Below, one piece after another: positions 1-64,000 of a stretch of DNA of 64,000 nucleotides. This DNA is from Acidisarcina sp. (GTDB lineage Bacteria > Acidobacteriota > Terriglobia > Terriglobales > Acidobacteriaceae). Position numbers and translations under genes: made by a program. The stretch lies in the NCBI GenBank assembly GCA_036401395.1, contig DASWUZ010000123.1, positions 3,597-67,596 on the forward strand. Direction: 5' to 3'. Positions within the stretch are counted from its first letter, which is position 1. Each line of letters begins with the position of its first letter. Under the pieces are notes generated by a model. The model did not search any database and was not told the DNA's origin. It was given only the letters and a program-made list of their open reading frames with translations.

Positions 1-3000
1 TAGTCGGCTCTACCACGGTCGCCCGCATGCCAGTTGATTTGTTCCCGGACATTAATATCCCGGTGGTCGTGGTGGCGACTTTTTATAACGGCATGCCTCC
101 AGAGCAAATAGAATCGAACATTACAAACCCGTTCGAACGGTTTTTTACCCTCGGAGGTGGGATCGATCATATCGAGTCACGTTCGCTTACGGGCGTCAGC
201 CTCATCCGTATTTATTTCCAGCCAGGCACGAATGCGGACGCGGCCGTCACGACGATTTCTAACCTCGCGCTTGCCCAGTTGCGACGGCTCCCTCCTGGTA
301 CGCTGCCGCCCGTGGTTTTGAAGTTCGACGCTTCCAGCCTTCCTGTGTGCCTCATCACCCTTAAAGGCGAGGGCCTGAACGAAACGCAGCTTCACGATCT
401 GGCTCAGTTCAACGTGCGCAATCAGCTAGCTGGCGTTCCGGGTGCTTCGGTACCTCAACCGTTCGGCGGGAAGTATCGGCAGATTCAAATCTACGTAGAC
501 CCCGTAAAACTCGAGGCCCATCAACTGAGCCCAATGGATGTTGTGCGCTCGGTCAATCAGGCGAATGCCATTCTTCCGGCCGGCGATGTGCGGATCGGGC
601 CAAGAGATTTCAACATTTACACTAACTCGCAATTCCCCACAATGGAGGAGATCGACCGCCTACCGCTAAAGACAGTTGGAAACGGCCAGCTCCTCGTCTC
701 GGATGTCGGGAGCGCGAAGGATGCCGCCGCTATCCAAACAAATATCGTTCGCGTCGATGGACAGCATTCGGTCTACCTGCCGATCTTGAAACAAGGTGGG
801 GGGAGCAATACTATCGCGGTCGTGAATGGTATCCGCACCGCCATTGGCGATCTGCTCGATGTGCCGAAGTCACTCAGGACGAGAGTGGTGTTTGACCAGT
901 CGGTGTTTGTAAAGACGGCCATTTCAAATCTCGGCAGCGAAGGCGGCATCGGGCTGGTTCTGACTGCCCTGATGATCCTTATCTTTCTCGGCAATGTACG
1001 GGCAACGCTGGCCGTGATGCTTTCGATTCCGTTGTCGGCACTTGCCGCTTTCCTCGCGTTGAACCTGTTGGGGGGAACCATCAACTCGATGGTCCTGGGC
1101 GGGCTCGCTCTGGCGTTCTCCCGGCTGATCGATAACTCGGTGGTGGTGCTGGAGAATATTTTCCGGCATCTGGAAATGGGAGAGTCGGCGGAGGAAGCTG
1201 CGGAAAAAGGTGGGCGCGAAGTCGCATTGCCGGTATTAGCCGCCACGTTCACGACCGCTATTGTGTTCTTTCCCGTAGTTTTTCTGTATGGCGTCAGCAG
1301 GTTCCTATTCACCGCATTGGCTCTGTCCGTTGTGTTGTCCCTGTTCGCGTCCTACGTAGTGGCGCTAACGGTGGTCCCTCTGTTTTGCGCTCGGTTTATC
1401 AAGAACGCACACAACGAGGCCGTACATCATAAGGGCAACTCGTGGTTTCAGCGCTTCGTACTGCGGTTCAATCAGAAATACGATCAAACGCTGATGCGCT
1501 ATGACATCGCGGTCGGCAAGGCCCTGCTGCGACCGGTTGCGACGGTGATCGGAGTGTTAGGCGTTTTCCTGTTGAGCCTTGGTCTGTTTCCGTTCATGGG
1601 TCTGTCGTTCTTTCCCCGAACAGATCCTGGGCAATTCGTGATCAACGTGAAGGCTCCGAGCGGCACAAGGCTTGAACTAACCGATAGATACATCGCACGA
1701 GTCGAAGAGGATATTCGCTCGGTAGTTCCCGCAAAAGACCTTGGAATTGTGGTCTCGAACATTGGCATCACGCCGGACTTCTCTGCGATTTACACCACCA
1801 ATTCCGGACAGCACACGGCGTTCGTACAGGTCAGCTTGAAGGAGGGCCATAGCAAGAGCAGCTTCGAGTATATGAACCTTGTCCGCCGGAAATTAAGGGA
1901 CGATCTGCCGGAGATTTCTACTTACTTTCAAACCGGCGGTCTGGTCGACGCTGTAGTCAATCTTGGACTACCGGCGCCCATTGATATTCAAGTGAGTGGA
2001 AACAATCAACAGGAAGCATTTGCAACTGCCACCGCACTCGCGGAGAAGATCAAAAAGCTGAACGGGGTCAGTGATGTGCTGATCCCGCAAGATCTGGATT
2101 ACCCCGGTCTTCGTTTGAATGTGAACCGAGAAATGGCCGGAAGACTTGGCCTTAATTCAAGCGAGATCGTGGACAACGTGATCACCGCGCTCACTTCGAA
2201 TGGCATGATCGCACCTAGCTACTATGTCGACCCAAAGAGCGGCAACAACTATCTGCTCACGGTCCAGTTTCCGGAATCCCAGGTGAAATCTCTCACCGAC
2301 TTTGAGCAGATACCGGTGCGATCGCACGATGGTTCGCAAACTGCCAACCTGGGCGCTGTGACCGACATCAAGCCGATCAATACCCCGACGGAAGTCGATC
2401 ACTATCAACTTCGTAGAGTCATCGACGTGTATGTATCGCCATCCGGGCAGGACTTAGGTGGGCTTGCGAAGCGCGTCGACAGAGTTATCACGGACCAGCC
2501 TATTGCTAGCGATTTGCGGGTTTCTATGCGAGGTTCCGTACAGGGAATGCGGAAGTCGTTTACCAGTTTCAGCATTGGGCTAATTCTCTCGATCATTCTT
2601 GTCTACCTGATCTTGATGGCTCAGTTTGCTTCCTTTGTCGACCCAGTAATTATCCTGCTCGCTATTCCACCCGGCATCACCGGCGTGATCCTCTTTCTGC
2701 TGCTAACTAAGACTACGTTGAACGTGATGTCCCTGATGGGTGTCGTCATGATGACCGGCATCGTGGTTTCCAACTCGATCCTGATTGTCGAGTTCACGAG
2801 GAGCCTCCGCAAAATAGGCATGCCGATTCGGGAGGCAGTCGCGACAGCTTGCCGCGTTCGGCTGCGACCCGTGCTGATGACTTCACTCGCGACGATTCTA
2901 GGAATGATACCCATGGCCCTTGCCCTGGAAGCGGGCAGCGAGCAGTATGCACCGCTGGCGAGAGCGATCATCGGGGGATTGACCGTATCCGTTCTAGTCA

Positions 3001-3092
3001 CGGTGTTCGTGGTGCCTGCGGCTTACCTTTGGGTGCATGGGAAAGAAGAGGATCTGGCGACTCCGGCTCCTCAAGACGGAGCAACGCTATGA
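1..3092 (+). CDS. RND (AcrB/HAE1-family) efflux permease, N-terminus cut by the window edge
   Basis: ORF 27..3092 (1021 aa). The same frame is open back to base 3 (VGSTTVAR precedes the first Met), so the start lies upstream. Multi-TM layout with two large periplasmic loops. AcrB-type segments present: PVDLFPDINIPVV, GLALAFSRLIDNSVVVLENI, VMMTGIVVSNSILIVEF. Followed by a TolC-like gene with an ATGA overlap. Confidence 0.9.
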   Translation, partial: VGSTTVARMPVDLFPDINIPVVVVATFYNGMPPEQIESNITNPFERFFTLGGGIDHIESRSLTGVSLIRIYFQPGTNADAAVTTISNLALAQLRRLPPGTLPPVVLKFDASSLPVCLITLKGEGLNETQLHDLAQFNVRNQLAGVPGASVPQPFGGKYRQIQIYVDPVKLEAHQLSPMDVVRSVNQANAILPAGDVRIGPRDFNIYTNSQFPTMEEIDRLPLKTVGNGQLLVSDVGSAKDAAAIQTNIVRVDGQHSVYLPILKQGGGSNTIAVVNGIRTAIGDLLDVPKSLRTRVVFDQSVFVKTAISNLGSEGGIGLVLTALMILIFLGNVRATLAVMLSIPLSALAAFLALNLLGGTINSMVLGGLALAFSRLIDNSVVVLENIFRHLEMGESAEEAAEKGGREVALPVLAATFTTAIVFFPVVFLYGVSRFLFTALALSVVLSLFASYVVALTVVPLFCARFIKNAHNEAVHHKGNSWFQRFVLRFNQKYDQTLMRYDIAVGKALLRPVATVIGVLGVFLLSLGLFPFMGLSFFPRTDPGQFVINVKAPSGTRLELTDRYIARVEEDIRSVVPAKDLGIVVSNIGITPDFSAIYTTNSGQHTAFVQVSLKEGHSKSSFEYMNLVRRKLRDDLPEISTYFQTGGLVDAVVNLGLPAPIDIQVSGNNQQEAFATATALAEKIKKLNGVSDVLIPQDLDYPGLRLNVNREMAGRLGLNSSEIVDNVITALTSNGMIAPSYYVDPKSGNNYLLTVQFPESQVKSLTDFEQIPVRSHDGSQTANLGAVTDIKPINTPTEVDHYQLRRVIDVYVSPSGQDLGGLAKRVDRVITDQPIASDLRVSMRGSVQGMRKSFTSFSIGLILSIILVYLILMAQFASFVDPVIILLAIPPGITGVILFLLLTKTTLNVMSLMGVVMMTGIVVSNSILIVEFTRSLRKIGMPIREAVATACRVRLRPVLMTSLATILGMIPMALALEAGSEQYAPLARAIIGGLTVSVLVTVFVVPAAYLWVHGKEEDLATPAPQDGATL

Positions 3093-4387
3093 AGAAATCT
3101 CTCATTTGCCTCTCGATCTTCGCGCTCACGTCCTGGGTGGCGCGTGCGCAAACGGTTCAGGCTCCGACCGGTTCGCTCACGGTACAGGAGGCGGAACAAT
3201 TAGCCATTCGAAATAATCCGCGGATTGCCGTTGCCCGTCTTACGGCGCTTGCGGAAGGACAAGTCACCCGCGAGGCGCGCTCCGCGGAACTACCGACGAT
3301 CACAGGAAACCTGACCGCTGTCGATTCCCATGAAGGCAGTCGCATCACCGCGGGTGCTCTGAACAATCCTATTGTCTACCAGCGTGCTGCGGGTGGAGTA
3401 ACCGTAAGTCAACTCATCGCGGATTTCGGTAGGACGCGCAGCCTGGTCGGCAGCGCGGCCCTCCGCGCACAAGCTCAAGCCAGCCAAGAGGCGGCTACTA
3501 CGGCCGACGTAGTAATCGCAGTGGATGAAGCGTTCTATCGGGCATTGGGGACTCAGGCGGTCCTCAAGGTTGCCAGCGATACGGTCTCTGCCCGCCAGAC
3601 CACAACAGATCAGGTAAATGCCTTGACCGGCGCGAAGCTCAAGTCGACGCTCGATCTGAGCTTCGCCAGTGTGAACCTGGCCCAGGCGAAACTGTTGTTG
3701 CTTGATGCTCAGAACGAGAACCAGGAGTCGATGGCGGCAATGAACGCGCTGCTGGGAAGCGAGCGGCCAACCAACTACACGCTCGTGGACGACACCGGGA
3801 ATGCACCTGCGCTCGCGCCGCTTGATGCTGAACCTCTGGTGACCCAGGCATTCAACAGCAGGCCCGACCTGACTGCGCTCAATGAGGAATTCGAAGCGGC
3901 CAGGAAATTTTCCTCCGCAGAGCATGATCTTCGCCGTCCGACAATCGCTGCGCTTGGTACGGCGGGCTCTACCCCTGTGAGAGCAGATCAGATCGCATCG
4001 TCCTGGTACGGGGCTGCCGGCGTAAACGTCAGCGTTCCCATCTTCAACGGCTTCCTCTTTTCTGCGCGAGCCCGTGAAGCAGACCTGAGAGCTGCAGCCG
4101 CGAAAAAGCGAGTCGAAGAGTTGCGCCAAACGATAGCCCGCGATGTAAGGACCACGGTACTCCAGGCGCAGTCAAATTTTCAGCGCATCGCGGTGACGCA
4201 ACAACTGCTCGCCCAAGCGAACACGGCATTTGATCTGGCGCAGACTCGTTACCGGATCGGCCTCTCGTCAATCGTCGAAATCAGTCAGGCAGAGCTAGCT
4301 CAAACTGAGGCACAGATAGAGTACGCAACGGCAAGATATTCGTATCAAGGATCACTAGCCGCAATTCGTTACCAGACAGGCCAGTGA
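3089..4387 (+). CDS. TolC-family outer membrane efflux protein
   Basis: ORF 2849..4387 trimmed to ATG 3089, which gives the signal peptide MKKSLICLSIFALTSWVARAQ. This ATG overlaps the RND stop (ATGA at 3089-3092). Two-repeat, Ala/Gln/Leu-rich coiled layout typical of outer membrane efflux proteins. Confidence 0.85.
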   Translation: MKKSLICLSIFALTSWVARAQTVQAPTGSLTVQEAEQLAIRNNPRIAVARLTALAEGQVTREARSAELPTITGNLTAVDSHEGSRITAGALNNPIVYQRAAGGVTVSQLIADFGRTRSLVGSAALRAQAQASQEAATTADVVIAVDEAFYRALGTQAVLKVASDTVSARQTTTDQVNALTGAKLKSTLDLSFASVNLAQAKLLLLDAQNENQESMAAMNALLGSERPTNYTLVDDTGNAPALAPLDAEPLVTQAFNSRPDLTALNEEFEAARKFSSAEHDLRRPTIAALGTAGSTPVRADQIASSWYGAAGVNVSVPIFNGFLFSARAREADLRAAAAKKRVEELRQTIARDVRTTVLQAQSNFQRIAVTQQLLAQANTAFDLAQTRYRIGLSSIVEISQAELAQTEAQIEYATARYSYQGSLAAIRYQTGQ

Positions 4388-4541
4388 ACCAGAGAGCATA
4401 CGCACGAAACTATACCGAACCAATCTACTCCTCGACTTTCAAGATCAAGAACCCTCCTCTACGCTATTCATCGAATGGGTCTGGAGGGTCTTGATTCATA
4501 CAATGTCCTCGTCTCGGACAAGACCGACTCCAACATGGTGA

Positions 4542-5399
4542 CATATAGACTCAGGTCAATCGTCGCCAATTGCCTACTCAGCTCCGACGGGTCTTGACCC
4601 TGACAGAGCGGGCAACATACCCACGGATGGCAAGAATTCCTATCGCTACGACGGCGAGGGGAGAATTTGTGCGGTTGCGTATGGCTCCAGTCCCGTGAAT
4701 TACGAGCAGTACGTCTACAACGCTCTTGGAGTGCGAGTAGCAAAAGCAAGCATCGCCGGAGCAGGGTTTCCAGCGGCAGGAGCTGTCTTCGCAGCTCCAG
4801 GAGCCGCCTCCGGGTTCTCGTTAACGAACCAATACCTGCTCGATCAAATTGGCGATCAGGTGACTGAACTGAATGGCTCTGGCACCTGGACGCACTCGAA
4901 CGTATGTGCTGGCGCTCACCTCCAGGCTACTTACGACACCAATGGATTGCACTTCCAATTGGCCCATCCTCTGGGCACGCGGCGCATCGAAACTGCCGCA
5001 GCGGGGACTGTAGATGGAACATATCAAAGCCTTCCCTTCGGAGACAATCTGGTCACTTCAGGCTACGACGCAACCGAACACCATTTCACCGGCAAAGAGC
5101 ACGATGCGGAAACTGGGAATGAGTACTTTGAAGCACGATATTACGGCGCGGCGATTGGGCGTTGGATGTCCCCGGACTGGAGTGCCAAGATTGAGCCCGT
5201 GCCGTACTCAAAGCTGGAAGACCCCCAGTCGTTAAATCTGTATGCATACGCAAGAAATAACCCCCTGACAATAATTGACGCGGACGGCCACGATGCCGCA
5301 CAGGATTCAAACGTACTGAGCGACTACGTATGGGGTAGCGGGGTCGGGAAGCGGCGAACTTGCAAGTGCTTAAAGCGTTTAATCTGCCGGAAGGCGTGA
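4542..5399 (+). pseudogene. Orphan RHS/YD-repeat core end plus C-terminal tip, fragment 1 (no N-terminal region)
   Basis: Frame is open from 4542 (stop at 4539-4541); the first start-like codon is GTG 4695 (track ORF 4695..5399). YD repeat DGKNSYRYDGEGRI. RHS core-end motifs HHFTGKEHDAETGNEYFEARYYGAAIGRWMSPD and PQSLNLYAYARNNPLTIIDADGH. No RBS and no N-terminal domain. The tail after DADGH looks out of frame (see findings). Confidence 0.75.
4707..5291 (+). repeat. Paralogous rhs core segment, copy A (partner 9230..9814)
   Basis: By-eye alignment with 9230..9814. The first 77 nt are identical (CAGTACGTCTACAACGCTCTTGGAGTGCG...CAGGAGC). Substitutions then accumulate toward the DxDGH boundary. 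Same length (195 codons) with no indels. Confidence 0.85.
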
Positions 5400-5488
5400 A
5401 CCGGAAGCCCGTTCTTTTCGGCGATGAATCGGTAGTCTTTCCGATCACTGTATAGACGAAGGTTTGCTATCAAACACAGTTCACTCGA

Positions 5489-5944
5489 ATGGATGTGAAG
5501 ACGGGCAAGGATGCGCCGTGGACGACGCTGGAATGCACACGGTACAACCTACTTGGCGACGGGCACATAATTTACACGAGCATGAAGGGCGACAGCCCGT
5601 TGGAGATTATCGGGGAAGGCAACGTCTCTTCGGCATCCTACAATCCGCCCAAAGGTGCTTATATCGACCGGGGTATCTTGGACGGCAGCAGCCCCGTAGT
5701 ATCCCCTCAGTCTCTGCGTGTAGTCGAGGAGCTGATAGAGGCGAAAGGCAGGCATCCACCGCTCGACATGTCTGGCAAGTTCGTTGGCCGGGACATCGTG
5801 CTTCTGGACATGCATACCGGCACGGCTCTGCTGACAGTGAAGGTGCCCTTGAGTACGCAGGTATATTCCTACGCGCTGTCTCGGGATGGAAAGCGGCTAG
5901 CCGTTTTGCTTGACTCGCAGTTGACTGTCTATCAGGTTCCATAG
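5489..5944 (+). CDS. Hypothetical protein with a beta-propeller-blade-like C-terminus; candidate partner or immunity gene of rhs tip 1
   Basis: ORF 151 aa, same strand, about 90 nt after the fragment 1 stop. The C-terminal part (DIVLLDMHTGTALLTVKV...YALSRDGKRLAVLLDSQLTVY) resembles one or two propeller blades. No family recognised with confidence. Confidence 0.4.
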   Translation: MDVKTGKDAPWTTLECTRYNLLGDGHIIYTSMKGDSPLEIIGEGNVSSASYNPPKGAYIDRGILDGSSPVVSPQSLRVVEELIEAKGRHPPLDMSGKFVGRDIVLLDMHTGTALLTVKVPLSTQVYSYALSRDGKRLAVLLDSQLTVYQVP

Positions 5945-6091
5945 CGCATACTCTGAACCTCCAGCAAGCCGCTCTCCGGGGCGGTTTGTTGGCGTCTATG
6001 GCATCCATCCGGCGTCTTGCTGGATATGGGCGGAAGAGTACGCTGCTCCGCATCGGCTGAATAGGAACGCGTCACCCAGAATGGGAGCTAC

Positions 6092-6459
6092 GGAGTAACT
6101 AAAAGTTCCTCTCGGGAAAGTTGCTGAAACAGGCTGCTAATAGAAAAAGGTGTAGGGGGTACCTTGTAAGTGAGCGCGCGTTGCTGTGGGGAACTCTATG
6201 ACTGCAGACCCTTAGCCGGCCTTGCTGCCCAATGTTGAGCAACGCGCATGCAGTGTGCGACCCGCCTCCGAACTCCCTTCCAAGAACTCATCTAGGGGGT
6301 GCTCTATGAAGCCACGGCTGCGTACCAAGAGAGTGAGCACGAAGGTTATTGAAAGGGAGGGGAGCCCGCAGGAGAGCGACAGACACAGGTCGATGCACGT
6401 AGTCGAAATTGAAGCGGCGAGAGCCTCCAAAATGTAGCGGCGTCACCAGAATTCAATAA
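6092..6459 (+). repeat. Repeated RHH-module, degenerate copy 1 (partner 10723..11208)
   Basis: Shares blocks with copy 2: GGAGTAACT(A/G)AAAGTT, GTGAGCGC(G/A)CGTTGCTG, CCCTTAG, ATGTTGAGCAACGC, ATGAAGCC.CGGCT.CGTAC.AAG, GTAGTCGAAATTGA.GCGGCGAGAGC.TCCAA.ATGTAGCGG and CCAGAATTCAATAA. The RHH-coding core of copy 2 is replaced here by about 50 unrelated nt. Track ORF 6222..6437 is the remnant. Confidence 0.7.
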
Positions 6460-6536
6460 GTATCAACAGGGGTATTTACTTCAAAACGCTTGTAAACGAC
6501 TCATTCGACACGGATAGAACCGATGATCTGTTTCTG

Positions 6537-8119
6537 GACGGTGCCGATGGCGGTCGCACCGCCAATTACGGGTATGATTCGATGGGACGGTTGATCTCGG
6601 CTAAGACCAACGGCTCCTCTGGTTACCCGCAATGGGGACTATCTGAGAGCTACGACCGGTATGGAAACCGCCTGAACCAGGCGGTCACGGCGGGAAGTGG
6701 GCCGTCGAGCAATCTAAGTTTTGGGTCGAACAATCAGCCCACCGGCTACACGTTCGACTCGAGCGGCAACATGACCGTGGAGCCGCTTTCCCCGCCCAAC
6801 AACATGACCTATGACGGTGAGAACCGGATGACGGCCTTCAGCGGAATTGGGGGAGCGGCGAGCTACACCTATGACGGAAATGGATTGCGGGTAGTCAAAT
6901 CCGTGCAAAGTGGGACGACAACTGTCAGTGTCTTCGCAGGCTCCTCGGTGATTGCCGAATACGACAACGGCGAGGCCCCGACGTCTCCTTCACGGGAGTA
7001 CATCTACAACCCTGCGGGCGGCGCGACGACCGGGCTGCTGGCCATGATCAGCGGGGGCATAACGACCTACTATCATCAGGACAGTCTATCTGTCCGGCTG
7101 ACGACGAATGGCAGCGGATCCATCTCAACTCAGGACGGAACTTTCCCGTTCGGCGAGTCGTGGTATCAATCCGGCACTTCGAACAAATGGATATTCACCA
7201 GCTATCAACGAGACTCGGAAAGCGGCCTGGTCTACTCCCTTGCTCGCTACTACAACAGCCGCACGGGAACGTTCTGCTCGGCGGATCCTCTGGCCGGTTC
7301 GCCCGATGATCCGCAGTCGTGGAACAGGTATCCGTATGGACGGAATGACCCCATCGACATCACCGATCCCAGCGGAAAGTCTTGGTGGAGTTCGCTTCTC
7401 ATCGGCGCTGGAGTAGCTGCCGCAATCTATTTCGCACCTGATATAGAAACATTCCTCGGTGAACACTTGGGACTGGCGCTTGGTGATTCTGCCCAGTCTG
7501 TATTAGCAACGCCCGCAGCCAATCCGGGACACGCCATAGGGCTCCTATTAAGGCCTGCCGTGCAGGCAGCTGGCGTAGCTGGTACGGAGGGCGCTGCTGC
7601 TGCTGGATCTGGCCTCGGCGCTGCCATCGCCGGTGGCGCAATTGCTGCCGGGGCCGCGCAGGCTGTCGACCAGCCGAAGACGCAAACGCCTAGAGGTGGC
7701 TGTGCACAGACTGTTCCCGGCACCGCCTCGAAGTACTGCGGTCCTCTACAGGACGGATTAGACGCCGCCAAAAAAGCACTTCAACGAAAGAAGTGCAACA
7801 AATTCTATGGTGGACAAGGGGCAGAGACTCTGAGCGGCACTACGTATCGATTCTTGCATCTACCCGATCCGACAACCGGTGCCGCAACCATCGACCCGAG
7901 CCACGTCTTCGTAAACTCAGATGGGCCATACATGAACTACACGCCCACGCAAGGTAAAGCAGGCCCATCGGTCGATTTTGGACACAAGGTCAATTCCGTG
8001 GCTTCCTCCTTCTGCATGAGCTTGGACACCAGCTCAGTCCGGTTACGGGTTTCGGCCCGGATACAGGTAGCCCCTTGAACCAAAAGCAGTCCGGTTGGGT
8101 GTTGTCTCACTGCTTCTAA
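6537..8119 (+). pseudogene. Orphan RHS/YD-repeat core end plus C-terminal tip, fragment 2 (tail frameshifted; track ORF 6582..8078)
   Basis: Frame is open from 6438; RHS-like sequence starts near 6537 (DGADGGRTANYGYDSMGRLIS). YD repeats YDRYGNRL, YDGENRMT, YTYDGNGLRVVK. Core end YYNSRTGTFCSADPLAGSPDDPQSWNRYPYGRNDPIDITDPSG. No N-terminal region. The -1 frame from 7958 carries HELGH and ends at 8119. Confidence 0.75.
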
Positions 8120-8133
8120 GAAAGAGAGGCCCG

Positions 8134-8520
8134 ATGCGATCAAAAGTATTGAAGTTCTGGCTTGTGGCTGTAACTTTTGCGTTGTGCTGTTCTGTGGCGA
8201 CTGCCACCTCTCCAGGAAGAATTAAGGGCCAAGTCTTGGACTCAGAGGGGGCCGTCATAGAGGGTGCACATCTGCTGCTCCATTCAGACCCGTCAGGGCA
8301 GAATAGGCCAGCCGCTCGTTCTGACGTCATGCGCGAGACCGACGCGGCGGGACTATTCGATGTCCAACTAGAGCCTGGATTCTATGATGTGTGCGTCATG
8401 GCGACTGCGTTTACACCGGATTGCCACAAGATTTTTATCACAAATGGAAAAACCATCCCATATGACGCCCGACTGAAAGCGGACCCCCTTGTGATTCAGC
8501 ATCTGGGCGACACGTTTTAG
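8134..8520 (+). CDS. Secreted carboxypeptidase-regulatory-like (beta-sandwich) domain protein; candidate immunity gene for rhs tip 2
   Basis: ORF 8095..8520 trimmed to ATG 8134, which gives the signal peptide MRSKVLKFWLVAVTFALCCSVATA. Purine-rich GAGAGG lies 4 nt upstream. GRIKGQVLDSEGAVIEGAHLLL is typical of the CarboxypepD_reg fold. Confidence 0.6.
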   Translation: MRSKVLKFWLVAVTFALCCSVATATSPGRIKGQVLDSEGAVIEGAHLLLHSDPSGQNRPAARSDVMRETDAAGLFDVQLEPGFYDVCVMATAFTPDCHKIFITNGKTIPYDARLKADPLVIQHLGDTF

Positions 8521-9094
8521 GTCGGTGACGGCCGCGTTCTTCCGGGGCAGTCTCGCTGTCTGTCCCGACCCTGAAAATCCGACCCTGAGTCAGTATCCCA
8601 AGGGCGATGCTGCCTCCGCATCGGGAGAATAGGGATATAGTACCCAGAATGAGGTGCGTGTGCCTCATCTTCATGTCGCGACCCCGCTTGGCGTCGATCT
8701 AGTTATCGCAATCAAGCTCACTCAATCCGTCGCGACCGTCGGCCCTGACGGGCAGAGTGACTTCCAGAAGGCGATGGCGGCACCCGCCTTCTAGCAGAAG
8801 TAGCACGAAAAGCTCATGGCACGGACGATGCGGCCAATCACCTTGATCCGAACGGGACATTTCATGGCGCAAATTGCGCGTTCGGGATCATCGGCAATGA
8901 CAAATTCGATGCGGCGTTCAAGAGTGCTCTCAATACCTCTGGGTGAGGCAGATGGCTCTACAGGTGCTCATAAATGGCTTGACTCCACCGACGCACGAGT
9001 AGGGTTTAGTACCTCACTCATCATGACAACGACAGACTCCACCCGCCAAGTCATACCTGAATCCAGTCGGTGCCGAATAAGCGATAGGGGCTGA

Positions 9095-10261
9095 TTGAGA
9101 GACCCATGTGACCTTATTGGTGGAATCATAAATGGCATTCACGCCGCGCGCCTTCGAGCAGTCGACTCCCGGCAGAATTGGGCCTTTTACTATGACACTT
9201 TGAATCGCCTGGTAGTCAATTACTACACCCAGTACGTCTACAACGCTCTTGGAGTGCGAGTAGCAAAAGCAAGCATCGCCGGAGCAGGGTTTCCAGCGGC
9301 AGGAGCGGTCTGCGCAGCTCCAGGAGTGGCGTCAGGGTTCATGCTAACGAACCAATATCTGCTCGATCAAAGCGGCGATCAGGTGACTGAACTGAATGGC
9401 TCTGGCACGTGGCTGCACTCGAACGTCTGGGCCGGCGCCCACCTAGACGCAACTTACGACATCAATGGCTTGCACTTCCACTTGGCAGACCCGCTCGGCA
9501 CCCGGCGCATTGAAACTGCCGCGGCCGGGACTATAGACGGAACGTACCAAAGTCTTCCCTTCGGAGACAACCTGGTCGCTTCCGGCTACGACGCGACCGA
9601 GCACCATTTTACCGGCAAAGAAAGAGACTTCGAATCCGGTAACGACTACTTCGGTGCGAGATACTACGCGTCGAGCATTGGCCGCTGGATGAGCCCAGAC
9701 TGGGCGGATAAACCAGAGGCTGTGCCGTACTCACAACTCGACAATCCGCAGTCTCTGAATCTATACGGATACATGGGCAACAATCCTCTTTCTAAAGCCG
9801 ACAAGGATGGTCACTGCTGGCCGGTTTGCACGGCAATTCTTGGTGCCGGGTTAGGTGCGCTCGCTGAAGCTGGTACTGAATATCTGAAGGGAGAGACGCT
9901 CAGCCCATACAAGATCGGAGCGGCGGCGTTAGCCGGACGCATCACGGGAGCTATCGCGGGCCCGATTGGAGACGCGGCAGAGTTGGGGGTTGCGGCTAAA
10001 GTTGGGGGACAATTAGCGGCCAATCTCATTGGCGGAGCCGTCGAGCGGAAGCTTAACGGACAAAAGGTTCTTGATCCGAAGGCTGCCATTGCCGACGCCG
10101 CTGGTGCAGCCGCTACCGGCAAGGTAGCGAAGGGACTCGAAAAGCACGCTTGCGTCCGAGGTTGTGAAAAAGGTCTCTGGAGCTGCCATCGAAGTCACCG
10201 GCGGTGTAGCGAAGAACCTGCTGACAGCCAAGCCGGAGGCGCACAAACCAGAAGTTCCTAA
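9095..10261 (+). pseudogene. Orphan RHS/YD-repeat core end plus C-terminal tip, fragment 3 (no N-terminal region)
   Basis: In-frame TGA at 9092-9094; the first codon is TTG. FYYDTLNRLV YD repeat, then a core segment paralogous to fragment 1 (HHFTGKERDFESGNDYFGARYYASSIGRWMSPD, PQSLNLYGYMGNNPLSKADKDGH). Gly/Ala-rich hydrophobic tip. The last roughly 40 codons look out of frame. Confidence 0.75.
9230..9814 (+). repeat. Paralogous rhs core segment, copy B (partner 4707..5291)
   Basis: See copy A. Identity is highest at the 5' end and decays toward the tip boundary. Confidence 0.85.
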
Positions 10262-10324
10262 GGATAAGAGACCTGGTTCCAACTGACAAATTAGCTGCAT
10301 CAAAGCGAATCGGCGGGACCGAAG

Positions 10325-10621
10325 ATGAAACTTGAACTGAAGAAGTGGCCGTTTGGAGCAATCGTTGCTCTGTCTATTATCCTCAGTGTGTTCCACGCAC
10401 TTGTTCAGCTCAGGTGGGCGGCGCTCAGGTATAGATCGTTCGGACCACGACCCCTTGGAGCACAAGCGGTTATCGCCGTCGAAGTGCTTCTCCTGATGGT
10501 CATTTTCACTGTTGGCATGATGCACGTGAGCGACGAGGAGAGCACATCGTCCTCGGGAAGGTACTATCTCGGGATCGTAACAGCTGTTGGAGCATGGATC
10601 GTTGTCTCGTTCTTCATTTGA
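10325..10621 (+). CDS. Small three-TM membrane protein; candidate immunity gene for rhs tip 3
   Basis: ORF 98 aa, same strand, 39-64 nt after the tip 3 end. Three hydrophobic spans: FGAIVALSIILSVFHALV, AVIAVEVLLLMVIFTVGMM, LGIVTAVGAWIVVSFFI. Confidence 0.55.
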   Translation: MKLELKKWPFGAIVALSIILSVFHALVQLRWAALRYRSFGPRPLGAQAVIAVEVLLLMVIFTVGMMHVSDEESTSSSGRYYLGIVTAVGAWIVVSFFI

Positions 10622-10722
10622 GTCGTTCTGGCATGTCGGTTGTCAGATGCATCGTTTCGATCAAGAGCGCGCTGCCTACGGCATTGGAAGTAGGTGACAC
10701 AACACCCCGGATCGGATGTTGT

Positions 10723-11208
10723 GGAGTAACTGAAAGTTACGCTTGGGGAACTTGCTGAAAACAGTAGCTAATAGACAGAAATATCTATGTTGGCGTTACC
10801 CTAGAGGTGAGCGCACGTTGCTGACGGGGAACCATATGAGTCTCAACCCCTTAGTCCGCCTCCGGCCCCGTTGCCCGATGTTGAGCAACGCATGACGAGC
10901 ATGTGGCCTCTCCCCGAAAATCCTCTCTGGCGGTGCAGCATGAAGCCGCCGCTCCGTACAAAGTCAGTCGGCACGAAGGACAGCGAGGCGGAGTTCGCGT
11001 TGCTGGAGGAACGTGCGCGTGTGGCCGGGATGCGTCTGGCCGAGTGGGTTCGCGAGGCGCTATTGCTGCGCAATAGTAGAGGAGTCGACAATCGAACTTT
11101 ATGGGCTGAAGGCCTCGCCACTTTGGCGAAGAGAGGGCTTCGGTTCTGTAGTCGAAATTGATGCGGCGAGAGCATCCAATATGTAGCGGATTCTCCAGAA
11201 TTCAATAA
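10723..11208 (+). repeat. Repeated RHH-module, fuller copy 2 (partner 6092..6459)
   Basis: Same conserved blocks as copy 1. Contains the intact 73-aa RHH ORF. Confidence 0.7.
10940..11161 (+). CDS. Ribbon-helix-helix (MobC/CopG-like) DNA-binding protein
   Basis: ORF 10871..11161 trimmed to ATG 10940 (MKPPLRTK...). SEAEFALLEERARVAGMRLAEWVREALL matches the beta-strand plus two-helix pattern of MobC/CopG-type RHH proteins. Start is uncertain, because the upstream codons (VEQR...) are also conserved in copy 1. Confidence 0.55.
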   Translation: MKPPLRTKSVGTKDSEAEFALLEERARVAGMRLAEWVREALLLRNSRGVDNRTLWAEGLATLAKRGLRFCSRN

Positions 11209-11281
11209 ACTTCCACAGGGACGTTGATTCTGAACGGCCCTCAAACTGCTCATTATAAACCGGTAGCCTTCATGACATAAC

Positions 11282-11331
11282 TCTGGTTCGGAACCAGGGG
11301 GTTGGAGGTTCAAATCCTCTCTCCCCGACCA
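11282..11331 (+). other. 3' half of a tRNA-Pro(CGG): anticodon arm to CCA, no 5' half; likely integration-site remnant
   Basis: Anticodon stem TCTGG/CCAGG (11282-86 / 11294-98). Anticodon loop TTCGGAA with CGG at positions 34-36. Variable loop GGGTT. T arm GGAGG-TTCAAAT-CCTCT. Acceptor 3' strand CTCCCCG, discriminator A, then CCA (11329-31). C1-G72 plus A73 fits bacterial tRNA-Pro. No matching CGGGGAG acceptor 5' strand or D arm upstream. Confidence 0.65.
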
Positions 11332-11413
11332 TTATTTGGATATTTTGTAAACATTCTCGGCATTGGTGATGCTTTCAATTGGCGGTTGCTCGTTCCTGGT
11401 GCTACGTTCCAGC

Positions 11414-11623
11414 ATGGGGCGTGTGGCCCGCATTGTGGTTGCCGGTCTTCACATCACGTGACTCAGCCGGAAACCGGGAAGCGATTTTCTTCCAGGGACG
11501 ACCACGAGATTTACCTCGATCTGCTTGCCGCGCAAACCTCGAAGGCGGGGGCGAGGTTTGGCGTATTGCCTGATGCCTAACCACGTGCACGTTCGCCAGG
11601 TACCACCTTCATTGCCATGCTAA
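11414..11623 (+). pseudogene. REP-associated tyrosine transposase (IS200/IS605 Y1-like) remnant, multiply frameshifted and truncated
   Basis: N-terminal family motifs are spread over three frames. MGRVARIVVAGL (from ATG 11414, stop at 11459), HHVTQ, GNREAIFFQ, DDHEIYLDLLAAQTSKAG, then AYCLMPNHVHV (11561-11593), ending at TAA 11621-11623. Only about 65 of the expected 150 or more residues are present. Confidence 0.7.
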
Positions 11624-11847
11624 GACGGTGCATGGATTGTAGAAAATTGCTGATTCCGTCCAACATCAACCGGAACGCAGAATCAGGGAATGATTACGCG
11701 GGGTGAGGTACTATGGTGCTCGAAGGGCGGGTCTGCAGAACTGTCACCTCAGGGGAAAAGTGGTGCACAGATCTCATATGTTGTTGAGACTTACTTCATT
11801 CAGGATGGTTGATAGATCACACATACTTGTAACTCCATCGCATCAAG

Positions 11848-13608
11848 CTATTGTGCATGCCGTTCATAACCACGGGAGCCATTACCTTCAGTTAGCGTGA
11901 TGTAGGAATCTACATTTGCCGGGGGCTGAAAGGATTCTGTTTCGCCGTCAGGCCAGCGCACCTCGATGCTCTTGATCGCTGTGCCAGCTCCCAGTCCGAA
12001 GTGAAGGCGAAGATCGCTGGACGAATTATAGCTTGAACCGCTGCGGACTTCATCGACCCAGTTGCGCTTCGGTCCATGAATAGTCACCCGCGCACCGATA
12101 GCGTCACGATTTGACTTAGTTCCGATAAGTTGCAGACCTATCCAATGATTGGGGTTTTTAGCAACGTTCACAAGCAGCATGGGCACGTCGCTGAGGTTGT
12201 TAACGACAGCCTCAAGCCGGCCGTCATTGAACAGATCGGCGATGGCTAGACCCCGACCCGATTGGGGCGTAACTAGTCCGGGCCCTGAGGACTTGCTTAC
12301 ATCTTTGAACTTGCCATTGCCAAGGTTGTAATAAAGGAACCGCGGTTCGCGGTAGGCAGCTCCCAGCTTTTCCGAATCGACCTCTGGATACACGTGACCA
12401 TTCACCACAAGCAGGTCGGGCCAGCCATCATTGTCCACGTCGGCAAACATCGTGCCCCAACCCAAAGCGTCGCTATTGATGGCAAGCCCAGCCGCAAACG
12501 TAACATCTGTATAGGTGCCGTCGCCATTGTTGTGGTAGAGCGTTGACGTGTCATCAGAGAAATTTGTCTTGAATAGATCGAGTCTTCCGTCCCCATCATA
12601 GTCTGCAGCCGTGGAACCCATGCCAGCCTGCTCGCGGCCATCCTCATTGAATGCCGCTCCGGCATCGGCGCCAACATCGGTAAAGGTACCATCGTGGTTA
12701 TTGCGATATAGTATCGCGGGCGTAGAGTCGCACGCGACGTATATGTCGGGCCATCCGTCGTCGTTATAATCCAACGTTGTGACCGAGAAGCAATAGTGGC
12801 CTGTAGTTTTCTCAATGCCGCTTGTCTTACTCACGTCTTCGAACTTGCCATTGCCCAGGTTATGAAAGAGAAGGTTGGGTGCGCTATCAAGTCCACGCGG
12901 GCCGCACATAACAGCTACACCCTTCCAGTTGCAGGATGCGGCTTGCCCTGGGGCCGGCGTCTTTGCCAGATCGAAGTGGACGTAGTTCGCAACCACTAAA
13001 TCAAGCTTTCCATCGCGGTCGTAGTCGATGAATGCGCAGCCGGTACCCCACTCTTTGCCGCTGCCCGCCACACCGGCCTGCTCCGCCACTTCCTTGAAGG
13101 TACCGTCCCGCTGATTATGGTATAGCCGGTTCTTTCCATAGCCGGTGACATAAAGATCGTCGTATCCGTCATTGTCGTAGTCACCAACACACGCACCCTG
13201 GCCCCACGCGGTAGCAGCCAGGCCGGCCTTTTTAGTTACATCGGTGAAGGTGCCGTCATGGTTGTTATGGAATAGGTGACTTGTCGGCTTATCTGAAGGC
13301 CCAGGCATCTTCTGGTTAGGCAGAGTAGAGCCATTCACGATAAAAATGTCGGGCCAACCATCCCGGTCATAGTCGATGATCGCCACTCCAGAACCGGTGG
13401 ACTCTATGATGTAGCGTTTTGACTCCAGGCCGCCGTTCACATTGCGGACTGCTATCCCCGCCTGGCCGGCCATGTCGACGAACCAGGCCGGACCTGGATG
13501 ATCAGAGGTTGGCGGGTAGGGCGATTGGCTGACCCCGTCGGGAGAGATGACAGATATTAGTAACACCGCAGTTATAACGCGGCCGCAGCTTACCAGGATC
13601 TTAGCCAC
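11848..13608 (-). CDS. CRTAC1-family protein (FG-GAP/VCBS repeats plus ASPIC/UnbV C-terminal domain), secreted
   Basis: ORF 586 aa with a GTG start. Repeated DYDxDGxxD / GxGxAxADYDGDG motifs. C-terminal IGARVTIHG...VRSGSSYNSSSDLRLHFGLG. N-terminal hydrophobic signal. Confidence 0.85.
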   Translation of the reverse strand: MAKILVSCGRVITAVLLISVISPDGVSQSPYPPTSDHPGPAWFVDMAGQAGIAVRNVNGGLESKRYIIESTGSGVAIIDYDRDGWPDIFIVNGSTLPNQKMPGPSDKPTSHLFHNNHDGTFTDVTKKAGLAATAWGQGACVGDYDNDGYDDLYVTGYGKNRLYHNQRDGTFKEVAEQAGVAGSGKEWGTGCAFIDYDRDGKLDLVVANYVHFDLAKTPAPGQAASCNWKGVAVMCGPRGLDSAPNLLFHNLGNGKFEDVSKTSGIEKTTGHYCFSVTTLDYNDDGWPDIYVACDSTPAILYRNNHDGTFTDVGADAGAAFNEDGREQAGMGSTAADYDGDGRLDLFKTNFSDDTSTLYHNNGDGTYTDVTFAAGLAINSDALGWGTMFADVDNDGWPDLLVVNGHVYPEVDSEKLGAAYREPRFLYYNLGNGKFKDVSKSSGPGLVTPQSGRGLAIADLFNDGRLEAVVNNLSDVPMLLVNVAKNPNHWIGLQLIGTKSNRDAIGARVTIHGPKRNWVDEVRSGSSYNSSSDLRLHFGLGAGTAIKSIEVRWPDGETESFQPPANVDSYITLTEGNGSRGYERHAQ

Positions 13609-15638
13609 TATGACTTTGTCCCCATTTGTGCCACGCCAGAGCCTGGGCCCATCGCTATAGCCTCAAGAATCTTTCCACCTTCCTGGATAACATAAAGATG
13701 GTTTGCAGCAAGTCTGGTAAGCCGGTCCACCGCGCCAGAGGGCCATCTGATTTCGACAGCATCCGCCTTATCTGCCCTGTCGAGACCAAAGTGGATTCTA
13801 AAATCACTCTGAGAGTAATAGCTGCCGCCGCTCCTTACTTCCTCAATTTGAATGAACGGCTTGGCGTCCGGTGCAGGCTGCGTGATAATGCTGATCCGGG
13901 CACCTATGCCTGAGCGGTTCGACTTAGTACCGACCGTCCTGATCTTGATCCAGTTGCGTACCCGGTTACCCGGAAGCGTGCAGTCGTTCCTCAGCAACTG
14001 AGGCAGGCTGTTCACGCAGTTCACGATGACATCAACGTCGCCGTCGTTGTCGAAGTCGCCGAAGGCGCAGCCCCTCGCCGGCGCGGGAGCCGTAATCCCG
14101 GGCCCGCCCTGGTTAGTGACCTCCTCGAACTGGCCGTTACGCAAGTTGCGATACAGATACTTATGCTGCCTATATGGCGCATCAACTTGAGTACCATCAA
14201 CCTCTGGATAAACATGGCCATTGCAAATCAGCAGGTCAAGCCATCCATCGTTGTCCATGTCAAAGAAGCCCACACCCCAGCCGAGCAAACGTGTATTGAC
14301 GCCGAGACCGGCAAGGTAGGTCCTGTCTTCAAAGGCGCCTGAGCCCATGTTTTGATACAGGGAGTCTGTATCGCCGGCAAAATTGGTCTTAGCTATATCG
14401 AAGAGCCCATCTCGATTAAAGTCGCCTATGGATACACCCATCCCGGCCTGCGGCTTGCCGTCGGGGGAGTAGGCTATTCCTGACTCGATCGCTACATCCT
14501 TGAAGGTACCGTCCTTCTGGTTCTTGTAGAAGGTCGCAGCCGTGGAATCATTTGCAACATAGATATCAGGCCATCCATTCCCGTCCATATCGCACACGGC
14601 GACCGAGAGACCATAAGTCCCGACTGTGTTCCAGATGCCGCTTTTCTCGGAGACATCGGTGAATGTTCCGTCGCCATTGTTGTGGTAGAGGATATTTTTC
14701 CCACCTTGCAGGCCCGGTGGCCCGCAGGCTACCTGAATTCCTTTATAGACACAGTTAGCGGCCTCCGGCAATGGGGCGGTCTTTATGTCGAAATCAATGT
14801 AGTTAGCGACAAACAAGTCAAGGTGGCCGTCACGATCGTAGTCGAGAAATGCGCACCCGGAGTTCCACCGGATCTTCGACTGCACCATGCCGGCTTTCTT
14901 CGTTACATCAGTAAAAGTGCCATTACCATTATTGCGATACAAGACATTCTGACCGTAGTAACTTACAAATAAGTCGTCCCAGCCGTCATTGTTGTAGTCG
15001 CCTACACAGCAACCCTGGCCCCATCCACCGTGTATCAGCCCAGCCTTTACAGTGACGTCGGTGAAGGTACCGTCGCGGTTGTTCTTAAACAAATGGTTGG
15101 TGGGCGCCTTCGCTGCTGGAAAGCCTTCCAACCGAGTACCGTTGACCAGGAAAATATCGAGCCAGTTATCGTGATCATAGTCGTAGAATGCTACTCCGCA
15201 ACCTGTGGTCTCAAGCAAGTACCTGTTCTTGTGTTCGCCGCCGTAAGTGGTTTTCGCGTTCAGCCCGGACTGTAGCGCTACATCGACGAACGAGACGCCC
15301 AGCGGAGTTCCTGCGACTGTAGAGGGCAGGCCTGGAGGAGGCGGCTGCGGCTTTGCATCATATGCCGGACGTTGCGCCACCATACCGGTTGCCTGGGCCT
15401 GGGCCCCGGCCAGAGCGAGTACGTCTTCCAGAGTAAGCACCAGCGCTGTGGCGGAAAGTGACCGAAGAAATGTCCTGCGTGACGAACTCAAACACACTCC
15501 TGGAACCTTGTAGCGGCCCGTGAAAGCCCTCTGCCCGTAAATGATCGCCTCGCTGGCTAGCGAAGCCGCTAGCCAGACAAGGCCTGCCGTTTTCGTTAGT
15601 CTACGACTGTGCGCCGCTACTGGGCTATGGCGCAGCAA
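13608..15638 (-). CDS. CRTAC1-family protein (FG-GAP/VCBS repeats plus ASPIC/UnbV domain) with a twin-arginine signal
   Basis: ORF 676 aa. Tat-like SSRRTFLRSLSATALVL. Same repeat architecture as its neighbour. C-terminal IGARISI...VRSGGSYYSQSDFRIHFGL. The true start is probably downstream of 15638. Its stop overlaps the next gene's start by 1 nt. Confidence 0.85.
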   Translation of the reverse strand: MLRHSPVAAHSRRLTKTAGLVWLAASLASEAIIYGQRAFTGRYKVPGVCLSSSRRTFLRSLSATALVLTLEDVLALAGAQAQATGMVAQRPAYDAKPQPPPPGLPSTVAGTPLGVSFVDVALQSGLNAKTTYGGEHKNRYLLETTGCGVAFYDYDHDNWLDIFLVNGTRLEGFPAAKAPTNHLFKNNRDGTFTDVTVKAGLIHGGWGQGCCVGDYNNDGWDDLFVSYYGQNVLYRNNGNGTFTDVTKKAGMVQSKIRWNSGCAFLDYDRDGHLDLFVANYIDFDIKTAPLPEAANCVYKGIQVACGPPGLQGGKNILYHNNGDGTFTDVSEKSGIWNTVGTYGLSVAVCDMDGNGWPDIYVANDSTAATFYKNQKDGTFKDVAIESGIAYSPDGKPQAGMGVSIGDFNRDGLFDIAKTNFAGDTDSLYQNMGSGAFEDRTYLAGLGVNTRLLGWGVGFFDMDNDGWLDLLICNGHVYPEVDGTQVDAPYRQHKYLYRNLRNGQFEEVTNQGGPGITAPAPARGCAFGDFDNDGDVDVIVNCVNSLPQLLRNDCTLPGNRVRNWIKIRTVGTKSNRSGIGARISIITQPAPDAKPFIQIEEVRSGGSYYSQSDFRIHFGLDRADKADAVEIRWPSGAVDRLTRLAANHLYVIQEGGKILEAIAMGPGSGVAQMGTKS

Positions 15639-15708
15639 GGTTTGGGCAGTCGGAAGATGACACGATCAAAGCCGGACGCGTCGTCGGTCTCGCGCCTCAG
15701 ATGTTTGG

Positions 15709-17463
15709 CTAAGGTCCAGGTTGTTTGACGGATTGCTCCGCCCGCTCCCGATCGAGCCTGTCTGCCTTCTGGCGTTCGAGCGCCGCCTCCGCCGCATTGC
15801 CCTGGCGGCCAAGGGCATCGGCCAGCATGCGGTGAGGTGTGGCATAGCCCGGATCAGCGGCCACAGCGAGCCTCAGTTGAGTCACAGCGTCCTCGACCTT
15901 ACCGATCTTGAGCAACGCGGTCCCAGTGCCCAGTGCGAAGTCGGAGCGCTGCCTGCTCACGGCTATGCGACTCAGCTCGGCCGCAATCTTTCGCTCGGCA
16001 GCGGCTCCAGCCTGGTCGCCCTGCTGAGCAAGTATCGCCGCAAGAGTAATGTGTGATCCCGGTTGATTTGGCAACAGTTCTATAGCATGGCGCAACGCGG
16101 GAACTGCTTTGCCGGGCACATTCATCTGCCGGTAAGTACTGCCGAGCACCGACCAGGCGTCGCCATTCTCAGGACGCATCCTGACCGCGGCCTCCATCTG
16201 TTCGGCAGCCTTGGCAAACTCGCCGGTCTGCATGTAGAGCACTCCGAGGGTATAAGGCGGATCGGGCAGGCTAGGGTTAGCTGCTTCTGCCAAAAGAAGT
16301 TCGGCGACCGCTTCGGGCAATCTGTCTTTTAGTTTCAGCGCCAGACCCAGATCGTAGTGCAGCGCAGCCGCCTGCGCGCCGCCCTGGTTGGGAAGCGCAA
16401 GCCCCGCCCTGAACTCGGCAATCGCATGATCGAGGTCGCTCTGCTGTAAATACGCCACACCCAGGTCTTCCAGCAGCACGGGGTTAGCCGCATCGAGCTT
16501 CAATGCCCGTTCATAAATCGGCACCGCTTGCCTGGCTTGACCATCCTGAACCAGCTCAAGTGCATAGTTGGTCAGCACCTGGGCATCCCCGGGCCGAGCG
16601 GAGGCCGCTACGGCAAACAGCGGAACAGCTTCTTTTGTCTCACCCGCATTCTGTAGCGCCAGCGCCAGCGAGTAGGTTGCGTCGACCGACGAGGGCGCGA
16701 TCCGGTGAGCGTGCCGCAGTGTCTCTAACGCATCTTCATCAAGCCGCTGAGCAATCTGCGCCCGCCCCAACTGCAGCAAAATATTCAAATCGTTGGGCGC
16801 AAGTTTCCCGGCTGCCTGCAACTCGTCCACTGCCTCCGGAAGTCTCTGCTCCACGAGGTCGAGTGAGCCGAGGTGAAAATGGGCGGAGGAAGAGTTCGGA
16901 TCCAGGGTCAGAGCTTTTTCCAACTCAGCGCGCGCCTCATCATATCTTTGCTGCTGAGCAAGTACTGCCCCCAGCGCATCATGGAGTGGGGCATTTTCGG
17001 GGTTTGCGGTGGCCGCCTTTTGCAACTTCAGGGTCGCGTCCTGCACTTTGCCGGTACCCACAAGGCTGGTCGCGTAGGCGAGCGTCGACTCGGCGCTCAG
17101 CGTCACAGCAGGTTGAAGCGAGCGAAACAGCGTAACGGAGTCGGCAAATCGGCGCTGCGAGCAGTAAGCATTTGCAAGGTTCAACGTGGTGGTCTGGTCC
17201 CTGTCGTCGAGACGATGCGCCTTCTCCAGCTCGGGGACGGCGGCAGCTAATTTACCCTCGGCCAACAGTACGGCACCCAGAGCTCCATGGCCAGCTGCGG
17301 AACCCGGCATGAGCCGAACGACTTTTGCGAATTCGGACTCAGCGCGAGGCAGGTCGTTGCTCTTCATAGCTGCGAATCCTGCATGGAAGGCAACATCGCC
17401 TGAGTGAATCTGCTGCGATGTCTGGAGCAGGAACACAAACGTAAGAAGAGCACTCATGCACAT
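15709..17463 (-). CDS. Tetratricopeptide (TPR) repeat protein, secreted
   Basis: ORF 584 aa with an N-terminal hydrophobic signal. More than 12 consecutive 34-residue A/L/Y/G-patterned repeats (e.g. AHFHLGSLDLVEQRLPEAVDELQAA). Lies upstream in the same orientation as the two CRTAC1 genes. Confidence 0.8.
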   Translation of the reverse strand: MCMSALLTFVFLLQTSQQIHSGDVAFHAGFAAMKSNDLPRAESEFAKVVRLMPGSAAGHGALGAVLLAEGKLAAAVPELEKAHRLDDRDQTTTLNLANAYCSQRRFADSVTLFRSLQPAVTLSAESTLAYATSLVGTGKVQDATLKLQKAATANPENAPLHDALGAVLAQQQRYDEARAELEKALTLDPNSSSAHFHLGSLDLVEQRLPEAVDELQAAGKLAPNDLNILLQLGRAQIAQRLDEDALETLRHAHRIAPSSVDATYSLALALQNAGETKEAVPLFAVAASARPGDAQVLTNYALELVQDGQARQAVPIYERALKLDAANPVLLEDLGVAYLQQSDLDHAIAEFRAGLALPNQGGAQAAALHYDLGLALKLKDRLPEAVAELLLAEAANPSLPDPPYTLGVLYMQTGEFAKAAEQMEAAVRMRPENGDAWSVLGSTYRQMNVPGKAVPALRHAIELLPNQPGSHITLAAILAQQGDQAGAAAERKIAAELSRIAVSRQRSDFALGTGTALLKIGKVEDAVTQLRLAVAADPGYATPHRMLADALGRQGNAAEAALERQKADRLDRERAEQSVKQPGP

Positions 17464-17578
17464 AGAAGTTTACGTGGGGAGCGAGGAAAGCGCACCGGGC
17501 TCTTCGTCGCCGGCTATGAGTTCGCCCTCCTTCCGGTGCGGCGGCCGGCACGGTATCCTCGCTCAAGGTGCTCCACCC

Positions 17579-18712
17579 ATGTCCCGGTCTTGTGTTTGTT
17601 ATTTTCGCGCTATCAGCTGGCCACTCCTTACCGAAGTCATTGTGGCCTTCGTCATAATCTTTGCCACAGCCAGGACCGCGCGGCCGCAATCCGAGGAGCC
17701 CAGTCCGCCGTCTCTCACCACAGTACCCACTGCTCCAGCCGGGGCAACCCCGGCTCCCCCGGCATCCAGCTCTTCCCTCAACCAGGTACAACGAATGATA
17801 GACAAGGGCCGGTTCACGGAAGCGCTCAAACAACTCGACCTCATGACCGTGGAACAGCCGATTCCGGCTGGCGTCAAGCGCCTTCAGGGGCAGGCGTACT
17901 ATGCGATGGACCGGTTGACCGAGGCGGAGGCCGCCTTTGCCGCAGCAGCCGCCCAGGACCCGCAAGACGTTGAATCTCTACAGATGCGCGGCCTCGCCCT
18001 ATTCAGATTGGGCAAACCAGCCGATGCCATCCCTTTGCTCCTCAAAGCGCAACAGTGGGGCCCGCAGACCAGGGTCGATCCAAACTATGTGCTCGCCCTT
18101 TGCTACCTGGACACTCGCCGTTACGATGACGCGCGACGCTCATTCGCCGCTCAGTACGGCTTTGAACCCGACTCTGCCCGTTCCTATCTGCTCGCGGCCC
18201 GGATGCTTCTGAGGCGCGACTATGTGCCCATCGCCCAGCAGTATGCCCATAAGGCCATCGAACTCGATCCACAGATCCCGCTGGCGCATGGTCTGCTGGG
18301 CGAAGCGGCGCTCGCAGGCAACCACCTTGACGAAGCAGTAGCCGAGTTTGAGAGCGAACGCGCCCGCAACCCCCTCGAGCCCGGGGTCTATGACCGGCTC
18401 GGGGATGCGTATCTGCGCCTGGGCAACTACGAGACGGCCAGGCAGTTCCTGCAAAGGGCCGTGTTGCTTGAACCCAACGCGACCGGGCCATACATCTTGC
18501 TCGGCAAGACCCTGCTCAAGTTGCAGTCACCCGCAAATGCGCTGCTCTATCTGGAACGTGCAGAGGCAATGGACCAGGGAAACTTCATGACCCATAGCCT
18601 TCTTGGGCAAGCCTATCGCGGTGTAGGCAGGCTGGAAGACGCCACTCGAGAGAACGAAATCTCACAAAAGTTACAGGCTGCTAATCAGCCCAAACTTCAG
18701 GGACTACAGTAG
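17579..18712 (+). CDS. TPR repeat protein with an N-terminal membrane anchor or signal
   Basis: ORF 17456..18712 trimmed to ATG 17579 (MSRSCVCYFRAISWPLLTEVIVAFVIIFATA). Several TPR units follow. Start is uncertain. Confidence 0.7.
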   Translation: MSRSCVCYFRAISWPLLTEVIVAFVIIFATARTARPQSEEPSPPSLTTVPTAPAGATPAPPASSSSLNQVQRMIDKGRFTEALKQLDLMTVEQPIPAGVKRLQGQAYYAMDRLTEAEAAFAAAAAQDPQDVESLQMRGLALFRLGKPADAIPLLLKAQQWGPQTRVDPNYVLALCYLDTRRYDDARRSFAAQYGFEPDSARSYLLAARMLLRRDYVPIAQQYAHKAIELDPQIPLAHGLLGEAALAGNHLDEAVAEFESERARNPLEPGVYDRLGDAYLRLGNYETARQFLQRAVLLEPNATGPYILLGKTLLKLQSPANALLYLERAEAMDQGNFMTHSLLGQAYRGVGRLEDATRENEISQKLQAANQPKLQGLQ

Positions 18713-19118
18713 AACGGCCCGACACAGGCCGGAACCTGCCTCGTAAGTTTGCACTCCCGCCATGCGCCCGAAGTGCAGACCGTGCCCGCTACCGAAGCGC
18801 TTATGGAAGCACCAGACCTTAGCCCACCTATGCTAAGGAATCCAGACATAAAGCCGATATAAGAGCATGGGGTAGGTATGTGCTCTTTGAGTGGCGAAGC
18901 ATGTCTCCTCTAAACGGCGCGTCTGCCGGGGCATCGAGGCAGGTTGTGGTCCGGCCCGGCAAGCCGTCAGACGCTTGCGAAAAACTGCGCCCAAGGGCGG
19001 GGCGGTCTTTCGAACAGTCCGTATGGTTCGCAGGCTCCCGTCATCACTCGAGAGAGAAACAGAGTCATCCACGTTATGGTTGGGCTTTCGAGGGCCTTAA
19101 TCATGGCCGGGTCAAGCC

Positions 19119-21473
19119 ATGAAACGCCGCGCCATCTTCGTCGCTATTCTGCTGGTCACGGCTGCACACGTTGCCATATTGCTACTTTTCCGGTCACCTA
19201 TCCTGCTGTCGAACGCGATTCAAACCCTTCCTCCCCTGATAGCGATGGTGCTGTGTCTGCACGAGGCGGACCACGCGCCGACTCCATATTTCCGCCGCCT
19301 CTGGCAACAACTCAGCTTTGCCTTCCTGATTTGGATCACCGCCCAAATCTGCTACTTCGTCATCCTGCTCAGCGGACACCCACCCGTCTATCCATCGTTC
19401 GCCGACTTTCTTTGGATGGCCTTCGCTTTTCCAATATTCGTTGTCATTTCAAATACCCAGGAGACAACCCAGGATTGGGTGCCGTGGCTCGACATCGGCC
19501 AGGCATGCGTCTCCGTTTCAGTGCTTTATGTACTCATGTTCTCAAGACCTTCGCTGATTTCTGTGGCGCTGGCATACGGCGTTCAAAGCCTTTCTCTTTT
19601 CGTAGCCTCCGCGTTGCGATATCTTGTCGCCACGGGGCGCGAAAAGGACTTTTTCAGGAACCTCACGATCTATCTGGGCATTTATGCGATCTGTTCGGCC
19701 ATTGGAGAGAGCGCCAGCGGCAATGGCTTTCCACCCGGCAGCATTGCAGATGTGCTCTGGACCATCCCTCTAGCCGTCTTCAGTGTTCTCGCCCTTCACT
19801 TCATTCGAGAACGGCGCTCTGCTACGCTGCTGTCTTTCAAGGCGGAGGCCTTCCGAACCAGGCTGCACGGAGTAGGCGCCTTTTCACTGGCCCTGATCTC
19901 CATTGGAGCGGGCGGATTGCTCGCCAGCCACCGGCCGGTTCTCGGTATGCTGGCTCTCGGCGCTGCTTTTGTACTTTTCGCCAGCCGCACGAGTCTGCGC
20001 GAGTCGCAACTCCACGCCGCGCACGCGCGGCTGGAGCGCGCCTCCCTGCACGACTCGCTAACCGGCCTGGCAAATCGAGCGCTGCTGCTGCGCGAGCTCG
20101 CGCGCTGCATTGAGGGCCGCATTCCCACATCGCGGACTACCTTCGCTGTACTCTTCGTGGACCTTGACCGCTTTAAGGTCATCAACGACAGCCTCGGACA
20201 CGCTTACGGCGACCGGCTTCTGATCCAGGCTGCCGGCATAATCCGCGCCTCTATACGCCCACAGGACATCCTCGCCCGGCTGGGCGGAGACGAGTTCGTC
20301 GTCCTCATTGAAGACATCATCGGTGAACAGGAAGCTAAAGACATCGCTCGCGCCGTGATCGACGACCTGCAGACCCCGCTCACTCTAGAGGGTCGAGTTA
20401 CCCACCTTAATGCCAGCATCGGTATAGTGCTGGGAGACCAGGCTTCAAATGGCGACGAACTACTGCGGAACGCGGACTGCGCCATGTATGAAGCGAAGGG
20501 TATGGGAAAAGGAAGAGCGCGCACCTTCGCCCCTGCGATGCTGACTCGCGTCAACGCTGAACTGGCCCTAGAAACAGACCTCAGGCAAGCCCTTAAAGAG
20601 GGAGTAATCTCGGCCTGGTACCAGCCCATCTATTCCCTCTCCGGCGGAAGCATTGACGGCTTTGAGGCGCTCGCGCGCTGGCGTCATCCAGTCCGCGGGC
20701 TGGTTTCCCCGGCTGAATTCATCCCGGTGGCCGAGGACACTGGCCTGATCCTTGAACTCGGCATGCAGGTACTGACCCTGGCCTGCACCCAGGTCCGCAA
20801 CTGGAACTCTCTCCATCATTCCAATTTCAGCGTGAGTGTGAACGTCTCGGCCTCGCAGTTTGCCGATCCGAATCTGCTGGACGATATCCGCAATATCATC
20901 CGCACCACCCGCTTCGACCCCAAGCTCCTCAAGCTTGAGATCACCGAATCTGTGCTGATCAGCGGTCTCGAATCAGTAAAGCAGGTGCTCGAGGGCGCCC
21001 GGACCTCAGGCGTTGAAATCTACCTTGACGACTTTGGTACTGGCTACTCCTCGCTCAGCTATCTGCTCGACTTTCCCTTCGACGCGGTCAAGATCGACCG
21101 GAGTTTCGTACACAACCTGGAAGAGAATCACCGTCAGACCGAAGTTGTGCGGATGATTATCCAATTGGCAGCCAATCTGAACAAGCGCGTCATCGCTGAG
21201 GGAGTCGAAACTCCCGGTGAACTGAAACGGGTTAAGGACCTTGGCTGCGATCTGGTGCAGGGATACCTGTTGGCCAAGCCCATGGACCCCGAAATCATCA
21301 GCGCCGCCCTGGCCCGCGTTCCCACCTTCTCTATCCCGGGGGCACAGAGCGGGCCACGGGTTCTCGCCGCATCCAATAATCCCGGTAGCGCGGGATTCAG
21401 CGCAGCACAAACAGCATCCCTGACCGCGTCGCTTAGCGCCTCCCTGATCGACGATTATCTAGCCATCCCCTAG
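19119..21473 (+). CDS. Membrane-anchored GGDEF-EAL protein (diguanylate cyclase/phosphodiesterase)
   Basis: ORF 784 aa. About 8 predicted TM helices in the first 280 aa or so. GGDEF domain (DSLTGLANR, RLGGDEFVV). EAL domain (FEALARW, DDFGTGYSSL, KIDRSF, EGVET, QGYL). Confidence 0.9.
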   Translation: MKRRAIFVAILLVTAAHVAILLLFRSPILLSNAIQTLPPLIAMVLCLHEADHAPTPYFRRLWQQLSFAFLIWITAQICYFVILLSGHPPVYPSFADFLWMAFAFPIFVVISNTQETTQDWVPWLDIGQACVSVSVLYVLMFSRPSLISVALAYGVQSLSLFVASALRYLVATGREKDFFRNLTIYLGIYAICSAIGESASGNGFPPGSIADVLWTIPLAVFSVLALHFIRERRSATLLSFKAEAFRTRLHGVGAFSLALISIGAGGLLASHRPVLGMLALGAAFVLFASRTSLRESQLHAAHARLERASLHDSLTGLANRALLLRELARCIEGRIPTSRTTFAVLFVDLDRFKVINDSLGHAYGDRLLIQAAGIIRASIRPQDILARLGGDEFVVLIEDIIGEQEAKDIARAVIDDLQTPLTLEGRVTHLNASIGIVLGDQASNGDELLRNADCAMYEAKGMGKGRARTFAPAMLTRVNAELALETDLRQALKEGVISAWYQPIYSLSGGSIDGFEALARWRHPVRGLVSPAEFIPVAEDTGLILELGMQVLTLACTQVRNWNSLHHSNFSVSVNVSASQFADPNLLDDIRNIIRTTRFDPKLLKLEITESVLISGLESVKQVLEGARTSGVEIYLDDFGTGYSSLSYLLDFPFDAVKIDRSFVHNLEENHRQTEVVRMIIQLAANLNKRVIAEGVETPGELKRVKDLGCDLVQGYLLAKPMDPEIISAALARVPTFSIPGAQSGPRVLAASNNPGSAGFSAAQTASLTASLSASLIDDYLAIP

Positions 21474-21512
21474 CCATCGCCCGCCTCCTCATGTAGTATT
21501 TAGAACTAACGT

Positions 21513-22334
21513 ATGAAACGAACGTTTGATTACAGGACTGAGGCTGCCTTCTCTTCAAACGAGGCGATCACAACGAGTGCTTCTCCGGCGCCGTCCCTGG
21601 ATTCAATCGACGCCCGGCAACGACTGTTGCTAGCTGCGCTGGACCTCTTCGGCACGCGCGGATTTAGCGAAACCAGCATCCGTGAGCTCGCGTTGGCTGC
21701 CAATGTCAACCTCGCGGCGGTCAATTACTACTTCGGGAGTAAGGAAAACCTCCACATGGAGGCCCTCCGTTACGGCTTCGCCCCAACCACCGATATCGCC
21801 TCGCAGCTCGCATCCTTACGCGACGATGCGCACGCAGCGGGCACCACAGAAGCAGCCGAAGAGGCCCTCCGCCGCTACGTGGAGATCTTCCTCAGCCAGG
21901 TACTCGCCGAAAACCATAAGCACTGGAATATGGTCCTGCGTGAGCAGTTGACCCCGGGGCCCGCCTTCGAGATGGTCATGAAAGACTACCTTGAACCTCT
22001 TGGCAGAGGCCTGTATGGGATCGTCGCACTCCTTTTACCAGGCGTCTCTGGGCGCACTTGCGGCCTTTGCGTTCGCAGCATCATCGGGCAATGCGTCCAC
22101 CTTAGATACGCAATCGGTATCGCGCACTACTTCAACCGGCATTCGAGCCTGAGCGATAAACCGCCGTTCCGCGAGCCTTCCTTCATAGGTGAATCCTCCG
22201 AGCACATCTCGGAATTTTCCATCCAGGCGCTTCGCGGTATGCGCTCCGAATACAAGGAGCAGTCCGCTAAAACGGTCCGTACTAAAGCGGTCGGGAAAGA
22301 CAAGACCTCGTCTCAACCAGCCGCAAGGAAATAG
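21513..22334 (+). CDS. TetR/AcrR-family transcriptional regulator
   Basis: ORF 273 aa. N-terminal HTH FGTRGFSETSIRELALAANVNLAAVNYYFGSKENL. Confidence 0.85.
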   Translation: MKRTFDYRTEAAFSSNEAITTSASPAPSLDSIDARQRLLLAALDLFGTRGFSETSIRELALAANVNLAAVNYYFGSKENLHMEALRYGFAPTTDIASQLASLRDDAHAAGTTEAAEEALRRYVEIFLSQVLAENHKHWNMVLREQLTPGPAFEMVMKDYLEPLGRGLYGIVALLLPGVSGRTCGLCVRSIIGQCVHLRYAIGIAHYFNRHSSLSDKPPFREPSFIGESSEHISEFSIQALRGMRSEYKEQSAKTVRTKAVGKDKTSSQPAARK

Positions 22335-22341
22335 GAGTGCA

Positions 22342-23466
22342 ATGTTCCGCGTAGCAGTCAAGATGCTTATGGGAGACCGGTCGAAATATCTCACGCTGGT
22401 GAGCAGCCTGATGGTCGTGTCCTTCCTGTTCCTGCAGCAGGGATCGATCTTCTGCGGCCTGATGCTGCGCACCGCGCGGGCGGTCGAGGTCGTAGGCGCG
22501 CCCATCTGGGTCACCGATCCGCAACTGCGCAGTGTCGACGAGAGTAAACCCCTCCTCGACACGGACCTGCAGCGCGTGCGCAGCGTGCATGGGGTGAAGT
22601 GGGCCGTCCCCCTGCTGCTACAGCTCGTCTCCGTCCATCTGCCAGACGGAAACTTCCAAACCGTACGTCTCTTCGGACTCGACAATGACACCTTTTTTGG
22701 TCGCCCAAAGATGCTCTCCGGCAGCAGTAATTTGCTCACCCAGGACCAGGCCGTCATCATCGGCAATGCGGAAAAGGAAAAGCTCAATAACCCCAAACCC
22801 GGGGACATCCTGGAGATGAACGACACCCAGGCGCGGGTCGTCGGCATCGCCGATGTGCCTCGCGATTTCTTCTCCTACCCGTTCGTCTACGCCGCCTATG
22901 ACCGCGCGCTGCAGTACGCGCCGCAGCAGCGCAAGCAGATGAATTACGTGCTGGCAGCGCCAGTGGACGGCGTCCCCATCGATCAGGTCACCCGTAACAT
23001 TCAGAAGACGACAGGGCTCACGGCCTATACCGAAACGCAATTCCGCTGGCTCACCATCGGCTACTACTTCAAAAACACCGGTATCCCTATCAGCATCGGA
23101 ATCTCGCTCGCCATGGTCTTTCTCGTGGGCATGTCGATTGTTGGGCAGACCTTCTATCAATTCGCGCTCCAGAACGAGCGGTACTTTGGCGCACTCAAAG
23201 CGATGGGCACGAACTCGCTTACCCTGACCAAAATGATCCTGCTCCAGGCCCTTATCGTCGGGTTGGTCGGCTTTGGCTCCGGCGCGGGATTGGGCGGCAT
23301 CTTCGGCCTACTTGCCGGGGGACAAGACAGCAAGATCGCCTTCGCGACCCCTTGGCCACTGCTTGTCTTCAGCTTCGTGCTTATCATGGCGATCTGCCTG
23401 CTGTCGGCGCTGATCAGCATTCAAAAAGTTGTAAGACTCGAACCTGCGGTGGTCTTCCGTGGCTGA
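22342..23466 (+). CDS. ABC exporter permease (FtsX/DevC-like)
   Basis: ORF 22189..23466 trimmed to ATG 22342, with AGGAG at 22333-22337. N-terminal TM, a large periplasmic domain, then C-terminal FtsX-type TMs (ALKAMGTNSLTLTKMILLQALIVGLVG). Confidence 0.8.
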   Translation: MFRVAVKMLMGDRSKYLTLVSSLMVVSFLFLQQGSIFCGLMLRTARAVEVVGAPIWVTDPQLRSVDESKPLLDTDLQRVRSVHGVKWAVPLLLQLVSVHLPDGNFQTVRLFGLDNDTFFGRPKMLSGSSNLLTQDQAVIIGNAEKEKLNNPKPGDILEMNDTQARVVGIADVPRDFFSYPFVYAAYDRALQYAPQQRKQMNYVLAAPVDGVPIDQVTRNIQKTTGLTAYTETQFRWLTIGYYFKNTGIPISIGISLAMVFLVGMSIVGQTFYQFALQNERYFGALKAMGTNSLTLTKMILLQALIVGLVGFGSGAGLGGIFGLLAGGQDSKIAFATPWPLLVFSFVLIMAICLLSALISIQKVVRLEPAVVFRG

Positions 23467-24235
23467 CCTCATCAAAACTGACTACTTACCAGACGCAAAC
23501 TGTGGCGGTCCGGACAGCAATGTAGTTGCCTGCCTGCGCGGTGTGACCAAACGCTTCGGGGTCGGCAGCACCGAAGTGCGCGCGCTCGACCAGGTCGACT
23601 TCGAAGTCCGCAAAGGGGAACTGCTGCTGCTCGTCGGCCCCTCCGGTTGCGGCAAGACCACTCTGCTCAGCGTACTTGCCGGAATTCTCGACGCCAGCGA
23701 CGGCGAGATTGAAGCGTTCGGCGTGCGGGTAGACAAGCTCGATCAGGCTGGCAAGACCGCCTTTCGCCGCGAAAATATCGGCTTCATCTTTCAGCAATAC
23801 AACCTGCTGCCAACCCTTACCGCCGCAGAAAATGTGGCTATTCCGCTCCTCATTCACAAGCAGCCCTATGATGAAGCGCTCGACCGTGCGCGCCTCTACC
23901 TCGACAAGGTGGGACTCACGGACCGTGCCGACTTCCTGCCTGCGACTCTATCTGGCGGACAGCAGCAGCGCGTCGCCATCGCCCGCGCCCTCGTTACCGA
24001 ACCCCGCCTCATCGTCTGCGATGAACCCACCGCCGCGCTCGACGGCGAGACCGGCCAGATGGTGCTCAAAATGTTTCGCTCCACCGCGCTGATCGGCGAC
24101 CGCTCGATCGTGGTAGTCACCCACGATAGCCGCATCTTTCCTTTTGGCGACCGCATCGCCGAGATGCTCGACGGCCACATTCTCTCCATTCACGAAAATG
24201 AATTCGCAGCCTTCCACGGACATCCTCCCGCATGA
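23459..24235 (+). CDS. ABC transporter ATP-binding protein (MacB/LolD/DevA-like)
   Basis: Walker A GPSGCGKTT. Signature LSGGQQQRVAIARAL. Walker B LIVCDEPT. GTG start overlaps the permease stop. Confidence 0.9.
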   Translation: MADLIKTDYLPDANCGGPDSNVVACLRGVTKRFGVGSTEVRALDQVDFEVRKGELLLLVGPSGCGKTTLLSVLAGILDASDGEIEAFGVRVDKLDQAGKTAFRRENIGFIFQQYNLLPTLTAAENVAIPLLIHKQPYDEALDRARLYLDKVGLTDRADFLPATLSGGQQQRVAIARALVTEPRLIVCDEPTAALDGETGQMVLKMFRSTALIGDRSIVVVTHDSRIFPFGDRIAEMLDGHILSIHENEFAAFHGHPPA

Positions 24236-24266
24236 GACAGACCCCAACTGAACACAGAGGCGTCAG

Positions 24267-25325
24267 ATGCCAATGACAAGAAAACTGAGCATTTTAATTC
24301 CCATCATCGGACTCGCGATCGTGATCGTGTGGGTCGTCGTCTCCGGGCGCAAAGTGCAGCACGTGGCTGCCCTCGCCAGCCCGCCCGTTTCGCCTTACGA
24401 AAACGCTATTGCCGCCACGGGCATCGTCGAGGCGTCGAATCGCAATTACAATCTCGCGCCGCCAGTATCCGGTCAGCTGACCGCCATCTATGTGAAGGAA
24501 GGCGACACCGTCCATCGCGGCGACAAGCTCTACTCCATCGACAGCCGTCCCCAGCGGTCGGCGGTCGAAACCGCCGACGCCAACGTGGCTAAGTCCCGCG
24601 CCGAAGTCAATACGGCAAAATCCTCCGTGGGAATTCAAGAGGCAAATCTCAACAGCGCGAAAGCAGCCATCGAGACCGCCCGCGCGACTTATGAAGACGC
24701 AAAGCAGATCGCGGAGCGAGACGAAGGTCTCCACAAGGAAGGCATCATCTCGGAGCAGCAGTACACCACCAGCATCAAGGCGCGGGACGCCGACCTAGCG
24801 CGGTGGCAGCAGGCCATCGCGCAGGAACGCCAGGCCGAGGCGCAGCTGGTCAACGCCCGGTCGCAGGTCGGCGAACAGCAGGCCAATCTGCAATCCTCTG
24901 TCGCGACTCGCAACCAGCAGGGAGCGGTGCTCGACCAACTCACCGTCCGCGCCCCGGCTGACGGCAAAATACTGCAAGTCAATAATCGCGTCGGAGAATT
25001 TTTATCGAGTACCGCCGGTACCTCGCCGGTGCTTTTCGGCGACACCGACTCCCTGATGGTGCGCGTGGATGTCGACGAGATTAACGCCTCCCACGTGCGA
25101 CCTGGCAGCGACGCTATCGCCACGTTGAAGGGCGACTCGACCCGCAGCTTCCCCCTGCAGTTCGTTCACATCGTGCCCTACATGGTTCCGAAACAAAACC
25201 TCACCGGGCAAAATTCCGAGCGCGTTGATGTGCGGGTGCTGCAGATGGAGTTTCGATTCACCCCTCCCTCCTTCCCGGTCTATGTTGGCCAGCAAGTTGA
25301 TGTGTTTATCCAGTCGCCGCATTAA
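24267..25325 (+). CDS. HlyD-family periplasmic adaptor (membrane fusion) protein
   Basis: ORF 352 aa with an N-terminal TM. Lipoyl-like hairpin (GQLTAIYVKEGDTVHRGDKLYSID). Long coiled-coil. Beta-barrel C-terminus. Confidence 0.85.
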   Translation: MPMTRKLSILIPIIGLAIVIVWVVVSGRKVQHVAALASPPVSPYENAIAATGIVEASNRNYNLAPPVSGQLTAIYVKEGDTVHRGDKLYSIDSRPQRSAVETADANVAKSRAEVNTAKSSVGIQEANLNSAKAAIETARATYEDAKQIAERDEGLHKEGIISEQQYTTSIKARDADLARWQQAIAQERQAEAQLVNARSQVGEQQANLQSSVATRNQQGAVLDQLTVRAPADGKILQVNNRVGEFLSSTAGTSPVLFGDTDSLMVRVDVDEINASHVRPGSDAIATLKGDSTRSFPLQFVHIVPYMVPKQNLTGQNSERVDVRVLQMEFRFTPPSFPVYVGQQVDVFIQSPH

Positions 25326-25380
25326 TTTCGAGCAACGCGCCCGCGCCAACTTGCCGTCCGCCGCATTATGATTGCTATCG

Positions 25381-26325
25381 ATGAATTACTACCTGGGACT
25401 TGACGCGGGCGGCACCAAAACAACCTGTGCACTCGCCGACGAGACGGGCATCCTCGCTCGTGGTGAAGCAGCAACCATCAAGCCCACACGATCTGCGCAT
25501 GAGGAGTCGGACAAGGTGCTCGGCGAACTGCTCGCCACGGTCTCGACGCGGGCAGGTGTTCCCCTCGACCAGATCGCCTCTACCTGCATGGGCATCGCCG
25601 GACTGCGACTGCACGGCACTCGTCAATGGATTGAGGCGCTGCTGGGCGGTGCGGTGAGTGGCAAGGTGGCTGTCTGCGGCGATGAAGAGATCGCGCTCGA
25701 CGCCGCTTTTCCCGGCGGAGCGGGCGTGCTGATCGTCGCAGGAACGGGCTCGAACATTATCGGCCGCAGCCGCAACGGGCAAACGTTTCAGGTCGGCGGA
25801 TGGGGCCCTGCAATCGGCGACGAGGGTTCAGGGTTTTGGATCGGCCGCCGCGCCTTGAATGCGGCCTGCAACGCTTATGATCGTGGGCAGCCCACGCAGT
25901 TGTTGGACCGCTTTATGCACCACTGGTCCGCACCGACCATGAGCGACATGGTTACTATTGCGAACCAGCGGCCTGGTCCGGATTTTTCGTTGCTCGCGCC
26001 CTTGGTCGTTGAGGCGGCAGGGCAAGGAGACCCAGTCGCGCTCCGCGTGCTGAACGAGGCTGGACGATTGCTGGCGGAGGCCGCGCTGATCGCTTATCGC
26101 AAGGCGCAGGTGGCAGAGGAAGACTCAGATGTCCTGGACCCGTTACTCGACGCGCCGCGGCCATGCATAGCTTTCACGGGAGGCATTTTGCGCCACGCTA
26201 CCCAGGTTCGCCGCGGAATGATCGCGGCGCTGAGAGGCTTTCTGCCTACGGTGAAGATTGTCGAAGAGCCTGTTGACCCGGTCGACGGGGCGATATGGCG
26301 TGCCCGCCGCGCGCTTAAGGTTTAG
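25381..26325 (+). CDS. BadF/BadG/BcrA/BcrD-type ATPase, N-acetylglucosamine kinase-like
   Basis: ORF 25372..26325; ATG 25381 preferred. ASKHA phosphate-1 motif LGLDAGGTKT. GTGSN motif. Convergent with nagA. Confidence 0.75.
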   Translation: MNYYLGLDAGGTKTTCALADETGILARGEAATIKPTRSAHEESDKVLGELLATVSTRAGVPLDQIASTCMGIAGLRLHGTRQWIEALLGGAVSGKVAVCGDEEIALDAAFPGGAGVLIVAGTGSNIIGRSRNGQTFQVGGWGPAIGDEGSGFWIGRRALNAACNAYDRGQPTQLLDRFMHHWSAPTMSDMVTIANQRPGPDFSLLAPLVVEAAGQGDPVALRVLNEAGRLLAEAALIAYRKAQVAEEDSDVLDPLLDAPRPCIAFTGGILRHATQVRRGMIAALRGFLPTVKIVEEPVDPVDGAIWRARRALKV

Positions 26326-26328
26326 CGC

Positions 26329-27501
26329 TCACGCTCGAAATGCGATTCGTCCGTTGACGAGGGTCGCGACCACTTCTCCGCCATCCGACAACACGACGAC
26401 ATCCGCATCGCGACCTACGGCAATCGAACCGATGCGGTCATCGAGGCCGGTCATCCGCGCCGGGTTCCTCGCCGCAAGGGTGCCTACAGTCTCAAGCGAA
26501 GCTCCCGTAAACTCGCGGAAATTTCTGATCGCTCGATCCATCGTCAAAGTGCTGCCGGCGAGTGCGCCATCCAACCGGCAAACTCCGCCGCTCACTTCAA
26601 CATCCAGGCCGCCGAGCTTGTAGACACCATCCGGCATCCCGGTCGCGCTCATCGCGTCGGTGACGAGCATCGCGCGCTCTGGGCCCTTTGCGTTCCAGAA
26701 AAGGCGCACCATCTCGGGCGCGACATGCAAGCCATCGCAGATGATCTCCGCAAATAAGCTGTCGTCATCGAGCACCACTCCCGCGATCCCGGACTCGCGA
26801 TGGTTGAGCGCACGCATCGCGTTGAAGGTATGCGTGGCGCTGGTCGCTCCCGCGTCAATGCCCGTACGAGTCTGAGCGGCGGTGGCGTCGCTGTGCCCGA
26901 GGCTTACGCGAACTCCGACACTTACCGCACGTGCGATCACCTCGGCGGCCTCGGGCAATTCCGGCGCGATGGTCATCAGCCTGATGTGCCCTTCAGAGGC
27001 CTGCCAGAGCCGATCAAATTTTTCGACTGAAGGCGCTTGCAGCAACTCCGGTGGATGCACGCCGCGTTTCACATGAGAAAGAAACGGCCCTTCGAGGTGA
27101 ATGCCTACGGCGCGGGTGCCTTCAGTAGGTCTGGCCATCAACTGCGCCATCTCGCCGAGTGCTCTCAGGGTGTCGTCCATTGACGCCGTGACTGTCGTGG
27201 CGAGAAATGCGCCCACTCCATGCGTAGCCAGGAACCGGCCCACTGTCTCAAACGACGCCGCAGTTCCCTCCATCACGTCGTGCCCCGCGCATCCATGAAT
27301 ATGCACATCGAAGAATGCAGGCAACAGCGTGCATCCGGGAAAGTCCAGCACCTCATCGCCGGGCCGCATAGTGAACTCCGCCCGTGCAGATACTTCGCTG
27401 ATCACGCCGTCTTCAATCGCAATCACCGGGGCCGCAACCGGCTCGTGGGGCATGGCAGCGCAGCCGTTCGAGATCTGATCGGCGATCAACACGGTCCTCA
27501 T
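26329..27501 (-). CDS. nagA: N-acetylglucosamine-6-phosphate deacetylase
   Basis: ORF 390 aa. Amidohydrolase metal motifs DVHIHG, HLEGPF, GHSDAT, THTFNAM, VTDAMSATG. Confidence 0.9.
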   Translation of the reverse strand: MRTVLIADQISNGCAAMPHEPVAAPVIAIEDGVISEVSARAEFTMRPGDEVLDFPGCTLLPAFFDVHIHGCAGHDVMEGTAASFETVGRFLATHGVGAFLATTVTASMDDTLRALGEMAQLMARPTEGTRAVGIHLEGPFLSHVKRGVHPPELLQAPSVEKFDRLWQASEGHIRLMTIAPELPEAAEVIARAVSVGVRVSLGHSDATAAQTRTGIDAGATSATHTFNAMRALNHRESGIAGVVLDDDSLFAEIICDGLHVAPEMVRLFWNAKGPERAMLVTDAMSATGMPDGVYKLGGLDVEVSGGVCRLDGALAGSTLTMDRAIRNFREFTGASLETVGTLAARNPARMTGLDDRIGSIAVGRDADVVVLSDGGEVVATLVNGRIAFRA

Positions 27502-27655
27502 TATTTCCGGAGCTCCATTCGCTTCTGCCTCGATCTTTGCTTGCGCCTAAATTTGCGCGGCACTGATAAGTAACGACTTCTGTTACATATAACCGCGAAC
27601 GCAGTGAAAGGGCCGTCTGGCGCGCGCCTCAGTCTACCATCTAGACTGAGGCCTC

Positions 27656-28651
27656 ATGCCCGCGAAGCAGTCCCCAAAAATTCCCGCGAAACGAACTAAG
27701 CAAGAGAGCCCCGGCCTCGCGGCGGTCAAACCGATCCCCAGGATCGGCGTTCATCTTTCCACTTCCGGTGGCATCTTCACCGCGGCCGAACGCGCCCATG
27801 CCGTCGGCGCCAACACCTTTCAGATATTTTCTTCCAGTCCCCGCATGTGGCGCGCCTCGACGCTCAGCGCCGAACACTGCGCACGCATGACGGAACTGCG
27901 CGAACAATACGATTGCGCGCCGCTAGTTATTCACACCAGCTACCTCGTAAATCTATGCAGCCAGTCCGCCGAGGTCCGCGCAAAATCCGTTCGCGCCTTC
28001 CGCGGCGAAGTAGAACGCGCCCTCGCCCTCGGCGCACAGTATCTCGTGCTCCATCCCGGCTCGTGGCGCGGCCTCACTCGCGAAGAGGGCCTCAACCTCG
28101 CCGCCGCATCCATTGCCGCCGCGCTCGACGGCCTTCCCTACCAGGACTGCGACTTCAGGGTGCTGATCGAAAACACTGCAGGTTCTGAATTCTCGCTCGG
28201 CGGCTCGCTCGAACAGGTCGCCGAGCTTATTGATCGTCTTAGGGACATCGTCCCCGTCGGAGCGTGCCTCGATACCTGTCATACGCATGTCGCGGGCTAC
28301 GACATCGTAAGCGCCAAGGGATACGCAGCGACCATCGCGCAGATCAATTCGCTGCTTGGTGCCGACAACGTCAAGGTCTGGCACATGAACGATGCCAAGG
28401 CACCGCGCGGCTCAAAACTCGACCGACATCAGCACATCGGCGGGGGCACGATCGGCCTCGAAACTTTTCGCCGCTTGCTTCATGAACCATGCTTCGCTCA
28501 TTGCGCCTTCATCGCCGAAACGCCGGTGGACGACGACGGCGACGAAGCCAGCAACGTCGCCCTGCTGCAGAGACTCGCGCGCTCCGACGCTTCTACCGCG
28601 CGCCAGCGAAAGACCTCACGCACTCTACGGCGTAAAATTGCTTCTGACTAA
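27656..28651 (+). CDS. nfo: Endonuclease IV (AP endonuclease family 2) with basic N- and C-terminal extensions
   Basis: ORF 331 aa. IGVHLSTSGG, FQIFSSSPRMW, VIHTSYLVNL, LIENTAG, CLDTCH, HMNDAK. Confidence 0.85.
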   Translation: MPAKQSPKIPAKRTKQESPGLAAVKPIPRIGVHLSTSGGIFTAAERAHAVGANTFQIFSSSPRMWRASTLSAEHCARMTELREQYDCAPLVIHTSYLVNLCSQSAEVRAKSVRAFRGEVERALALGAQYLVLHPGSWRGLTREEGLNLAAASIAAALDGLPYQDCDFRVLIENTAGSEFSLGGSLEQVAELIDRLRDIVPVGACLDTCHTHVAGYDIVSAKGYAATIAQINSLLGADNVKVWHMNDAKAPRGSKLDRHQHIGGGTIGLETFRRLLHEPCFAHCAFIAETPVDDDGDEASNVALLQRLARSDASTARQRKTSRTLRRKIASD

Positions 28652-28725
28652 CGAGAGAACAGCACGGCCGGAGAAATAATCAGGGCCTAAAGCACTGAGA
28701 TAAGACGCTCGCTGAGAAGCAATCC

Positions 28726-29133
28726 ATGACTAAAATCGACCACCTTGGAATCGCAGTAAAAAGCATTGCCGAGTCGCGCCGCCTCTACGAAGCGCTGGGG
28801 CTCACGGTCCTCCGGGAAGAATCAGTGGATCAAGAACAGGTCCTCACCGCCATGATTCCGACCGGGGAGAGCCGCATCGAGTTACTCGAACCGACAGCGG
28901 ACGACTCGCCCATCGGGCGTTTTCTCGCAAAGAATGGAGAAGGCCTTCACCACGTCGCGCTCCACGTCGACGACATCTCCGCGACACTCGAAGATCTGAA
29001 GACCCGCGGCGTACGCCTCGTCTCGGACGAAATCCAGACCGGCGCCGGAGGCCATCTTTACTTCTTCATTCATCCTGAAAGCGCAGGCGGAGTCCTGATC
29101 GAAATTTGCCAGGACGAAATCACAGGCGTCTGA
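28726..29133 (+). CDS. mce: Methylmalonyl-CoA epimerase (VOC/glyoxalase-fold)
   Basis: ORF 135 aa. IDHLGIAV, GEGLHHVALHVDDI, and a C-terminal LIEI motif. Confidence 0.8.
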   Translation: MTKIDHLGIAVKSIAESRRLYEALGLTVLREESVDQEQVLTAMIPTGESRIELLEPTADDSPIGRFLAKNGEGLHHVALHVDDISATLEDLKTRGVRLVSDEIQTGAGGHLYFFIHPESAGGVLIEICQDEITGV

Positions 29134-29852
29134 TGCACTCACTACAGCAAAGCCCCGTCCTACTAGCGATTGATACCTGCGGGCCGACGGGTAGCGTAGC
29201 CATTGGCCGAATAGAATCCGGCCGCATCGACCGCGCGTCCGCCAGCAGCGTAAGGGTCCTCGCCACAGCCGAACTTGCTCCCAAGACTTACGCGGCTCAG
29301 CTTTTACCGGCCATCGAAAACGCCCTCCGCGACGCCGGCATGACCTTGACGGACCTGAGCGGGATCGTAGTCGTCAACGGCCCAGGCAGCTTCACCGGCG
29401 TACGCGTCGGAGTCAGTGCAGCCAAGGGTCTTGCCGAGGGGGCGAACCTGCCCGTTATCGCTGTTTCGCGCCTAGAACTACTAGCCTGCCAGGCCCCCTG
29501 CAACACCTGCGCCGCGCTCGACGCAGGCCGGGGTGAATTCTACGTCGGCCTCTGCCGAAACGGCATCCTCGAAACTGAATCGCTCTACACCCTCACCGAA
29601 CTCCTCGGCGCTGTCCGCGAAGCGAACCTCGGAATCGTAGTGTGCGAAGTGGGGCCGGCGTCGCTACTGCGCGAGCGGCCTCAGAATGTCCTGCAGGTCA
29701 CACCACCCACCGCAGCCAACGCGATCTCAGCCTGCGTCTGCCGCTTTTTCGCGAATCACTTCGCCGACGTGGCAACGCTGGACGGCAATTATCTCCGCCG
29801 CCCCTACGCCGAGAACGCCGCAAACCAAATCACGCCAGCAGCGAGTCGATGA
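29133..29852 (+). CDS. tsaB: tRNA t6A37 biosynthesis protein TsaB
   Basis: ORF 29106..29852 trimmed to ATG 29133, which overlaps the mce stop. LLAIDTCGPTGSVAIG, GPGSFTGVRVGVSAAKGLA. Followed by rimI, as in many bacteria. Confidence 0.8.
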   Translation: MHSLQQSPVLLAIDTCGPTGSVAIGRIESGRIDRASASSVRVLATAELAPKTYAAQLLPAIENALRDAGMTLTDLSGIVVVNGPGSFTGVRVGVSAAKGLAEGANLPVIAVSRLELLACQAPCNTCAALDAGRGEFYVGLCRNGILETESLYTLTELLGAVREANLGIVVCEVGPASLLRERPQNVLQVTPPTAANAISACVCRFFANHFADVATLDGNYLRRPYAENAANQITPAASR

Positions 29853-30424
29853 CTTCACTACCGCACGGTCGGACCGCAGACCATGCCGCCAACCCCGGCC
29901 ACTCAAGCATCCGCCGAATGACGGCAAGGGACGTCGAAGCCGTCGTTGCACTGGAACGAGCAACGCCCGAAGCGCCCCACTGGTCTCGCGACGACTACGA
30001 AAGCATCCTCGCCACACAGCCCGGGCCCATTGGCAGAGCCGCGCTCATTGCCGAATCGCACGGCCAACTTGAAGGCTTCGCAGTGATGCGTCACCTTCAA
30101 CTGCCCTCATCGCCCGGGCACTCTCAGCAAGTCCACTGCGAACTCGAATCGATCGTAGTGGCCGCTAACTTGCGAGCACGAGGCATCGGCCTCCAACTGA
30201 TGAACGCCATGCTGGACCTCGCCGCGTCAATCGGAGCCGACCGGTTCGAATTAGAAGTCCGCGCCTCGAATCAACCCGCGATACGCCTCTACAAACGCGT
30301 CGGGCTGACCCTGCAAGGCCGCCGTCCCAACTATTACTCCGACCCCACGGACGATGCCGTCCTCATGGCGAAAATTCTCAATCCCGCCATGCAGGAAACT
30401 CCCTCGACGGACGACCGCAAGTGA
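29849..30424 (+). CDS. rimI: Ribosomal-protein-alanine N-acetyltransferase (GNAT)
   Basis: ORF 29642..30424 trimmed to ATG 29849 (ATGA overlap with the tsaB stop). GNAT motif A RARGIGLQLMNAMLDLA; also RLYKRVGL. Confidence 0.8.
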   Translation: MTSLPHGRTADHAANPGHSSIRRMTARDVEAVVALERATPEAPHWSRDDYESILATQPGPIGRAALIAESHGQLEGFAVMRHLQLPSSPGHSQQVHCELESIVVAANLRARGIGLQLMNAMLDLAASIGADRFELEVRASNQPAIRLYKRVGLTLQGRRPNYYSDPTDDAVLMAKILNPAMQETPSTDDRK

Positions 30425-30529
30425 CCAACGTTTCACTTCGAAGAAATTCACAGATCAAAACGGACTCCACCTCTTGAGCGTCGCATCTTCGAAGTGGTAG
30501 TTTGAAAGCCACATCGAAAGAGGTGCTCT

Positions 30530-30730
30530 ATGGCAATGGAAACAGCCGAAGCGTCACCCGTCCTCAACCACCTGCAGGCCCAGCACCGCTCCTACGAAGC
30601 CATGCTCCAATCGCTCGCCCAGCGGCCCTACCTCACCGAAGAAGAAAAACTCGAAGAGGTCCGCCTCAAAAAGCTAAAGCTCCACGTGAAAGATGAAATG
30701 GAAGCGCTCCGGGCCATACACTCCGCCTGA
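30530..30730 (+). CDS. DUF465 (YdcH-like) small coiled-coil protein
   Basis: ORF 66 aa with AAGAGG upstream. LTEEEKLEEVRLKKLKLHVKDEM pattern. Confidence 0.65.
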   Translation: MAMETAEASPVLNHLQAQHRSYEAMLQSLAQRPYLTEEEKLEEVRLKKLKLHVKDEMEALRAIHSA

Positions 30731-30868
30731 AGCACCCGCCACATGCGACTCCATGCTGACGTCATCGTCTCGGCCACGCTCGGGGTGCGTGTTCCCCCAG
30801 TCTTCTGCACTTTGAAAGGGCGTACTCAAGGCGAACTAGCCGTAAGTAGACAACACATCCAAGGAAGC

Positions 30869-31324
30869 TCAAATCGTAGGAATAAGGATTTCAGTAACCA
30901 GTTCGTCCACAGGCGTCACTCGCGGGTCTTTCACGTAGTTCTCGATACAAAAATCGTCGCGCATCGCAATCCCCCGCTCAGACACCACGTCAAACACGCG
31001 CCCACTCGCCTCGGCTAACTGAGAGTAAGGCCCGGTCAAGACGAACCGGCTATACTTGCCGCCCTCAAAAACCGCGTACTCCACTCCCTCTGGCAGTTCC
31101 TCAGGCCCACCCGAAAGCGAAACGCCGGCGCGGTAGATCTGCGGTCCGCGCTTGTAGAGGCTCATGTAGCCAGTTACTGTGTTGCTCTTGGAAATGCCGC
31201 CAAGGATTGAGTGCAAGGTCCCCCAAGCCTCGGGTGCATTCTTTTCAAACGGCCCCACTCTCTCGACGAAAACATAATGCGTTTCGGGCCACGTTACGAT
31301 TTCAGGTTCTTCGTTCAGACTCAT
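30869..31324 (-). CDS. GyrI-like small-molecule-binding domain protein
   Basis: ORF 151 aa. Pattern PETHYVFVERVGPF...AWGTL...YAVFEGG...GPY is typical of the GyrI-like/SOUL effector-binding fold. Confidence 0.6.
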   Translation of the reverse strand: MSLNEEPEIVTWPETHYVFVERVGPFEKNAPEAWGTLHSILGGISKSNTVTGYMSLYKRGPQIYRAGVSLSGGPEELPEGVEYAVFEGGKYSRFVLTGPYSQLAEASGRVFDVVSERGIAMRDDFCIENYVKDPRVTPVDELVTEILIPTI

Positions 31325-31424
31325 CTCTTCTCCTTGATTCTTGCTCTGTAAGCTACCATTCCCATGTGAACCGCGCCCGCATTCGCATCGGCAAAGCGAA
31401 GATTCTATAATCGGGTTCTAGCCT

Positions 31425-32120
31425 ATGGTGCGTGACGGATATTTTTACGGCGGGACGCTCTTGCTGGTTGCGGCGGCGATCTATTACCTTACCGGCAGCT
31501 GGATTTGGCCCATCTTGCCCATCCTGCTTGCCGCGTTCTTTCTCTGGTTCTTCCGCGATCCGCGTCGTGTTATTCCTTCTGGTCCAGGCCTGATCGTTTC
31601 GCCCGGCGACGGCCTCGTCACCAGCACTGACGTTATCGAGACACCGGCGGGACCAAAACTTCGCATCAGCATCTTTCTAAATGTCTTCAACGTCCACGTC
31701 AACCGGTCGCCTATTGCCGGTATATTGCGCGAGGTCCACTACCAGCACGGCAAATACCTTAACGCGATGAACCCCGACTCCGCCGATCACAACGAGCAAA
31801 ACATCGTGGTCGTAGAGGGCGAGGAATCCGGTATTTCCTACGAAGTGACTTTCAAGCAGATCGCCGGCCTCCTCGCCCGCCGCATTGTCTTCACCAAGCA
31901 TGCCGGTGAACGGGTTGCCCGCGGCGAACGCGTCGGCCTGATTAAATTTGGGTCGCGCGTCGACGTCGTGCTACCTCCTGAAGCCACCCTCCGCGTCGCG
32001 AAGGGCGATCACGTTCAAGGTGGGGCAACTGTTCTGGCCCAGATTCAAACCTTACCTGAGTTAGCCGGTGCCATCGCTTCCTCAGCCTCCGAGACCACCA
32101 TGATGACGGCGGGCCATTGA
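31425..32120 (+). CDS. psd: Phosphatidylserine decarboxylase proenzyme (short form)
   Basis: ORF 231 aa with an N-terminal [18 protein letters not shown], and [11 protein letters not shown] carrying the GS self-cleavage site. Confidence 0.85.
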
Positions 32121-33043
32121 ACGGTAACCGCATGAATGGCGAGCCTGGGAATGGAGGCCGCGCGAACGGCGGACCCGTCAACGGCGACCGGGTGATTGAC
32201 AAGACAGAGCGCAGAGAACGCCGACGCCGACGCGGAATGTACATCCTTCCATCACTCTTTACCTCAGGAAACATCGCCGCTGGCTACTTCGCCATCACCC
32301 AGAGCCTTGACGGCTCAGCGCTCGCTCCGCAACATTTCGACTACGCCGCACTGGCCATCGGCTTCGCTATCCCGTTCGATTCGCTTGACGGACGCATCGC
32401 GCGTATGACCAACACGACCAGCGACTTTGGCAAGGAACTCGATTCGCTCGCCGACGTCATAACGTTTGGGGTGGCCCCCAGCATTCTTGCGTTCGCGTGG
32501 GGCTTCCGCATGCTGCCCCTTACGATGGAGCCGATGCTGCGCCAGCAACTTGTTGATCTTGGCGCATTTTTTTGTTTCCTCTTTCTCATCTGCGGAGCGG
32601 GGCGTCTCGCGCGCTTCAACATCAGCCACAATCCTCTGCCTAAGAATCCCGGCCGCCCCGACCGCAAATATTTTGTTGGAATGCCCATTCCCGCTGCTGC
32701 TGGGATGGTCGCGGCGGTGGTCCATTTCTTTCGCGGACGACCTGTCGCAGCCTGGTGGCTGGCCGTTACGTGGATGGCGCTCGTCGCGCTCATCGGCTTT
32801 CTGATGGTGAGCACATGGCGCTTTTGGAGCGGTAAGGAAATCAATCTCTCCAACCGCCATCCCATCCGCTGGATCGCCGTCTTTGGCATTAGCCTCTATG
32901 CCCTCGTAATGTTTTCGCAGGTTCTGCTCTTCGTCGCCGCGACCGGCTATATGTTCTCTGGAATCTTCGCTAGGTTCGCCTACTCGTGGTCGCGCAAGCG
33001 AAAGGCACCGCCAGAAATTCCCACCCCACCGTCCCTCTCATAA
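32117..33043 (+). CDS. pssA: CDP-diacylglycerol--serine O-phosphatidyltransferase
   Basis: ORF 308 aa, overlapping the psd stop. CDP-alcohol phosphatidyltransferase motif [27 protein letters not shown]. Multi-TM. Asn/Gly-rich N-terminal extension. Confidence 0.85.
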
Positions 33044-33073
33044 CTTTACTGTTAGCCTGTCGAAGACAAGCCC

Positions 33074-34111
33074 ATGCCAGACAACTACAAAATTGCGATC
33101 GTCGGAGCGACATCACTCAGAGGCAAAGAGCTCGCCGAATCACTAGCCGAGTCGCCCTTCTCATCCGCCGACATCATTCTGCTCGACGACGAATCGCTTT
33201 CCGGACAGGTCGATACTTCAGGCGAGGAAGTGGCCTTCATTCAGAAGGTGGAGCCCACGTCGTTCGACCACATCGACTTCGCATTCTTCACCTCCAACGA
33301 AGCGACCACCCGTCTCCACTGGCAGAGCGCCGTCCGCTCTGGAACCAGTGTCGTCGACCTCACTGCCGCTCTGGATACGGAACCAAAGGTCCTCGTGCGT
33401 GCGCCCTGGGTCGGCGAGGAAATGAACGGATCGACCCAGGACTTCCCCGATCTTCGCACGCCGGCAATCGTTCCCGCGCATCCAGCAGCCGTCGCGCTGG
33501 CACTGCTGCTTGCTCGGGTGAAAGATGCAGCCGCCATTCGCAGCGCCTGGGCTACGATTCTCGAGCCTGCCTCAGAGCACGGTCGCGCCGCGATGGACGA
33601 GCTTCATCAGCAAACCGTGACTCTGCTTTCCTTCCAGAATCTTCCGAGGGAAATCTACGATGCGCAGGTCGCGTTCAACCTTGTGCCCGTGCTCGGTGAG
33701 GCAGCAAAGATCAACCTCGGAGCAACCGCCGATAGTATCCGCAAACATTACGCGCTGCTCTCCGGCGGACGCCTGCCCTCGGTTGGCATCCAGCTGATTC
33801 ACGTGCCAGTGTTCCACGGTTACGGCATTTCGCTAGCCGTCGAGTTGGAACATGCCGCCACCCTTGAGCATCTCGAAGCGGCCCTGAGCGGCGACCACGT
33901 CGACATTATGCTTGGCGACGCGGACGCGCCCAGCAATCTCAGCTCCGCCGGTCAGGGCGAAATTCTGGTCCGCATCCGCTCCGAAGACGGCGTGCAGTCG
34001 AAGCGGTTCTGGATTTGGGCCTCGATGGACAACCTGAAAATCGCCGCTGAAAACGCGGTAGCCTGCGCCCTTGAGCTACGCCGCCTTAGACCTCAGGGTA
34101 CAGTTCAATAG
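33074..34111 (+). CDS. Aspartate-semialdehyde dehydrogenase-like protein (Asd/ArgC fold) without the catalytic cysteine
   Basis: ORF 345 aa. N-terminal Rossmann KIAIVGATSLRG. Asd-like segments ILEPASEHGRAAMDEL and IHVPVFHGYGISL. The only Cys is near the C-terminus (VACALEL). Confidence 0.65.
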   Translation: MPDNYKIAIVGATSLRGKELAESLAESPFSSADIILLDDESLSGQVDTSGEEVAFIQKVEPTSFDHIDFAFFTSNEATTRLHWQSAVRSGTSVVDLTAALDTEPKVLVRAPWVGEEMNGSTQDFPDLRTPAIVPAHPAAVALALLLARVKDAAAIRSAWATILEPASEHGRAAMDELHQQTVTLLSFQNLPREIYDAQVAFNLVPVLGEAAKINLGATADSIRKHYALLSGGRLPSVGIQLIHVPVFHGYGISLAVELEHAATLEHLEAALSGDHVDIMLGDADAPSNLSSAGQGEILVRIRSEDGVQSKRFWIWASMDNLKIAAENAVACALELRRLRPQGTVQ

Positions 34112-34132
34112 ATACTCGCTCACTCCCCGGGC

Positions 34133-35368
34133 TTATGCGGAAACCTTACAGGATTCCAGCCAACGCCGATGCTGCCCTAGGATGAAGTTGTCGGTCATGC
34201 CTGCAATATAATCTGCGACTACACGAATGACGCCTTCACCGTTGATCCTGGTCTCATACCCCGCTGGCAGCAGCGACGGATCAGCGATCCAAGCCCCGAA
34301 TAAATCGCAAATCACCCGCCCGGCCTGTTCCCGGTCATGCGCCAGCTCTCCGCTGTCATAAAGCTGCCCATGGAGATAGCGCTTGGCCTGAAGCCGCAAC
34401 GCCTCCATAGGTGGAGAAAACACCACCAGCCGATCCGGTGACCGGCGAACGCCTTCAAGATCAACCAAGCGAGCGGACTGTATGCGGCGATGCGTCTCTG
34501 CAATCAGATCGCTTACCATTGCGTTCAACATCCGCTTAAGGGCCTCGTTGAACACCAGCTTGGCCGGAACCCCGCCATGCACCCGCTCCATCGGTACGTA
34601 AAATTGCTCAAGTAGCGGCACATGCTCGCGAATATCTTCGAGCGATAAAATTCCGGACTCCAGCCCATCGTCGAAATCAGCCGTTGTATAGGCAATCTCG
34701 TCCGCGACATCGATTAACTGCGCCTCAAGCGGAGGCCGAAGGTCGAGAAAATAAGCGCCCAGCTCCGGGTGCTCCGTCGCAGGATAATCGCGGGAATGCT
34801 TTACGATGCCCTCTCGAACGGCCAGCGTCAGATTCAACCCTCTAAATGCCGCATATCGCTGCTCGAAATATTCAACGATTCGCAGCGCATGCAGGTTGTG
34901 ATCGAATTTAAGTCCATGTGAGGCCAGTGCATCGTTTAGCGCATATTCACCCGAGTGCCCAAACGGTGGATGGCCGATATCATGCACCAGCGCCAGCGAC
35001 TCCGCCAGGTCTTCGTTCAAGCCGAGCGCACTCGCAATGGTCCGGGCAATCTGCGCCACTTCCATGGTGTGAGTGAGGCGGCTTCTGAAGTGATCGGAGA
35101 AGCGGTCAGTAAACACTTGAGTCTTGCCAGCGAGCCGTCTAAAAGCCCGCGAATGAATGATTCGAGCGCGGTCCCTCTGGAAGGGCGACCGGTAAGGATG
35201 TTGAGGCTCGTCGTGCTCTCTGGAGACTAGTAGACCAGCATTAGCCACAGCAATCGCAGCAGGCAGCGTGAGAGCAGGAGCAATGACAGCGCCTGGGCAG
35301 GAATTAGGTATACCGTCCGCCTCCTGGTCAGCACTCATTCTTACTAACTTGCTGTGACCAGCACTCAT
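34133..35368 (-). CDS. dgt: dGTP triphosphohydrolase-like HD-domain protein
   Basis: ORF 411 aa. RSPFQRDRARIIHSRAFRRL, RLTHTMEV, LVHDIGHPPFGH. Confidence 0.85.
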   Translation of the reverse strand: MSAGHSKLVRMSADQEADGIPNSCPGAVIAPALTLPAAIAVANAGLLVSREHDEPQHPYRSPFQRDRARIIHSRAFRRLAGKTQVFTDRFSDHFRSRLTHTMEVAQIARTIASALGLNEDLAESLALVHDIGHPPFGHSGEYALNDALASHGLKFDHNLHALRIVEYFEQRYAAFRGLNLTLAVREGIVKHSRDYPATEHPELGAYFLDLRPPLEAQLIDVADEIAYTTADFDDGLESGILSLEDIREHVPLLEQFYVPMERVHGGVPAKLVFNEALKRMLNAMVSDLIAETHRRIQSARLVDLEGVRRSPDRLVVFSPPMEALRLQAKRYLHGQLYDSGELAHDREQAGRVICDLFGAWIADPSLLPAGYETRINGEGVIRVVADYIAGMTDNFILGQHRRWLESCKVSA

Positions 35369-37500
35369 TGCTGCTGTTTGTTGGTAGCCGTGCCCGATTC
35401 CTGCCGCGCGAGCTTGACCCGCGCAGTCTCAAGCTTCTTCTCGACCTTGCTGATGTCCGCGGGTTCGGCATCGGCAGCTACCGTGTGTGCATACTCCTGT
35501 AATGATAGCTCCCATTGCGCCGCAGCCAGCTTCAAGCGCCCCGTCTTCTCGTAGACCTCACCGAGATGATCGTGGACGGTAGGTTCGCTCGAATTCCGCT
35601 GCATCGCGCTGCGCAGGTTTGCCTCGGCTTTGTCGTACTGTCCCAGCTTGAAGTAAGCCCAACCCAGCGAGTCGAGATACGCATAATTCTGCGGCTCGAT
35701 CTGTACCGCTTTTTGAATCAGCGATAATGCCTCGGGCAGCTTCTCACCGCGGTCCGCAAGCATATAGCCGAGATAGTTCAACGTCATGCTGTTGTTCGCG
35801 TCTACCGCGAGTATTTTGCGGAATTCACCCTCCGCTGCCTCATACTGCTTCTGCCGCTCGTAGAGCGCTCCCCGCACAAAGTGGATGTAGATCTGTTCTT
35901 CAGGCCTCGTAGAAAGCTTCTCGGCTCTGTCGATCTCTTCCTCAGCTTCCTTCCAGCGATGCAGACGTGTATAAATTTGAGCCAGTCCAAGCTCCGTCTC
36001 GCGGTCGTCCGCTTTGCCCTTGAGCAAAGACCTGGCAAGCGCGACCCCTTCATCCGCCTTACCTGTGTCGGCAAGCTGCCCCGCGAGCATCAGCTTCAGA
36101 CTGTTGTCGTCAGGGATTTTCGCTACGGCCTCGCGGGACACGGCTGTAGCCTTGGCATAATCCTTTGCGTCACGATAGGTATCGACCATCCCCTGATAGC
36201 CACGATCGGCCTCCTCGCCGCCCAGCGCAATCATCTTCTGGTAAGCATCGATAGCCTGGGGTATCTTGTTCTCTTCGCGATACACAGTGGCAAGATGTTC
36301 CAGGAAGGTGGTACGGTTTGCCTTCTCTTCGTCGGAGTATTGTCCACTTGAGTGTTCCGAGCTGGTCACCAGCGTCAGCAATATCTGTTCTGCCTCGTCA
36401 TAACGGCCCAGGGAGTCGTTAATCAGCGCCTCGTTGAAAGGAATCTCCAGCGAATCCTTGACCAGGGCCTTGGCTTTCTTCAACGTTGCCAAAGCCTCGT
36501 CATACTTTCCCTCGTGACTTTCAATCTCCGCAATGCGGATGTAGGCGGATGCATCTTCGGGATTCCCAGCGGCCACCTCTTGAAATGCCTTGAGCGCCTC
36601 GGAAAGCTGATTGTCGCCCAAGAGCGCCTGGCCCAGCGCACGCTCCGCATCCAGGTTTTCGGGCTCAAGCTCGATTGCCTTGCGATAAGCGGCAATGGCC
36701 TTTTTCCTGTCCTTCATCTGCTCATACGTCGCGCCGAGAATAAACTCCGTCTTGGTCGTCTGATCGTCTTCAGGCAGCGCCTGAAGCAGGTCGACGGTAC
36801 GCTGCAATTCGTTGTTTTCCCGGTAATGCTCCGCCAGGCTGAGTGCGACCTCCTCGGAATCCGGATCGATCTGCTGCGCCGCCTTGAACTGTTCCTCCGC
36901 ATGGGGCGTGTCGTGCGCGACTGTGTAAAGCCGGCCCAGCAACAAACGGTTCTCTGTATTGTCAGGCTCAAGCGCAACGATCTGCATGTATTCCGAAATA
37001 GCCAGCTTCAACACCGGCTCCGACGGCACTCCGCTCTGCGAGTCGCTCAGCGAACGCAGGTAAATTCGCCCAAGGAGCTTATGCGCATCAAGGTTAGCAG
37101 GGTCCTTTTTTAGTAGCTCCTCGGCCGCTGCTATCGCTTCCTTCGCTCGACCGGTCTTGAAATAAAGCTCAGCCAGCCCATTGTTTAGAAACTTCGACGT
37201 GGGGTCCGAATTCAGCGCGAGCTTGTACTCTTCGATGGCGCGAGTTGCGTAGTCAGCGCGCTCATAGGTGGTCGCCATTTCTTCGTAATCGTGAGCAAGC
37301 GCGTAATGGTAATAGGCCGTCGCCCGGTCCGGGACCTTCTGGGCGGCGGCGGGCGCCACAGCTGCGGAACTCGCCGGCTTGCTTCCGGACGGCATTTCTG
37401 TCTGTCCATAAACAAGGCCGGGCAAGATCAGGGCCGGCAAGGATGCAAGCACGAATATACAAGTGCGGCTAAGAAAAATTGCGTGTGATTTTCGGGTCAT
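35365..37500 (-). CDS. Large TPR repeat protein, secreted or membrane-anchored
   Basis: ORF 35365..37656 trimmed to ATG 37500 (MTRKSHAIFLSRTCIFVLASLPALILPGLVYG). About 15 TPR units. Confidence 0.8.
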   Translation of the reverse strand: MTRKSHAIFLSRTCIFVLASLPALILPGLVYGQTEMPSGSKPASSAAVAPAAAQKVPDRATAYYHYALAHDYEEMATTYERADYATRAIEEYKLALNSDPTSKFLNNGLAELYFKTGRAKEAIAAAEELLKKDPANLDAHKLLGRIYLRSLSDSQSGVPSEPVLKLAISEYMQIVALEPDNTENRLLLGRLYTVAHDTPHAEEQFKAAQQIDPDSEEVALSLAEHYRENNELQRTVDLLQALPEDDQTTKTEFILGATYEQMKDRKKAIAAYRKAIELEPENLDAERALGQALLGDNQLSEALKAFQEVAAGNPEDASAYIRIAEIESHEGKYDEALATLKKAKALVKDSLEIPFNEALINDSLGRYDEAEQILLTLVTSSEHSSGQYSDEEKANRTTFLEHLATVYREENKIPQAIDAYQKMIALGGEEADRGYQGMVDTYRDAKDYAKATAVSREAVAKIPDDNSLKLMLAGQLADTGKADEGVALARSLLKGKADDRETELGLAQIYTRLHRWKEAEEEIDRAEKLSTRPEEQIYIHFVRGALYERQKQYEAAEGEFRKILAVDANNSMTLNYLGYMLADRGEKLPEALSLIQKAVQIEPQNYAYLDSLGWAYFKLGQYDKAEANLRSAMQRNSSEPTVHDHLGEVYEKTGRLKLAAAQWELSLQEYAHTVAADAEPADISKVEKKLETARVKLARQESGTATNKQQQ

Positions 37501-37731
37501 CTTTGTATGGAATCCAATAGAAAGGGTACTGCCAGTCGTCCCGGCCCATACGGCACCCATCGGACTTCTGCCTGCTCTGTTATTGAGACGATTGTAACCT
37601 TGAATAGGCTTCCTTACCTCACATGACCAAAGTCCGGTTTGGTGAGGCACCGTCACCCGCTCGACCTGGCCGCGCGTAGATAGTTTTTACCTGTCTTCGA
37701 CGGACGCAAGGATTCCGTGCAAGGAAGCGGG

Positions 37732-39171
37732 CTAACGCCAGACGTGAGGTGCATGGACCGCACTGCTGCGACGCCGGCCCAGAAATCTCCACGCGGCCAC
37801 CAGTGCATAAGCCGCAAGAACAGTAAGTATCGGGTCAACCAGCAGCCGAAATCTGAAGTCCGGATGAGTCACATAATATGGCAACGGGAACAGAAGTAAC
37901 GGCAGCAGGAACAGCCAGGCCAGCTGTCGTTTCCTCTTGAAAAGAAGCAGCAATCCAACCATCCCGAGGCAAGAGACACCGGCCGCATGTAGCGTAACCA
38001 GCCCCGAGTTACTCACCCCGCCCTGAGCCCACCCCAGCCAAAACGCCGGGATCCGCCAGGCGGTCCTCCGCAAAAACTCTAACGGGTACCTGCGAATGCT
38101 GGCCTTGCCGCGCTCCGCCCGGTCGCGCATGTAAGCGACCTCGCCCATTGCGGCATACTCGCCGTACTGTACCTTGCTAAGCATCGGATGCAGCGTCTCG
38201 ACAAACCGCCCGGTCCCGCCGTGCTGATTCCCGTTCCACAATTCATACCCAAGGTTGCTGCGAAACGGTATGAAGGCGTGCATCACACGCAGGTTCCGCA
38301 CAGGCCAGGGAAGGAAGACCGCGAGCATGATTGCCAATGCTGCAAGCGGCGCATAACGCGGGCAGCGGGGGCTAAGCAACGCCGCACACCTGCCGCGGCG
38401 CACAAAAATGTGCCAGCCTCCGGTCACAGCCCAACCAAGTATTGCAAACAAAGCCACAAAAAGTGACGGGTTGATTAACATCGTTAGCCCAGAGGCCAGC
38501 CCCGCCCCGCACCACAACAACAGGGACGGACGCCGCGCCAAACGCAATGCCATGGCTACCATTGCGGTCAGCAGCATGGTCGAAGCACTCGTGTCCCAGA
38601 AGATGATTGGCATCCATACCAGCGCCGGCGAGAGTGCCCAGCCGAACCCGGCTAAGTTCGCAACTCTCACCCCCAGTGAGACTCGGGCGATATGAACAAT
38701 CATGGCTACCGTCGCCACGCTGAAGGCCACATGCAGCAGCAGGATTGCCACAGTGGATTGCTGTGTAAGTATTCCGAAGAAGCGAAAGATGACCGAGATT
38801 ACAAACGGGTACCCCGGCGCGATGAACGCCGTCGGCCCCGTCGAGCCGCCGAAGGGTGAATTGAACGGCTGGCCCAGCGCCAGCAAGCGCCCGAGAATTC
38901 CCAACTCCATCCCCTTGGTAAACAGCCAGCCGCGCGGGTAGTGCGAAAGCACGTAATACACCACCGCAAGGCGAGGAAGCAGAGCGACAATCAGAATTGT
39001 TTTGAAATGGAGTTGGGGAAGTCTTATGGGGACCCGCTCGGCATTCCGCGGGAAGGGCACGATGGCCAAAGCAGCAGCGTGCCCCAGCACCAAGGATTGG
39101 TCGCGGCCGGCAGTCTGTTCCGTCGTCGGCATGACCGACGGCGCGCCCGGAATAACTACTGACTTAATCAT
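37732..39171 (-). CDS. Polytopic membrane protein, GT-C-fold glycosyltransferase-like (ArnT/PMT family-39-like)
   Basis: ORF 479 aa with more than 10 hydrophobic helices and a short loop between TM1 and TM2. Overall layout resembles GT39/GT83 enzymes. No catalytic motif verified. Confidence 0.5.
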   Translation of the reverse strand: MIKSVVIPGAPSVMPTTEQTAGRDQSLVLGHAAALAIVPFPRNAERVPIRLPQLHFKTILIVALLPRLAVVYYVLSHYPRGWLFTKGMELGILGRLLALGQPFNSPFGGSTGPTAFIAPGYPFVISVIFRFFGILTQQSTVAILLLHVAFSVATVAMIVHIARVSLGVRVANLAGFGWALSPALVWMPIIFWDTSASTMLLTAMVAMALRLARRPSLLLWCGAGLASGLTMLINPSLFVALFAILGWAVTGGWHIFVRRGRCAALLSPRCPRYAPLAALAIMLAVFLPWPVRNLRVMHAFIPFRSNLGYELWNGNQHGGTGRFVETLHPMLSKVQYGEYAAMGEVAYMRDRAERGKASIRRYPLEFLRRTAWRIPAFWLGWAQGGVSNSGLVTLHAAGVSCLGMVGLLLLFKRKRQLAWLFLLPLLLFPLPYYVTHPDFRFRLLVDPILTVLAAYALVAAWRFLGRRRSSAVHAPHVWR

Positions 39172-39216
39172 GAGTTACTAGCTGGGCATGGCAACTTAGG
39201 AACCGTAAGGGGTGAG

Positions 39217-39585
39217 TTAGACGGACGAAGCAAGAAAGTCGACCTCCAGGCAGTCGCCCACCTGGAGGCCGGTAGCGGCAATCTGCCCCGCAGTCAGTTC
39301 CAATACAGACCTGATCGCGAAACTCACAGCCGTAAGACGATACGGGACGAGATCAGGCCAGACTCTGACCACACGCATCCCCGCATCAAGACCGACAACA
39401 TCAATTGGGAAGCGCATCCCAACGGTATGTACTCCTGAAGATGGGCGAATCAGCAGACCGCTTCCAGCCTCGATACCGCCCCTGCCCAATAGCCCCAAAG
39501 CACGGGTCAGAGAGGTCTCCGCCAATAGAATCCTATCCCCAACCAGATTCGACCGGGTCAGGTTCCTGATCGCAACCTGGCGCAT
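39217..39585 (-). CDS. DUF192 domain protein
   Basis: ORF 122 aa. LLAETSLTRALGLLGR...GLLIRPSSGVHTVGMRFPIDVVGLD matches the DUF192/COG1430 pattern. Confidence 0.7.
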   Translation of the reverse strand: MRQVAIRNLTRSNLVGDRILLAETSLTRALGLLGRGGIEAGSGLLIRPSSGVHTVGMRFPIDVVGLDAGMRVVRVWPDLVPYRLTAVSFAIRSVLELTAGQIAATGLQVGDCLEVDFLASSV

Positions 39586-39598
39586 GAAGACGGAAGAA

Positions 39599-39694
39599 CT
39601 AGGCCGTCTTGCTTTTCCTGCGGTAAATTAAAACGCCAACAACTACTACGGCCAGAACGGCGGCGACGATGCGAATGAGCGATGCTGTATCCAT
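39599..39694 (-). CDS. Unannotated 31-aa single-TM peptide (MDTASLIRIVAAVLAVVVVGVLIYRRKSKTA)
   Basis: Not in the ORF track (under 60 aa). ATG at 39692-39694 is preceded by AAGGAG (39705-39710, 10-nt spacer). Hydrophobic helix followed by a basic YRRKSK anchor. Its stop lies 13 nt upstream of the DUF192 start. Confidence 0.5.
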   Translation of the reverse strand: MDTASLIRIVAAVLAVVVVGVLIYRRKSKTA

Positions 39695-40250
39695 GAGTAA
39701 AATTCTCCTTGTGCTGATTTGACTGACTAAACTCGGGTAACCCAATTTTGTCTCCAGGCGCATACAGTTAGCGATGGAGATGAAACATCCTCAACACAGT
39801 TACTCTATCGGCGGCGACGGCCACTGCCTTGATATAGAAACTCCCCGCAGCAAGGCGGACGGGAATAATTCGTGTGCAAGTCCCAAAACGATAACCGGTC
39901 CAAATGTCTTTTACTCTCGTGAAGGTAATTCAGTTTCGAGGCCATAAGTCCGCCAGGGAAAGGCCAATCAGCACCGGCGCGAGGGCCAGCATAAGGAGCA
40001 GGCTAGTCATGGCTGGCCCACTTCGCCTGGGCACTAAAAAACTTTTCCGGGTTTGTAGCCTTGAAGCACTCTGGCATTGGTCCCCCTCGTGCAGCATTAA
40101 ACTTCCCGACCCAAATACCCGGCCCGGCCGAACACCCGGCTTCGGCCCAACACGACGCTCCGGCACTTATAGCCCGCCCCGGTATCCTCACATCGAGCGG
40201 CCGGATCCGGCCAACTGTCGAACTGTCAGACTGTCATCAATCTGCCCGGC

Positions 40251-41153
40251 TCACTTGCCCAGCGTCTGTAGCAGAGAGCCGATGCTCAGCACCGCCGGCG
40301 CCAGCAGCACTATGAAAATGCAGGGAAAGATAAACAGCACCAGCGGAAAAAGAATCTTGATCTTGGTCTTCGCCGCTGCCTCCTCGGCAAGCTGGCGCCG
40401 TCGCATACGCATATCTTCGGCAAAACGGCTCAAAGCACGAATGATTGGGGTACCGAATCTGTCGGTCTGGATCAGCATGGTCACGAAGGAAGTGAATTCC
40501 TCGATCTTGGTGCGGTCGGCCATGCTCTGCCACGCCTCGATCCGGCCCTTGCCGGCGCGCTGCTCAAAGTTGATCTGCGAAAACTCCTCGTTGATCTCCT
40601 TGTGCGACAGGCTCAGTTCATGGCCCACCCGCTGCAGCGCCTGATCCAGACCGAGACCCGCATCGACGCAGATCACCATCAAGTCAAGCGCGTCGGGAAT
40701 GCTGCGCCTGATCTTTTCCCCGCGCGCCTTGATCTTGCGCCGCAGCCAGAAATCGGGCAGCAGGTAGCCCACCGCGCCCAGCGCCAGCACCCAGAAAAAG
40801 CTGATGCTCGCCAGGAAACTTCCCGCAATCACCCCCAGCAGGGGGCAAACAAAGCGGGCCAGCACGTAAAGGTCGTGCGTCCTCCGGCCGCGCAGGCCGG
40901 CACTCACCAGGCGCTGCTCCACTTCCTTGTTCTCGCCAAGGCCTGCGCCCACCCTGACCCGTTGCGCCAGTGACAGCGCGGCCTCGCGAAACGCCTCCCG
41001 CGGCCCGATTTTTCGGGCATCGACGCGCGTCCCCTCGACCAGGCTGACCATGCGCCGCTCGGCCAGCGATGGCCTCAGCAGTATCGGTGCCGCCAGCAGC
41101 GCCAGCACCAGAAAAACGGAGACCCCGAACCCAACCAGCAGCACTCCGCTCAT
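40251..41153 (-). CDS. tadC: Tad pilus platform protein TadC (T2SS F-family)
   Basis: ORF 300 aa. T2SSF domain with N- and C-terminal TM helices. Overlaps the tadB stop. Confidence 0.85.
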   Translation of the reverse strand: MSGVLLVGFGVSVFLVLALLAAPILLRPSLAERRMVSLVEGTRVDARKIGPREAFREAALSLAQRVRVGAGLGENKEVEQRLVSAGLRGRRTHDLYVLARFVCPLLGVIAGSFLASISFFWVLALGAVGYLLPDFWLRRKIKARGEKIRRSIPDALDLMVICVDAGLGLDQALQRVGHELSLSHKEINEEFSQINFEQRAGKGRIEAWQSMADRTKIEEFTSFVTMLIQTDRFGTPIIRALSRFAEDMRMRRRQLAEEAAAKTKIKILFPLVLFIFPCIFIVLLAPAVLSIGSLLQTLGK

Positions 41154-42115
41154 ACTTCGATCCCGTTCACGATCTTGCGAATCGCCAGGCTGCCTACCAC
41201 CATCAGGCCGATTCCGATGTAGAGCAGCTTCTGGCCCGCGGGGGTCGAAAACAGTACGTGCGAATAGCCGGGATCGACCAGGTTGATCATCACCATCATC
41301 ACGATCGGCAGCGCGCTCAATATCCAGCCCGTGAGCCTTCCCTGCGCCGTCTGTACCTGAATCTCGCCATGAATGCGCAGCCGCTCGCGGATCACGAACA
41401 CCGTGCGGTCGAGGATCTCGGCCAGGTTGCCGCCGGTGTCCTTCTGCACCAGGATCGCAGTCACCAGCACCCGCAGGTCCTGGGACGGCACCCGCTCCAG
41501 CAGCTGCATGAGCGCCTCGCGGATCGGGAGACCGAAATTCTGCTGCTTGAACACTTCGGCGAACTCGGACCGGGCGGGCTCGACCGCTTGCGCCGCCATC
41601 ATCTCGATCGACGAGACCATGGAATGGCCTGCCCTGAGCGCACGGGCCATCATGTCAATGGCGTCCGGCAGCGCGGCGTTAAACTGCTTTACCCGGCGCG
41701 CCCGCTTGAACGAAAAATAGCCAAAAGGCACATAGCCGGCAATGCTCGCAGCCAGCAGCTCGACCGGCAGCACCGGCGCAAATACCACGGCGATAAAGTA
41801 GCCGAACGCGCCCAGTCCCGCTGCAAACAGCAGCAGCCCGGTCAGGGAGATAGAACTCTGCGCCTGGCGCAACGAAATCTCCAGCTTGCGAAAGATGTCG
41901 TATCTCGTCAGCAGGCTTTCAAAGCCGCTGCTCTGCTTGCCCTGCTTCTTCCAAAGCTCCGCGATATCGCTGCCGGTCGTGACCGCCCCCGGCGTCACCT
42001 TGATGACGGAAAGGCGCTCTTCGAGGCTCTTCTCCTCGTCCGTGGCGCGGGTAGCGATCGCGATCACGGCAAAGGTGAGCAACATGATTCCAAGGAATAC
42101 GAGCACCAAAATCAT
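41150..42115 (-). CDS. tadB: Tad pilus platform protein TadB (T2SS F-family)
   Basis: ORF 41150..42196 trimmed to ATG 42115 (MILVLVFLGIMLLTFAVIAIA), 9 nt after the cpaF stop. T2SSF domain. Confidence 0.85.
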   Translation of the reverse strand: MILVLVFLGIMLLTFAVIAIATRATDEEKSLEERLSVIKVTPGAVTTGSDIAELWKKQGKQSSGFESLLTRYDIFRKLEISLRQAQSSISLTGLLLFAAGLGAFGYFIAVVFAPVLPVELLAASIAGYVPFGYFSFKRARRVKQFNAALPDAIDMMARALRAGHSMVSSIEMMAAQAVEPARSEFAEVFKQQNFGLPIREALMQLLERVPSQDLRVLVTAILVQKDTGGNLAEILDRTVFVIRERLRIHGEIQVQTAQGRLTGWILSALPIVMMVMINLVDPGYSHVLFSTPAGQKLLYIGIGLMVVGSLAIRKIVNGIEV

Positions 42116-42123
42116 GACCCGCC

Positions 42124-43476
42124 TCACACTTCCATCGAATGGTCGAGCAGCCCGGTTGGGATCGGAATCCCCGCGCTCTTGAACTTGTCCGCACACTTGG
42201 GCACGATCCCGGTGGCGTGAAACCGTCCCATCACCTTGCCCTCCGGGCCTATGCCCCGCTTCTCAAACAAGAAGATGTCCTGCATGCTGATGACGTCAGT
42301 GAAGGACCCCGTCAGCTCCGAGATGTGGGTGACCCGGCGGCTGCCGTCGCTCATGCGCGAGGCCTGCACGATGATGTTCACCGCTGAGGCGATCTGGGAA
42401 CGGACGCCCTTCTCCGGCACCCGCACATCGCTCATCATGGACATCGTCTCCATCCGGGCCAGGGCGTCGCGCGGAGTATTGGCATGAATAGTAGTCATCG
42501 AGCCGTCGTGGCCGGTGTTCATCGCCTGCAGCATGTCCAGGGTCTCGGCGCCGCGCACTTCGCCCAGGATGATCCGGTCGGGCCTCATGCGCAGCGCGTT
42601 GATCACCAGCTCGCGCTGCCTCACCGCGCCGTTGCCTTCAATGTTTGGCGGACGGGTCTCGAGCCGCACCACGTGCTCCTGCTTCATCTGCAGTTCGGCG
42701 GAGTCTTCAATGGTGACGATCCGCTCCCGCTCGGAGATGAACCCTGAAAGCACATTCAGCAGCGTGGTCTTGCCGGAGCCGGTGCCGCCGGAGATGACAA
42801 TGTTCAGCCGCGCCTGGACAGCGCCTCTTAAGAGATCGACCATCGGCTGGGTCAACGCCTTGTTGCGCAGCAGGTCGTCCACGCCCAGCGGAGTGGAACC
42901 AAAGCGCCGGATCGAGAGGATCGGCCCGTCGATCGCCAGCGGAGGGATGATGACGTTTACTCGCGAGCCGTCTTTCAGGCGCGCATCGACCATCGGCGAG
43001 GATTCATCCACCCGCCGCCCAACCGCAGAGACAATCTTGTCGATCACGTGCATTAAATGGCGGTCGTCCTTGAAGACGATGCTGGTCTTCTCAAGCACGC
43101 CGCGGCGCTCGATATAGACCGTGTTCCAGGTATTGACCAGGATGTCCGAGATGGTGCCGTCCTTGAGCAGGGGCTCAAGCGGGCCCAGGCCGAATACTTC
43201 ATCGACCACCTCCTGCGCCAGACGGTCCCGCTCGGCCGCGCTGAGCGGGATGCCCTGCTCTCCGATCAACTGTTGAATCAGGGCGAAGAGCTGCTGCTGC
43301 GAGGCGCGCGTGCCCTGAATCTGGTCCAGCTTGTCGAGATCGAGACGCTTGATCAACTCATGGTGGACAGCGGACTTGATCTCCTGTTGGAGCTTGTCGG
43401 CCACCGGCCTATAGGTGCGCGCCGGCACTACCGCCGCCCTCCGCCCATTGCCGATATCGAGATTCAGTTCCGCCAT
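42124..43476 (-). CDS. cpaF: CpaF/TadA secretion ATPase
   Basis: ORF 42124..43509 (TTG start) trimmed to ATG 43476, which has GAGGAAGG upstream. Walker [10 protein letters not shown]. VirB11/T2SS-E family Asp and His boxes ([20 protein letters not shown]). Confidence 0.92.
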
Positions 43477-43545
43477 TTCGTGCCTTCCTCTTGCCTTGCC
43501 AGTGCGCAATAGTTTGCTCCATCACGCACGATACCTGTCAGTCCC

Positions 43546-44781
43546 CTACCTACCCAGGCCCCAGAAGGTCTTCTTCTTCTCCACCGGTCGCGTCCCGCTT
43601 CCATTTCCGTCGGCGTGTGCGATTTCGTCCGACCACTTCGTCATCTGCTCGGCGAAGACGGATTTCTTGCCCGGCATCACCAGCTCGCCAATGTTGATCG
43701 AGTTGATCAGCTCGGCAAAGCTGTTGGGTATGCGAATCGAGATCGGCAGACGGATGGCTTTTTCAATCTGTTCCACGCTGACCGCCTCGCGGGAGCCGTA
43801 CCGGTTCATCACCACGTGCATGGTGGCCTTGACCTGGCTGGTCTTCACCAATTGGTCTACAAAGGCGGAGAGGTCCCTGATCGCCCCGATGTCGGGAGTC
43901 GCCACCAGGTAGACCTGGGCGGAGCGCTCCATCACGGTGGCGTTGCTGGGCTCAAACGAGGTGTCGCAATCGATCAGGATGTAGTCGTAATGCTCGCTGA
44001 GGAAGTCGAGCATCAGCTCCATCGACCGAGGATCGACGACCGCCGCGACAGTGTAGGTGCTGGGCGAGGAGAGCACTTCAACGCCCGAGGAATGGGTAGC
44101 GATGAACCCCGCCAGCAACTCCTTGTCGAGCCGGTTCACGTTGGTCAGCAGCTCATAGAAGTCGTATTGGCTGGCCCCCAGCCCGAGGTACAGGCACACA
44201 TGGCCCAGCTCCAGGTGATGGTCGATCAGCAGCACCTTTTTATTGTGAAATTTGGTCAGATATACCGCCAGGTGGACCAGCAGGGTAGTCGTCCCGACCC
44301 CGCCCTTGGCGCCAAAAAAGGACAGGACATTCGCGGTACCCCGCACCGTGCCCGTGTCCGCAGGCCAGCGTTGCTCGATCCTCAGAAAGGCGTCCGTGAG
44401 CTCCGCGCCGTCGAGCGGCATGGCCAGCATTTCGGTGAAGCCGCAGCGCATTGCCTCCAGCAGGCTCGCGGTCTCGACCACCGCCGAGAGGGCCAGCACC
44501 GCGACCTTGCCATAGAACGTCTGGTGCAGCAGAGTGGCCGTCTCAATGGCCGCCGCAGGGTCCCCGTCCCAGTCCACCACGGCCACGACGAAGGAGGCGC
44601 TCTTCACCGGCTGGGGGAAGAACTGGTACCTGGCGGGGGAGAGGTGGGCCCCGCAATCGAACGAAATCACGTCGCGGGGCAGCGTCGAGGCCACCTGCAG
44701 CACCTGCTCGACCGTCTCGGCGTCTAGGCCGACGGTCAGCACCGCAAGGGTGAGGCTATCGGGACTGGGGCGTAACTCCAT
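43546..44781 (-). CDS. cpaE: CpaE/TadZ-like pilus localisation ATPase (receiver-like N-domain plus ParA/MinD-like domain)
   Basis: ORF 411 aa. Deviant Walker A FFGAKGGVGTTTL. Sits between the secretin and the ATPase, as in tad loci. Confidence 0.8.
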   Translation of the reverse strand: MELRPSPDSLTLAVLTVGLDAETVEQVLQVASTLPRDVISFDCGAHLSPARYQFFPQPVKSASFVVAVVDWDGDPAAAIETATLLHQTFYGKVAVLALSAVVETASLLEAMRCGFTEMLAMPLDGAELTDAFLRIEQRWPADTGTVRGTANVLSFFGAKGGVGTTTLLVHLAVYLTKFHNKKVLLIDHHLELGHVCLYLGLGASQYDFYELLTNVNRLDKELLAGFIATHSSGVEVLSSPSTYTVAAVVDPRSMELMLDFLSEHYDYILIDCDTSFEPSNATVMERSAQVYLVATPDIGAIRDLSAFVDQLVKTSQVKATMHVVMNRYGSREAVSVEQIEKAIRLPISIRIPNSFAELINSINIGELVMPGKKSVFAEQMTKWSDEIAHADGNGSGTRPVEKKKTFWGLGR

Positions 44782-44879
44782 TACTCTTCCTCTTCTTCAA
44801 CAGTTGCCGAGCTTCTGGAACTGTCCTGCCGACATCTGTTCGGACTGCAATTCGCAAACAGCTGACTCACGAACGCGCG

Positions 44880-46445
44880 CTAGCTGGGCGGAGGGGGATA
44901 AGCCTTGACCGCGCTCGGAAACTTCTTGTCGAACTGGTCCTTGTCGAGCACAGGGACCACGAATTTCGGCTGCTCCATCTGGTCGCCCGAAGGCTCGGAG
45001 TGCAGAGGATCGACGATGGCCGGGGTCACGATCACTACCAGCTCGACCACCGAATGGGTGATCTTCTTCGACCGGAACAGCGCGCCCAGAATCGGGAGAT
45101 TTCCTGCCACCGGCACCTGGTTCATAATGTCGGTCGTGCGGCGATCGAGCAGCCCCGAGATAGCGAAGCTCTGCCCATCGCGCAGTTCAACCTCGGTATC
45201 GGCACGGCGAGTCGAGAGCGCGGGAATGGTGTAGCCCGAGATGGCTACCGCGTTGGTATAGTCGAGCGCTGAAACCTCGGGCGCGACCTTCAATAAAATG
45301 GTGCCATCGGGATTGACGAAGGGAGTAAAGTCGAGCTTCACCCCGTAAGGGCGAAACTGGATGGTCACCGAGACCGAAGAACCTGTGCCTCCGCCCTGGA
45401 TCACAGGAAAGGGAAATTCGCCGCCGGACAGGAAGGAGGCCTTCTGACCGCTGACCGTTGTAATCGTAGGCTCGGCCAGTATCTGCACAATCTGCCGGCT
45501 CTCCAGCGCCTGGATAGTGACACCTACACTTAAGCTGTTGTTGAACAGAAACAAATTCAGCGGGTCGCTGATGCTCAGCGTCGTGCTGCCTGGCGTTCCG
45601 CTGCTGCCGCTGTTGCCAGTCACCGAAGTCGTCACCGGAAACTGGCCAGTGGTGACGCCGCTCGGGTTCTTGGGGCCGCCGAAGAAGTTCAGGCCGAACT
45701 CGTCCAGCTTCGACCGGTCGATCTCGACGATCCGCACCTTGAGCTTTACCTGGGCAGGATGCGGAGGGGTCAGCACGATGGCGTTGACCACGTTCTTCGA
45801 GTAGACCCCCGCCATCTTCGCCGCCGCGTCGATCACCGTCTGATCGCCCGCACTCCCCGAAAGCGACAGATTGTCTTCGTCCGCAACAACGTCGACGTTG
45901 TCCAGAGGGAACGCCCGCCGCAGCGCGATCCGCAACCCAGCCATGTCGAGCGATGCGACGATCAGGTAGGCCTGCGACCGGCCGTCCTCGTCCCACAGGA
46001 CCAGGCTGCTCGTGCCGGCCGCCTTGGCGGTAACCACGATCTGTTTTGGATTGGCGGTGTAGGAATCGAGCACCAGCGGATTGCTGACATAGACCCGCTT
46101 GAGGCGCACTGTGGTGTCGAGGAAGATCGAATGCCCGACCACTATGGGCAACAGTTCTCCCGCCGATGCAGCGTGGCTCAGCGGAGCAACCGATGCGGTA
46201 GCGATTAAAGCGCCGTCGGATGCCTGGACGGGTGGGACCGGGCTTGCTGCCTGGGCGGAAGCTCCCGGAGCACTGGCAAGGAGCGCCGAGTCGGGTTTTG
46301 CTGCGGCTGAGCTAGCTCCGGCTGAACTTGTTACCGCTGAACCTGCTGCCACGGCCACAATTATTAAAGAGAGGCGAATACTCCCTCCCAGCCATGCTCC
46401 TCGGCTCGCGACGCGGGATCTCTTGAGTTCGTTGAATGTCTTCAT
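44880..46445 (-). CDS. cpaC: CpaC/RcpA secretin
   Basis: ORF 521 aa. Pilus-formation N-domain (VGHSIFLDT...TAKAAGTSSLVLWDE). Secretin C-domain (VPVAGNLPILGALFRSKK...LVVIVTP). Confidence 0.9.
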   Translation of the reverse strand: MKTFNELKRSRVASRGAWLGGSIRLSLIIVAVAAGSAVTSSAGASSAAAKPDSALLASAPGASAQAASPVPPVQASDGALIATASVAPLSHAASAGELLPIVVGHSIFLDTTVRLKRVYVSNPLVLDSYTANPKQIVVTAKAAGTSSLVLWDEDGRSQAYLIVASLDMAGLRIALRRAFPLDNVDVVADEDNLSLSGSAGDQTVIDAAAKMAGVYSKNVVNAIVLTPPHPAQVKLKVRIVEIDRSKLDEFGLNFFGGPKNPSGVTTGQFPVTTSVTGNSGSSGTPGSTTLSISDPLNLFLFNNSLSVGVTIQALESRQIVQILAEPTITTVSGQKASFLSGGEFPFPVIQGGGTGSSVSVTIQFRPYGVKLDFTPFVNPDGTILLKVAPEVSALDYTNAVAISGYTIPALSTRRADTEVELRDGQSFAISGLLDRRTTDIMNQVPVAGNLPILGALFRSKKITHSVVELVVIVTPAIVDPLHSEPSGDQMEQPKFVVPVLDKDQFDKKFPSAVKAYPPPPS

Positions 46446-47248
46446 TGGAAACTGGTCACCGACTGCTTGGTTCCGAGTACGGTTTCAACCGCGTAGGGTT
46501 TCGCTTGCGGCTTCGTGCCTGCCTGGGGATGCGGCGCCACTGGATCAGGCGCGGAGCTGACCAGTTGCGACAGTCCGATCGGCTTCATGTCCGTCTGCCC
46601 GCGGTCAGCGCCATTGCGAAGCACGAAATGGATCGTCCCCTGGGTGCTTGCCAGCACCGCGCGGTTGGCGTCCTCCGGCTTGAGCATCAGGGTCACAACA
46701 TCGACGCTTGCCTGTTTTACGTCGGGGTCGGGATTGATCTGGTGCCCTGCCGCCAGCACAACCACGTCCTGCAGCACAGTCGCGGTGGTAGGCTCAGGCG
46801 CCTTTTCCGATCTGTAAGTGACGACTACATCGACATGGGTACCGGGGAACAGAAACCCGGCCACGCCCACCACTTCATCCGAGCGCAGGGAGATGGCCCG
46901 CATACCCTGGGGAATCTTGCCCGTCAGGCCCGCTCCCGAACCGGCCTCGGCCAGCTGGCGCTCCAGTACCGGCTCACCCTCGGCGAGGGGGAAGAGCACC
47001 ACCCGGCCTACCAGGTCGTCAGCCTTGACGAAGGCGCCTTTCAACGGCACCGAAACCGGCCAGTCAACCATGCGCAGGCTCTCCGGCTTCAGCAATTCGC
47101 CCGCGTCGAGCGCGCGGCCCGCCGCGGCGTAGCCCACGCTCACCGCCGCAACTGCCGGATGAGCGCCCACCTTGCGGCTGAGCCAGTACGTAAACACTCC
47201 TGAAACCACCAGCGCGAGGATCAGCGCCACCGTAATACGCCTGGTCAC
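46442..47248 (-). CDS. cpaB: CpaB/RcpC Flp pilus assembly protein
   Basis: ORF 268 aa. N-terminal TM, then SAF-like and RcpC domains. Overlaps neighbours at both ends. Confidence 0.85.
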   Translation of the reverse strand: MTRRITVALILALVVSGVFTYWLSRKVGAHPAVAAVSVGYAAAGRALDAGELLKPESLRMVDWPVSVPLKGAFVKADDLVGRVVLFPLAEGEPVLERQLAEAGSGAGLTGKIPQGMRAISLRSDEVVGVAGFLFPGTHVDVVVTYRSEKAPEPTTATVLQDVVVLAAGHQINPDPDVKQASVDVVTLMLKPEDANRAVLASTQGTIHFVLRNGADRGQTDMKPIGLSQLVSSAPDPVAPHPQAGTKPQAKPYAVETVLGTKQSVTSFQ

Positions 47249-47814
47249 TTCGCCACCGCCATCAGGCTCTCAAGGGCCCGTCCGTGCACAGTCAGCGCCA
47301 GGGTGAGCGCGCTTCCGCCGGCGATGGCCACCGCGTAGGGCAGCCGCAGGGTAGCGGAGTTCAGCAGGTTCAAATCAGGATGAGGCCGCAGCCCGCTGGT
47401 GCCATGGTGGACCAGCAGCGCTCCCACATTGATCAGGGTCGCCTTGAGGCGTCCGCGCGAAACGGCCAGCAGCACCGCCAGAATGCCTCCTGCCAGCGCC
47501 GTCAGCAGCAGCAGCGAAGTGATCCGCGGCATACCGGCCAAGGCCGCCACCGCCGCGATCAGCTTCACGTCGCCCGCACCCATGCCGCCAGCCAGATAGA
47601 AGATCAAAAACACCGCCCCGGCGATCAGCCCTGCGGCCGCCGCCGAACCCAGACCCCGCCAGCCGTCCAGTCCGGCATGGAGCGTCAGTCCGAGCACAAA
47701 GGCCGGCACGGTGAGCAGGTTCGGTACCCGGCGGCTTTTCACGTCGTAGAACGCTCCTATCATGGCGCATAAAAGCGACGCTGCCGCGTAAGCGAAGTCT
47801 GGTCGAAACGTCAT
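47245..47814 (-). CDS. tadV: Prepilin peptidase, A24 family (CpaA/TadV)
   Basis: ORF 189 aa, polytopic. Two catalytic Asp contexts: FYDVKSRRVPN and GGMGAGDVKL. Confidence 0.85.
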   Translation of the reverse strand: MTFRPDFAYAAASLLCAMIGAFYDVKSRRVPNLLTVPAFVLGLTLHAGLDGWRGLGSAAAAGLIAGAVFLIFYLAGGMGAGDVKLIAAVAALAGMPRITSLLLLTALAGGILAVLLAVSRGRLKATLINVGALLVHHGTSGLRPHPDLNLLNSATLRLPYAVAIAGGSALTLALTVHGRALESLMAVAK

Positions 47815-47995
47815 ACCCCGTCATCCCGGCTTTCTTTAGAAAAGTTGTAGACGCAGCACCGCCACCGGCTTGTCCTGCCCTGAAAGCCGGCAATTCGTCT
47901 CCAAGTGCAGGAAAGCCGACCGCCCAACCCGCCGCTGGCGCGAAGCGGACAAATCTCCTTCAGGGACGGCTGGCCAGCCCGTCACCGAAGCACTG

Positions 47996-48175
47996 TTAGA
48001 CCGCGCTGCTTAGCTGGGTGCCGACGCTGGTAAATGCCGAACTGATAGTGGTCGCCAGCGTTTTCATCGAGGCCACCGCTCCCAGGGCGATGAGTGCTGA
48101 AACCAGGGCGTACTCGATCAGGTCCTGGCCGGACTCGTCCGCTGCCAGATCCATCAACCGCTGCTTGAGATTCAT
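47996..48175 (-). CDS. flp: Flp-family type IVb pilin
   Basis: ORF 47996..48232 trimmed to ATG 48175, with GGAGGAAAC upstream. Flp motif ESGQDLIEYALVSALIALGAV. Confidence 0.85.
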   Translation of the reverse strand: MNLKQRLMDLAADESGQDLIEYALVSALIALGAVASMKTLATTISSAFTSVGTQLSSAV

Positions 48176-48420
48176 TGTGTTTCCTCCGTGAAGTGGTTCG
48201 TTACTTGGGGAAGTGACGATTACCAGCATCATCGGCGCGGAGGCGGGGAACTTGAGAAAGGCAGAATGGTAAACCGGTTCTGTCCTGAATCGGAACCCCT
48301 CGTACCCCTGACCATTCGCAGCCTCGCGATTTCATGCTTGTGGATTCATCGGCGCGGCCTGCGTGCCGATAAACCCAGCATGGCTCCGTCAGCAAACGAG
48401 GACGCCAAACTTATCAGGCC

Positions 48421-48996
48421 ATGCCCATCACGCCCCCAAGGCCAATCCGCCCGCAGCGAAGCCTCCGCATTCGAGGCTTCGCCCTCCGCAATGAGGCACA
48501 GAGCCTCGTCGAAGTGGCGATCTTCCTCCCTATATTCACCCTTCTGGTTTGCTACGCGGTCGACTTCGGATACTTCTTCCTGGCCTCGACGACCATGATC
48601 TCCGCGGCCCGCGAGGCAAGCCAGTATGCCATTCAGGGTCCGCAATCCGCGTCCCAGGCGGCCGTGCCAGCCGCCGGCCCCGATACCACTCTCGGCACCG
48701 TAGCCAACCTCGTCGAAGGCGCCATCGGCCTTCCCCGCGCAGCCACCGCCACCACCGTACAGGTCTGTTCGAACGGCGTCACCGGATCGCCCGCCGCCGG
48801 CAACATCGCCAAATGCCAGACCTGGGGCGCGAACACGAGTCTCGTCTTCACCGCCGACCTCGACCCCGAGTCGCCCACCTTTCAGCTCAACCGCGTCGAC
48901 GTGGTCTACACCGTTAGCGCACCGGTTCCCATGCCCGCAGCCATCCTGCCCAGCCTGACCTTTCACCGTTTCGTCGAACTGAGGGCAATGCAGTGA
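48421..48996 (+). CDS. TadE-like pseudopilin/assembly protein
   Basis: ORF 191 aa. TadE-type N-terminal segment EAQSLVEVAIFLPIFTLLV. Divergent from flp. Confidence 0.7.
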   Translation: MPITPPRPIRPQRSLRIRGFALRNEAQSLVEVAIFLPIFTLLVCYAVDFGYFFLASTTMISAAREASQYAIQGPQSASQAAVPAAGPDTTLGTVANLVEGAIGLPRAATATTVQVCSNGVTGSPAAGNIAKCQTWGANTSLVFTADLDPESPTFQLNRVDVVYTVSAPVPMPAAILPSLTFHRFVELRAMQ

Positions 48997-49526
48997 GTAC
49001 AAGACGGGAATCATCGCATCCACCAACATCGATACCGCGTGTCGATATCGCGGGGCTTCGGTCCCGTCTGCGCACGCTGTTTGGGGGCCGAACGGCAGGC
49101 GGAGCCGAGAGCGGGCAGGCCATGGCCGAGACCGCGATCTCGCTGGTTGTCACCATTACTCTCGCCTTCTGGCTGTTCGAGCTTTCGATGATGTCCTACA
49201 CCTGCATTGTGCTGAACGACGCCGCCCAGGAGGGGGTGCGCTACGCTACGCTGCACGGCACCGACAGCACTGCATGCAGCGGCCCCGACCCCGCCTGTCC
49301 CGACCACTCGCCCTATGCAAATGTGCAAGGCACGGTCAGAAGCTTTACCGCCTTCAGTCTGCACAATATGACGACCATGACAGTCAAAGTGAACTATCCA
49401 GATGCCACTGCCAGGCCCGGCAGCCGCGTCACCGTCAATATCGAGTACACATACGTCCCGTATATCAACTTCCCCGGCCTTCGGACTTTTCTCACCTTTA
49501 ATTCACTGGGGAGGGTCACCTATTGA
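48993..49526 (+). CDS. TadE/TadF-like pseudopilin/assembly protein
   Basis: ORF 177 aa with a GTG start overlapping the previous stop. ESGQAMAETAISLVVTITLAFWLFE. Confidence 0.7.
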   Translation: MSTRRESSHPPTSIPRVDIAGLRSRLRTLFGGRTAGGAESGQAMAETAISLVVTITLAFWLFELSMMSYTCIVLNDAAQEGVRYATLHGTDSTACSGPDPACPDHSPYANVQGTVRSFTAFSLHNMTTMTVKVNYPDATARPGSRVTVNIEYTYVPYINFPGLRTFLTFNSLGRVTY

Positions 49527-51196
49527 GCGCACTCCTCGGGTCTCGGGCGGAAGAAGATAGGGCCGTCTCCGCCCACGCCATGGAATGCGGCCAGGCTTCG
49601 GTCCTCCTGCTCAGCATTCTAGGCACTTTTCTGCTCGCCTCGGTGGCCTTCGCGGTTGACATGGGCAATCTATGGTTTCATCGCCAGGCCACGCAGACCG
49701 CCGCCGATGCGGCCTGCGAAGCAGGCGCAATGGACATGCTCTACCTGTCGAAGGGCACAGTACTTCCCAAGATGGGCTTCATCCCCGGCATCGCCGGCCT
49801 GTGTAGCACGGGCGTTGGCGGATCCATCTGTTCTTACGCGGCCTTCAACGGATACAAAGCTACCGCAGGTGGACTCACCAACAACTCCCCTTCTATCGAT
49901 GTCGTCTATTCCTTCCCCGCTTCAAATGCTGTCCCCGGGGTCACCGGGGCCAGCTCCGTTACATACCCGCTGCTCAAAGTAATCGTAGAAGAGAACGTAA
50001 AGACATGGTTCATGAGCTTCGTAGGTAAGCGCTACCAGGTGGTCGCCGCTGCCTCCATTTGCGGCATGTCAGGCTCGCCCGCCCCCCCGCCACTAGTAGT
50101 CCTCAGCCCTACCGGCGCCGGCACTCTCAGCCTCAGCAACAGCGGCCATGTCATTATCCAGGGCGGCCCATCGCTCGGCATCCAGGTGAACTCGAGCGAC
50201 CCCCGCGCAATCACCTTCGCCAGCAGCGCCGATGCCATCGATACCCACCTCGGCGGTCCCGGAGCAAACTATCAGGGGACAGGATCGAATGTGGGCGTCT
50301 TCGGCAACGAGCCTTCCCCGGGAAGCAGCAACTTCATAGGCGGCTCAGGCCAGTGGGTCCCGAACTCCGCGGTCGCCGCCAATCCCTTCGCCAATGTTGG
50401 CGGGCCCACTCTGGCGAAACTGAGCGCTTCCCCCACCAGCGGCGGCGCCCTCATCGTGGCCTATAACGTGGACGGGTGCCCCGACACATCCGGTTGCGCG
50501 GAGTTTAAGCCGGGCGTCTACGCTGGGGGCATCGGCCCTTACCTGTACTGGCAGACCATGATCTTCGACTCGGGCGTCTACTACATGAACGGCAGCATAG
50601 AGGTAGACAGCGAGATTCGCCTCGCCAAGCCCCCGGGCTGGATGCAGAACGACGGAGTGATGTTCTATTTCAAGACCGGCACTCTGCACATCACCAACGG
50701 CTCCGGAAACCTCGGATCGCGTGTCAACTCTCTTCCCAGCACCGCGCTGACTTGCGACGCCACCGATCCCGATCCTACCCACGTCACTATTCCCGCCGCG
50801 CTCAATGGGAACATCATCGTGGGTCCCTGCACTGCTAACGGCACCTACTGGGACCCATACGGGGACACCACCGACAGCCCCGGAAGCGTCGCCGTTCCCG
50901 GCCTGCGCGGCCTGATTGTCTTCCACGATCCCACCAACACCTACACACCCTCCCCCGGCAGCCCGTCCAGCGGAGGAAATATCGACGGCGGCGCGGGCCT
51001 CACCTTCGCAGGCTCGCTGTATTACCACTCGACTCAATATCAGACTCTCTTCAACATCAGCAATGCGGGCGTCAGCGGTGGCCTCGCACTGGGCAAAGTC
51101 ATCGCCGACCAGGTCAGCGTCGAAGGCTCTGGCGCACTCAAGATGCTCCTCGTCTCAGGCGCCACCACGTCAGTCAAAGCTGGCGTCTTCCAGTGA
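49523..51196 (+). CDS. TadG-like pilus-associated protein
   Basis: ORF 557 aa. N-terminal GQASVLLLSILGTFLLASVAFAVDMGNLW (putative Flp pilus-assembly TadG-like N-domain). Gly/Ser/Thr/Asn-rich body. Start 49523 (TTG) or ATG 49580. Confidence 0.65.
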   Translation: MSALLGSRAEEDRAVSAHAMECGQASVLLLSILGTFLLASVAFAVDMGNLWFHRQATQTAADAACEAGAMDMLYLSKGTVLPKMGFIPGIAGLCSTGVGGSICSYAAFNGYKATAGGLTNNSPSIDVVYSFPASNAVPGVTGASSVTYPLLKVIVEENVKTWFMSFVGKRYQVVAAASICGMSGSPAPPPLVVLSPTGAGTLSLSNSGHVIIQGGPSLGIQVNSSDPRAITFASSADAIDTHLGGPGANYQGTGSNVGVFGNEPSPGSSNFIGGSGQWVPNSAVAANPFANVGGPTLAKLSASPTSGGALIVAYNVDGCPDTSGCAEFKPGVYAGGIGPYLYWQTMIFDSGVYYMNGSIEVDSEIRLAKPPGWMQNDGVMFYFKTGTLHITNGSGNLGSRVNSLPSTALTCDATDPDPTHVTIPAALNGNIIVGPCTANGTYWDPYGDTTDSPGSVAVPGLRGLIVFHDPTNTYTPSPGSPSSGGNIDGGAGLTFAGSLYYHSTQYQTLFNISNAGVSGGLALGKVIADQVSVEGSGALKMLLVSGATTSVKAGVFQ

Positions 51197-51270
51197 TCCC
51201 TTCGTATGACCTTGCATCAGGCCATGCTCTGTTTACTTCCTAGTGCATGACGCATGAGTTGCACAGCCCA

Positions 51271-51927
51271 TCAATAAAGATTTAACAGGTCCGTCTGCAG
51301 GTCAACATCCACTGCTCCACCCGCAAACTCAACCGTGGCTACCTTCCAAAGAGGGTCAGAGATGATCCTTCTCGCACCCTCATCCCCTTTCAATTGCATC
51401 AGTGAAGGAAAGACCCCCTTTTTGAAAATCGCCGGAACTCCTCTCGCGCCGCTATAGCTTGACGCGGTAATATCCGGCGCGCCCTCGCCATTTTCACTGT
51501 CATGACTTGCGATCAGGGACGTCAGCGCCTCCACCGTCAAAAGCGGCTGATCGCAGACCAGCACCATCGCCGATTCCGGTTCCTGTCCGGAAATCGCTCT
51601 CAACCCACAGCAAAGGGAAGAAGCCATTCCACTCTCCCACTCCGCATTGACTGCAATCGAAACCGCCAGTCCTGCCAGCTCCCGCTCCATCAAATAAGCT
51701 TGCCAACCGAGCACCACGACCACTGGCGCACATCCGGCGTCCACCGCTAACCGCGCACTGCGCCGCAACAGAGACTCGCCATCTTTCTGAATAAGCTGCT
51801 TAGGACGCCCCAGCCGCCGCGATCCGCCGGCTGCCAGGACAATGGCGGCAACTGGCTGATTCTGGGCAACCGGCGCATCTCGCGCCTCAAGGACCGCTTC
51901 GGCCGTCAAACTAATCCTCTCAGTCAT
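51271..51927 (-). CDS. MobA-like NTP transferase, molybdenum cofactor cytidylyltransferase-like (MocA-like)
   Basis: ORF 51271..52158 trimmed to ATG 51927 (ATGACTGA overlap with the xdhC-like stop). AAIVLAAGGSRRLGRPKQL. Confidence 0.8.
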   Translation of the reverse strand: MTERISLTAEAVLEARDAPVAQNQPVAAIVLAAGGSRRLGRPKQLIQKDGESLLRRSARLAVDAGCAPVVVVLGWQAYLMERELAGLAVSIAVNAEWESGMASSLCCGLRAISGQEPESAMVLVCDQPLLTVEALTSLIASHDSENGEGAPDITASSYSGARGVPAIFKKGVFPSLMQLKGDEGARRIISDPLWKVATVEFAGGAVDVDLQTDLLNLY

Positions 51928-53116
51928 CAGACGCAATGAGTGGGGACCGTAGCAGACGCAGAGGCATACCCATCCGCCCCTCAAGTGTCGCCTGCACCTC
52001 GGCAATGATAGACAATGCGACAACCTCTGGCCCGTCTGCTCCCAGATCAAGTCCTGCCGGGGAATGCAACTGCTCCAGCCAATCTTCGGCAGACCTTGAC
52101 CCCGGCAACTGGCCCGAGACTTCATCCAGCAGCTGAGAAGTTCGCCGCCGAGGTCCAAGCACCCCTACATACATTGGATTAAGAGGCAGAATGGCCGCCA
52201 GAATCGCCCTGTCCTGCTCATAACTGTGGGTCATCACCACTGCCGCCGCTTCCCTTGGCATTCCCGATCCTGCAACCGACACTGCACCTGACTGGCCCCA
52301 CAACGCACCCAAGCCAGCCTGGCTCAAGACCATTACTCTGGCGGTCGGAAATCGCACCGATGTAGCGAGATGAGAACGCCCATCCGCCACCACGACCTCC
52401 CACCCCATGGCCGCAGCAAACCCGGCAACCGGCTGAGCATCGTCCCCCGCGCCAAACACAAACAACAAAGGCGGAGGCGCAATATACTCCGCAAAGGCCG
52501 CCTGTCCTTCAGCTAAACTGAGCACAAACGAACAGCGCTGCCTCAGCGTTTTCTCCGCAGCAGCTCGAAGCGCAACCACTGAAGCACTAGCCGTTCTGGT
52601 CTCGGGCGATGGTTCTAATTCATTCCCCAGTCGTGGACCGAGGGTGCCATTCTGCTCCACCCGCACAGGGACATCATTAAGAACGACACGCGTTCCAACC
52701 GGCAGCACTCCCTCCCCAATCACGGTGGCGATCGCAGAAGCCTTCCGCTCTACCAGACTCTGCCGGATCGCCTCAATCCGATCCTTAGCAGAGACCCCAC
52801 GCTCCAGCAGCAAAGAGATTCGCCCACCACAACCCAGGCCGTGCCCACCCTCGCCATCATCGTCAAACGAAGTCGTATATGTCTCCACACAAGCACCGGA
52901 CTCCGTCAGCCACCAGATCTTTTTCCCAACCTCGCCCTCAAGGCAGCCGCCGCTCACCATGCCTGCGCGCATTCCGCTGCGTGTGAGCAGCATCGTCGCG
53001 CCCGGTTTTCGATAGGAAGAGCCTTCCACCCGGACGATCGTGGCCAGCGAAACCTCGTCGCCCGCCTCGTGCGCGGCGTCCCAAAGTTCCAGTAACTTCC
53101 GCTTTTCAATCCACAT
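51920..53116 (-). CDS. XdhC/CoxI-family molybdoenzyme maturation protein (PaoD-like)
   Basis: ORF 398 aa. N-terminal XdhC/CoxI domain (ATIVRVEGSSYRKPGA). Rossmann-like domain (LFVFGAGDDAQPVAGFA). Confidence 0.85.
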   Translation of the reverse strand: MWIEKRKLLELWDAAHEAGDEVSLATIVRVEGSSYRKPGATMLLTRSGMRAGMVSGGCLEGEVGKKIWWLTESGACVETYTTSFDDDGEGGHGLGCGGRISLLLERGVSAKDRIEAIRQSLVERKASAIATVIGEGVLPVGTRVVLNDVPVRVEQNGTLGPRLGNELEPSPETRTASASVVALRAAAEKTLRQRCSFVLSLAEGQAAFAEYIAPPPLLFVFGAGDDAQPVAGFAAAMGWEVVVADGRSHLATSVRFPTARVMVLSQAGLGALWGQSGAVSVAGSGMPREAAAVVMTHSYEQDRAILAAILPLNPMYVGVLGPRRRTSQLLDEVSGQLPGSRSAEDWLEQLHSPAGLDLGADGPEVVALSIIAEVQATLEGRMGMPLRLLRSPLIASDD

Positions 53117-53366
53117 GAACTACCAATATTTTCACCGTCAGATTTTCACCGGCTCAACGAAGTACTCTCCGCGAATACAACTGCACGACCGCCACTGCCG
53201 GAGAGCAACAATAAAGCGTAATCTCTCGTCACAGTAGAAACGATCACCTGAAAACCGCTAACCGTTCGCGCGAAATGGCTGAAATAAAATATTCGACAAA
53301 ACGTAAGTTCTGAGATGCAACCGCCTGCGCGCAGAATACAAGCCGACTCACTACAGGAGCGTCCCA

Positions 53367-54146
53367 TTGAAATCCACCGACCTCTACCCGCCCTGTACCT
53401 CCTCCAGGGTCACAACCGCTGAAGAAGAGTCCGTAACCAGCTCTGAGCAGCAACAAGCGGCCGAAGAGACCCTGCGCTGGGACGTTTCCCGCCGCAACTT
53501 CCTCAAGTCTGCCGGGCTCCTGGGGGGCGCGACCGCCATCGGCATGCCGACCCTCGCTGCTGCCCAGAGAGCCTCCGCCGTTACAGCTACCCCTGTCACC
53601 CTCAGCATCAACGGCGAAGAACATCACCTCACCCTCGATCCCCGCACCACCCTCCTCGACGCGCTCCGCGAAGATCTTCACCTCACCGGCTCAAAAAAAG
53701 GCTGCGATCACGGCCAGTGCGGCGCCTGCACCGTGCTGCTAAATGGCCGCCGCATCAACAGCTGCCTTACCCTCGCGCTCTCCGTCGAGGGAGATCAAGT
53801 CACCACCGTCGAAGGCCTCGCCAAAGGCGAGGAACTCCACCCCGTCCAGCAAGCCTTCCTCGATCATGACGGATTCCAATGCGGCTACTGCACCCCGGGT
53901 CAAATTTGCTCCGCCGTAGCACTGCTAGACGAAGCCAGACACGGCGAACCCAGCCAACTCACCATGCCGGTAAATCAACCCGGCCCCATCAACCTCACCG
54001 TTGAAGAAACAAAAGAACGCATGAGCGGGAACATCTGCCGCTGCGGAGCCTACCCGGGCATTGTCGCCGCGGTAATGCAGGCCTCAGGCCAGTCAACCGC
54101 CTCAGCCACACGCGCCGGTCAACATGTCATTCAGGAGGCCTCGTGA
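53367..54146 (+). CDS. Tat-exported [2Fe-2S] small subunit of a xanthine-dehydrogenase-family oxidoreductase (PaoA-like)
   Basis: ORF 259 aa with a TTG start. Tat motif SRRNFLKSAG. Cluster motifs CDHGQCGACTV, CGYCTPG, NICRCGAY. Confidence 0.85.
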   Translation: MKSTDLYPPCTSSRVTTAEEESVTSSEQQQAAEETLRWDVSRRNFLKSAGLLGGATAIGMPTLAAAQRASAVTATPVTLSINGEEHHLTLDPRTTLLDALREDLHLTGSKKGCDHGQCGACTVLLNGRRINSCLTLALSVEGDQVTTVEGLAKGEELHPVQQAFLDHDGFQCGYCTPGQICSAVALLDEARHGEPSQLTMPVNQPGPINLTVEETKERMSGNICRCGAYPGIVAAVMQASGQSTASATRAGQHVIQEAS

Positions 54147-55132
54147 ACCCCTTTACCTACCAGCGAGCCCACGACCCTCAGGATGCGGTGATCGCCCGCT
54201 CTCGTTCTAAAGACTCGATGTTCCTCGGAGGAGGCACCAACCTCGTCGACCTGATGAAGATGGGCGTCGAACAGCCCGGCAAGCTCATCGACATCAATCG
54301 CCTCGAGCTCGCCCAGATCGAAGAGCTCCCTGACGGGGGACTTCGCCTCGGCGCACTCGCCCGCAACAGTGACACCGCCTCCAATCCGCTCGTCCGTGAA
54401 CGCTATCAGCTGCTGGCAGAGGCCATTCTCTCCGGCGCATCGCCCCAGCTCCGTAACCGCGCCACCAACGGCGGGAACCTTCTACAGCGCACGCGCTGCT
54501 ACTACTTCTACGACCCCGCGTACACCCGCTGCAACAAGCGCAACCCCGGCAGTGGATGCGACGCCATCGGCGGCTACAACCGCATCCACGCGATCCTCGG
54601 CGCGAGCGAAGAATGCATCGCCACTCACCCCTCCGACATGTGCGTTGCGCTGGCCGCCCTCGAAGCGAACGTTCGCGTGCGTGGCCCTAAAGGGGAGCGC
54701 ACCATCCCCTTCAACGAATTCCACCGTTTGCCCGGCAAGACCCCGCAGATCGACACCAACTTGAAGCCCGACGAACTCATCCTCTCCATCGACCTTCCTA
54801 AATCAAACTACGCCGCCCACTCGCACTACCTCAAAGTTCGCGACCGCGCGAGCTACGCCTTCGCGCTTGTCTCCGTAGCTGCCGCACTGGACCTCGATGG
54901 CACGACCATCAAGTCCGCACGCATCGCGCTCGGCGGAGTGGCCCACAAGCCCTGGCGCAGTGAAAAGGCCGAGCAGTTGCTGGCCGGCAAGCCCCTAGCC
55001 GAAGAAGCGTTCCTCGCCGCCGCCAACGAACTTCTTGCCGGGGCGAAAACCTACGAACACAACCAATTCAAAGTGGAGATGGCCAAGCACGCCGTCGTCC
55101 GCGCACTTAGCATTGCAGGGGGGCTGGCATGA
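54143..55132 (+). CDS. FAD-binding medium subunit (PaoB/CoxM-like)
   Basis: ORF 329 aa. FLGGGTNLVDLMK. CO dehydrogenase flavoprotein-type C-domain. Overlapping stop/start on both sides. Confidence 0.88.
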   Translation: MNPFTYQRAHDPQDAVIARSRSKDSMFLGGGTNLVDLMKMGVEQPGKLIDINRLELAQIEELPDGGLRLGALARNSDTASNPLVRERYQLLAEAILSGASPQLRNRATNGGNLLQRTRCYYFYDPAYTRCNKRNPGSGCDAIGGYNRIHAILGASEECIATHPSDMCVALAALEANVRVRGPKGERTIPFNEFHRLPGKTPQIDTNLKPDELILSIDLPKSNYAAHSHYLKVRDRASYAFALVSVAAALDLDGTTIKSARIALGGVAHKPWRSEKAEQLLAGKPLAEEAFLAAANELLAGAKTYEHNQFKVEMAKHAVVRALSIAGGLA

Positions 55133-57333
55133 GCCTAGTTGGAGAACCGATCACCAGGGTCGACGGCCGCCTGAAAGTCACCGGCCAGGCCAAATACGCC
55201 GCCGAGTTCGAAGTACCAAACCTCGCCTACGGGTTCCTGCTCCTGAGCACCATTCCCCAGGGCCGCGTCCTGCGTATGGAAACAGTCGCCGCCGAAAAAG
55301 CTCCCGGCATCATCAAAATTCTCACCCCGTTCAACGCCCCTAAACTCCCTGAGCACGGCAACACCGGCCATCCACCTGCGGGCCGCGTCCTGCAAGTCCT
55401 CCAGGACGACCAAGTCCACTACAACAACCAGCCGATTGCCGTCATCGTCGCCGAGACCCTGAACCAGGCCATGTTCGCGGCTTCGCTTATAAAGGTCCGC
55501 TACCAACAGACACCACCGAAGCTCGACTTCGAGGGCAGCTTTCCGACTGCGCACCCGGGCGGCCACGGACACGACCCGGCAGACATCGGCAAAGGCAGCA
55601 TCGAAGACGCACTGGCCGCGGCCGAAGTCAAAATCGACCAGGTCTACACCACCCCCGTCCAGCACCACAATCCGCTGGAGCCACACGCCACCATCGCCCA
55701 GTGGGACGGCGAAAAACTCACCGTCCACAACGCCACCCAATACATCAGCGGAGACCGCCAGAGCCTCGCCAAAGCCTTCGGCCTGCCCGATGACAATGTA
55801 CGCGTCATCTGCCCCTTCACCGGCGGCGGATTCGGCAGTAAAGGCTCAACCTGGTCGCACGTCCTGCTCGCTGCCATGGCCGCCAGGGTCGCCGGGCGCC
55901 CCGTGAAGATTGTCCTCGACCGGCCGCAGATGTTTGGCCCCGTTGGAGCGCGCCCCCAGACTCACCAGCACATCGTCATCGGAGCAAAACGCGATGGATC
56001 GATCCTGGCCATACGCCACGATGCGTTCACCCACACCTCGATGTTTGAGGACTTCACCGAACCATCCTCAGTTCAGACACGCATGCTCTACGGCGTCCCC
56101 AACATCTCCACCAGTCAGCGTCTCGTCCCGCTAACCACCGGCACGCCAACTTTCATGCGCGCGCCCGGCGAATCGACGGGCACTTTCGGCCTCGAAAGCG
56201 CCCTGGACGAGATGGCCTACGCCCTCAACATGGACCCAATCGCCCTGCGCCTTAAAAACTACGCCGAAAAAGACCCCACCAGCGACAAGCCCTTTTCAAG
56301 CAAAAACCTCAAAGAATGCTACGCCCGTGGAGCCGAGAAATTCGGATGGGCCAAACGCAATCCCGAGCCGCGCTCCACCAAAGACGGACGGCTGCTGGTC
56401 GGCTGGGGCATGGCCACAGCGACATACTCCGCCAACCGCTCCACCGCGGCCTGCTCGGTGAGCTTCGAGCCCAATGGACGAGTCACCGTGGCCTCAGGCA
56501 CCCAGGACCTCGGTACGGGCATGTACACCCTCATGGCCCAGGTTGCTGCCGATGCTCTCAAAATGCCGATTGAAAAGATCGACGCGAAACTCGGCGACTC
56601 CTTGTTCCCCAGAGCGCCGGTCTCCGGCGGATCCCAGTCGGCCGCCAGTGTAACCCCGGCCGTCCAGGCAGCCTGCAAGCAGGCCATCTTGAAACTCACT
56701 GCGGCAGCAGCGTCTGATGCTCAATCTCCGTTTCACGGAGTGATGTCAGCCGACCTCGACTTCGCGAACGGAAAGGTCTTCCGCAAGTCCGCACCCAAAA
56801 CCGGCGAAGACTTCACCGACCTCATCTCGCGCAGCGGCGGCAAGCCGATCGAAGCCACAGCCTCCGCCGAACGCGATCAGGACAGCGAACAATACTCCAC
56901 GCACTCGTGGGGGGCGGTTTTCGCCGAGGTCGCAGTCGACGAAGCGATTGGGATGCCCCGCGTTCGCCGCGTCGTCGGCGTATACGACATCGGCACTCTG
57001 CTCAACTCGAAAACCGGAACCAACCAGCTTATCGGAGGTGTCGTCTGGGGCATCAGCCTTGCGCTCCACGAACACAGCGCGCGCGACTCCCGCTACGGCC
57101 GCATCGCCAATAACAATCTCGCTGAATACCACGTCCCCGTTAACCTCGACATCGGCGAAATTGACGTCTCAGCCCTCAACATCCCTGACTTGAAGTTCAA
57201 CCCGTTAGGGGCACGCGGCATTGGAGAGATCGGCATCACCGGTACAGGAGCCGCCGTCGCCAACGCAATCTACCACGCCACGGGCAAGCGCTTCCGCAAC
57301 GCCCCCATCACCCCCGACCTGCTAATGGCTTAG
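55129..57333 (+). CDS. Molybdopterin-binding large subunit (PaoC/aldehyde oxidoreductase-like)
   Basis: ORF 734 aa. a/b-hammerhead N-domain (GEPITRVDGRLKVTGQAKY). FTGGGFGSKG. Moco-binding C-domains (GARGIGEIGITG). Confidence 0.9.
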   Translation: MSLVGEPITRVDGRLKVTGQAKYAAEFEVPNLAYGFLLLSTIPQGRVLRMETVAAEKAPGIIKILTPFNAPKLPEHGNTGHPPAGRVLQVLQDDQVHYNNQPIAVIVAETLNQAMFAASLIKVRYQQTPPKLDFEGSFPTAHPGGHGHDPADIGKGSIEDALAAAEVKIDQVYTTPVQHHNPLEPHATIAQWDGEKLTVHNATQYISGDRQSLAKAFGLPDDNVRVICPFTGGGFGSKGSTWSHVLLAAMAARVAGRPVKIVLDRPQMFGPVGARPQTHQHIVIGAKRDGSILAIRHDAFTHTSMFEDFTEPSSVQTRMLYGVPNISTSQRLVPLTTGTPTFMRAPGESTGTFGLESALDEMAYALNMDPIALRLKNYAEKDPTSDKPFSSKNLKECYARGAEKFGWAKRNPEPRSTKDGRLLVGWGMATATYSANRSTAACSVSFEPNGRVTVASGTQDLGTGMYTLMAQVAADALKMPIEKIDAKLGDSLFPRAPVSGGSQSAASVTPAVQAACKQAILKLTAAAASDAQSPFHGVMSADLDFANGKVFRKSAPKTGEDFTDLISRSGGKPIEATASAERDQDSEQYSTHSWGAVFAEVAVDEAIGMPRVRRVVGVYDIGTLLNSKTGTNQLIGGVVWGISLALHEHSARDSRYGRIANNNLAEYHVPVNLDIGEIDVSALNIPDLKFNPLGARGIGEIGITGTGAAVANAIYHATGKRFRNAPITPDLLMA

Positions 57334-57833
57334 TACACGGGTTCACGAGGTCGTCTGGCTGGTGCTGTTTGTACCTGGTGTGCCCCGCTCTCAATCAGTG
57401 TTGGGAGTGGGGTGTCGCTGTCTCAGGTCCTCGCCCCGACGCTTGATGTTTGACTGCTATTACCAAGATACTAAATCGGGGCCTTTCATCACGCCAAATA
57501 TACGTGAGAATAAGGCCAGCATTTTCATCAGCTTAGCTGTTTATTTGTGGCTAACCTATTGACAGATTTCGCAGAAGGTAGCGGTCGGGGCCAAACGCCC
57601 ACTCAGGCATAGATGGTCGAGAGGGTCACACCCCTCTTAACATCGCCTGATGCCAGTCCGCATGAGTGGAATAGAGAAATCGCCGGGAGACGCGCGCCCC
57701 AAACTCTCGCGTCGCCCACACCTCACAGGTACAATTGCAAAGCGGGCAAGGATTTACCCGCAAGTTTTAGAAATCGACATGCCTGAAAGGCACAGCCTGC
57801 CGTCTAAGACGCAGGCGAGGGGTCCACGAAAGA

Positions 57834-58433
57834 ATGAAAAAGATTGTGCTTTTGTTGTTTGTGCTGTCGATGATGACAGCTGCCAGTTTTGCCCAGGAAA
57901 GCAGACAGGATGTAAGCGTAAGCGGATCGGCCTTTTTCAGCCCGACCAAGATAGGCAACGCCATCAACCAGAGCTCGACGACCGGCTACGGCGGCCTCGC
58001 CAGCTACCGGTTCATGCTTACCCCCCACAGCGCCCTTGAGGCCAACTATCAGTACCTGCAAAAGCGCGACCACTATGTCAGCAGCTTCAACGACTTTTTC
58101 GTCCATGAGCGCGTCCAGGAATACTCGGCAGGCTACGTCTACAACTTCAGTTACAAGAACTTCAACCCCTTTCTCGAGGGCGGCGGCGGCGGCTATTTCT
58201 TCCGGCCGATCCTCGACAGCGGTACGACCACCCTCAGCAGCAAGGGCGTAACCGACATCGGAGCGTACTATGGCGGCGGGATCGCGTACGAGATCAGCCC
58301 CAGCTTCGACATTCGCGCCGAATATCGCGGCATTCTCGTCAAGACTCCCAACCTGACTGGCGTAAGCGCTTTTTCCGTTAATCGCTTCTACAACATCTCA
58401 AACCCCGTGATAGGCGTCGCTTACCACTTCTAA
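57834..58433 (+). CDS. Small outer-membrane beta-barrel protein
   Basis: ORF 199 aa. Signal peptide MKKIVLLLFVLSMMTAASFAQ. Alternating amphipathic strands. C-terminal VIGVAYHF with a terminal Phe. Confidence 0.7.
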   Translation: MKKIVLLLFVLSMMTAASFAQESRQDVSVSGSAFFSPTKIGNAINQSSTTGYGGLASYRFMLTPHSALEANYQYLQKRDHYVSSFNDFFVHERVQEYSAGYVYNFSYKNFNPFLEGGGGGYFFRPILDSGTTTLSSKGVTDIGAYYGGGIAYEISPSFDIRAEYRGILVKTPNLTGVSAFSVNRFYNISNPVIGVAYHF

Positions 58434-58445
58434 GCCAGGCTCTCG

Positions 58446-58481
58446 CTTAAATAGGCTCCGGACTTGCGGAACCTATTTAAG
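58446..58481. terminator. Hairpin between convergent genes (possible bidirectional terminator)
   Basis: Perfect 10-bp inverted repeat CTTAAATAGG (58446-58455) / CCTATTTAAG (58472-58481), with an inner TCCG/CGGA pair. The right arm overlaps the PIN stop codon. AT-rich stem, so modest stability. Confidence 0.35.
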
Positions 58482-59023
58482 TATTCTTTCCCGCATAAGA
58501 GCCGCGAACCGGGGCCCTGTCTTGTCGTGAATCTCCAGGAGCCTCGTGAGTCCCCCGTGACGCTCCGATTGTTGGACAAGCTTCTCCGTTACAGTCTCTC
58601 GATCCAGATGATACTGGTGGATCAGGAAGTCGTCAGGGCTATGTGCCTCGACGTCCCATGGCCTCAAAGCCTCTACCGGAAAGTGCCTCAGATTTAGCGT
58701 GATGATAGAGTCGGCGCCACAATGAATGGCTGCGGCAACGACATGCCGGTCTTTCGGATGGTTCGTCATTGCCGGTATGAGGGACTCGTACCCTTCAACC
58801 CATGCCTCGGCGAAGTGGTCTCCAACTCCGCAGCTAAGTAGGCAGTCTGCTCAGACGTAAGTCCAAGCCTTGTCTCCAACGTGCGGGTGGTTTCGAGCAT
58901 GATCTCATGAGACCAGCGGGGCAAATACAGATGAGGCGGCTCCGCGAGCCGCAGCAGTGTGTCCCGAAGCGCCGCGTTTACCAACACACAGGCATCGAGC
59001 ACTACGTGATCACCGCGGCTCAT
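58473..59023 (-). pseudogene. PIN-domain toxin split by a 1-nt frameshift (track ORFs 58766..59023 and 58473..58769)
   Basis: The upstream ORF has the PIN N-terminus (VVLDACVLVNA). The downstream ORF has NHPKDRHVVAAAIHCGADSIITLNLRHF. The second frame is open upstream and reads GDHFAEAWVEGYESLIPAMTNHPKD, so the two halves join if one base is added near 58818-58826 (TTGGAGAC on the coding strand). Confidence 0.75.
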
Positions 59024-59505
59024 TCCTGCGGCAGCAAAACCTTGTCGTATACACCCGCCCGTTCTGATTCGTGCGCCATGCGATTGAGCGCCTCGTGCCG
59101 CTCTCGGTCCCGATATTGCTTATACGTCATCAGGTCCTTCAAATAAACTCGACGATGGCTTCCAGTAAGGTGGTAAGGAAGTTTTTTCGACTCGAGTAAC
59201 TTCACGAAGTAGGGACGCGACACACCCAGAACACCAGCAGCCTGCTGCGTGGTTAGCTCCTCTACCACTGGCAGGATCGAGATCGCCTTTCCTTCCTGGA
59301 TCCCCTTAAGAATTTTAAGCAGTAAATCGTGAACTACCTCAGGGACTTCCACAGGGGCCAGCTCACCCTCTCCCGTCACGATGACTTTGTCCTCCAGCCG
59401 CAGTAGTTCATACAGCGCAGTGATCCGTGCATCCTCCGACACGGGCTTATCGAAAGGAGCGCGAGCGGTTGAGGTAATCATGGCCCTCCTATTCGTACAA
59501 TCCAT
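59020..59505 (-). CDS. Helix-turn-helix (excisionase/MerR-like) antitoxin partner of the PIN gene
   Basis: ORF 161 aa, whose stop overlaps the PIN start. LTTQQAAGVLGVSRPYFVKLLESKKLPYHLTGSHRRVYLKDL. Confidence 0.7.
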   Translation of the reverse strand: MDCTNRRAMITSTARAPFDKPVSEDARITALYELLRLEDKVIVTGEGELAPVEVPEVVHDLLLKILKGIQEGKAISILPVVEELTTQQAAGVLGVSRPYFVKLLESKKLPYHLTGSHRRVYLKDLMTYKQYRDRERHEALNRMAHESERAGVYDKVLLPQE

Positions 59506-59585
59506 TATACGAAATAACCGAAATATGAGAAATATTCGAAGCGCTGGAGATGATTACAAGCATCTGGCCTAAGCCCAGCCTGAAC

Positions 59586-60767
59586 CTATTTGGAACCCAA
59601 CGCCTGGTCCAAATCCCCGATCAGGTCGTCAGCGTCCTCGATCCCCACGGAAATGCGCACCATCCCATCCGTAATCCCGAGCTCGGCCCGCGCCTCAGCG
59701 CCGATAGCAGCATGGGTCATTGTCGCCGGATGCGAGACCAGTGTCTCGACCCCGCCCAGCGACTCACCCAACGTGCAGAGTTTTAGCGCCTTCACGAAGG
59801 CGTTCGCGGCAGCGAACGATCCAAGCTCGATACTCAGCATCGACCCAAACCCTGTCTGCTGCCGCTTCGCCAGCTCATGCTGAGGATGGCCCGCCAACCC
59901 CGGATAGAAGACCTTCTGTACCCTTTTGTCCCCATCAAGGAACGCAGCCACCGCCCGCCCATTTTCATCATGCTGTCGCATCCGTACGGCAAGAGTCTTC
60001 ACCCCGCGCTGAATCATCCAGCATTCAAATGGCGAAAGAATCGCGCCAGTCGCCTTCTCGACGAAATCAAACTGCTCTTTATGCTCGGGCCTGGTCACCA
60101 CCAGCACCCCGCCGATCCCATCGCTGTGCCCATTCAAGAATTTGGTGGTCGAGTGCATGACGATATCCGCGCCCAGTTCAATCGGCCGCTGAAAATATGG
60201 CGACAGAAAAGTGTTATCGACGCTCAATTCGACTCCGCTCGCACGGCAGACATCAGCAACCGCGCGGATATCGGTCAGCGTCATCAGCGGGTTCGTCGGG
60301 CTCTCAATATGCACCAGCCGCGTATTCGGCTTGATCGCCCGGCGCACATTCTCCGCGTCCGCCGTATCGACGTAAGTAAAACTGATTCCATAATTCGCTA
60401 TGATCTGGTTGAATAGCCGCGGCACGCCACCATAGACATTTGCCCCGCAGATCACGTGGTCGCCGCTCTTGAAGAGCGTGACCAGCGCCATGATCGCCGC
60501 CATTCCACTACCAAACACATGCGCGCTCGTCCCGCCCTCGAGCGAAGCAAGCGTTTCTTCCAGCGCCGTCCGCGTTGGGTTACCCGCCCGCGAGTAGTCG
60601 TACCCCTTGTCCTTTCCGATCGCCTCCTGAGCATAAGTAGACGTCAGATAAATCGGCAGGTTCACCGCGCCGTAGACCGCGTCCGGCGGCTGCCCATCAT
60701 GGATGGCGCGCGTTGCAAACCCATGCTGCTTCACGTTCTCTTCCTCGTTCTCGTGCCGGCCCATCAA
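59586..60767 (-). CDS. Cys/Met-metabolism PLP enzyme (cystathionine gamma-lyase/gamma-synthase family)
   Basis: ORF 393 aa. MHSTTKFLNGHSD (PLP lysine), SLGGVETL, and an N-terminal FATRAIH motif. Confidence 0.88.
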   Translation of the reverse strand: MMGRHENEEENVKQHGFATRAIHDGQPPDAVYGAVNLPIYLTSTYAQEAIGKDKGYDYSRAGNPTRTALEETLASLEGGTSAHVFGSGMAAIMALVTLFKSGDHVICGANVYGGVPRLFNQIIANYGISFTYVDTADAENVRRAIKPNTRLVHIESPTNPLMTLTDIRAVADVCRASGVELSVDNTFLSPYFQRPIELGADIVMHSTTKFLNGHSDGIGGVLVVTRPEHKEQFDFVEKATGAILSPFECWMIQRGVKTLAVRMRQHDENGRAVAAFLDGDKRVQKVFYPGLAGHPQHELAKRQQTGFGSMLSIELGSFAAANAFVKALKLCTLGESLGGVETLVSHPATMTHAAIGAEARAELGITDGMVRISVGIEDADDLIGDLDQALGSK

Positions 60768-61747
60768 ACCCCACCTTCAAAAATTTTCTTGGACAAGTAG
60801 CGCTCCGCGGAGTCAGGCACGATGGTCGCTATCCGCTTTCCCGGCCCCAGGCGCCGTGCCACCTCGAGCGCCGCGTGAACGATCGCGCCCGCGCTCGATC
60901 CGCCCAGCAACCCTTCTTCCGCAGCCAGGCGCTTCACCATCGTGAACGCCTCATCATCGGTCACCTTCACAATGTCATCGGCAACCTCGCGATGAAAAGT
61001 CTGAGGCACAAACGAGACCCCGATCCCTTCGACCTTGTGATGGCCGACTTCACCACCTTCGAGCACTGATCCCTGGGTCTCGACCGCCACTGTCAAAATT
61101 TTCGGGTCCTGTTCTTTCAAAAAGCGCGCGATGCCAGAGAACGTCCCGCCCGTACCCACGCCCGACACAAACGCATCTACCCGCTCGTCCATCTGCTCCC
61201 AAAGCTCACGCGCTGTAGTGTCGTAGTGATACAGCGGATTCGCCTGGTTCTCAAACTGCAGCGCCGTGAATGCGCCCGGTATTTCCGCCGCGGCCGCAAG
61301 GGCCCGGTTAATCGCGCCGGTCATCCCCTCGGCCTCGGGGGTGCGTACGACAGTGGCACCAAAGGCCCGCATCAGGATGCATTTCTCCTCAGCAAAGCCC
61401 TCCGGCACAAACAGGCTCACGCGATAGCCGCGATTGACTCCGACAAGTGCAAGTCCGACTCCGGTATTCCCCGCCGTCGCCTCGAAGATGGTCGATCCCG
61501 GACGCAGCAGTCCACGCCGCTCCGCATCGAGGATCATCCCCAGCGCAGCGCGGTCTTTCACACTTCCACCGGGGTTCAGAAACTCAAGCTTCGCGTAGAC
61601 GGCAGCCATAGACGAATCGGCCACCCGCCGGAGGTGAAGCATGGGCGTACCGCCCACGAGCTCGATGATGTTCTCCGCGACCCGCACCGTTGAATTACGC
61701 GGCTTAGTCTCGGTCAGATATCCGGAATCCGAGCAATTTGAGTTCAC
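60764..61747 (-). CDS. PLP-dependent cysteine synthase / cystathionine beta-synthase-family protein
   Basis: ORF 327 aa. NPGGSVKDRAALGMI (PLP lysine), TAGNTG, GVGTGGTFSG. Overlaps both neighbours by 4 nt. Confidence 0.88.
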   Translation of the reverse strand: MNSNCSDSGYLTETKPRNSTVRVAENIIELVGGTPMLHLRRVADSSMAAVYAKLEFLNPGGSVKDRAALGMILDAERRGLLRPGSTIFEATAGNTGVGLALVGVNRGYRVSLFVPEGFAEEKCILMRAFGATVVRTPEAEGMTGAINRALAAAAEIPGAFTALQFENQANPLYHYDTTARELWEQMDERVDAFVSGVGTGGTFSGIARFLKEQDPKILTVAVETQGSVLEGGEVGHHKVEGIGVSFVPQTFHREVADDIVKVTDDEAFTMVKRLAAEEGLLGGSSAGAIVHAALEVARRLGPGKRIATIVPDSAERYLSKKIFEGGV

Positions 61748-62862
61748 TTCGGAGGGGCCGCTTCCAGCTGCTCAAGCTTGGCGATTGACTTCTTCAATTC
61801 TTCGGTATGCTTTTCGTTGGCCGAATACTTGATGCAGTTCTGCAAATGCTCAATTGCACTCGCATACTCGCGCTTCCGCGCCAAAACTGCGGCCAGCAAT
61901 TGCTCCGCATTTGGCAGCGTGTGCTGCGGATCCATCTCCACCGCTTTTCCGGCGCTGGCCTTAGCAGCATCAACGTTGCCGAGCTCAAAATTAGCCAAGG
62001 CATCGTAGTACCAGGTCTGCGGCGTACCCGTCGGATCCAGGTCCAACGCCTTGCCGGTGTACTCTGCAACGTCCTTCCACTTGCCGTCGTGCACTGACAG
62101 TGCGGCGAGCTGCTCATACGGCAGCAGGAATACCGGATCGGCAGCAATCGATTTCGCGTAGGACTTCCGCGCTTCCTCAGGCCGCGTGGCTTGCTGCAGT
62201 CTGCCGAGCTGGTACCATGCGTCAGCAAAACCGGGATATACCTCTACCGCCTCGGTAAGCGCGCGTTCAGCGCTGTCTGGGTTCTTGTCCACTACGTCGC
62301 CGCGGGCCTTCACGTAGGCCTTCAGTGCTTTGGGCGGGGCGGCTCCCGTAGTACGGCTGACGGCTGTTCCCTTCAGGCTTTCGTCGCGGGTGAGCTCCAA
62401 CACCCCGAGATCGGGGTCGTCGCGCAGGTTTCGATGGGAGATAACAATGGTGTTGGAATGAAACCCTGCCAGCGACGCCCGTACCTGGCAGCCCTCGAGA
62501 TGGGTTTCCATTTGCCGCTTCGCATCCTGCTGCAAACTGAGCGATCCTGCGATATTGACAGCAGTAATCACAAAACCGCCCTTCGGATCAGTGTAGGTCG
62601 CGAACACCGGCTTCGCCTCGCAGATTACAAATACAAAAACCGGGTCCCACGGAGTCGGGTCGTCCGCTACCACTACCCTGCCGAGCAAAAACCCGCCTGC
62701 CCGGCCCTGGCCATCCATGTGCGTCCAATAGCCCGTCATTCCATCTGCCTGGATCGAATCTGGCCGGTTAATTACCGGCCCGGAAGCTGTCTGCGCACAT
62801 ATAGAAACACTAAGAATAAGAACAGGCAAAACTACCAAAGAAAGCGGCCATTTCATTTTCAT
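61744..62862 (-). CDS. Secreted protein with a carboxypeptidase-regulatory-like N-domain and C-terminal TPR repeats
   Basis: ORF 372 aa. Signal peptide MKMKWPLSLVVLPVLILSVSICAQ. LLGRVVVADD...GGFVITAV beta-sandwich-like segment. Then 4-5 TPR units. Confidence 0.7.
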   Translation of the reverse strand: MKMKWPLSLVVLPVLILSVSICAQTASGPVINRPDSIQADGMTGYWTHMDGQGRAGGFLLGRVVVADDPTPWDPVFVFVICEAKPVFATYTDPKGGFVITAVNIAGSLSLQQDAKRQMETHLEGCQVRASLAGFHSNTIVISHRNLRDDPDLGVLELTRDESLKGTAVSRTTGAAPPKALKAYVKARGDVVDKNPDSAERALTEAVEVYPGFADAWYQLGRLQQATRPEEARKSYAKSIAADPVFLLPYEQLAALSVHDGKWKDVAEYTGKALDLDPTGTPQTWYYDALANFELGNVDAAKASAGKAVEMDPQHTLPNAEQLLAAVLARKREYASAIEHLQNCIKYSANEKHTEELKKSIAKLEQLEAAPPK

Positions 62863-63025
62863 AGCAAACCTCGCCTACACCATTATCCACCAATCCAAAC
62901 ATTCGCTAGAGGCCGCTGCTAAACCCGCTGCGACAAGCTTTGACCCCGTTCCATACCATCACAACACTCCGCCGCGTGGCCTTGTGACGGTCCAAAAGGG
63001 CCCTTAGCCCACCGAGAATATTGCT

Positions 63026-64000
63026 ATGCTGAATGAGATGCACACCTGTTCCCTTGTCGTCAGGCGGAAACCGCCGATGCCCCTGCAAATGATGGCCGCG
63101 GCAGCACTCTGCATGACTCTCCCCGGCTACTCTCAGACCAACTCAGCCTCCGCAGATCAGCTCCTGAACCAGGCCATCGATGCGCAGCAGCGTGGCGACT
63201 ATCCAGTCGCCATTCGCGACTACCGCACAGTTCTCGAGCTCCGTTCAAAGGACGTGGAAGCCAGGGTGAATCTGGGCGCGGCACTAGTCCACACAGGCCA
63301 TTTCGATGAAGGCATCGCTGAATACAAGACCGCCCTCCCATCGGTCGCCATTAAAGATCCCGTGCTGCTCGACCTGGGCCTCGCCTACTACAAAAAAGGC
63401 GACATGAAGAATGCCCTGGAGCAGTTCGATATACTGCATCGGTCCCAGCCGGGCAACGTACGTGTGACCATCCTGCTCGCCTACACCGAAATCAATACGG
63501 CACATGCCGATGCGGCCGTTGCACTTCTGTCCCCTCTCGAGTCAGCGAATTCCGCCAATCTCGAATTTGAATACGTCCTCGGATCGGCCCTGATTAAAGA
63601 CGGCGCACGCACAGAAGGAGTGACCCGGTTGGAGAAAGTCGCCGAGGCCAGCCACAACGCCGACGCATATCGTCTCGCGGGCTCCACCCTGCTCGACATG
63701 AACGACGACTATGAGCGCGCGCGCCATGACCTGGACGCCGCTCTCGCGATCGACCCAAAGCAGCCGGGTCTCTATACTCTCGCGGGCAATGCCCGAGTAA
63801 AGTCAGGCGACCTGGCAGGCGCCGAGGAGGCCTTTCGTACCGCCCTGAAGTTAAATCCCGATGACGTCGACGCTAACCTTTACCTGGGCGCTATCCTCTA
63901 CAAGCGACGGGACACAGACGAAGCGCGTGGCTACCTCGAACGGGCGCTGCGTCTCAATCCGAAATCCTCAATGGCCGTCTATGAAATGGCCATGCTAAAA
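63026..64000 (+). CDS. TPR repeat protein, C-terminus beyond the window
   Basis: Not in the track because there is no stop before the window end. In-frame TAG at 63005-63007, first ATG at 63026 (alternatives 63038 and 63077). Signal-like PMPLQMMAAAALCMTLPGYSQ, then TPR units (e.g. ARVNLGAALVHTGHFDEGIAEYKTAL). The frame is open to 64000. Confidence 0.7.
   Translation, partial: MLNEMHTCSLVVRRKPPMPLQMMAAAALCMTLPGYSQTNSASADQLLNQAIDAQQRGDYPVAIRDYRTVLELRSKDVEARVNLGAALVHTGHFDEGIAEYKTALPSVAIKDPVLLDLGLAYYKKGDMKNALEQFDILHRSQPGNVRVTILLAYTEINTAHADAAVALLSPLESANSANLEFEYVLGSALIKDGARTEGVTRLEKVAEASHNADAYRLAGSTLLDMNDDYERARHDLDAALAIDPKQPGLYTLAGNARVKSGDLAGAEEAFRTALKLNPDDVDANLYLGAILYKRRDTDEARGYLERALRLNPKSSMAVYEMAMLK

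Follow-up and report, generated by a model that had tools for sequence, protein, structure and literature searches.

Orphan Rhs cassettes are already well described. In the rhs-CT/rhsI and cdiA-CT/cdiI arrays (Poole et al., 2011, PMC3150448; Koskiniemi et al., 2014, PMC3967940; Zhang et al., 2012, PMC3482391) the cassettes are 5'-truncated, keep homology to the core, have no translation starts and carry a variable tip followed by the cognate immunity gene, and they stand in tandem on one strand with signs of core recombination. A comparable array lies between 4.5 and 11.3 kb of the window, by which the whole 64-kb stretch of Acidisarcina sp. DNA analysed here is meant, and as such it adds little. 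It departs from the described arrays in that no main rhs lies upstream, every toxin part is inactivated, one of the partners is a fragment of a foreign gene, the cores of fragments A and C end in NNPLxxxDxDGH and not in DPxGL, and each cassette has a structured 3' flank. Intact immunity genes beside lost or broken toxins are also a feature of the displaced-effector immunity arrays and orphan immunity genes of the Vibrio cholerae T6SS (PMC5361080) and of Serratia Rhs (PMC10539506), where the likely benefit is protection from non-kin toxins, a benefit that may also apply here; unlike in those cases, no T6SS context is seen and the related full-length proteins have Sec signal peptides. A third likeness is to the TcB/TcC two-gene RHS cocoons of the ABC toxin complexes, as related metagenome contigs have, directly after a large RHS gene, a separate C-terminal gene of about 550–580 aa made up of the last YD repeats, the core and the toxin; these C-terminal genes, unlike TcC, have their own signal peptides, no TcA-like gene is seen, and the fragments of the window have no such starts. 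Finally, as in tRNA-inserted genomic islands and ICEs, one end has a tRNA 3' fragment and there are remnants of a relaxosome accessory gene, and in relatives the rhs array is preceded by an integrase and followed by a coupling protein and TrwC relaxase.

The region from 4.5 to 11.3 kb is most likely the wreck of a mobile element with an rhs locus, ordinary in the kind of locus and unusual in its state of decay. The reading favoured here, with a probability of roughly 0.8, is that of a decayed rhs polymorphic-toxin locus which was cargo at the edge of an integrative element at a tRNA-Pro(CGG) gene.

Three open frames, all on the forward strand as are the features below unless otherwise stated, match the RHS core profile TIGR03696 (Rhs_assc_core): 4542–5399 (fragment A, 69.4 bits, E 2.9e-19), 6438–8078 (B, 62.0 bits, E 5.6e-17) and 9095–10261 (C, 62.1 bits, E 5.5e-17). 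The profile search that a preliminary description of the locus had proposed thus gives three matches, all well over the cut-off of 32.5 bits, and the three same-strand rhs fragments claimed there are real; the GenBank annotation, too, already lists these ORFs as RHS core proteins. Our own core profile, made from 28 relatives, picks out the same three regions (E 3.7e-96 for fragment A) and no further RHS core anywhere in the 64-kb window. As the same description had it, an N-terminal region is absent from all three fragments and their frames begin after stop codons. They have neither a secretion/delivery region nor a complete YD shell (>1000 aa), with at most about 280 residues ahead of the core end. 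The longest ORF of the window is an RND pump of 1021 aa and, because the other big ORFs encode FG-GAP/ASPIC, TPR, GGDEF-EAL and MoCo dehydrogenase proteins, no full-length rhs is present, as had been claimed; this absence applies to the 64-kb window, and a full-length rhs able to recombine with the cassettes may exist elsewhere in the MAG. Immediately upstream on this strand, where a main full-length rhs would be looked for, the neighbour is an RND/TolC-like operon ending at 4387. The YD repeats of B match PF05593 (E 9.6e-06) and TIGR01643, those of A are weak in Pfam, and both fragments match a profile of our own for the stretch that precedes the core. In A and C the core ends in NNPL(T/S)xxDxDGH, common to about 110 of 120 relatives, and in B in NDPIDITDPSGK; by its sequence this motif appears to be a variant of the PxxxxDPxGL-type demarcating motif, at which cleavage is putative. 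All three fragments are pseudogenes.

Fragment A (4542–5357) retains the final YD repeats together with the RHS core, which ends at 5291, and after the DADGH motif only about 22 residues of its own follow, with no toxin domain. At about 5350–5360 it is fused with the 3' portion of an unrelated gene (5360–5944, about 190 codons, with an in-frame TAG at 5453–5455), the full-size version of which has about 366 codons and a signal peptide. Homologues on three contigs (L156, L157, L158) run further upstream at the protein level; in L157 and L158/L159, whose sequence shows what lies upstream, they are not adjacent to RHS (the contig of L156 starts too late to show it), and none is found in 80 rhs loci. 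The ORF at 5489–5944 was considered as an immunity gene for A and rejected, being part of this truncated larger gene with homologues away from RHS.

Fragment B (6531–8119, in the frame open from 6438, with RHS similarity setting in at about 6531) consists of YD repeats and a core ending at 7379, followed by a Gly/Ala-rich linker and a metallopeptidase-like toxin domain with an HExxH motif (HELGHQL). A two-frame alignment with homologues P0121–P0123 places a 1-nt frameshift at about 7967, which splits the toxin domain, so that HELGHQL, present in the homologues, is out of frame in the window copy. Zincin-like Tox-MPTase toxins have HExxH in a metallopeptidase fold (PMC3482391), and the toxin domain of B is a possible member of this type; it has no match in Pfam and no sequence match in the PDB, and its AlphaFold model is too poor to use (pLDDT 37.6). 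The partner ORF (8134–8520) is intact and encodes a protein that has a signal peptide and contains a CarboxypepD_reg-like beta-sandwich (PF13620, E 5.8e-08). Its homologues are full length, 56–69% identical, and start 3–11 nt past the ORF of an HExxH toxin (L084, L085).

Fragment C (9170–10286, core end 9814) has lost part of its YD region, since alignment shows one early repeat (NWAFYYDTLNRL) joined by an internal deletion to the last repeat and the core. Upstream of it, on the reverse strand, lies an inverted scrap of rhs coding sequence (NAIYDSTNKVTWVSQSAPIAYSAPTGFRYDLAGG, 9035–9142) that matches an N-terminal-region profile (E 2.4e-07). The tip is a toxin domain, helical and rich in Gly and Ala, that is broken by a frameshift of 1 nt at about 10147, as placed by alignment of the tail with P0005, P0007 and P0010 and by three-frame translation. 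The partner ORF (10325–10621) is intact, with three predicted transmembrane helices, and its homologues start about 37 nt past the same toxin type, at 72% identity by alignment (73% by tblastn) in L083 and 42% in L082. The 3' ends first given for B (8078) and C (10261) are frameshift artefacts, the homologous reading frames ending at 8119 and 10286. A different C-terminal tip had been claimed for every fragment, which holds for B and C, whose frameshifted toxins belong to families with homologues elsewhere, and not for A. The preliminary description had missed the frameshifts, the flanking element that recurs with the cassettes, and the context of a mobile element.

Small partner ORFs do lie at 5489–5944, 8134–8520 and 10325–10621, as first described, and their suggested role as partner genes stands for B and C, with synteny to the same toxin types elsewhere, and fails for A. 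Four independent metagenome contigs (L082 and L083 for the C type, L084 and L085 for the B type) have the homologues directly behind a toxin of the matching type, so the partners of B and C are credible immunity genes by their conserved position; that of A is unsupported. B and C with their partners represent two toxin/immunity pairs, recurrent in soil Acidobacteriaceae and outside the families recognised by Pfam. With both immunity genes intact, the cassettes might be thought to act as toxin-antitoxin-like modules inside the cell, expressed from internal promoters, as has been reported for orphan rhs of Salmonella (PMC7043789). The toxin frames, however, have no starts and are frameshifted or deleted, and a consensus promoter scan, not tuned for Acidobacteria, gave fewer sites than shuffled sequence; such internal expression is very improbable.

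Fragments A and C share a 543-nt repeat at 82% identity, within which 4707–4783, the segment singled out earlier as shared, is identical over 77 nt to 9230–9306. The two units are colinear, the mutual match running on through a mobC remnant and the sequence past it (6073–6345 with 10703–10979 and 6399–6471 with 11148–11220). Recombination and gene conversion between cassettes are the usual route by which such arrays grow and are shuffled, and the core homology, with its 77 identical nucleotides at a breakpoint, indicates that one or the other acted here. A repeat of this kind could also mislead assembly, and the source is a third-party MAG, in which rhs repeats from short reads might have been collapsed or mis-joined; the contig of a second assembly breaks inside both copies. 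Against such an artefact, that Logan contig (SRR11271806), the reads of which may be those of the MAG itself, is identical over about 4856–9259, so that it has both the junction of A and the frameshift of B. The decay, too, takes several independent forms: one deletion junction, one inversion, a stop codon in frame and two indels of 1 nt. Indels of a single base are, moreover, uncommon in Illumina assemblies, even if the C frameshift is known from one MAG assembly only. An assembly or sequencing error is on this evidence improbable, and the decayed locus remains the preferred reading.

The cassettes are followed at their 3' ends by a conserved three-hairpin element of about 100–145 nt. Copy 1 (5966–6123) has a terminator-like hairpin followed by three short hairpins and was found by nhmmer (E 3e-30), with covariation as further evidence; copy 3 (10652–10754) consists of the three-hairpin part only (nhmmer E 2.8e-14). 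A covariance model gives these two, both in its training set, 76 and 74 bits, respectively, and it gives the degenerate copy 2 (8587–8686, third hairpin lost, also recognised by repeat comparison), which was outside the training set, 14.6 bits (E 0.012). In 1.19 Mb of rhs loci nhmmer finds 39 copies, every one in the orientation of rhs, whereas control loci totalling 825 kb have none. Across the whole window no Rfam 15 family matches at its gathering score; in 5900–6560 the search returns only RNAI, at chance level (E 1.5). In related Acidobacteriaceae the element marks the distal end of rhs arrays, ahead of a module of MobC/NikA, coupling protein and TrwC relaxase. It is the only possibly new item of the locus. 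That it is a dedicated signal, an origin of transfer or a recombination site coupling Rhs arrays to tRNA-integrating conjugative elements in Acidobacteriaceae, is a tentative proposal, and rather unlikely.

Remnants of a MobC/NikA-like gene follow copies 1 and 3. The second (10940–11161) is of the ribbon-helix-helix type (PF21983, E 9.3e-05, below the Pfam cut-off), the first 48 of its 74 residues match MobC of related loci, and it is 73% identical to the L034 gene ahead of the coupling protein and TrwC; the first (6307–6437, MKPRLRTKRVSTKV...) has an internal deletion and is recognised by DNA homology to the region of the second. As mobC is already truncated in both copies, the array end was duplicated after this truncation. 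Farther on, 11283–11331 reads as a 49-nt 3' fragment of tRNA-Pro(CGG), from the anticodon stem to CCA, so the tRNA-Pro piece first noticed is real; neither ARAGORN nor Rfam gives a whole tRNA in the window. L008 also has this fragment, broken off at the same 5' position, downstream of its rhs orphans, and the copy in the window is probably the remnant of an attachment site. At 11430–11600 a shifted frame with AYCLMPNHVH, which we take to be a possible motif of an IS200/RAYT-like Y1 transposase, may be a transposase pseudogene; Pfam gives no match there, and a 73% DNA match is located after an rhs fragment in L046. Unlike in tRNA-inserted ICEs, only remnants survive, as the window has no integrase, relaxase or coupling protein, and no second copy of the tRNA fragment or intact tRNA-Pro. 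At the left boundary of the island, no relative has the same context downstream of the TolC-like gene. A mobile-element origin is nevertheless most likely, judging from these remnants and from the comparison with other genomes.

That comparison gives the intact layout. In eight relatives (L011, L012, L024, L030, L034, L039, L057, L080) a full-length RHS gene has orphans downstream. In the layout put together from relatives, a signal-peptide RHS of about 1700–2400 aa and its immunity gene are followed by one to six displaced cassettes, in each of which the rhs core's 3' end is succeeded by a toxin tip and then an immunity gene, and the array ends with the structured element, then mobC/nikA, the coupling protein and the TrwC relaxase. 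The order is element, NikA-like gene, coupling protein (TrwB domain, 1.7e-76) and TrwC relaxase (3e-88) in L034; element, MobC-like gene and TrwC in L039; and integrase, RHS of 1580 aa, orphan and immB-like gene in L085. Integrase, relaxase or coupling protein genes lie beside rhs arrays also in L012 and L022. L034 is a locus of a cultured strain, Tunturibacter empetritectus M8US30, which carries the intact arrangement.

The preliminary description had left the choice between a detached silent reservoir and the wreck of a larger locus. As a functional reservoir, the cassettes would be recombination donors from which a full-length rhs elsewhere captures tip and immunity gene through the core, as CDI and Rhs orphan cassettes do (PMC3150448, PMC3967940); the core homology retained by A and C, with its identical run, would serve this purpose. 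Stand-alone fragments are, in addition, frequent, rhs fragments without a full-length gene within 10 kb being seen in many related genomes, so detached cassettes may have some selective value. Capture would here give a dead toxin, however, because all three toxin parts are broken or missing. A full-length rhs is absent from the window, and the 120 closest relatives of fragment C are all of at most 675 aa, with only A and C of the window contributed by this MAG. A working reservoir is accordingly unlikely, if somewhat less so than an artefact. The wreck is favoured by the signs of decay, namely scrambled rhs scraps, two truncated mobC remnants, a tRNA fragment and three disabled toxin parts, and by the intact layout of the relatives.

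In the decayed-locus reading, an integrative element, conjugative or mobilisable, would have inserted at the tRNA-Pro(CGG) gene with the rhs locus at its edge. What survives is three orphan cassettes with all toxin parts disabled, two intact immunity genes, three copies of the flanking element, two copies of the already truncated mobC with the sequence following it, and the attachment-site-like tRNA fragment. In its present state the locus would neither make nor deliver a toxin, and the candidate immunity products, one a secreted beta-sandwich protein and the other a three-TM membrane protein, may still guard the cell against the HExxH-type and Gly/Ala-rich helical toxins of its neighbours.

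The locus is a clear case of decayed toxins beside intact matching immunity genes, which fits the retention of antidotes against the weapons of neighbours, and it defines two pairs: in one an HExxH toxin goes with a secreted beta-sandwich protein, in the other a Gly/Ala-rich helical toxin goes with a three-TM protein. The recurring link between rhs arrays and the MobC–coupling protein–TrwC module, if functional, would explain the spread of cassettes, a question that can be tested because the cultured T. empetritectus strain has the intact arrangement. If the three-hairpin element were indeed the signal tentatively proposed above, Rhs cassettes would move among soil bacteria as the cargo of ICEs, in a fixed hotspot beside mobC, and the window would be a fossil of this Rhs-ICE cargo system.

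The contig that contains the window (83,505 bp) comes from a third-party MAG labelled Acidisarcina sp. (Acidobacteriaceae), and the three rhs fragments, referred to here as A, B and C in their order in the window, are already named "RHS repeat-associated core domain-containing protein" in GenBank (HEY0795182.1, HEY0795184.1 and HEY0795186.1). The RHS-core profile search called for in the preliminary description matched all of them: the frames 4542-5399, 6438-8078 and 9095-10261 each score 62-69 bits with TIGR03696 (Rhs_assc_core), for a cut-off of 32.5. Pfam by itself is weak on the three frames, and a core profile of our own, covering the last ~200 residues before the tip (the C-terminal toxin part) in 28 relatives (alignment A1), finds these three sites only in the whole 64 kb. 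Both the presence of three 5'-truncated rhs ends on one strand and the absence of a full-length rhs from the window are borne out in this way, the largest ORF (1021 aa) being an RND pump and the other large ORFs encoding FG-GAP/ASPIC, TPR, GGDEF-EAL, MoCo dehydrogenase and Tad-like proteins.

Over and above their 5' truncation, all three fragments are pseudogenes. In fragment A the core is retained to position 5291, where it ends in ...NNPLTIIDADGH, and is followed by only ~22 residues of its own; from ~5360, in another frame, lie the last ~190 codons of an unrelated gene (5360-5944), interrupted in frame by a TAG at 5453-5455. At full length, as in L157 (654-1754; L-numbers denote comparison loci from other genomes and metagenomes), this gene has ~366 codons and a signal peptide, and the same secreted ~366-aa family, which has no Pfam match, is recognisable in L156 and, as a frameshifted copy, in L158. 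Where the upstream context is visible (L157 and L158/L159, L156 being cut by the contig start), the gene does not adjoin RHS genes, and it is absent from 80 of the 80 rhs loci collected from relatives (see below). The ORF 5489-5944, which had been proposed to occupy the immunity position for fragment A, is therefore rejected as an immunity gene and is regarded as the 3' piece of a deletion-fused gene.

Fragment B comprises the core, a Gly/Ala-rich stretch and then a domain ~75% identical to the metagenome proteins P0121-P0123, which run on into ...FRGFILLHELGHQLSPITGF..., an HExxH motif. In the window the HExxH continuation sits in a different frame (7958-8116, with a stop at 8117-8119), one base being missing at ~7967. 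RHS-linked metallopeptidase toxins have been catalogued by Zhang et al. (PMC3482391), and the HExxH tip of the window is similar to them, yet it matched no profile; a PDB profile search gave noise only, and the AlphaFold model of the HExxH toxin (pLDDT 37.6) was too poor for a fold search.

Fragment C has the YD repeat NWAFYYDTLNRL abutting TQYVYNALGVRVAK, the usual place of NWAFYYDTLNRL being ~120 residues further upstream, and the toxin tail departs from the frame of its close homologues (P0005, P0007 and P0010, 82-90% identical) after ...KGLEK, at ~10147, to follow another frame to the stop at 10284-10286. A scrap of rhs coding sequence lying inverted on the minus strand directly upstream (~9035-9142) shows that an inversion occurred during the decay of the locus. 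Segments 4707-4783 and 9230-9306 are identical over 77 nt at the start of a 543-nt repeat that is otherwise 82% identical, and this run is placed exactly at the fragment C breakpoint, where homology to A begins, which suggests recombination or gene conversion between the cassettes. An exact search of GTDB genomes with a 24-mer from 4707-4783 returned nothing.

The small ORFs behind fragments B and C are intact. Partner B (8134-8520) combines a signal peptide with a CarboxypepD_reg-like domain. On L084 and L085, two unrelated contigs, the HExxH toxin ORF is followed 3-11 nt later by full-length homologues of partner B (56-69% identity). Partner C (10325-10621; HEY0795187.1, a hypothetical protein in GenBank) has three hydrophobic helices, and its homologues start ~37 nt after a toxin of tip-C type in L083 (72-73% identity) and L082 (42%). 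When a pairing is conserved across divergent loci, it is usually taken as comparative evidence of a toxin/immunity pair, and on this ground both ORFs are good candidates for immunity genes. The AlphaFold model of the tip-C-type toxin is all-helical (pLDDT 42.8, too poor for a fold search); a membrane-protein partner together with a Gly/Ala-rich helical toxin suggests that toxins of this type may be membrane-active.

Over ~4856-9259 the window is identical to a contig of a second assembly (Logan, SRR11271806), possibly made from the same reads as the MAG, so that the A junction and the B frameshift are reproduced in the Logan contig. The C frameshift (~10147) is seen in the MAG assembly alone.

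Scanning one genome per species gave 80 related loci, of which almost all belong to Acidobacteriaceae and other Terriglobia. In many of them a full-length RHS ORF (1700-2400 aa) precedes 1-6 fragments of 250-570 aa, each consisting of a core with a different tail (for example L012, L057, L024, L011, L030, L034, L039 and L080), which is the classical orphan array. The orphans, that is, the displaced 5'-truncated cassettes, begin at arbitrary repeat positions, as expected of recombination products. Detached fragments are likewise common in this group, as many other loci have rhs fragments and lack a full-length gene at distances up to 10 kb.

Among the 120 closest relatives of fragment C, all lengths fall within 230-675 aa. 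The idea that such short homologues form a family of complete "mini-Rhs" genes was rejected, since most of them start arbitrarily within the repeats and those bearing a signal peptide are second genes of split RHS systems. The latter, of ~550-580 aa and beginning with an evident signal peptide, stand as genes of their own directly after large RHS genes of 1052-2069 aa, and they hold the last YD repeats, the core and the toxin; in L161 (380-7426), L162 and a contig of JGI 3300050821, a 553-580-aa gene follows RHS/Big_3_5 genes. The layout is reminiscent of the two-gene arrangement of TcB/TcC, and in some of these bacteria the unit of exchange may be whole C-terminal subunit genes and not tips alone.

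Beyond the cassettes, units A and C remain colinear (6073-6345 with 10703-10979 at 68%; 6399-6471 with 11148-11220 at 86%) and, as judged from these alignments, are a duplicated array end. The shared flank contains remnants of a MobC/NikA-like ribbon-helix-helix gene (MKPPLRTKSVGTK...; PF21983, E 9.3e-05, below the cut-off) at 6307-6437 and 10940-11161, flanking cassettes A and C, respectively. Both copies of the gene are truncated, the first more severely, and they share the sequence after the truncation, so that the duplication is later than the breakage of mobC. In the cultured Tunturibacter empetritectus M8US30 (L034), a 1695-aa RHS, an immunity gene and one orphan cassette are followed by the same flank with its MobC/NikA-like gene and then by a coupling protein (TrwB domain, 1.7e-76) and a TrwC relaxase (3e-88), the module spanning 13171-18425. 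At 10933-11454 of the same locus, right after the full-length RHS and in the immunity position, a DUF4279 protein (E 7.7e-19) is encoded. The flank, a MobC-like gene and TrwC are also found in L039, TrwC adjoins a full-length RHS in L012 and L022, and tyrosine integrase genes lie upstream in L085, L034 and L038.

The tRNA-Pro half downstream of the array proved to be real: it occupies 11283-11331, from the anticodon stem (anticodon CGG) to CCA, with no whole tRNA at this site by ARAGORN or Rfam. A second MAG (L008, 9600-9648) has this 49-nt 3' fragment of tRNA-Pro(CGG) downstream of its rhs orphans, broken off on the 5' side at the identical point of the anticodon stem; a complete tRNA is absent there in both MAGs, and the recurrent fragment looks like an attachment-site repeat. 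Just past the window copy, at 11430-11600, is a possible IS200/RAYT-like Y1 transposase pseudogene, with an AYCLMPNHVH motif in a shifted frame; Pfam did not confirm a transposase family in this segment, which has a 73% DNA match after an rhs fragment in L046 (10701-10901). A permuted "tmRNA" called by ARAGORN elsewhere in the window (54391-54975, minus strand, 585 nt) was rejected as a probable false positive: it has no Rfam tmRNA match at gathering score and lies inside ORFs. A consensus scan for promoters and terminators was uninformative. On the other side of the array, the RND-TolC pair is shared by 70 metagenome loci (≤77% identity), none of which has the genes that follow the TolC-like gene in the window. 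The duplicated end, the mobC remnants, the modules of the relatives and the tRNA fragment together point to an integrated element with the array at its right-hand end, an element that would since have been stripped of almost all else; it is from these remnants only that we infer the array's membership of an ICE.

A conserved element follows the cassettes. Iterative nhmmer searches seeded with 5950-6130 recovered 39 copies from rhs loci totalling 1.19 Mb, every one on the rhs strand; 825 kb of control loci from comparable organisms yielded none, and neither did the remaining ~57 kb of the window. The element mostly lies just past the immunity gene that closes an array, and in some cases between cassettes; besides the window copies (5966-6123, 8587-8686 and 10652-10754), it is present in L011, L034, L075, L031, L007 and ~30 other loci, with a MobC-like gene ~185-260 nt after it in nine places. 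It is ~100-145 nt long, and its better-conserved 3' part (~100 nt) consists of three short covarying hairpins: in the sequence-only alignment A4, 80.6% of cells are paired vs 35-38% with slid partners, both-side changes occur in 47 cells vs 20 in shuffles (0 of 500 shuffles reach 47), and a model-fitted alignment of 40 copies is in agreement. The copy after immunity gene B (8587-8686) is degenerate and was found by the covariance model (E 0.012) while outside its training set, so that all three window cassettes end with the element. A further hit of the model far from rhs (63122-63210, minus strand, 11.8 bits, E 0.075) is probably due to chance.

No Rfam family matches the element, nor was a match found in an IMG/VR pattern scan or among PLSDB plasmids. 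Its single-sequence folding is no more stable than that of shuffles, and G-U and A-C mismatches are about equally frequent, which makes RNA and DNA structure indistinguishable. The element may act either as RNA (3' UTR, terminator or leader) or as DNA (origin of transfer, recombination or protein-binding site); that it is an oriT-like or regulatory region of the mob module is a tentative reading, to which we give somewhat less than even odds.

The preliminary description had offered two explanations for the array, a detached silent toxin/immunity reservoir or the wreck of a larger locus. The array departs from the concept of orphan rhs-CT/rhsI pairs in two points only, the absence of a main gene and the inactivated toxins, and does not belong to "full-length Rhs". 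The dead toxins and the mobile-element remnants make the wreck the better alternative, and a silent reservoir is not favoured. Most likely, the locus is what is left of a larger one, the rhs cargo of an integrative element at tRNA-Pro, which would have been reshaped by duplication of the array end, several deletions, one inversion and point indels. Any function it still has is probably confined to the two intact immunity genes, which agrees with findings on orphan immunity genes of CDI/Rhs and T6SS systems (PMC3150448, PMC5361080, PMC10539506). The parts worth pursuing are the flanking element and the link between rhs and ICEs.

Follow-up and report, generated by a model that had tools for sequence, protein, structure and literature searches.

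Zincin-like toxins carried by Rhs proteins are known as the families Tox-MPTase1-5 and HopH1/NleD (M91) (PMC3482391), and the Tox-MPTases are distantly related to Wss1 and stand without an immunity family ('-') in the table of Zhang et al. 2012 (PMC3482391). In Pseudomonas aeruginosa, the C-terminal domain of VgrG2b is a HExxH zinc-metallopeptidase effector that exerts its toxicity in the bacterial periplasm and against which PA0261 serves as the cognate immunity protein (Wood et al. 2019, PMC6899460). The domain studied here lies in the second (tip 2) of three tandem Rhs end pieces in the window, the whole 64-kb stretch of DNA that was analysed, and tip 2 is probably best explained as a pseudogenised orphan Rhs toxin cassette with a zincin-like domain and a retained, putative immunity gene. 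Like the Tox-MPTase and M91 toxins, the domain is an alpha+beta domain of about 130 aa with HExxH at the C-terminal extreme after RHS repeats and core, its family is polymorphic and also occurs as standalone cassettes, and its weak structural neighbours include minimal zincins of the SprT/Wss1 type, as for the Tox-MPTase families. In contrast, no member matches the Pfam models of Tox-MPTase2-5 or M91 even at E <= 5, the family has a signature of its own (HExxH, an invariant Asp about 8-11 residues on and a conserved Cys pair), and a secreted partner is consistently linked to it, unlike in the Tox-MPTases of Zhang et al. With VgrG2b and PA0261 it would share the logic of a periplasmic effector and its immunity protein, to which the exported partner points here, but the domain is fused to Rhs instead of a VgrG spike, the partner is a CarboxypepD_reg beta-sandwich, no significant sequence or fold match to PDB entries was found, and the family is known from sequence and prediction.

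The arrangement of the locus resembles the orphan rhs-CT/immunity arrays (PMC4436062, PMC3482391) in its three tandem start-less end pieces, each followed by a small ORF, and in its damaged toxin parts, intact partner gene and core-derived repeats. Unlike those arrays, which lie downstream of rhs genes, this one has no full-length parent rhs in the 64 kb and stands directly behind an RND efflux operon (RND efflux pump, 27..3092; outer-membrane factor, ~3089..4387). The end pieces are tip 1 (4695..5399), tip 2 (6582..8078) and tip 3 (9095..10261), all three above the cut-off of TIGR03696; tips 1 and 3 share 300 nt at 88% identity, and the core-derived repeats of the tips could support recombination. 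As a separate observation, tip 1 has only about 40 aa beyond the core and appears damaged, and so does tip 3, the tail of which becomes Cys/Arg/Ser-rich while another frame reads sensibly.

The start of tip 2 is not credible. The ATG of the ORF, at 6582, codes for a Met within a YD repeat (GYDSMGRL), upstream of which frame 0 still reads GGRTANYGYDSMGRL before it runs into stops; the Rhs homology starts at about 6530, and further upstream there are stops in all frames. Because only about 280 aa of Rhs sequence are present, with stops upstream and no full-length or otherwise long rhs ORF in the whole window, tip 2 is an orphan Rhs C-terminal cassette and not a complete deliverable toxin gene: the full YD-repeat shell and the N-terminal delivery region are absent, and neither delivery machinery nor a parent rhs gene was found within the 64 kb. 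A promoter scan gave no sigma-70-like sites in 6000-9200, a result that is uninformative for expression. What is left of the Rhs gene (6530..7376, forward strand, as are all features of tip 2) comprises the last YD repeats and the RHS repeat-associated core (~7146..7376); its C-terminal end reads ...NRYPYGRNDPIDITDPSGK, and the core ends in DPIDITDPSGK. TIGR03696 (Rhs_assc_core) recognised the core at aa 189-265 of the ORF (62.1 bits; cut-off 32.5), and the Pfam RHS_repeat model stayed below threshold on tip 2. A core domain thus precedes a variable C-terminal domain, as expected of an Rhs polymorphic toxin. Between the two lies, in translation, a hydrophobic Gly/Ala-rich linker (SWWSSLLIGAGVAAAIYFA...AAGAAQAVDQPKTQTPRGG, 7377..7700), which is found also in the intact orphan tip of the homologous locus L003.

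The toxin domain itself is split between two frames. According to the homologue alignments, its N-terminal two thirds (CAQTVPGT...YRFLHL...GAATIDPSHVFVNSDGPYMNYTPTQGKAGP, 7701..7967, with the family-conserved Cys at 7794-7796) are read in frame 0, and translation and alignments place its C-terminal third (GRFWTQGQFRGFLLLHELGHQLSPVTGFGPDTGSPLNQKQSGWVLSHCF, 7970..8119) in the -1 frame. The annotated ORF (6582..8078, 498 aa) instead runs on in frame 0 into a Cys/Arg/Ser-rich end that is out of frame (...GPSVDFGHKVNSVASSFCMSLDTSSVRLRVSARIQVAP); this tail, translated from 7968..8078 as SVDFGHKVNSVASSFCMSLDTSSVRLRVSARIQVAP, had a counterpart in none of the aligned homologues, and it is not genuine protein sequence; the C-terminus of the annotated 498-aa protein is false. 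The -1 frame is open over 7958..8119 (SRPIGRFWTQGQFRGFLLLHELGHQLSPVTGFGPDTGSPLNQKQSGWVLSHCF), bounded by a TAA at 7955-7957 and ended by the TAA at 8117-8119, and its translation contains ...FWTQGQFRGFLLLHELGHQL...SHCF, with HELGH at 8015-8029, an invariant Asp at 8060-8062 and an invariant C-terminal Cys at 8111-8113. The stop is 14 nt from the ATG of the partner gene at 8134, which is preceded by a GAGAGG ribosome-binding motif. The coordinates of the frames, HELGH, the stop and the partner ATG agree with the first-pass annotation, which had been made from the sequence alone and had proposed that an HExxH zincin-like domain in tip 2 is broken by a single-base indel.

That proposal was borne out by intact homologues of the kind it had suggested looking for in other genomes. 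With the frame-joined (repaired) peptide as query, 13 proteins were found at E 5.7e-70 to 5e-22 and 45-77% identity, covering 51-97% of the peptide, and 11 of the 13 extend over the junction. Since intact homologues read across it, the -1 frame is the true continuation of the protein, at a level of similarity far beyond chance. The family consensus at the junction is GQxGPFGRYWTQGQFRGFILLHELGHQLSPITGFxPDAGSPLNQxQSGxVLSxCF. In the DNA alignment with two homologous loci there was exactly one gap, 1 nt long: the window has CCA-TCGGTCGAT (CCA-TCGG; CCA TC GGT) where the homologues have CCATTCGG or CCGTTCGG, that is, the codons CC[AGT] TT[CT] GG[NNN]. The stretch encoding GPFG[RL][YF]W takes 21 nt at all 14 close-subfamily loci and 20 nt in the window, so one T of the Phe codon is missing at 7967/7968.

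This places the lesion in a TT dinucleotide and not in the T4 tract at 7976-7979, where the annotation had put it, and the junction accordingly reads ...KAGPFGRFWTQ... as in the homologues instead of the proposed ...GPSVDFWTQ.... The T4 tract belongs to a Phe codon of the window at a position where most relatives have Tyr (TAT or TAC). Repair at that tract was rejected, as the gap aligns three codons upstream and the T4 join swaps the subfamily-conserved FGR for SVD. Once the T is put back, no family-conserved residue is missing, and the peptide aligns to the intact orphan tip of L003 without gaps over 292 aa (66% identity, E 7e-126). The family profile gives 188.8 bits to the T-restored peptide, 182.0 to the T4 join and 109.6 to the protein as annotated (P0032), on which the match stops at position 132 of 182. 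The product as written could not have enzyme activity, since it would lack the catalytic helix with HELGH as well as the invariant Asp and C-terminal Cys. At about 89% identity to the closest homologue (counted by eye from the alignment), the sequence past the frameshift argues for a recent lesion.

A profile search of the full library puts the family at no fewer than 288 clusters (E <= 1e-3), 141 of them at <= 1e-10, and in nearly all complete cases the domain ended 0-9 residues from the C-terminus. RHS repeats were recognised in 21 of the 46 long members, one long member carries SpvB, TcdB_toxin_midN and FG-GAP, and at three loci (L010, L017 and L028) the domain closes Rhs reading frames that exceed 1,100 aa and run off the end of the fetched sequence. 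HExxH was present in 150 of 161 matched stretches; the exceptions were mostly truncated or frame-broken, and in two the first His is replaced by Q or R. The alignment of 72 sequences shows four invariant residues (E139, H142, D153, C170) and two conserved at 99% (H138, C64); D153, which corresponds to the Asp at 8060-8062 and stands 11 residues past the second His, is a candidate third metal ligand. A genome scan found relatives in Bryobacteraceae, Solibacteraceae and Terriglobus MAGs, and the family is widespread in soil bacteria, apparently mostly Acidobacteriota.

No Pfam or NCBIfam family was found for the toxin domain, either with the repaired peptide or with 118 members (46 long, 72 short), and the models of Tox-MPTase2-5, Peptidase_M91 and other named toxin peptidases gave no match above cut-off. 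Only sub-threshold metzincin-type matches came from Pfam (Reprolysin_3 in 4 of the 72 members, best E 0.032), and in the PDB sequence search one of two profiles had a single chance-level match (Rv0130, E 0.044) and the other none. The extended metzincin motif HExxHxxGxxH/D is absent from the window, where HELGHQLSPVTGFGPD has Ser for Gly at position 8 and Thr at 11. The domain belongs to none of the families whose models were compared, and we regard it as a new family within a known kind.

The predicted structure points in the same direction as the motif. An AlphaFold2 model from the 72-sequence alignment (pLDDT 89.7, pTM 0.80), which replaced an earlier run with 12 sequences (pLDDT 57.6), has helices within 42-78, strands at 80-84, 93-97 and 100-104, and then the long HExxH helix, predicted at 128-143 with pLDDT above 95. 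It is followed by the loop that holds the invariant Asp and by a last helix, at the C-terminus, which ends in the invariant Cys. The predicted order of elements is that of minimal zincins, with HExxH on an alpha-helix and an N-terminal beta-sheet with a backing helix. None of the Foldseek matches in the PDB was significant, the best being Pra1, proabylysin (4jiu) and SPRTN (6mdw) at E 1-2 and TM 0.29-0.44, and in BFVD the recurrent matches to viral SprT-like, IrrE-like and 'metallopeptidase' entries were likewise non-significant (E >= 0.01). The zincin reading from motif, predicted topology and these fold matches is well motivated, not proven. In this respect the first-pass annotation, which had spoken of a textbook metallopeptidase motif, overstated the case: the profile and structure comparison it recommended returned a zincin-like predicted topology but no significant match to any zincin family.

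The gene downstream of tip 2 (8134..8520, forward strand, 128 aa) is intact and encodes a Sec-type signal peptide followed by one CarboxypepD_reg domain (PF13620, E 4.4e-8, 33.8 bits with a gathering score of 32.3, aa 30-114), a beta-sandwich that carries a conserved Cys pair. Its identity to the genes immediately 3' of the toxin in two of the homologous loci (L001 and L002) is 56-69%. Among the 38 loci with a callable downstream ORF, a CarboxypepD_reg partner occurs in 12, all of the close subfamily and one of them (L009) being the window's own DNA, while 18 loci of distant subfamilies have a second secreted partner family that is unannotated and about 145-230 aa long (mostly 200-227). The remaining partners are of a third type (n=2), with TonB_C (n=1) or with CarboxypepD_reg and TonB_C together (n=1). 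A downstream small gene is thus conserved and changes with the toxin subtype, as in toxin-immunity systems, and the N-terminus looks like a signal peptide in 34 of the 38 neighbours; the remaining four resemble spurious ORFs. Such a change of partner family with constant export is the pattern of toxin-immunity pairs with a toxin that acts outside the cytoplasm. The export of the partners in 34 of 38 loci suggests that the toxin acts there as well, so that the extracytoplasmic action the annotation had read from one signal peptide finds support across the family. The partner in the window is a probable periplasmic immunity protein, and the conserved Cys pair of the toxin would fit an oxidising compartment.

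It could be argued that the domain is not a peptidase toxin at all, and that the HExxH-Asp site binds metal for a non-proteolytic hydrolase or for metal scavenging in the manner of the Pra1 zincophore, with the neighbouring gene encoding a partner and not an immunity protein. The best, though weak, PDB fold match is indeed to Pra1, a non-catalytic zincin-like protein, and a significant match to a known peptidase family model is lacking. However, the catalytic Glu of HExxH is invariant in the 72 sequences, in many proteins the domain comes last, behind the Rhs core, where toxin payloads are located (PMC3482391), and the downstream gene family switches with the toxin subfamily as it does in toxin-immunity pairs, which makes this explanation unlikely.

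The missing T could also be a sequencing or consensus error, in which case the organism truly has CCATTCGG and the toxin domain of the orphan tip is intact. Single-base indels are the commonest assembly error, and all family-conserved residues are retained downstream of the lesion, as would be expected of an intact gene. Against this, an independently built Logan contig (L009, run SRR11271806, 4404 nt) is 100% identical to 4856..9259 of the window, including the deletion, which is thus not specific to one assembler; the lesion site is a dinucleotide and no homopolymer run, and similar splits occur at other positions in other assemblies. A scan of metagenome contigs for the exact lineage gave no match for either the intact or the deleted allele. 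The deletion is thus not taken as an assembler artefact, and only a small chance is left for a consensus error common to both assemblies of the same run.

The weakest explanation, implied where the annotation had called the toxin "disabled, or switchable", is that a -1 slip at U UUU G (7976-7979) or from CCA to CCC (7964-7967), or a change of tract length in the DNA, yields a regulated or low-level active toxin, and we regard it as very improbable, since the disabling indel is present but the site has neither a repeat, a heptamer, an RNA structure nor a frameshifted homologue to serve a switch. It is true that a -1 shift anywhere from 7958 to about 7980 leads into the frame that is open to 8119, and the product of a T4 slip, given its profile score, might fold. 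Yet 7958-7985 is free of any X XXY YYZ heptamer, the downstream RNA is no more stably folded than its shuffled versions (z = -0.48), and the lesion lies in neither a simple-sequence repeat nor a long homopolymer. The nearest run is the T4, and a tract of that length does not suffice for transcriptional slippage or phase variation. Tip 2 thus has the features of neither a programmed -1 frameshift site nor a phase-variable contingency locus. In the homologues, none of the 14 close loci has a frameshift at the site, and the T4 tract is not conserved in most of them, several having GATATTGG or GATACTGG there and one (L013) GGTTTTGG. Other broken copies of the family (loci L008 and L044; proteins P0012, P0045 and P0113) are split elsewhere, and such scattered breaks would be expected if silent cassettes decay at random or if assemblies contain an occasional error. 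A credible start is also missing from tip 2, as is the greater part of the Rhs shell required for delivery.

We infer decay from the one lesion together with the orphan context, and it is likely that the frameshift is ordinary pseudogenisation of an orphan cassette and no switch, the retained partner probably being an immunity gene. In this explanation tip 2 would be a displaced rhs end piece reduced to the final YD repeats plus the core, its toxin domain would come from an unannotated HExxH zincin-like family and would have been inactivated by the loss of the T at 7967/7968, and the intact secreted beta-sandwich partner would most likely still protect against the same toxin from neighbours. 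In intact relatives the domain is the C-terminal payload of long Rhs proteins, and its action in the periplasm of the target, to judge from the exported partner, would be that of a zinc-dependent hydrolase and probably of a peptidase.

For this locus the significance is little, as the frameshift would be ordinary decay of a silent cassette. The useful by-product is an uncharacterised family with an invariant HExxH...D, a confident predicted fold, no solved relative and no database model, in which researchers working on toxins would gain a candidate periplasm-acting effector with ready immunity pairs. Frameshifts are frequent in the orphan cassettes of the family, and annotation pipelines make chimeric proteins of them. 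Beyond this we suggest, tentatively and as something a little short of probable, that the domain could found an undescribed family of Rhs-delivered, disulfide-stabilised mini-zincins (HExxH-x10-D) that attack a new target in the periplasm and are blocked by several unrelated secreted immunity families (the CarboxypepD_reg beta-sandwich, the unannotated proteins of about 200 aa and those containing TonB_C). If this is true, structure and substrate would both be new, given that no PDB entry matches the fold significantly, and the copy in the window would be merely a decayed example of the family.

Damage in the array is possibly not limited to tip 2, the middle of the three tandem start-less Rhs end pieces, whose C-terminal HExxH zincin-like toxin domain is frameshifted. 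Tip 1 (4695-5399) carries only about 40 residues beyond the end of the Rhs core (…DADGH DAAQDSNVLSDYVWGSGVGKRRTCKCLKRLICRKA and a stop), and the toxin domain appears to have been cut short or to have decayed; tip 1 is followed by a 151-aa ORF without a family match (5489-5944). In tip 3 (ORF 9095..10261), the tail at 10100-10261 translates in the ORF frame to a Cys/Arg/Ser-rich sequence, HACVRGCEKGLWSCHRSHRRCSEE..., while another frame gives a plausible reading, KSTLASEVVKKVSGAAIEVTGGVAKNLLTAKPEAHKPEVPKDKRPGSN, up to a stop; tip 3 may have a frameshift of its own. Elsewhere, the toxin domain is divided over two overlapping frames, at places that differ from the break in tip 2, in L008 (5956-6430, at about profile position 97) and in L044 (1966-2350, at about profile positions 88-97), two loci from other assemblies; each is either one more copy with a frameshift or an error of the assembly.

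In tip 2, the Rhs core is separated from the toxin domain by about 100 aa of Gly/Ala-rich, hydrophobic sequence (7377-7700, SWWSSLLIGAGVAAAIYFA...GSGLGAAIAGGAIAAGAAQAV), which is shared with L003, a locus with an intact orphan tip, and is absent from more distant family members. This stretch may interact with a membrane or serve in translocation. Genes for a secretion system were not observed around the Rhs array in the window; the array is flanked by minus-strand genes for a large TPR protein and for two FG-GAP / ASPIC-UnbV repeat proteins that lie next to each other (11848-17463).

The gene directly downstream of the toxin domain, its partner, differs among the homologous loci. Alongside more distant toxin subfamilies, a second partner family is encoded just downstream of the toxin domain (L015, L017, L018, L020, L021, L024-L026, L028-L030, L032, L034, L036, L037, L040, L043 and L044), with proteins of roughly 145-230 aa (mostly 200-227) that possess a signal peptide, share the conserved motif ...YC.GD.D.. 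and match nothing in Pfam. A third partner type was detected at two loci (L031 and L041), and the partners are a TonB_C protein in L045 and a CarboxypepD_reg plus TonB_C protein in L035.

In L002 (865-6914), a 1580-aa Rhs gene with an HExxH-like motif in its own C-terminus (…LIHEGIHLFG…) precedes a 152-aa ORF, a 171-aa core-less copy of the toxin domain and the partner of this copy, in that order, and the last two are an orphan cassette directly behind a parent rhs gene. The toxin-partner DNA is near-identical in L006 and L007, from MAGs labelled Hyphomicrobiaceae and Solibacteraceae, which, together with the Bacteroidetes label of L004, suggests binning errors or recent transfer. Within the array, a 300-nt direct repeat with 88% identity connects tip 1 with tip 3 in their Rhs portions (4707-5006 and 9230-9529), and both ends of the Logan contig representing the window's own DNA (L009; window 4856 and 9259) fall inside these repeats. 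It is likely that the repeats are a substrate for recombination between the cassettes.
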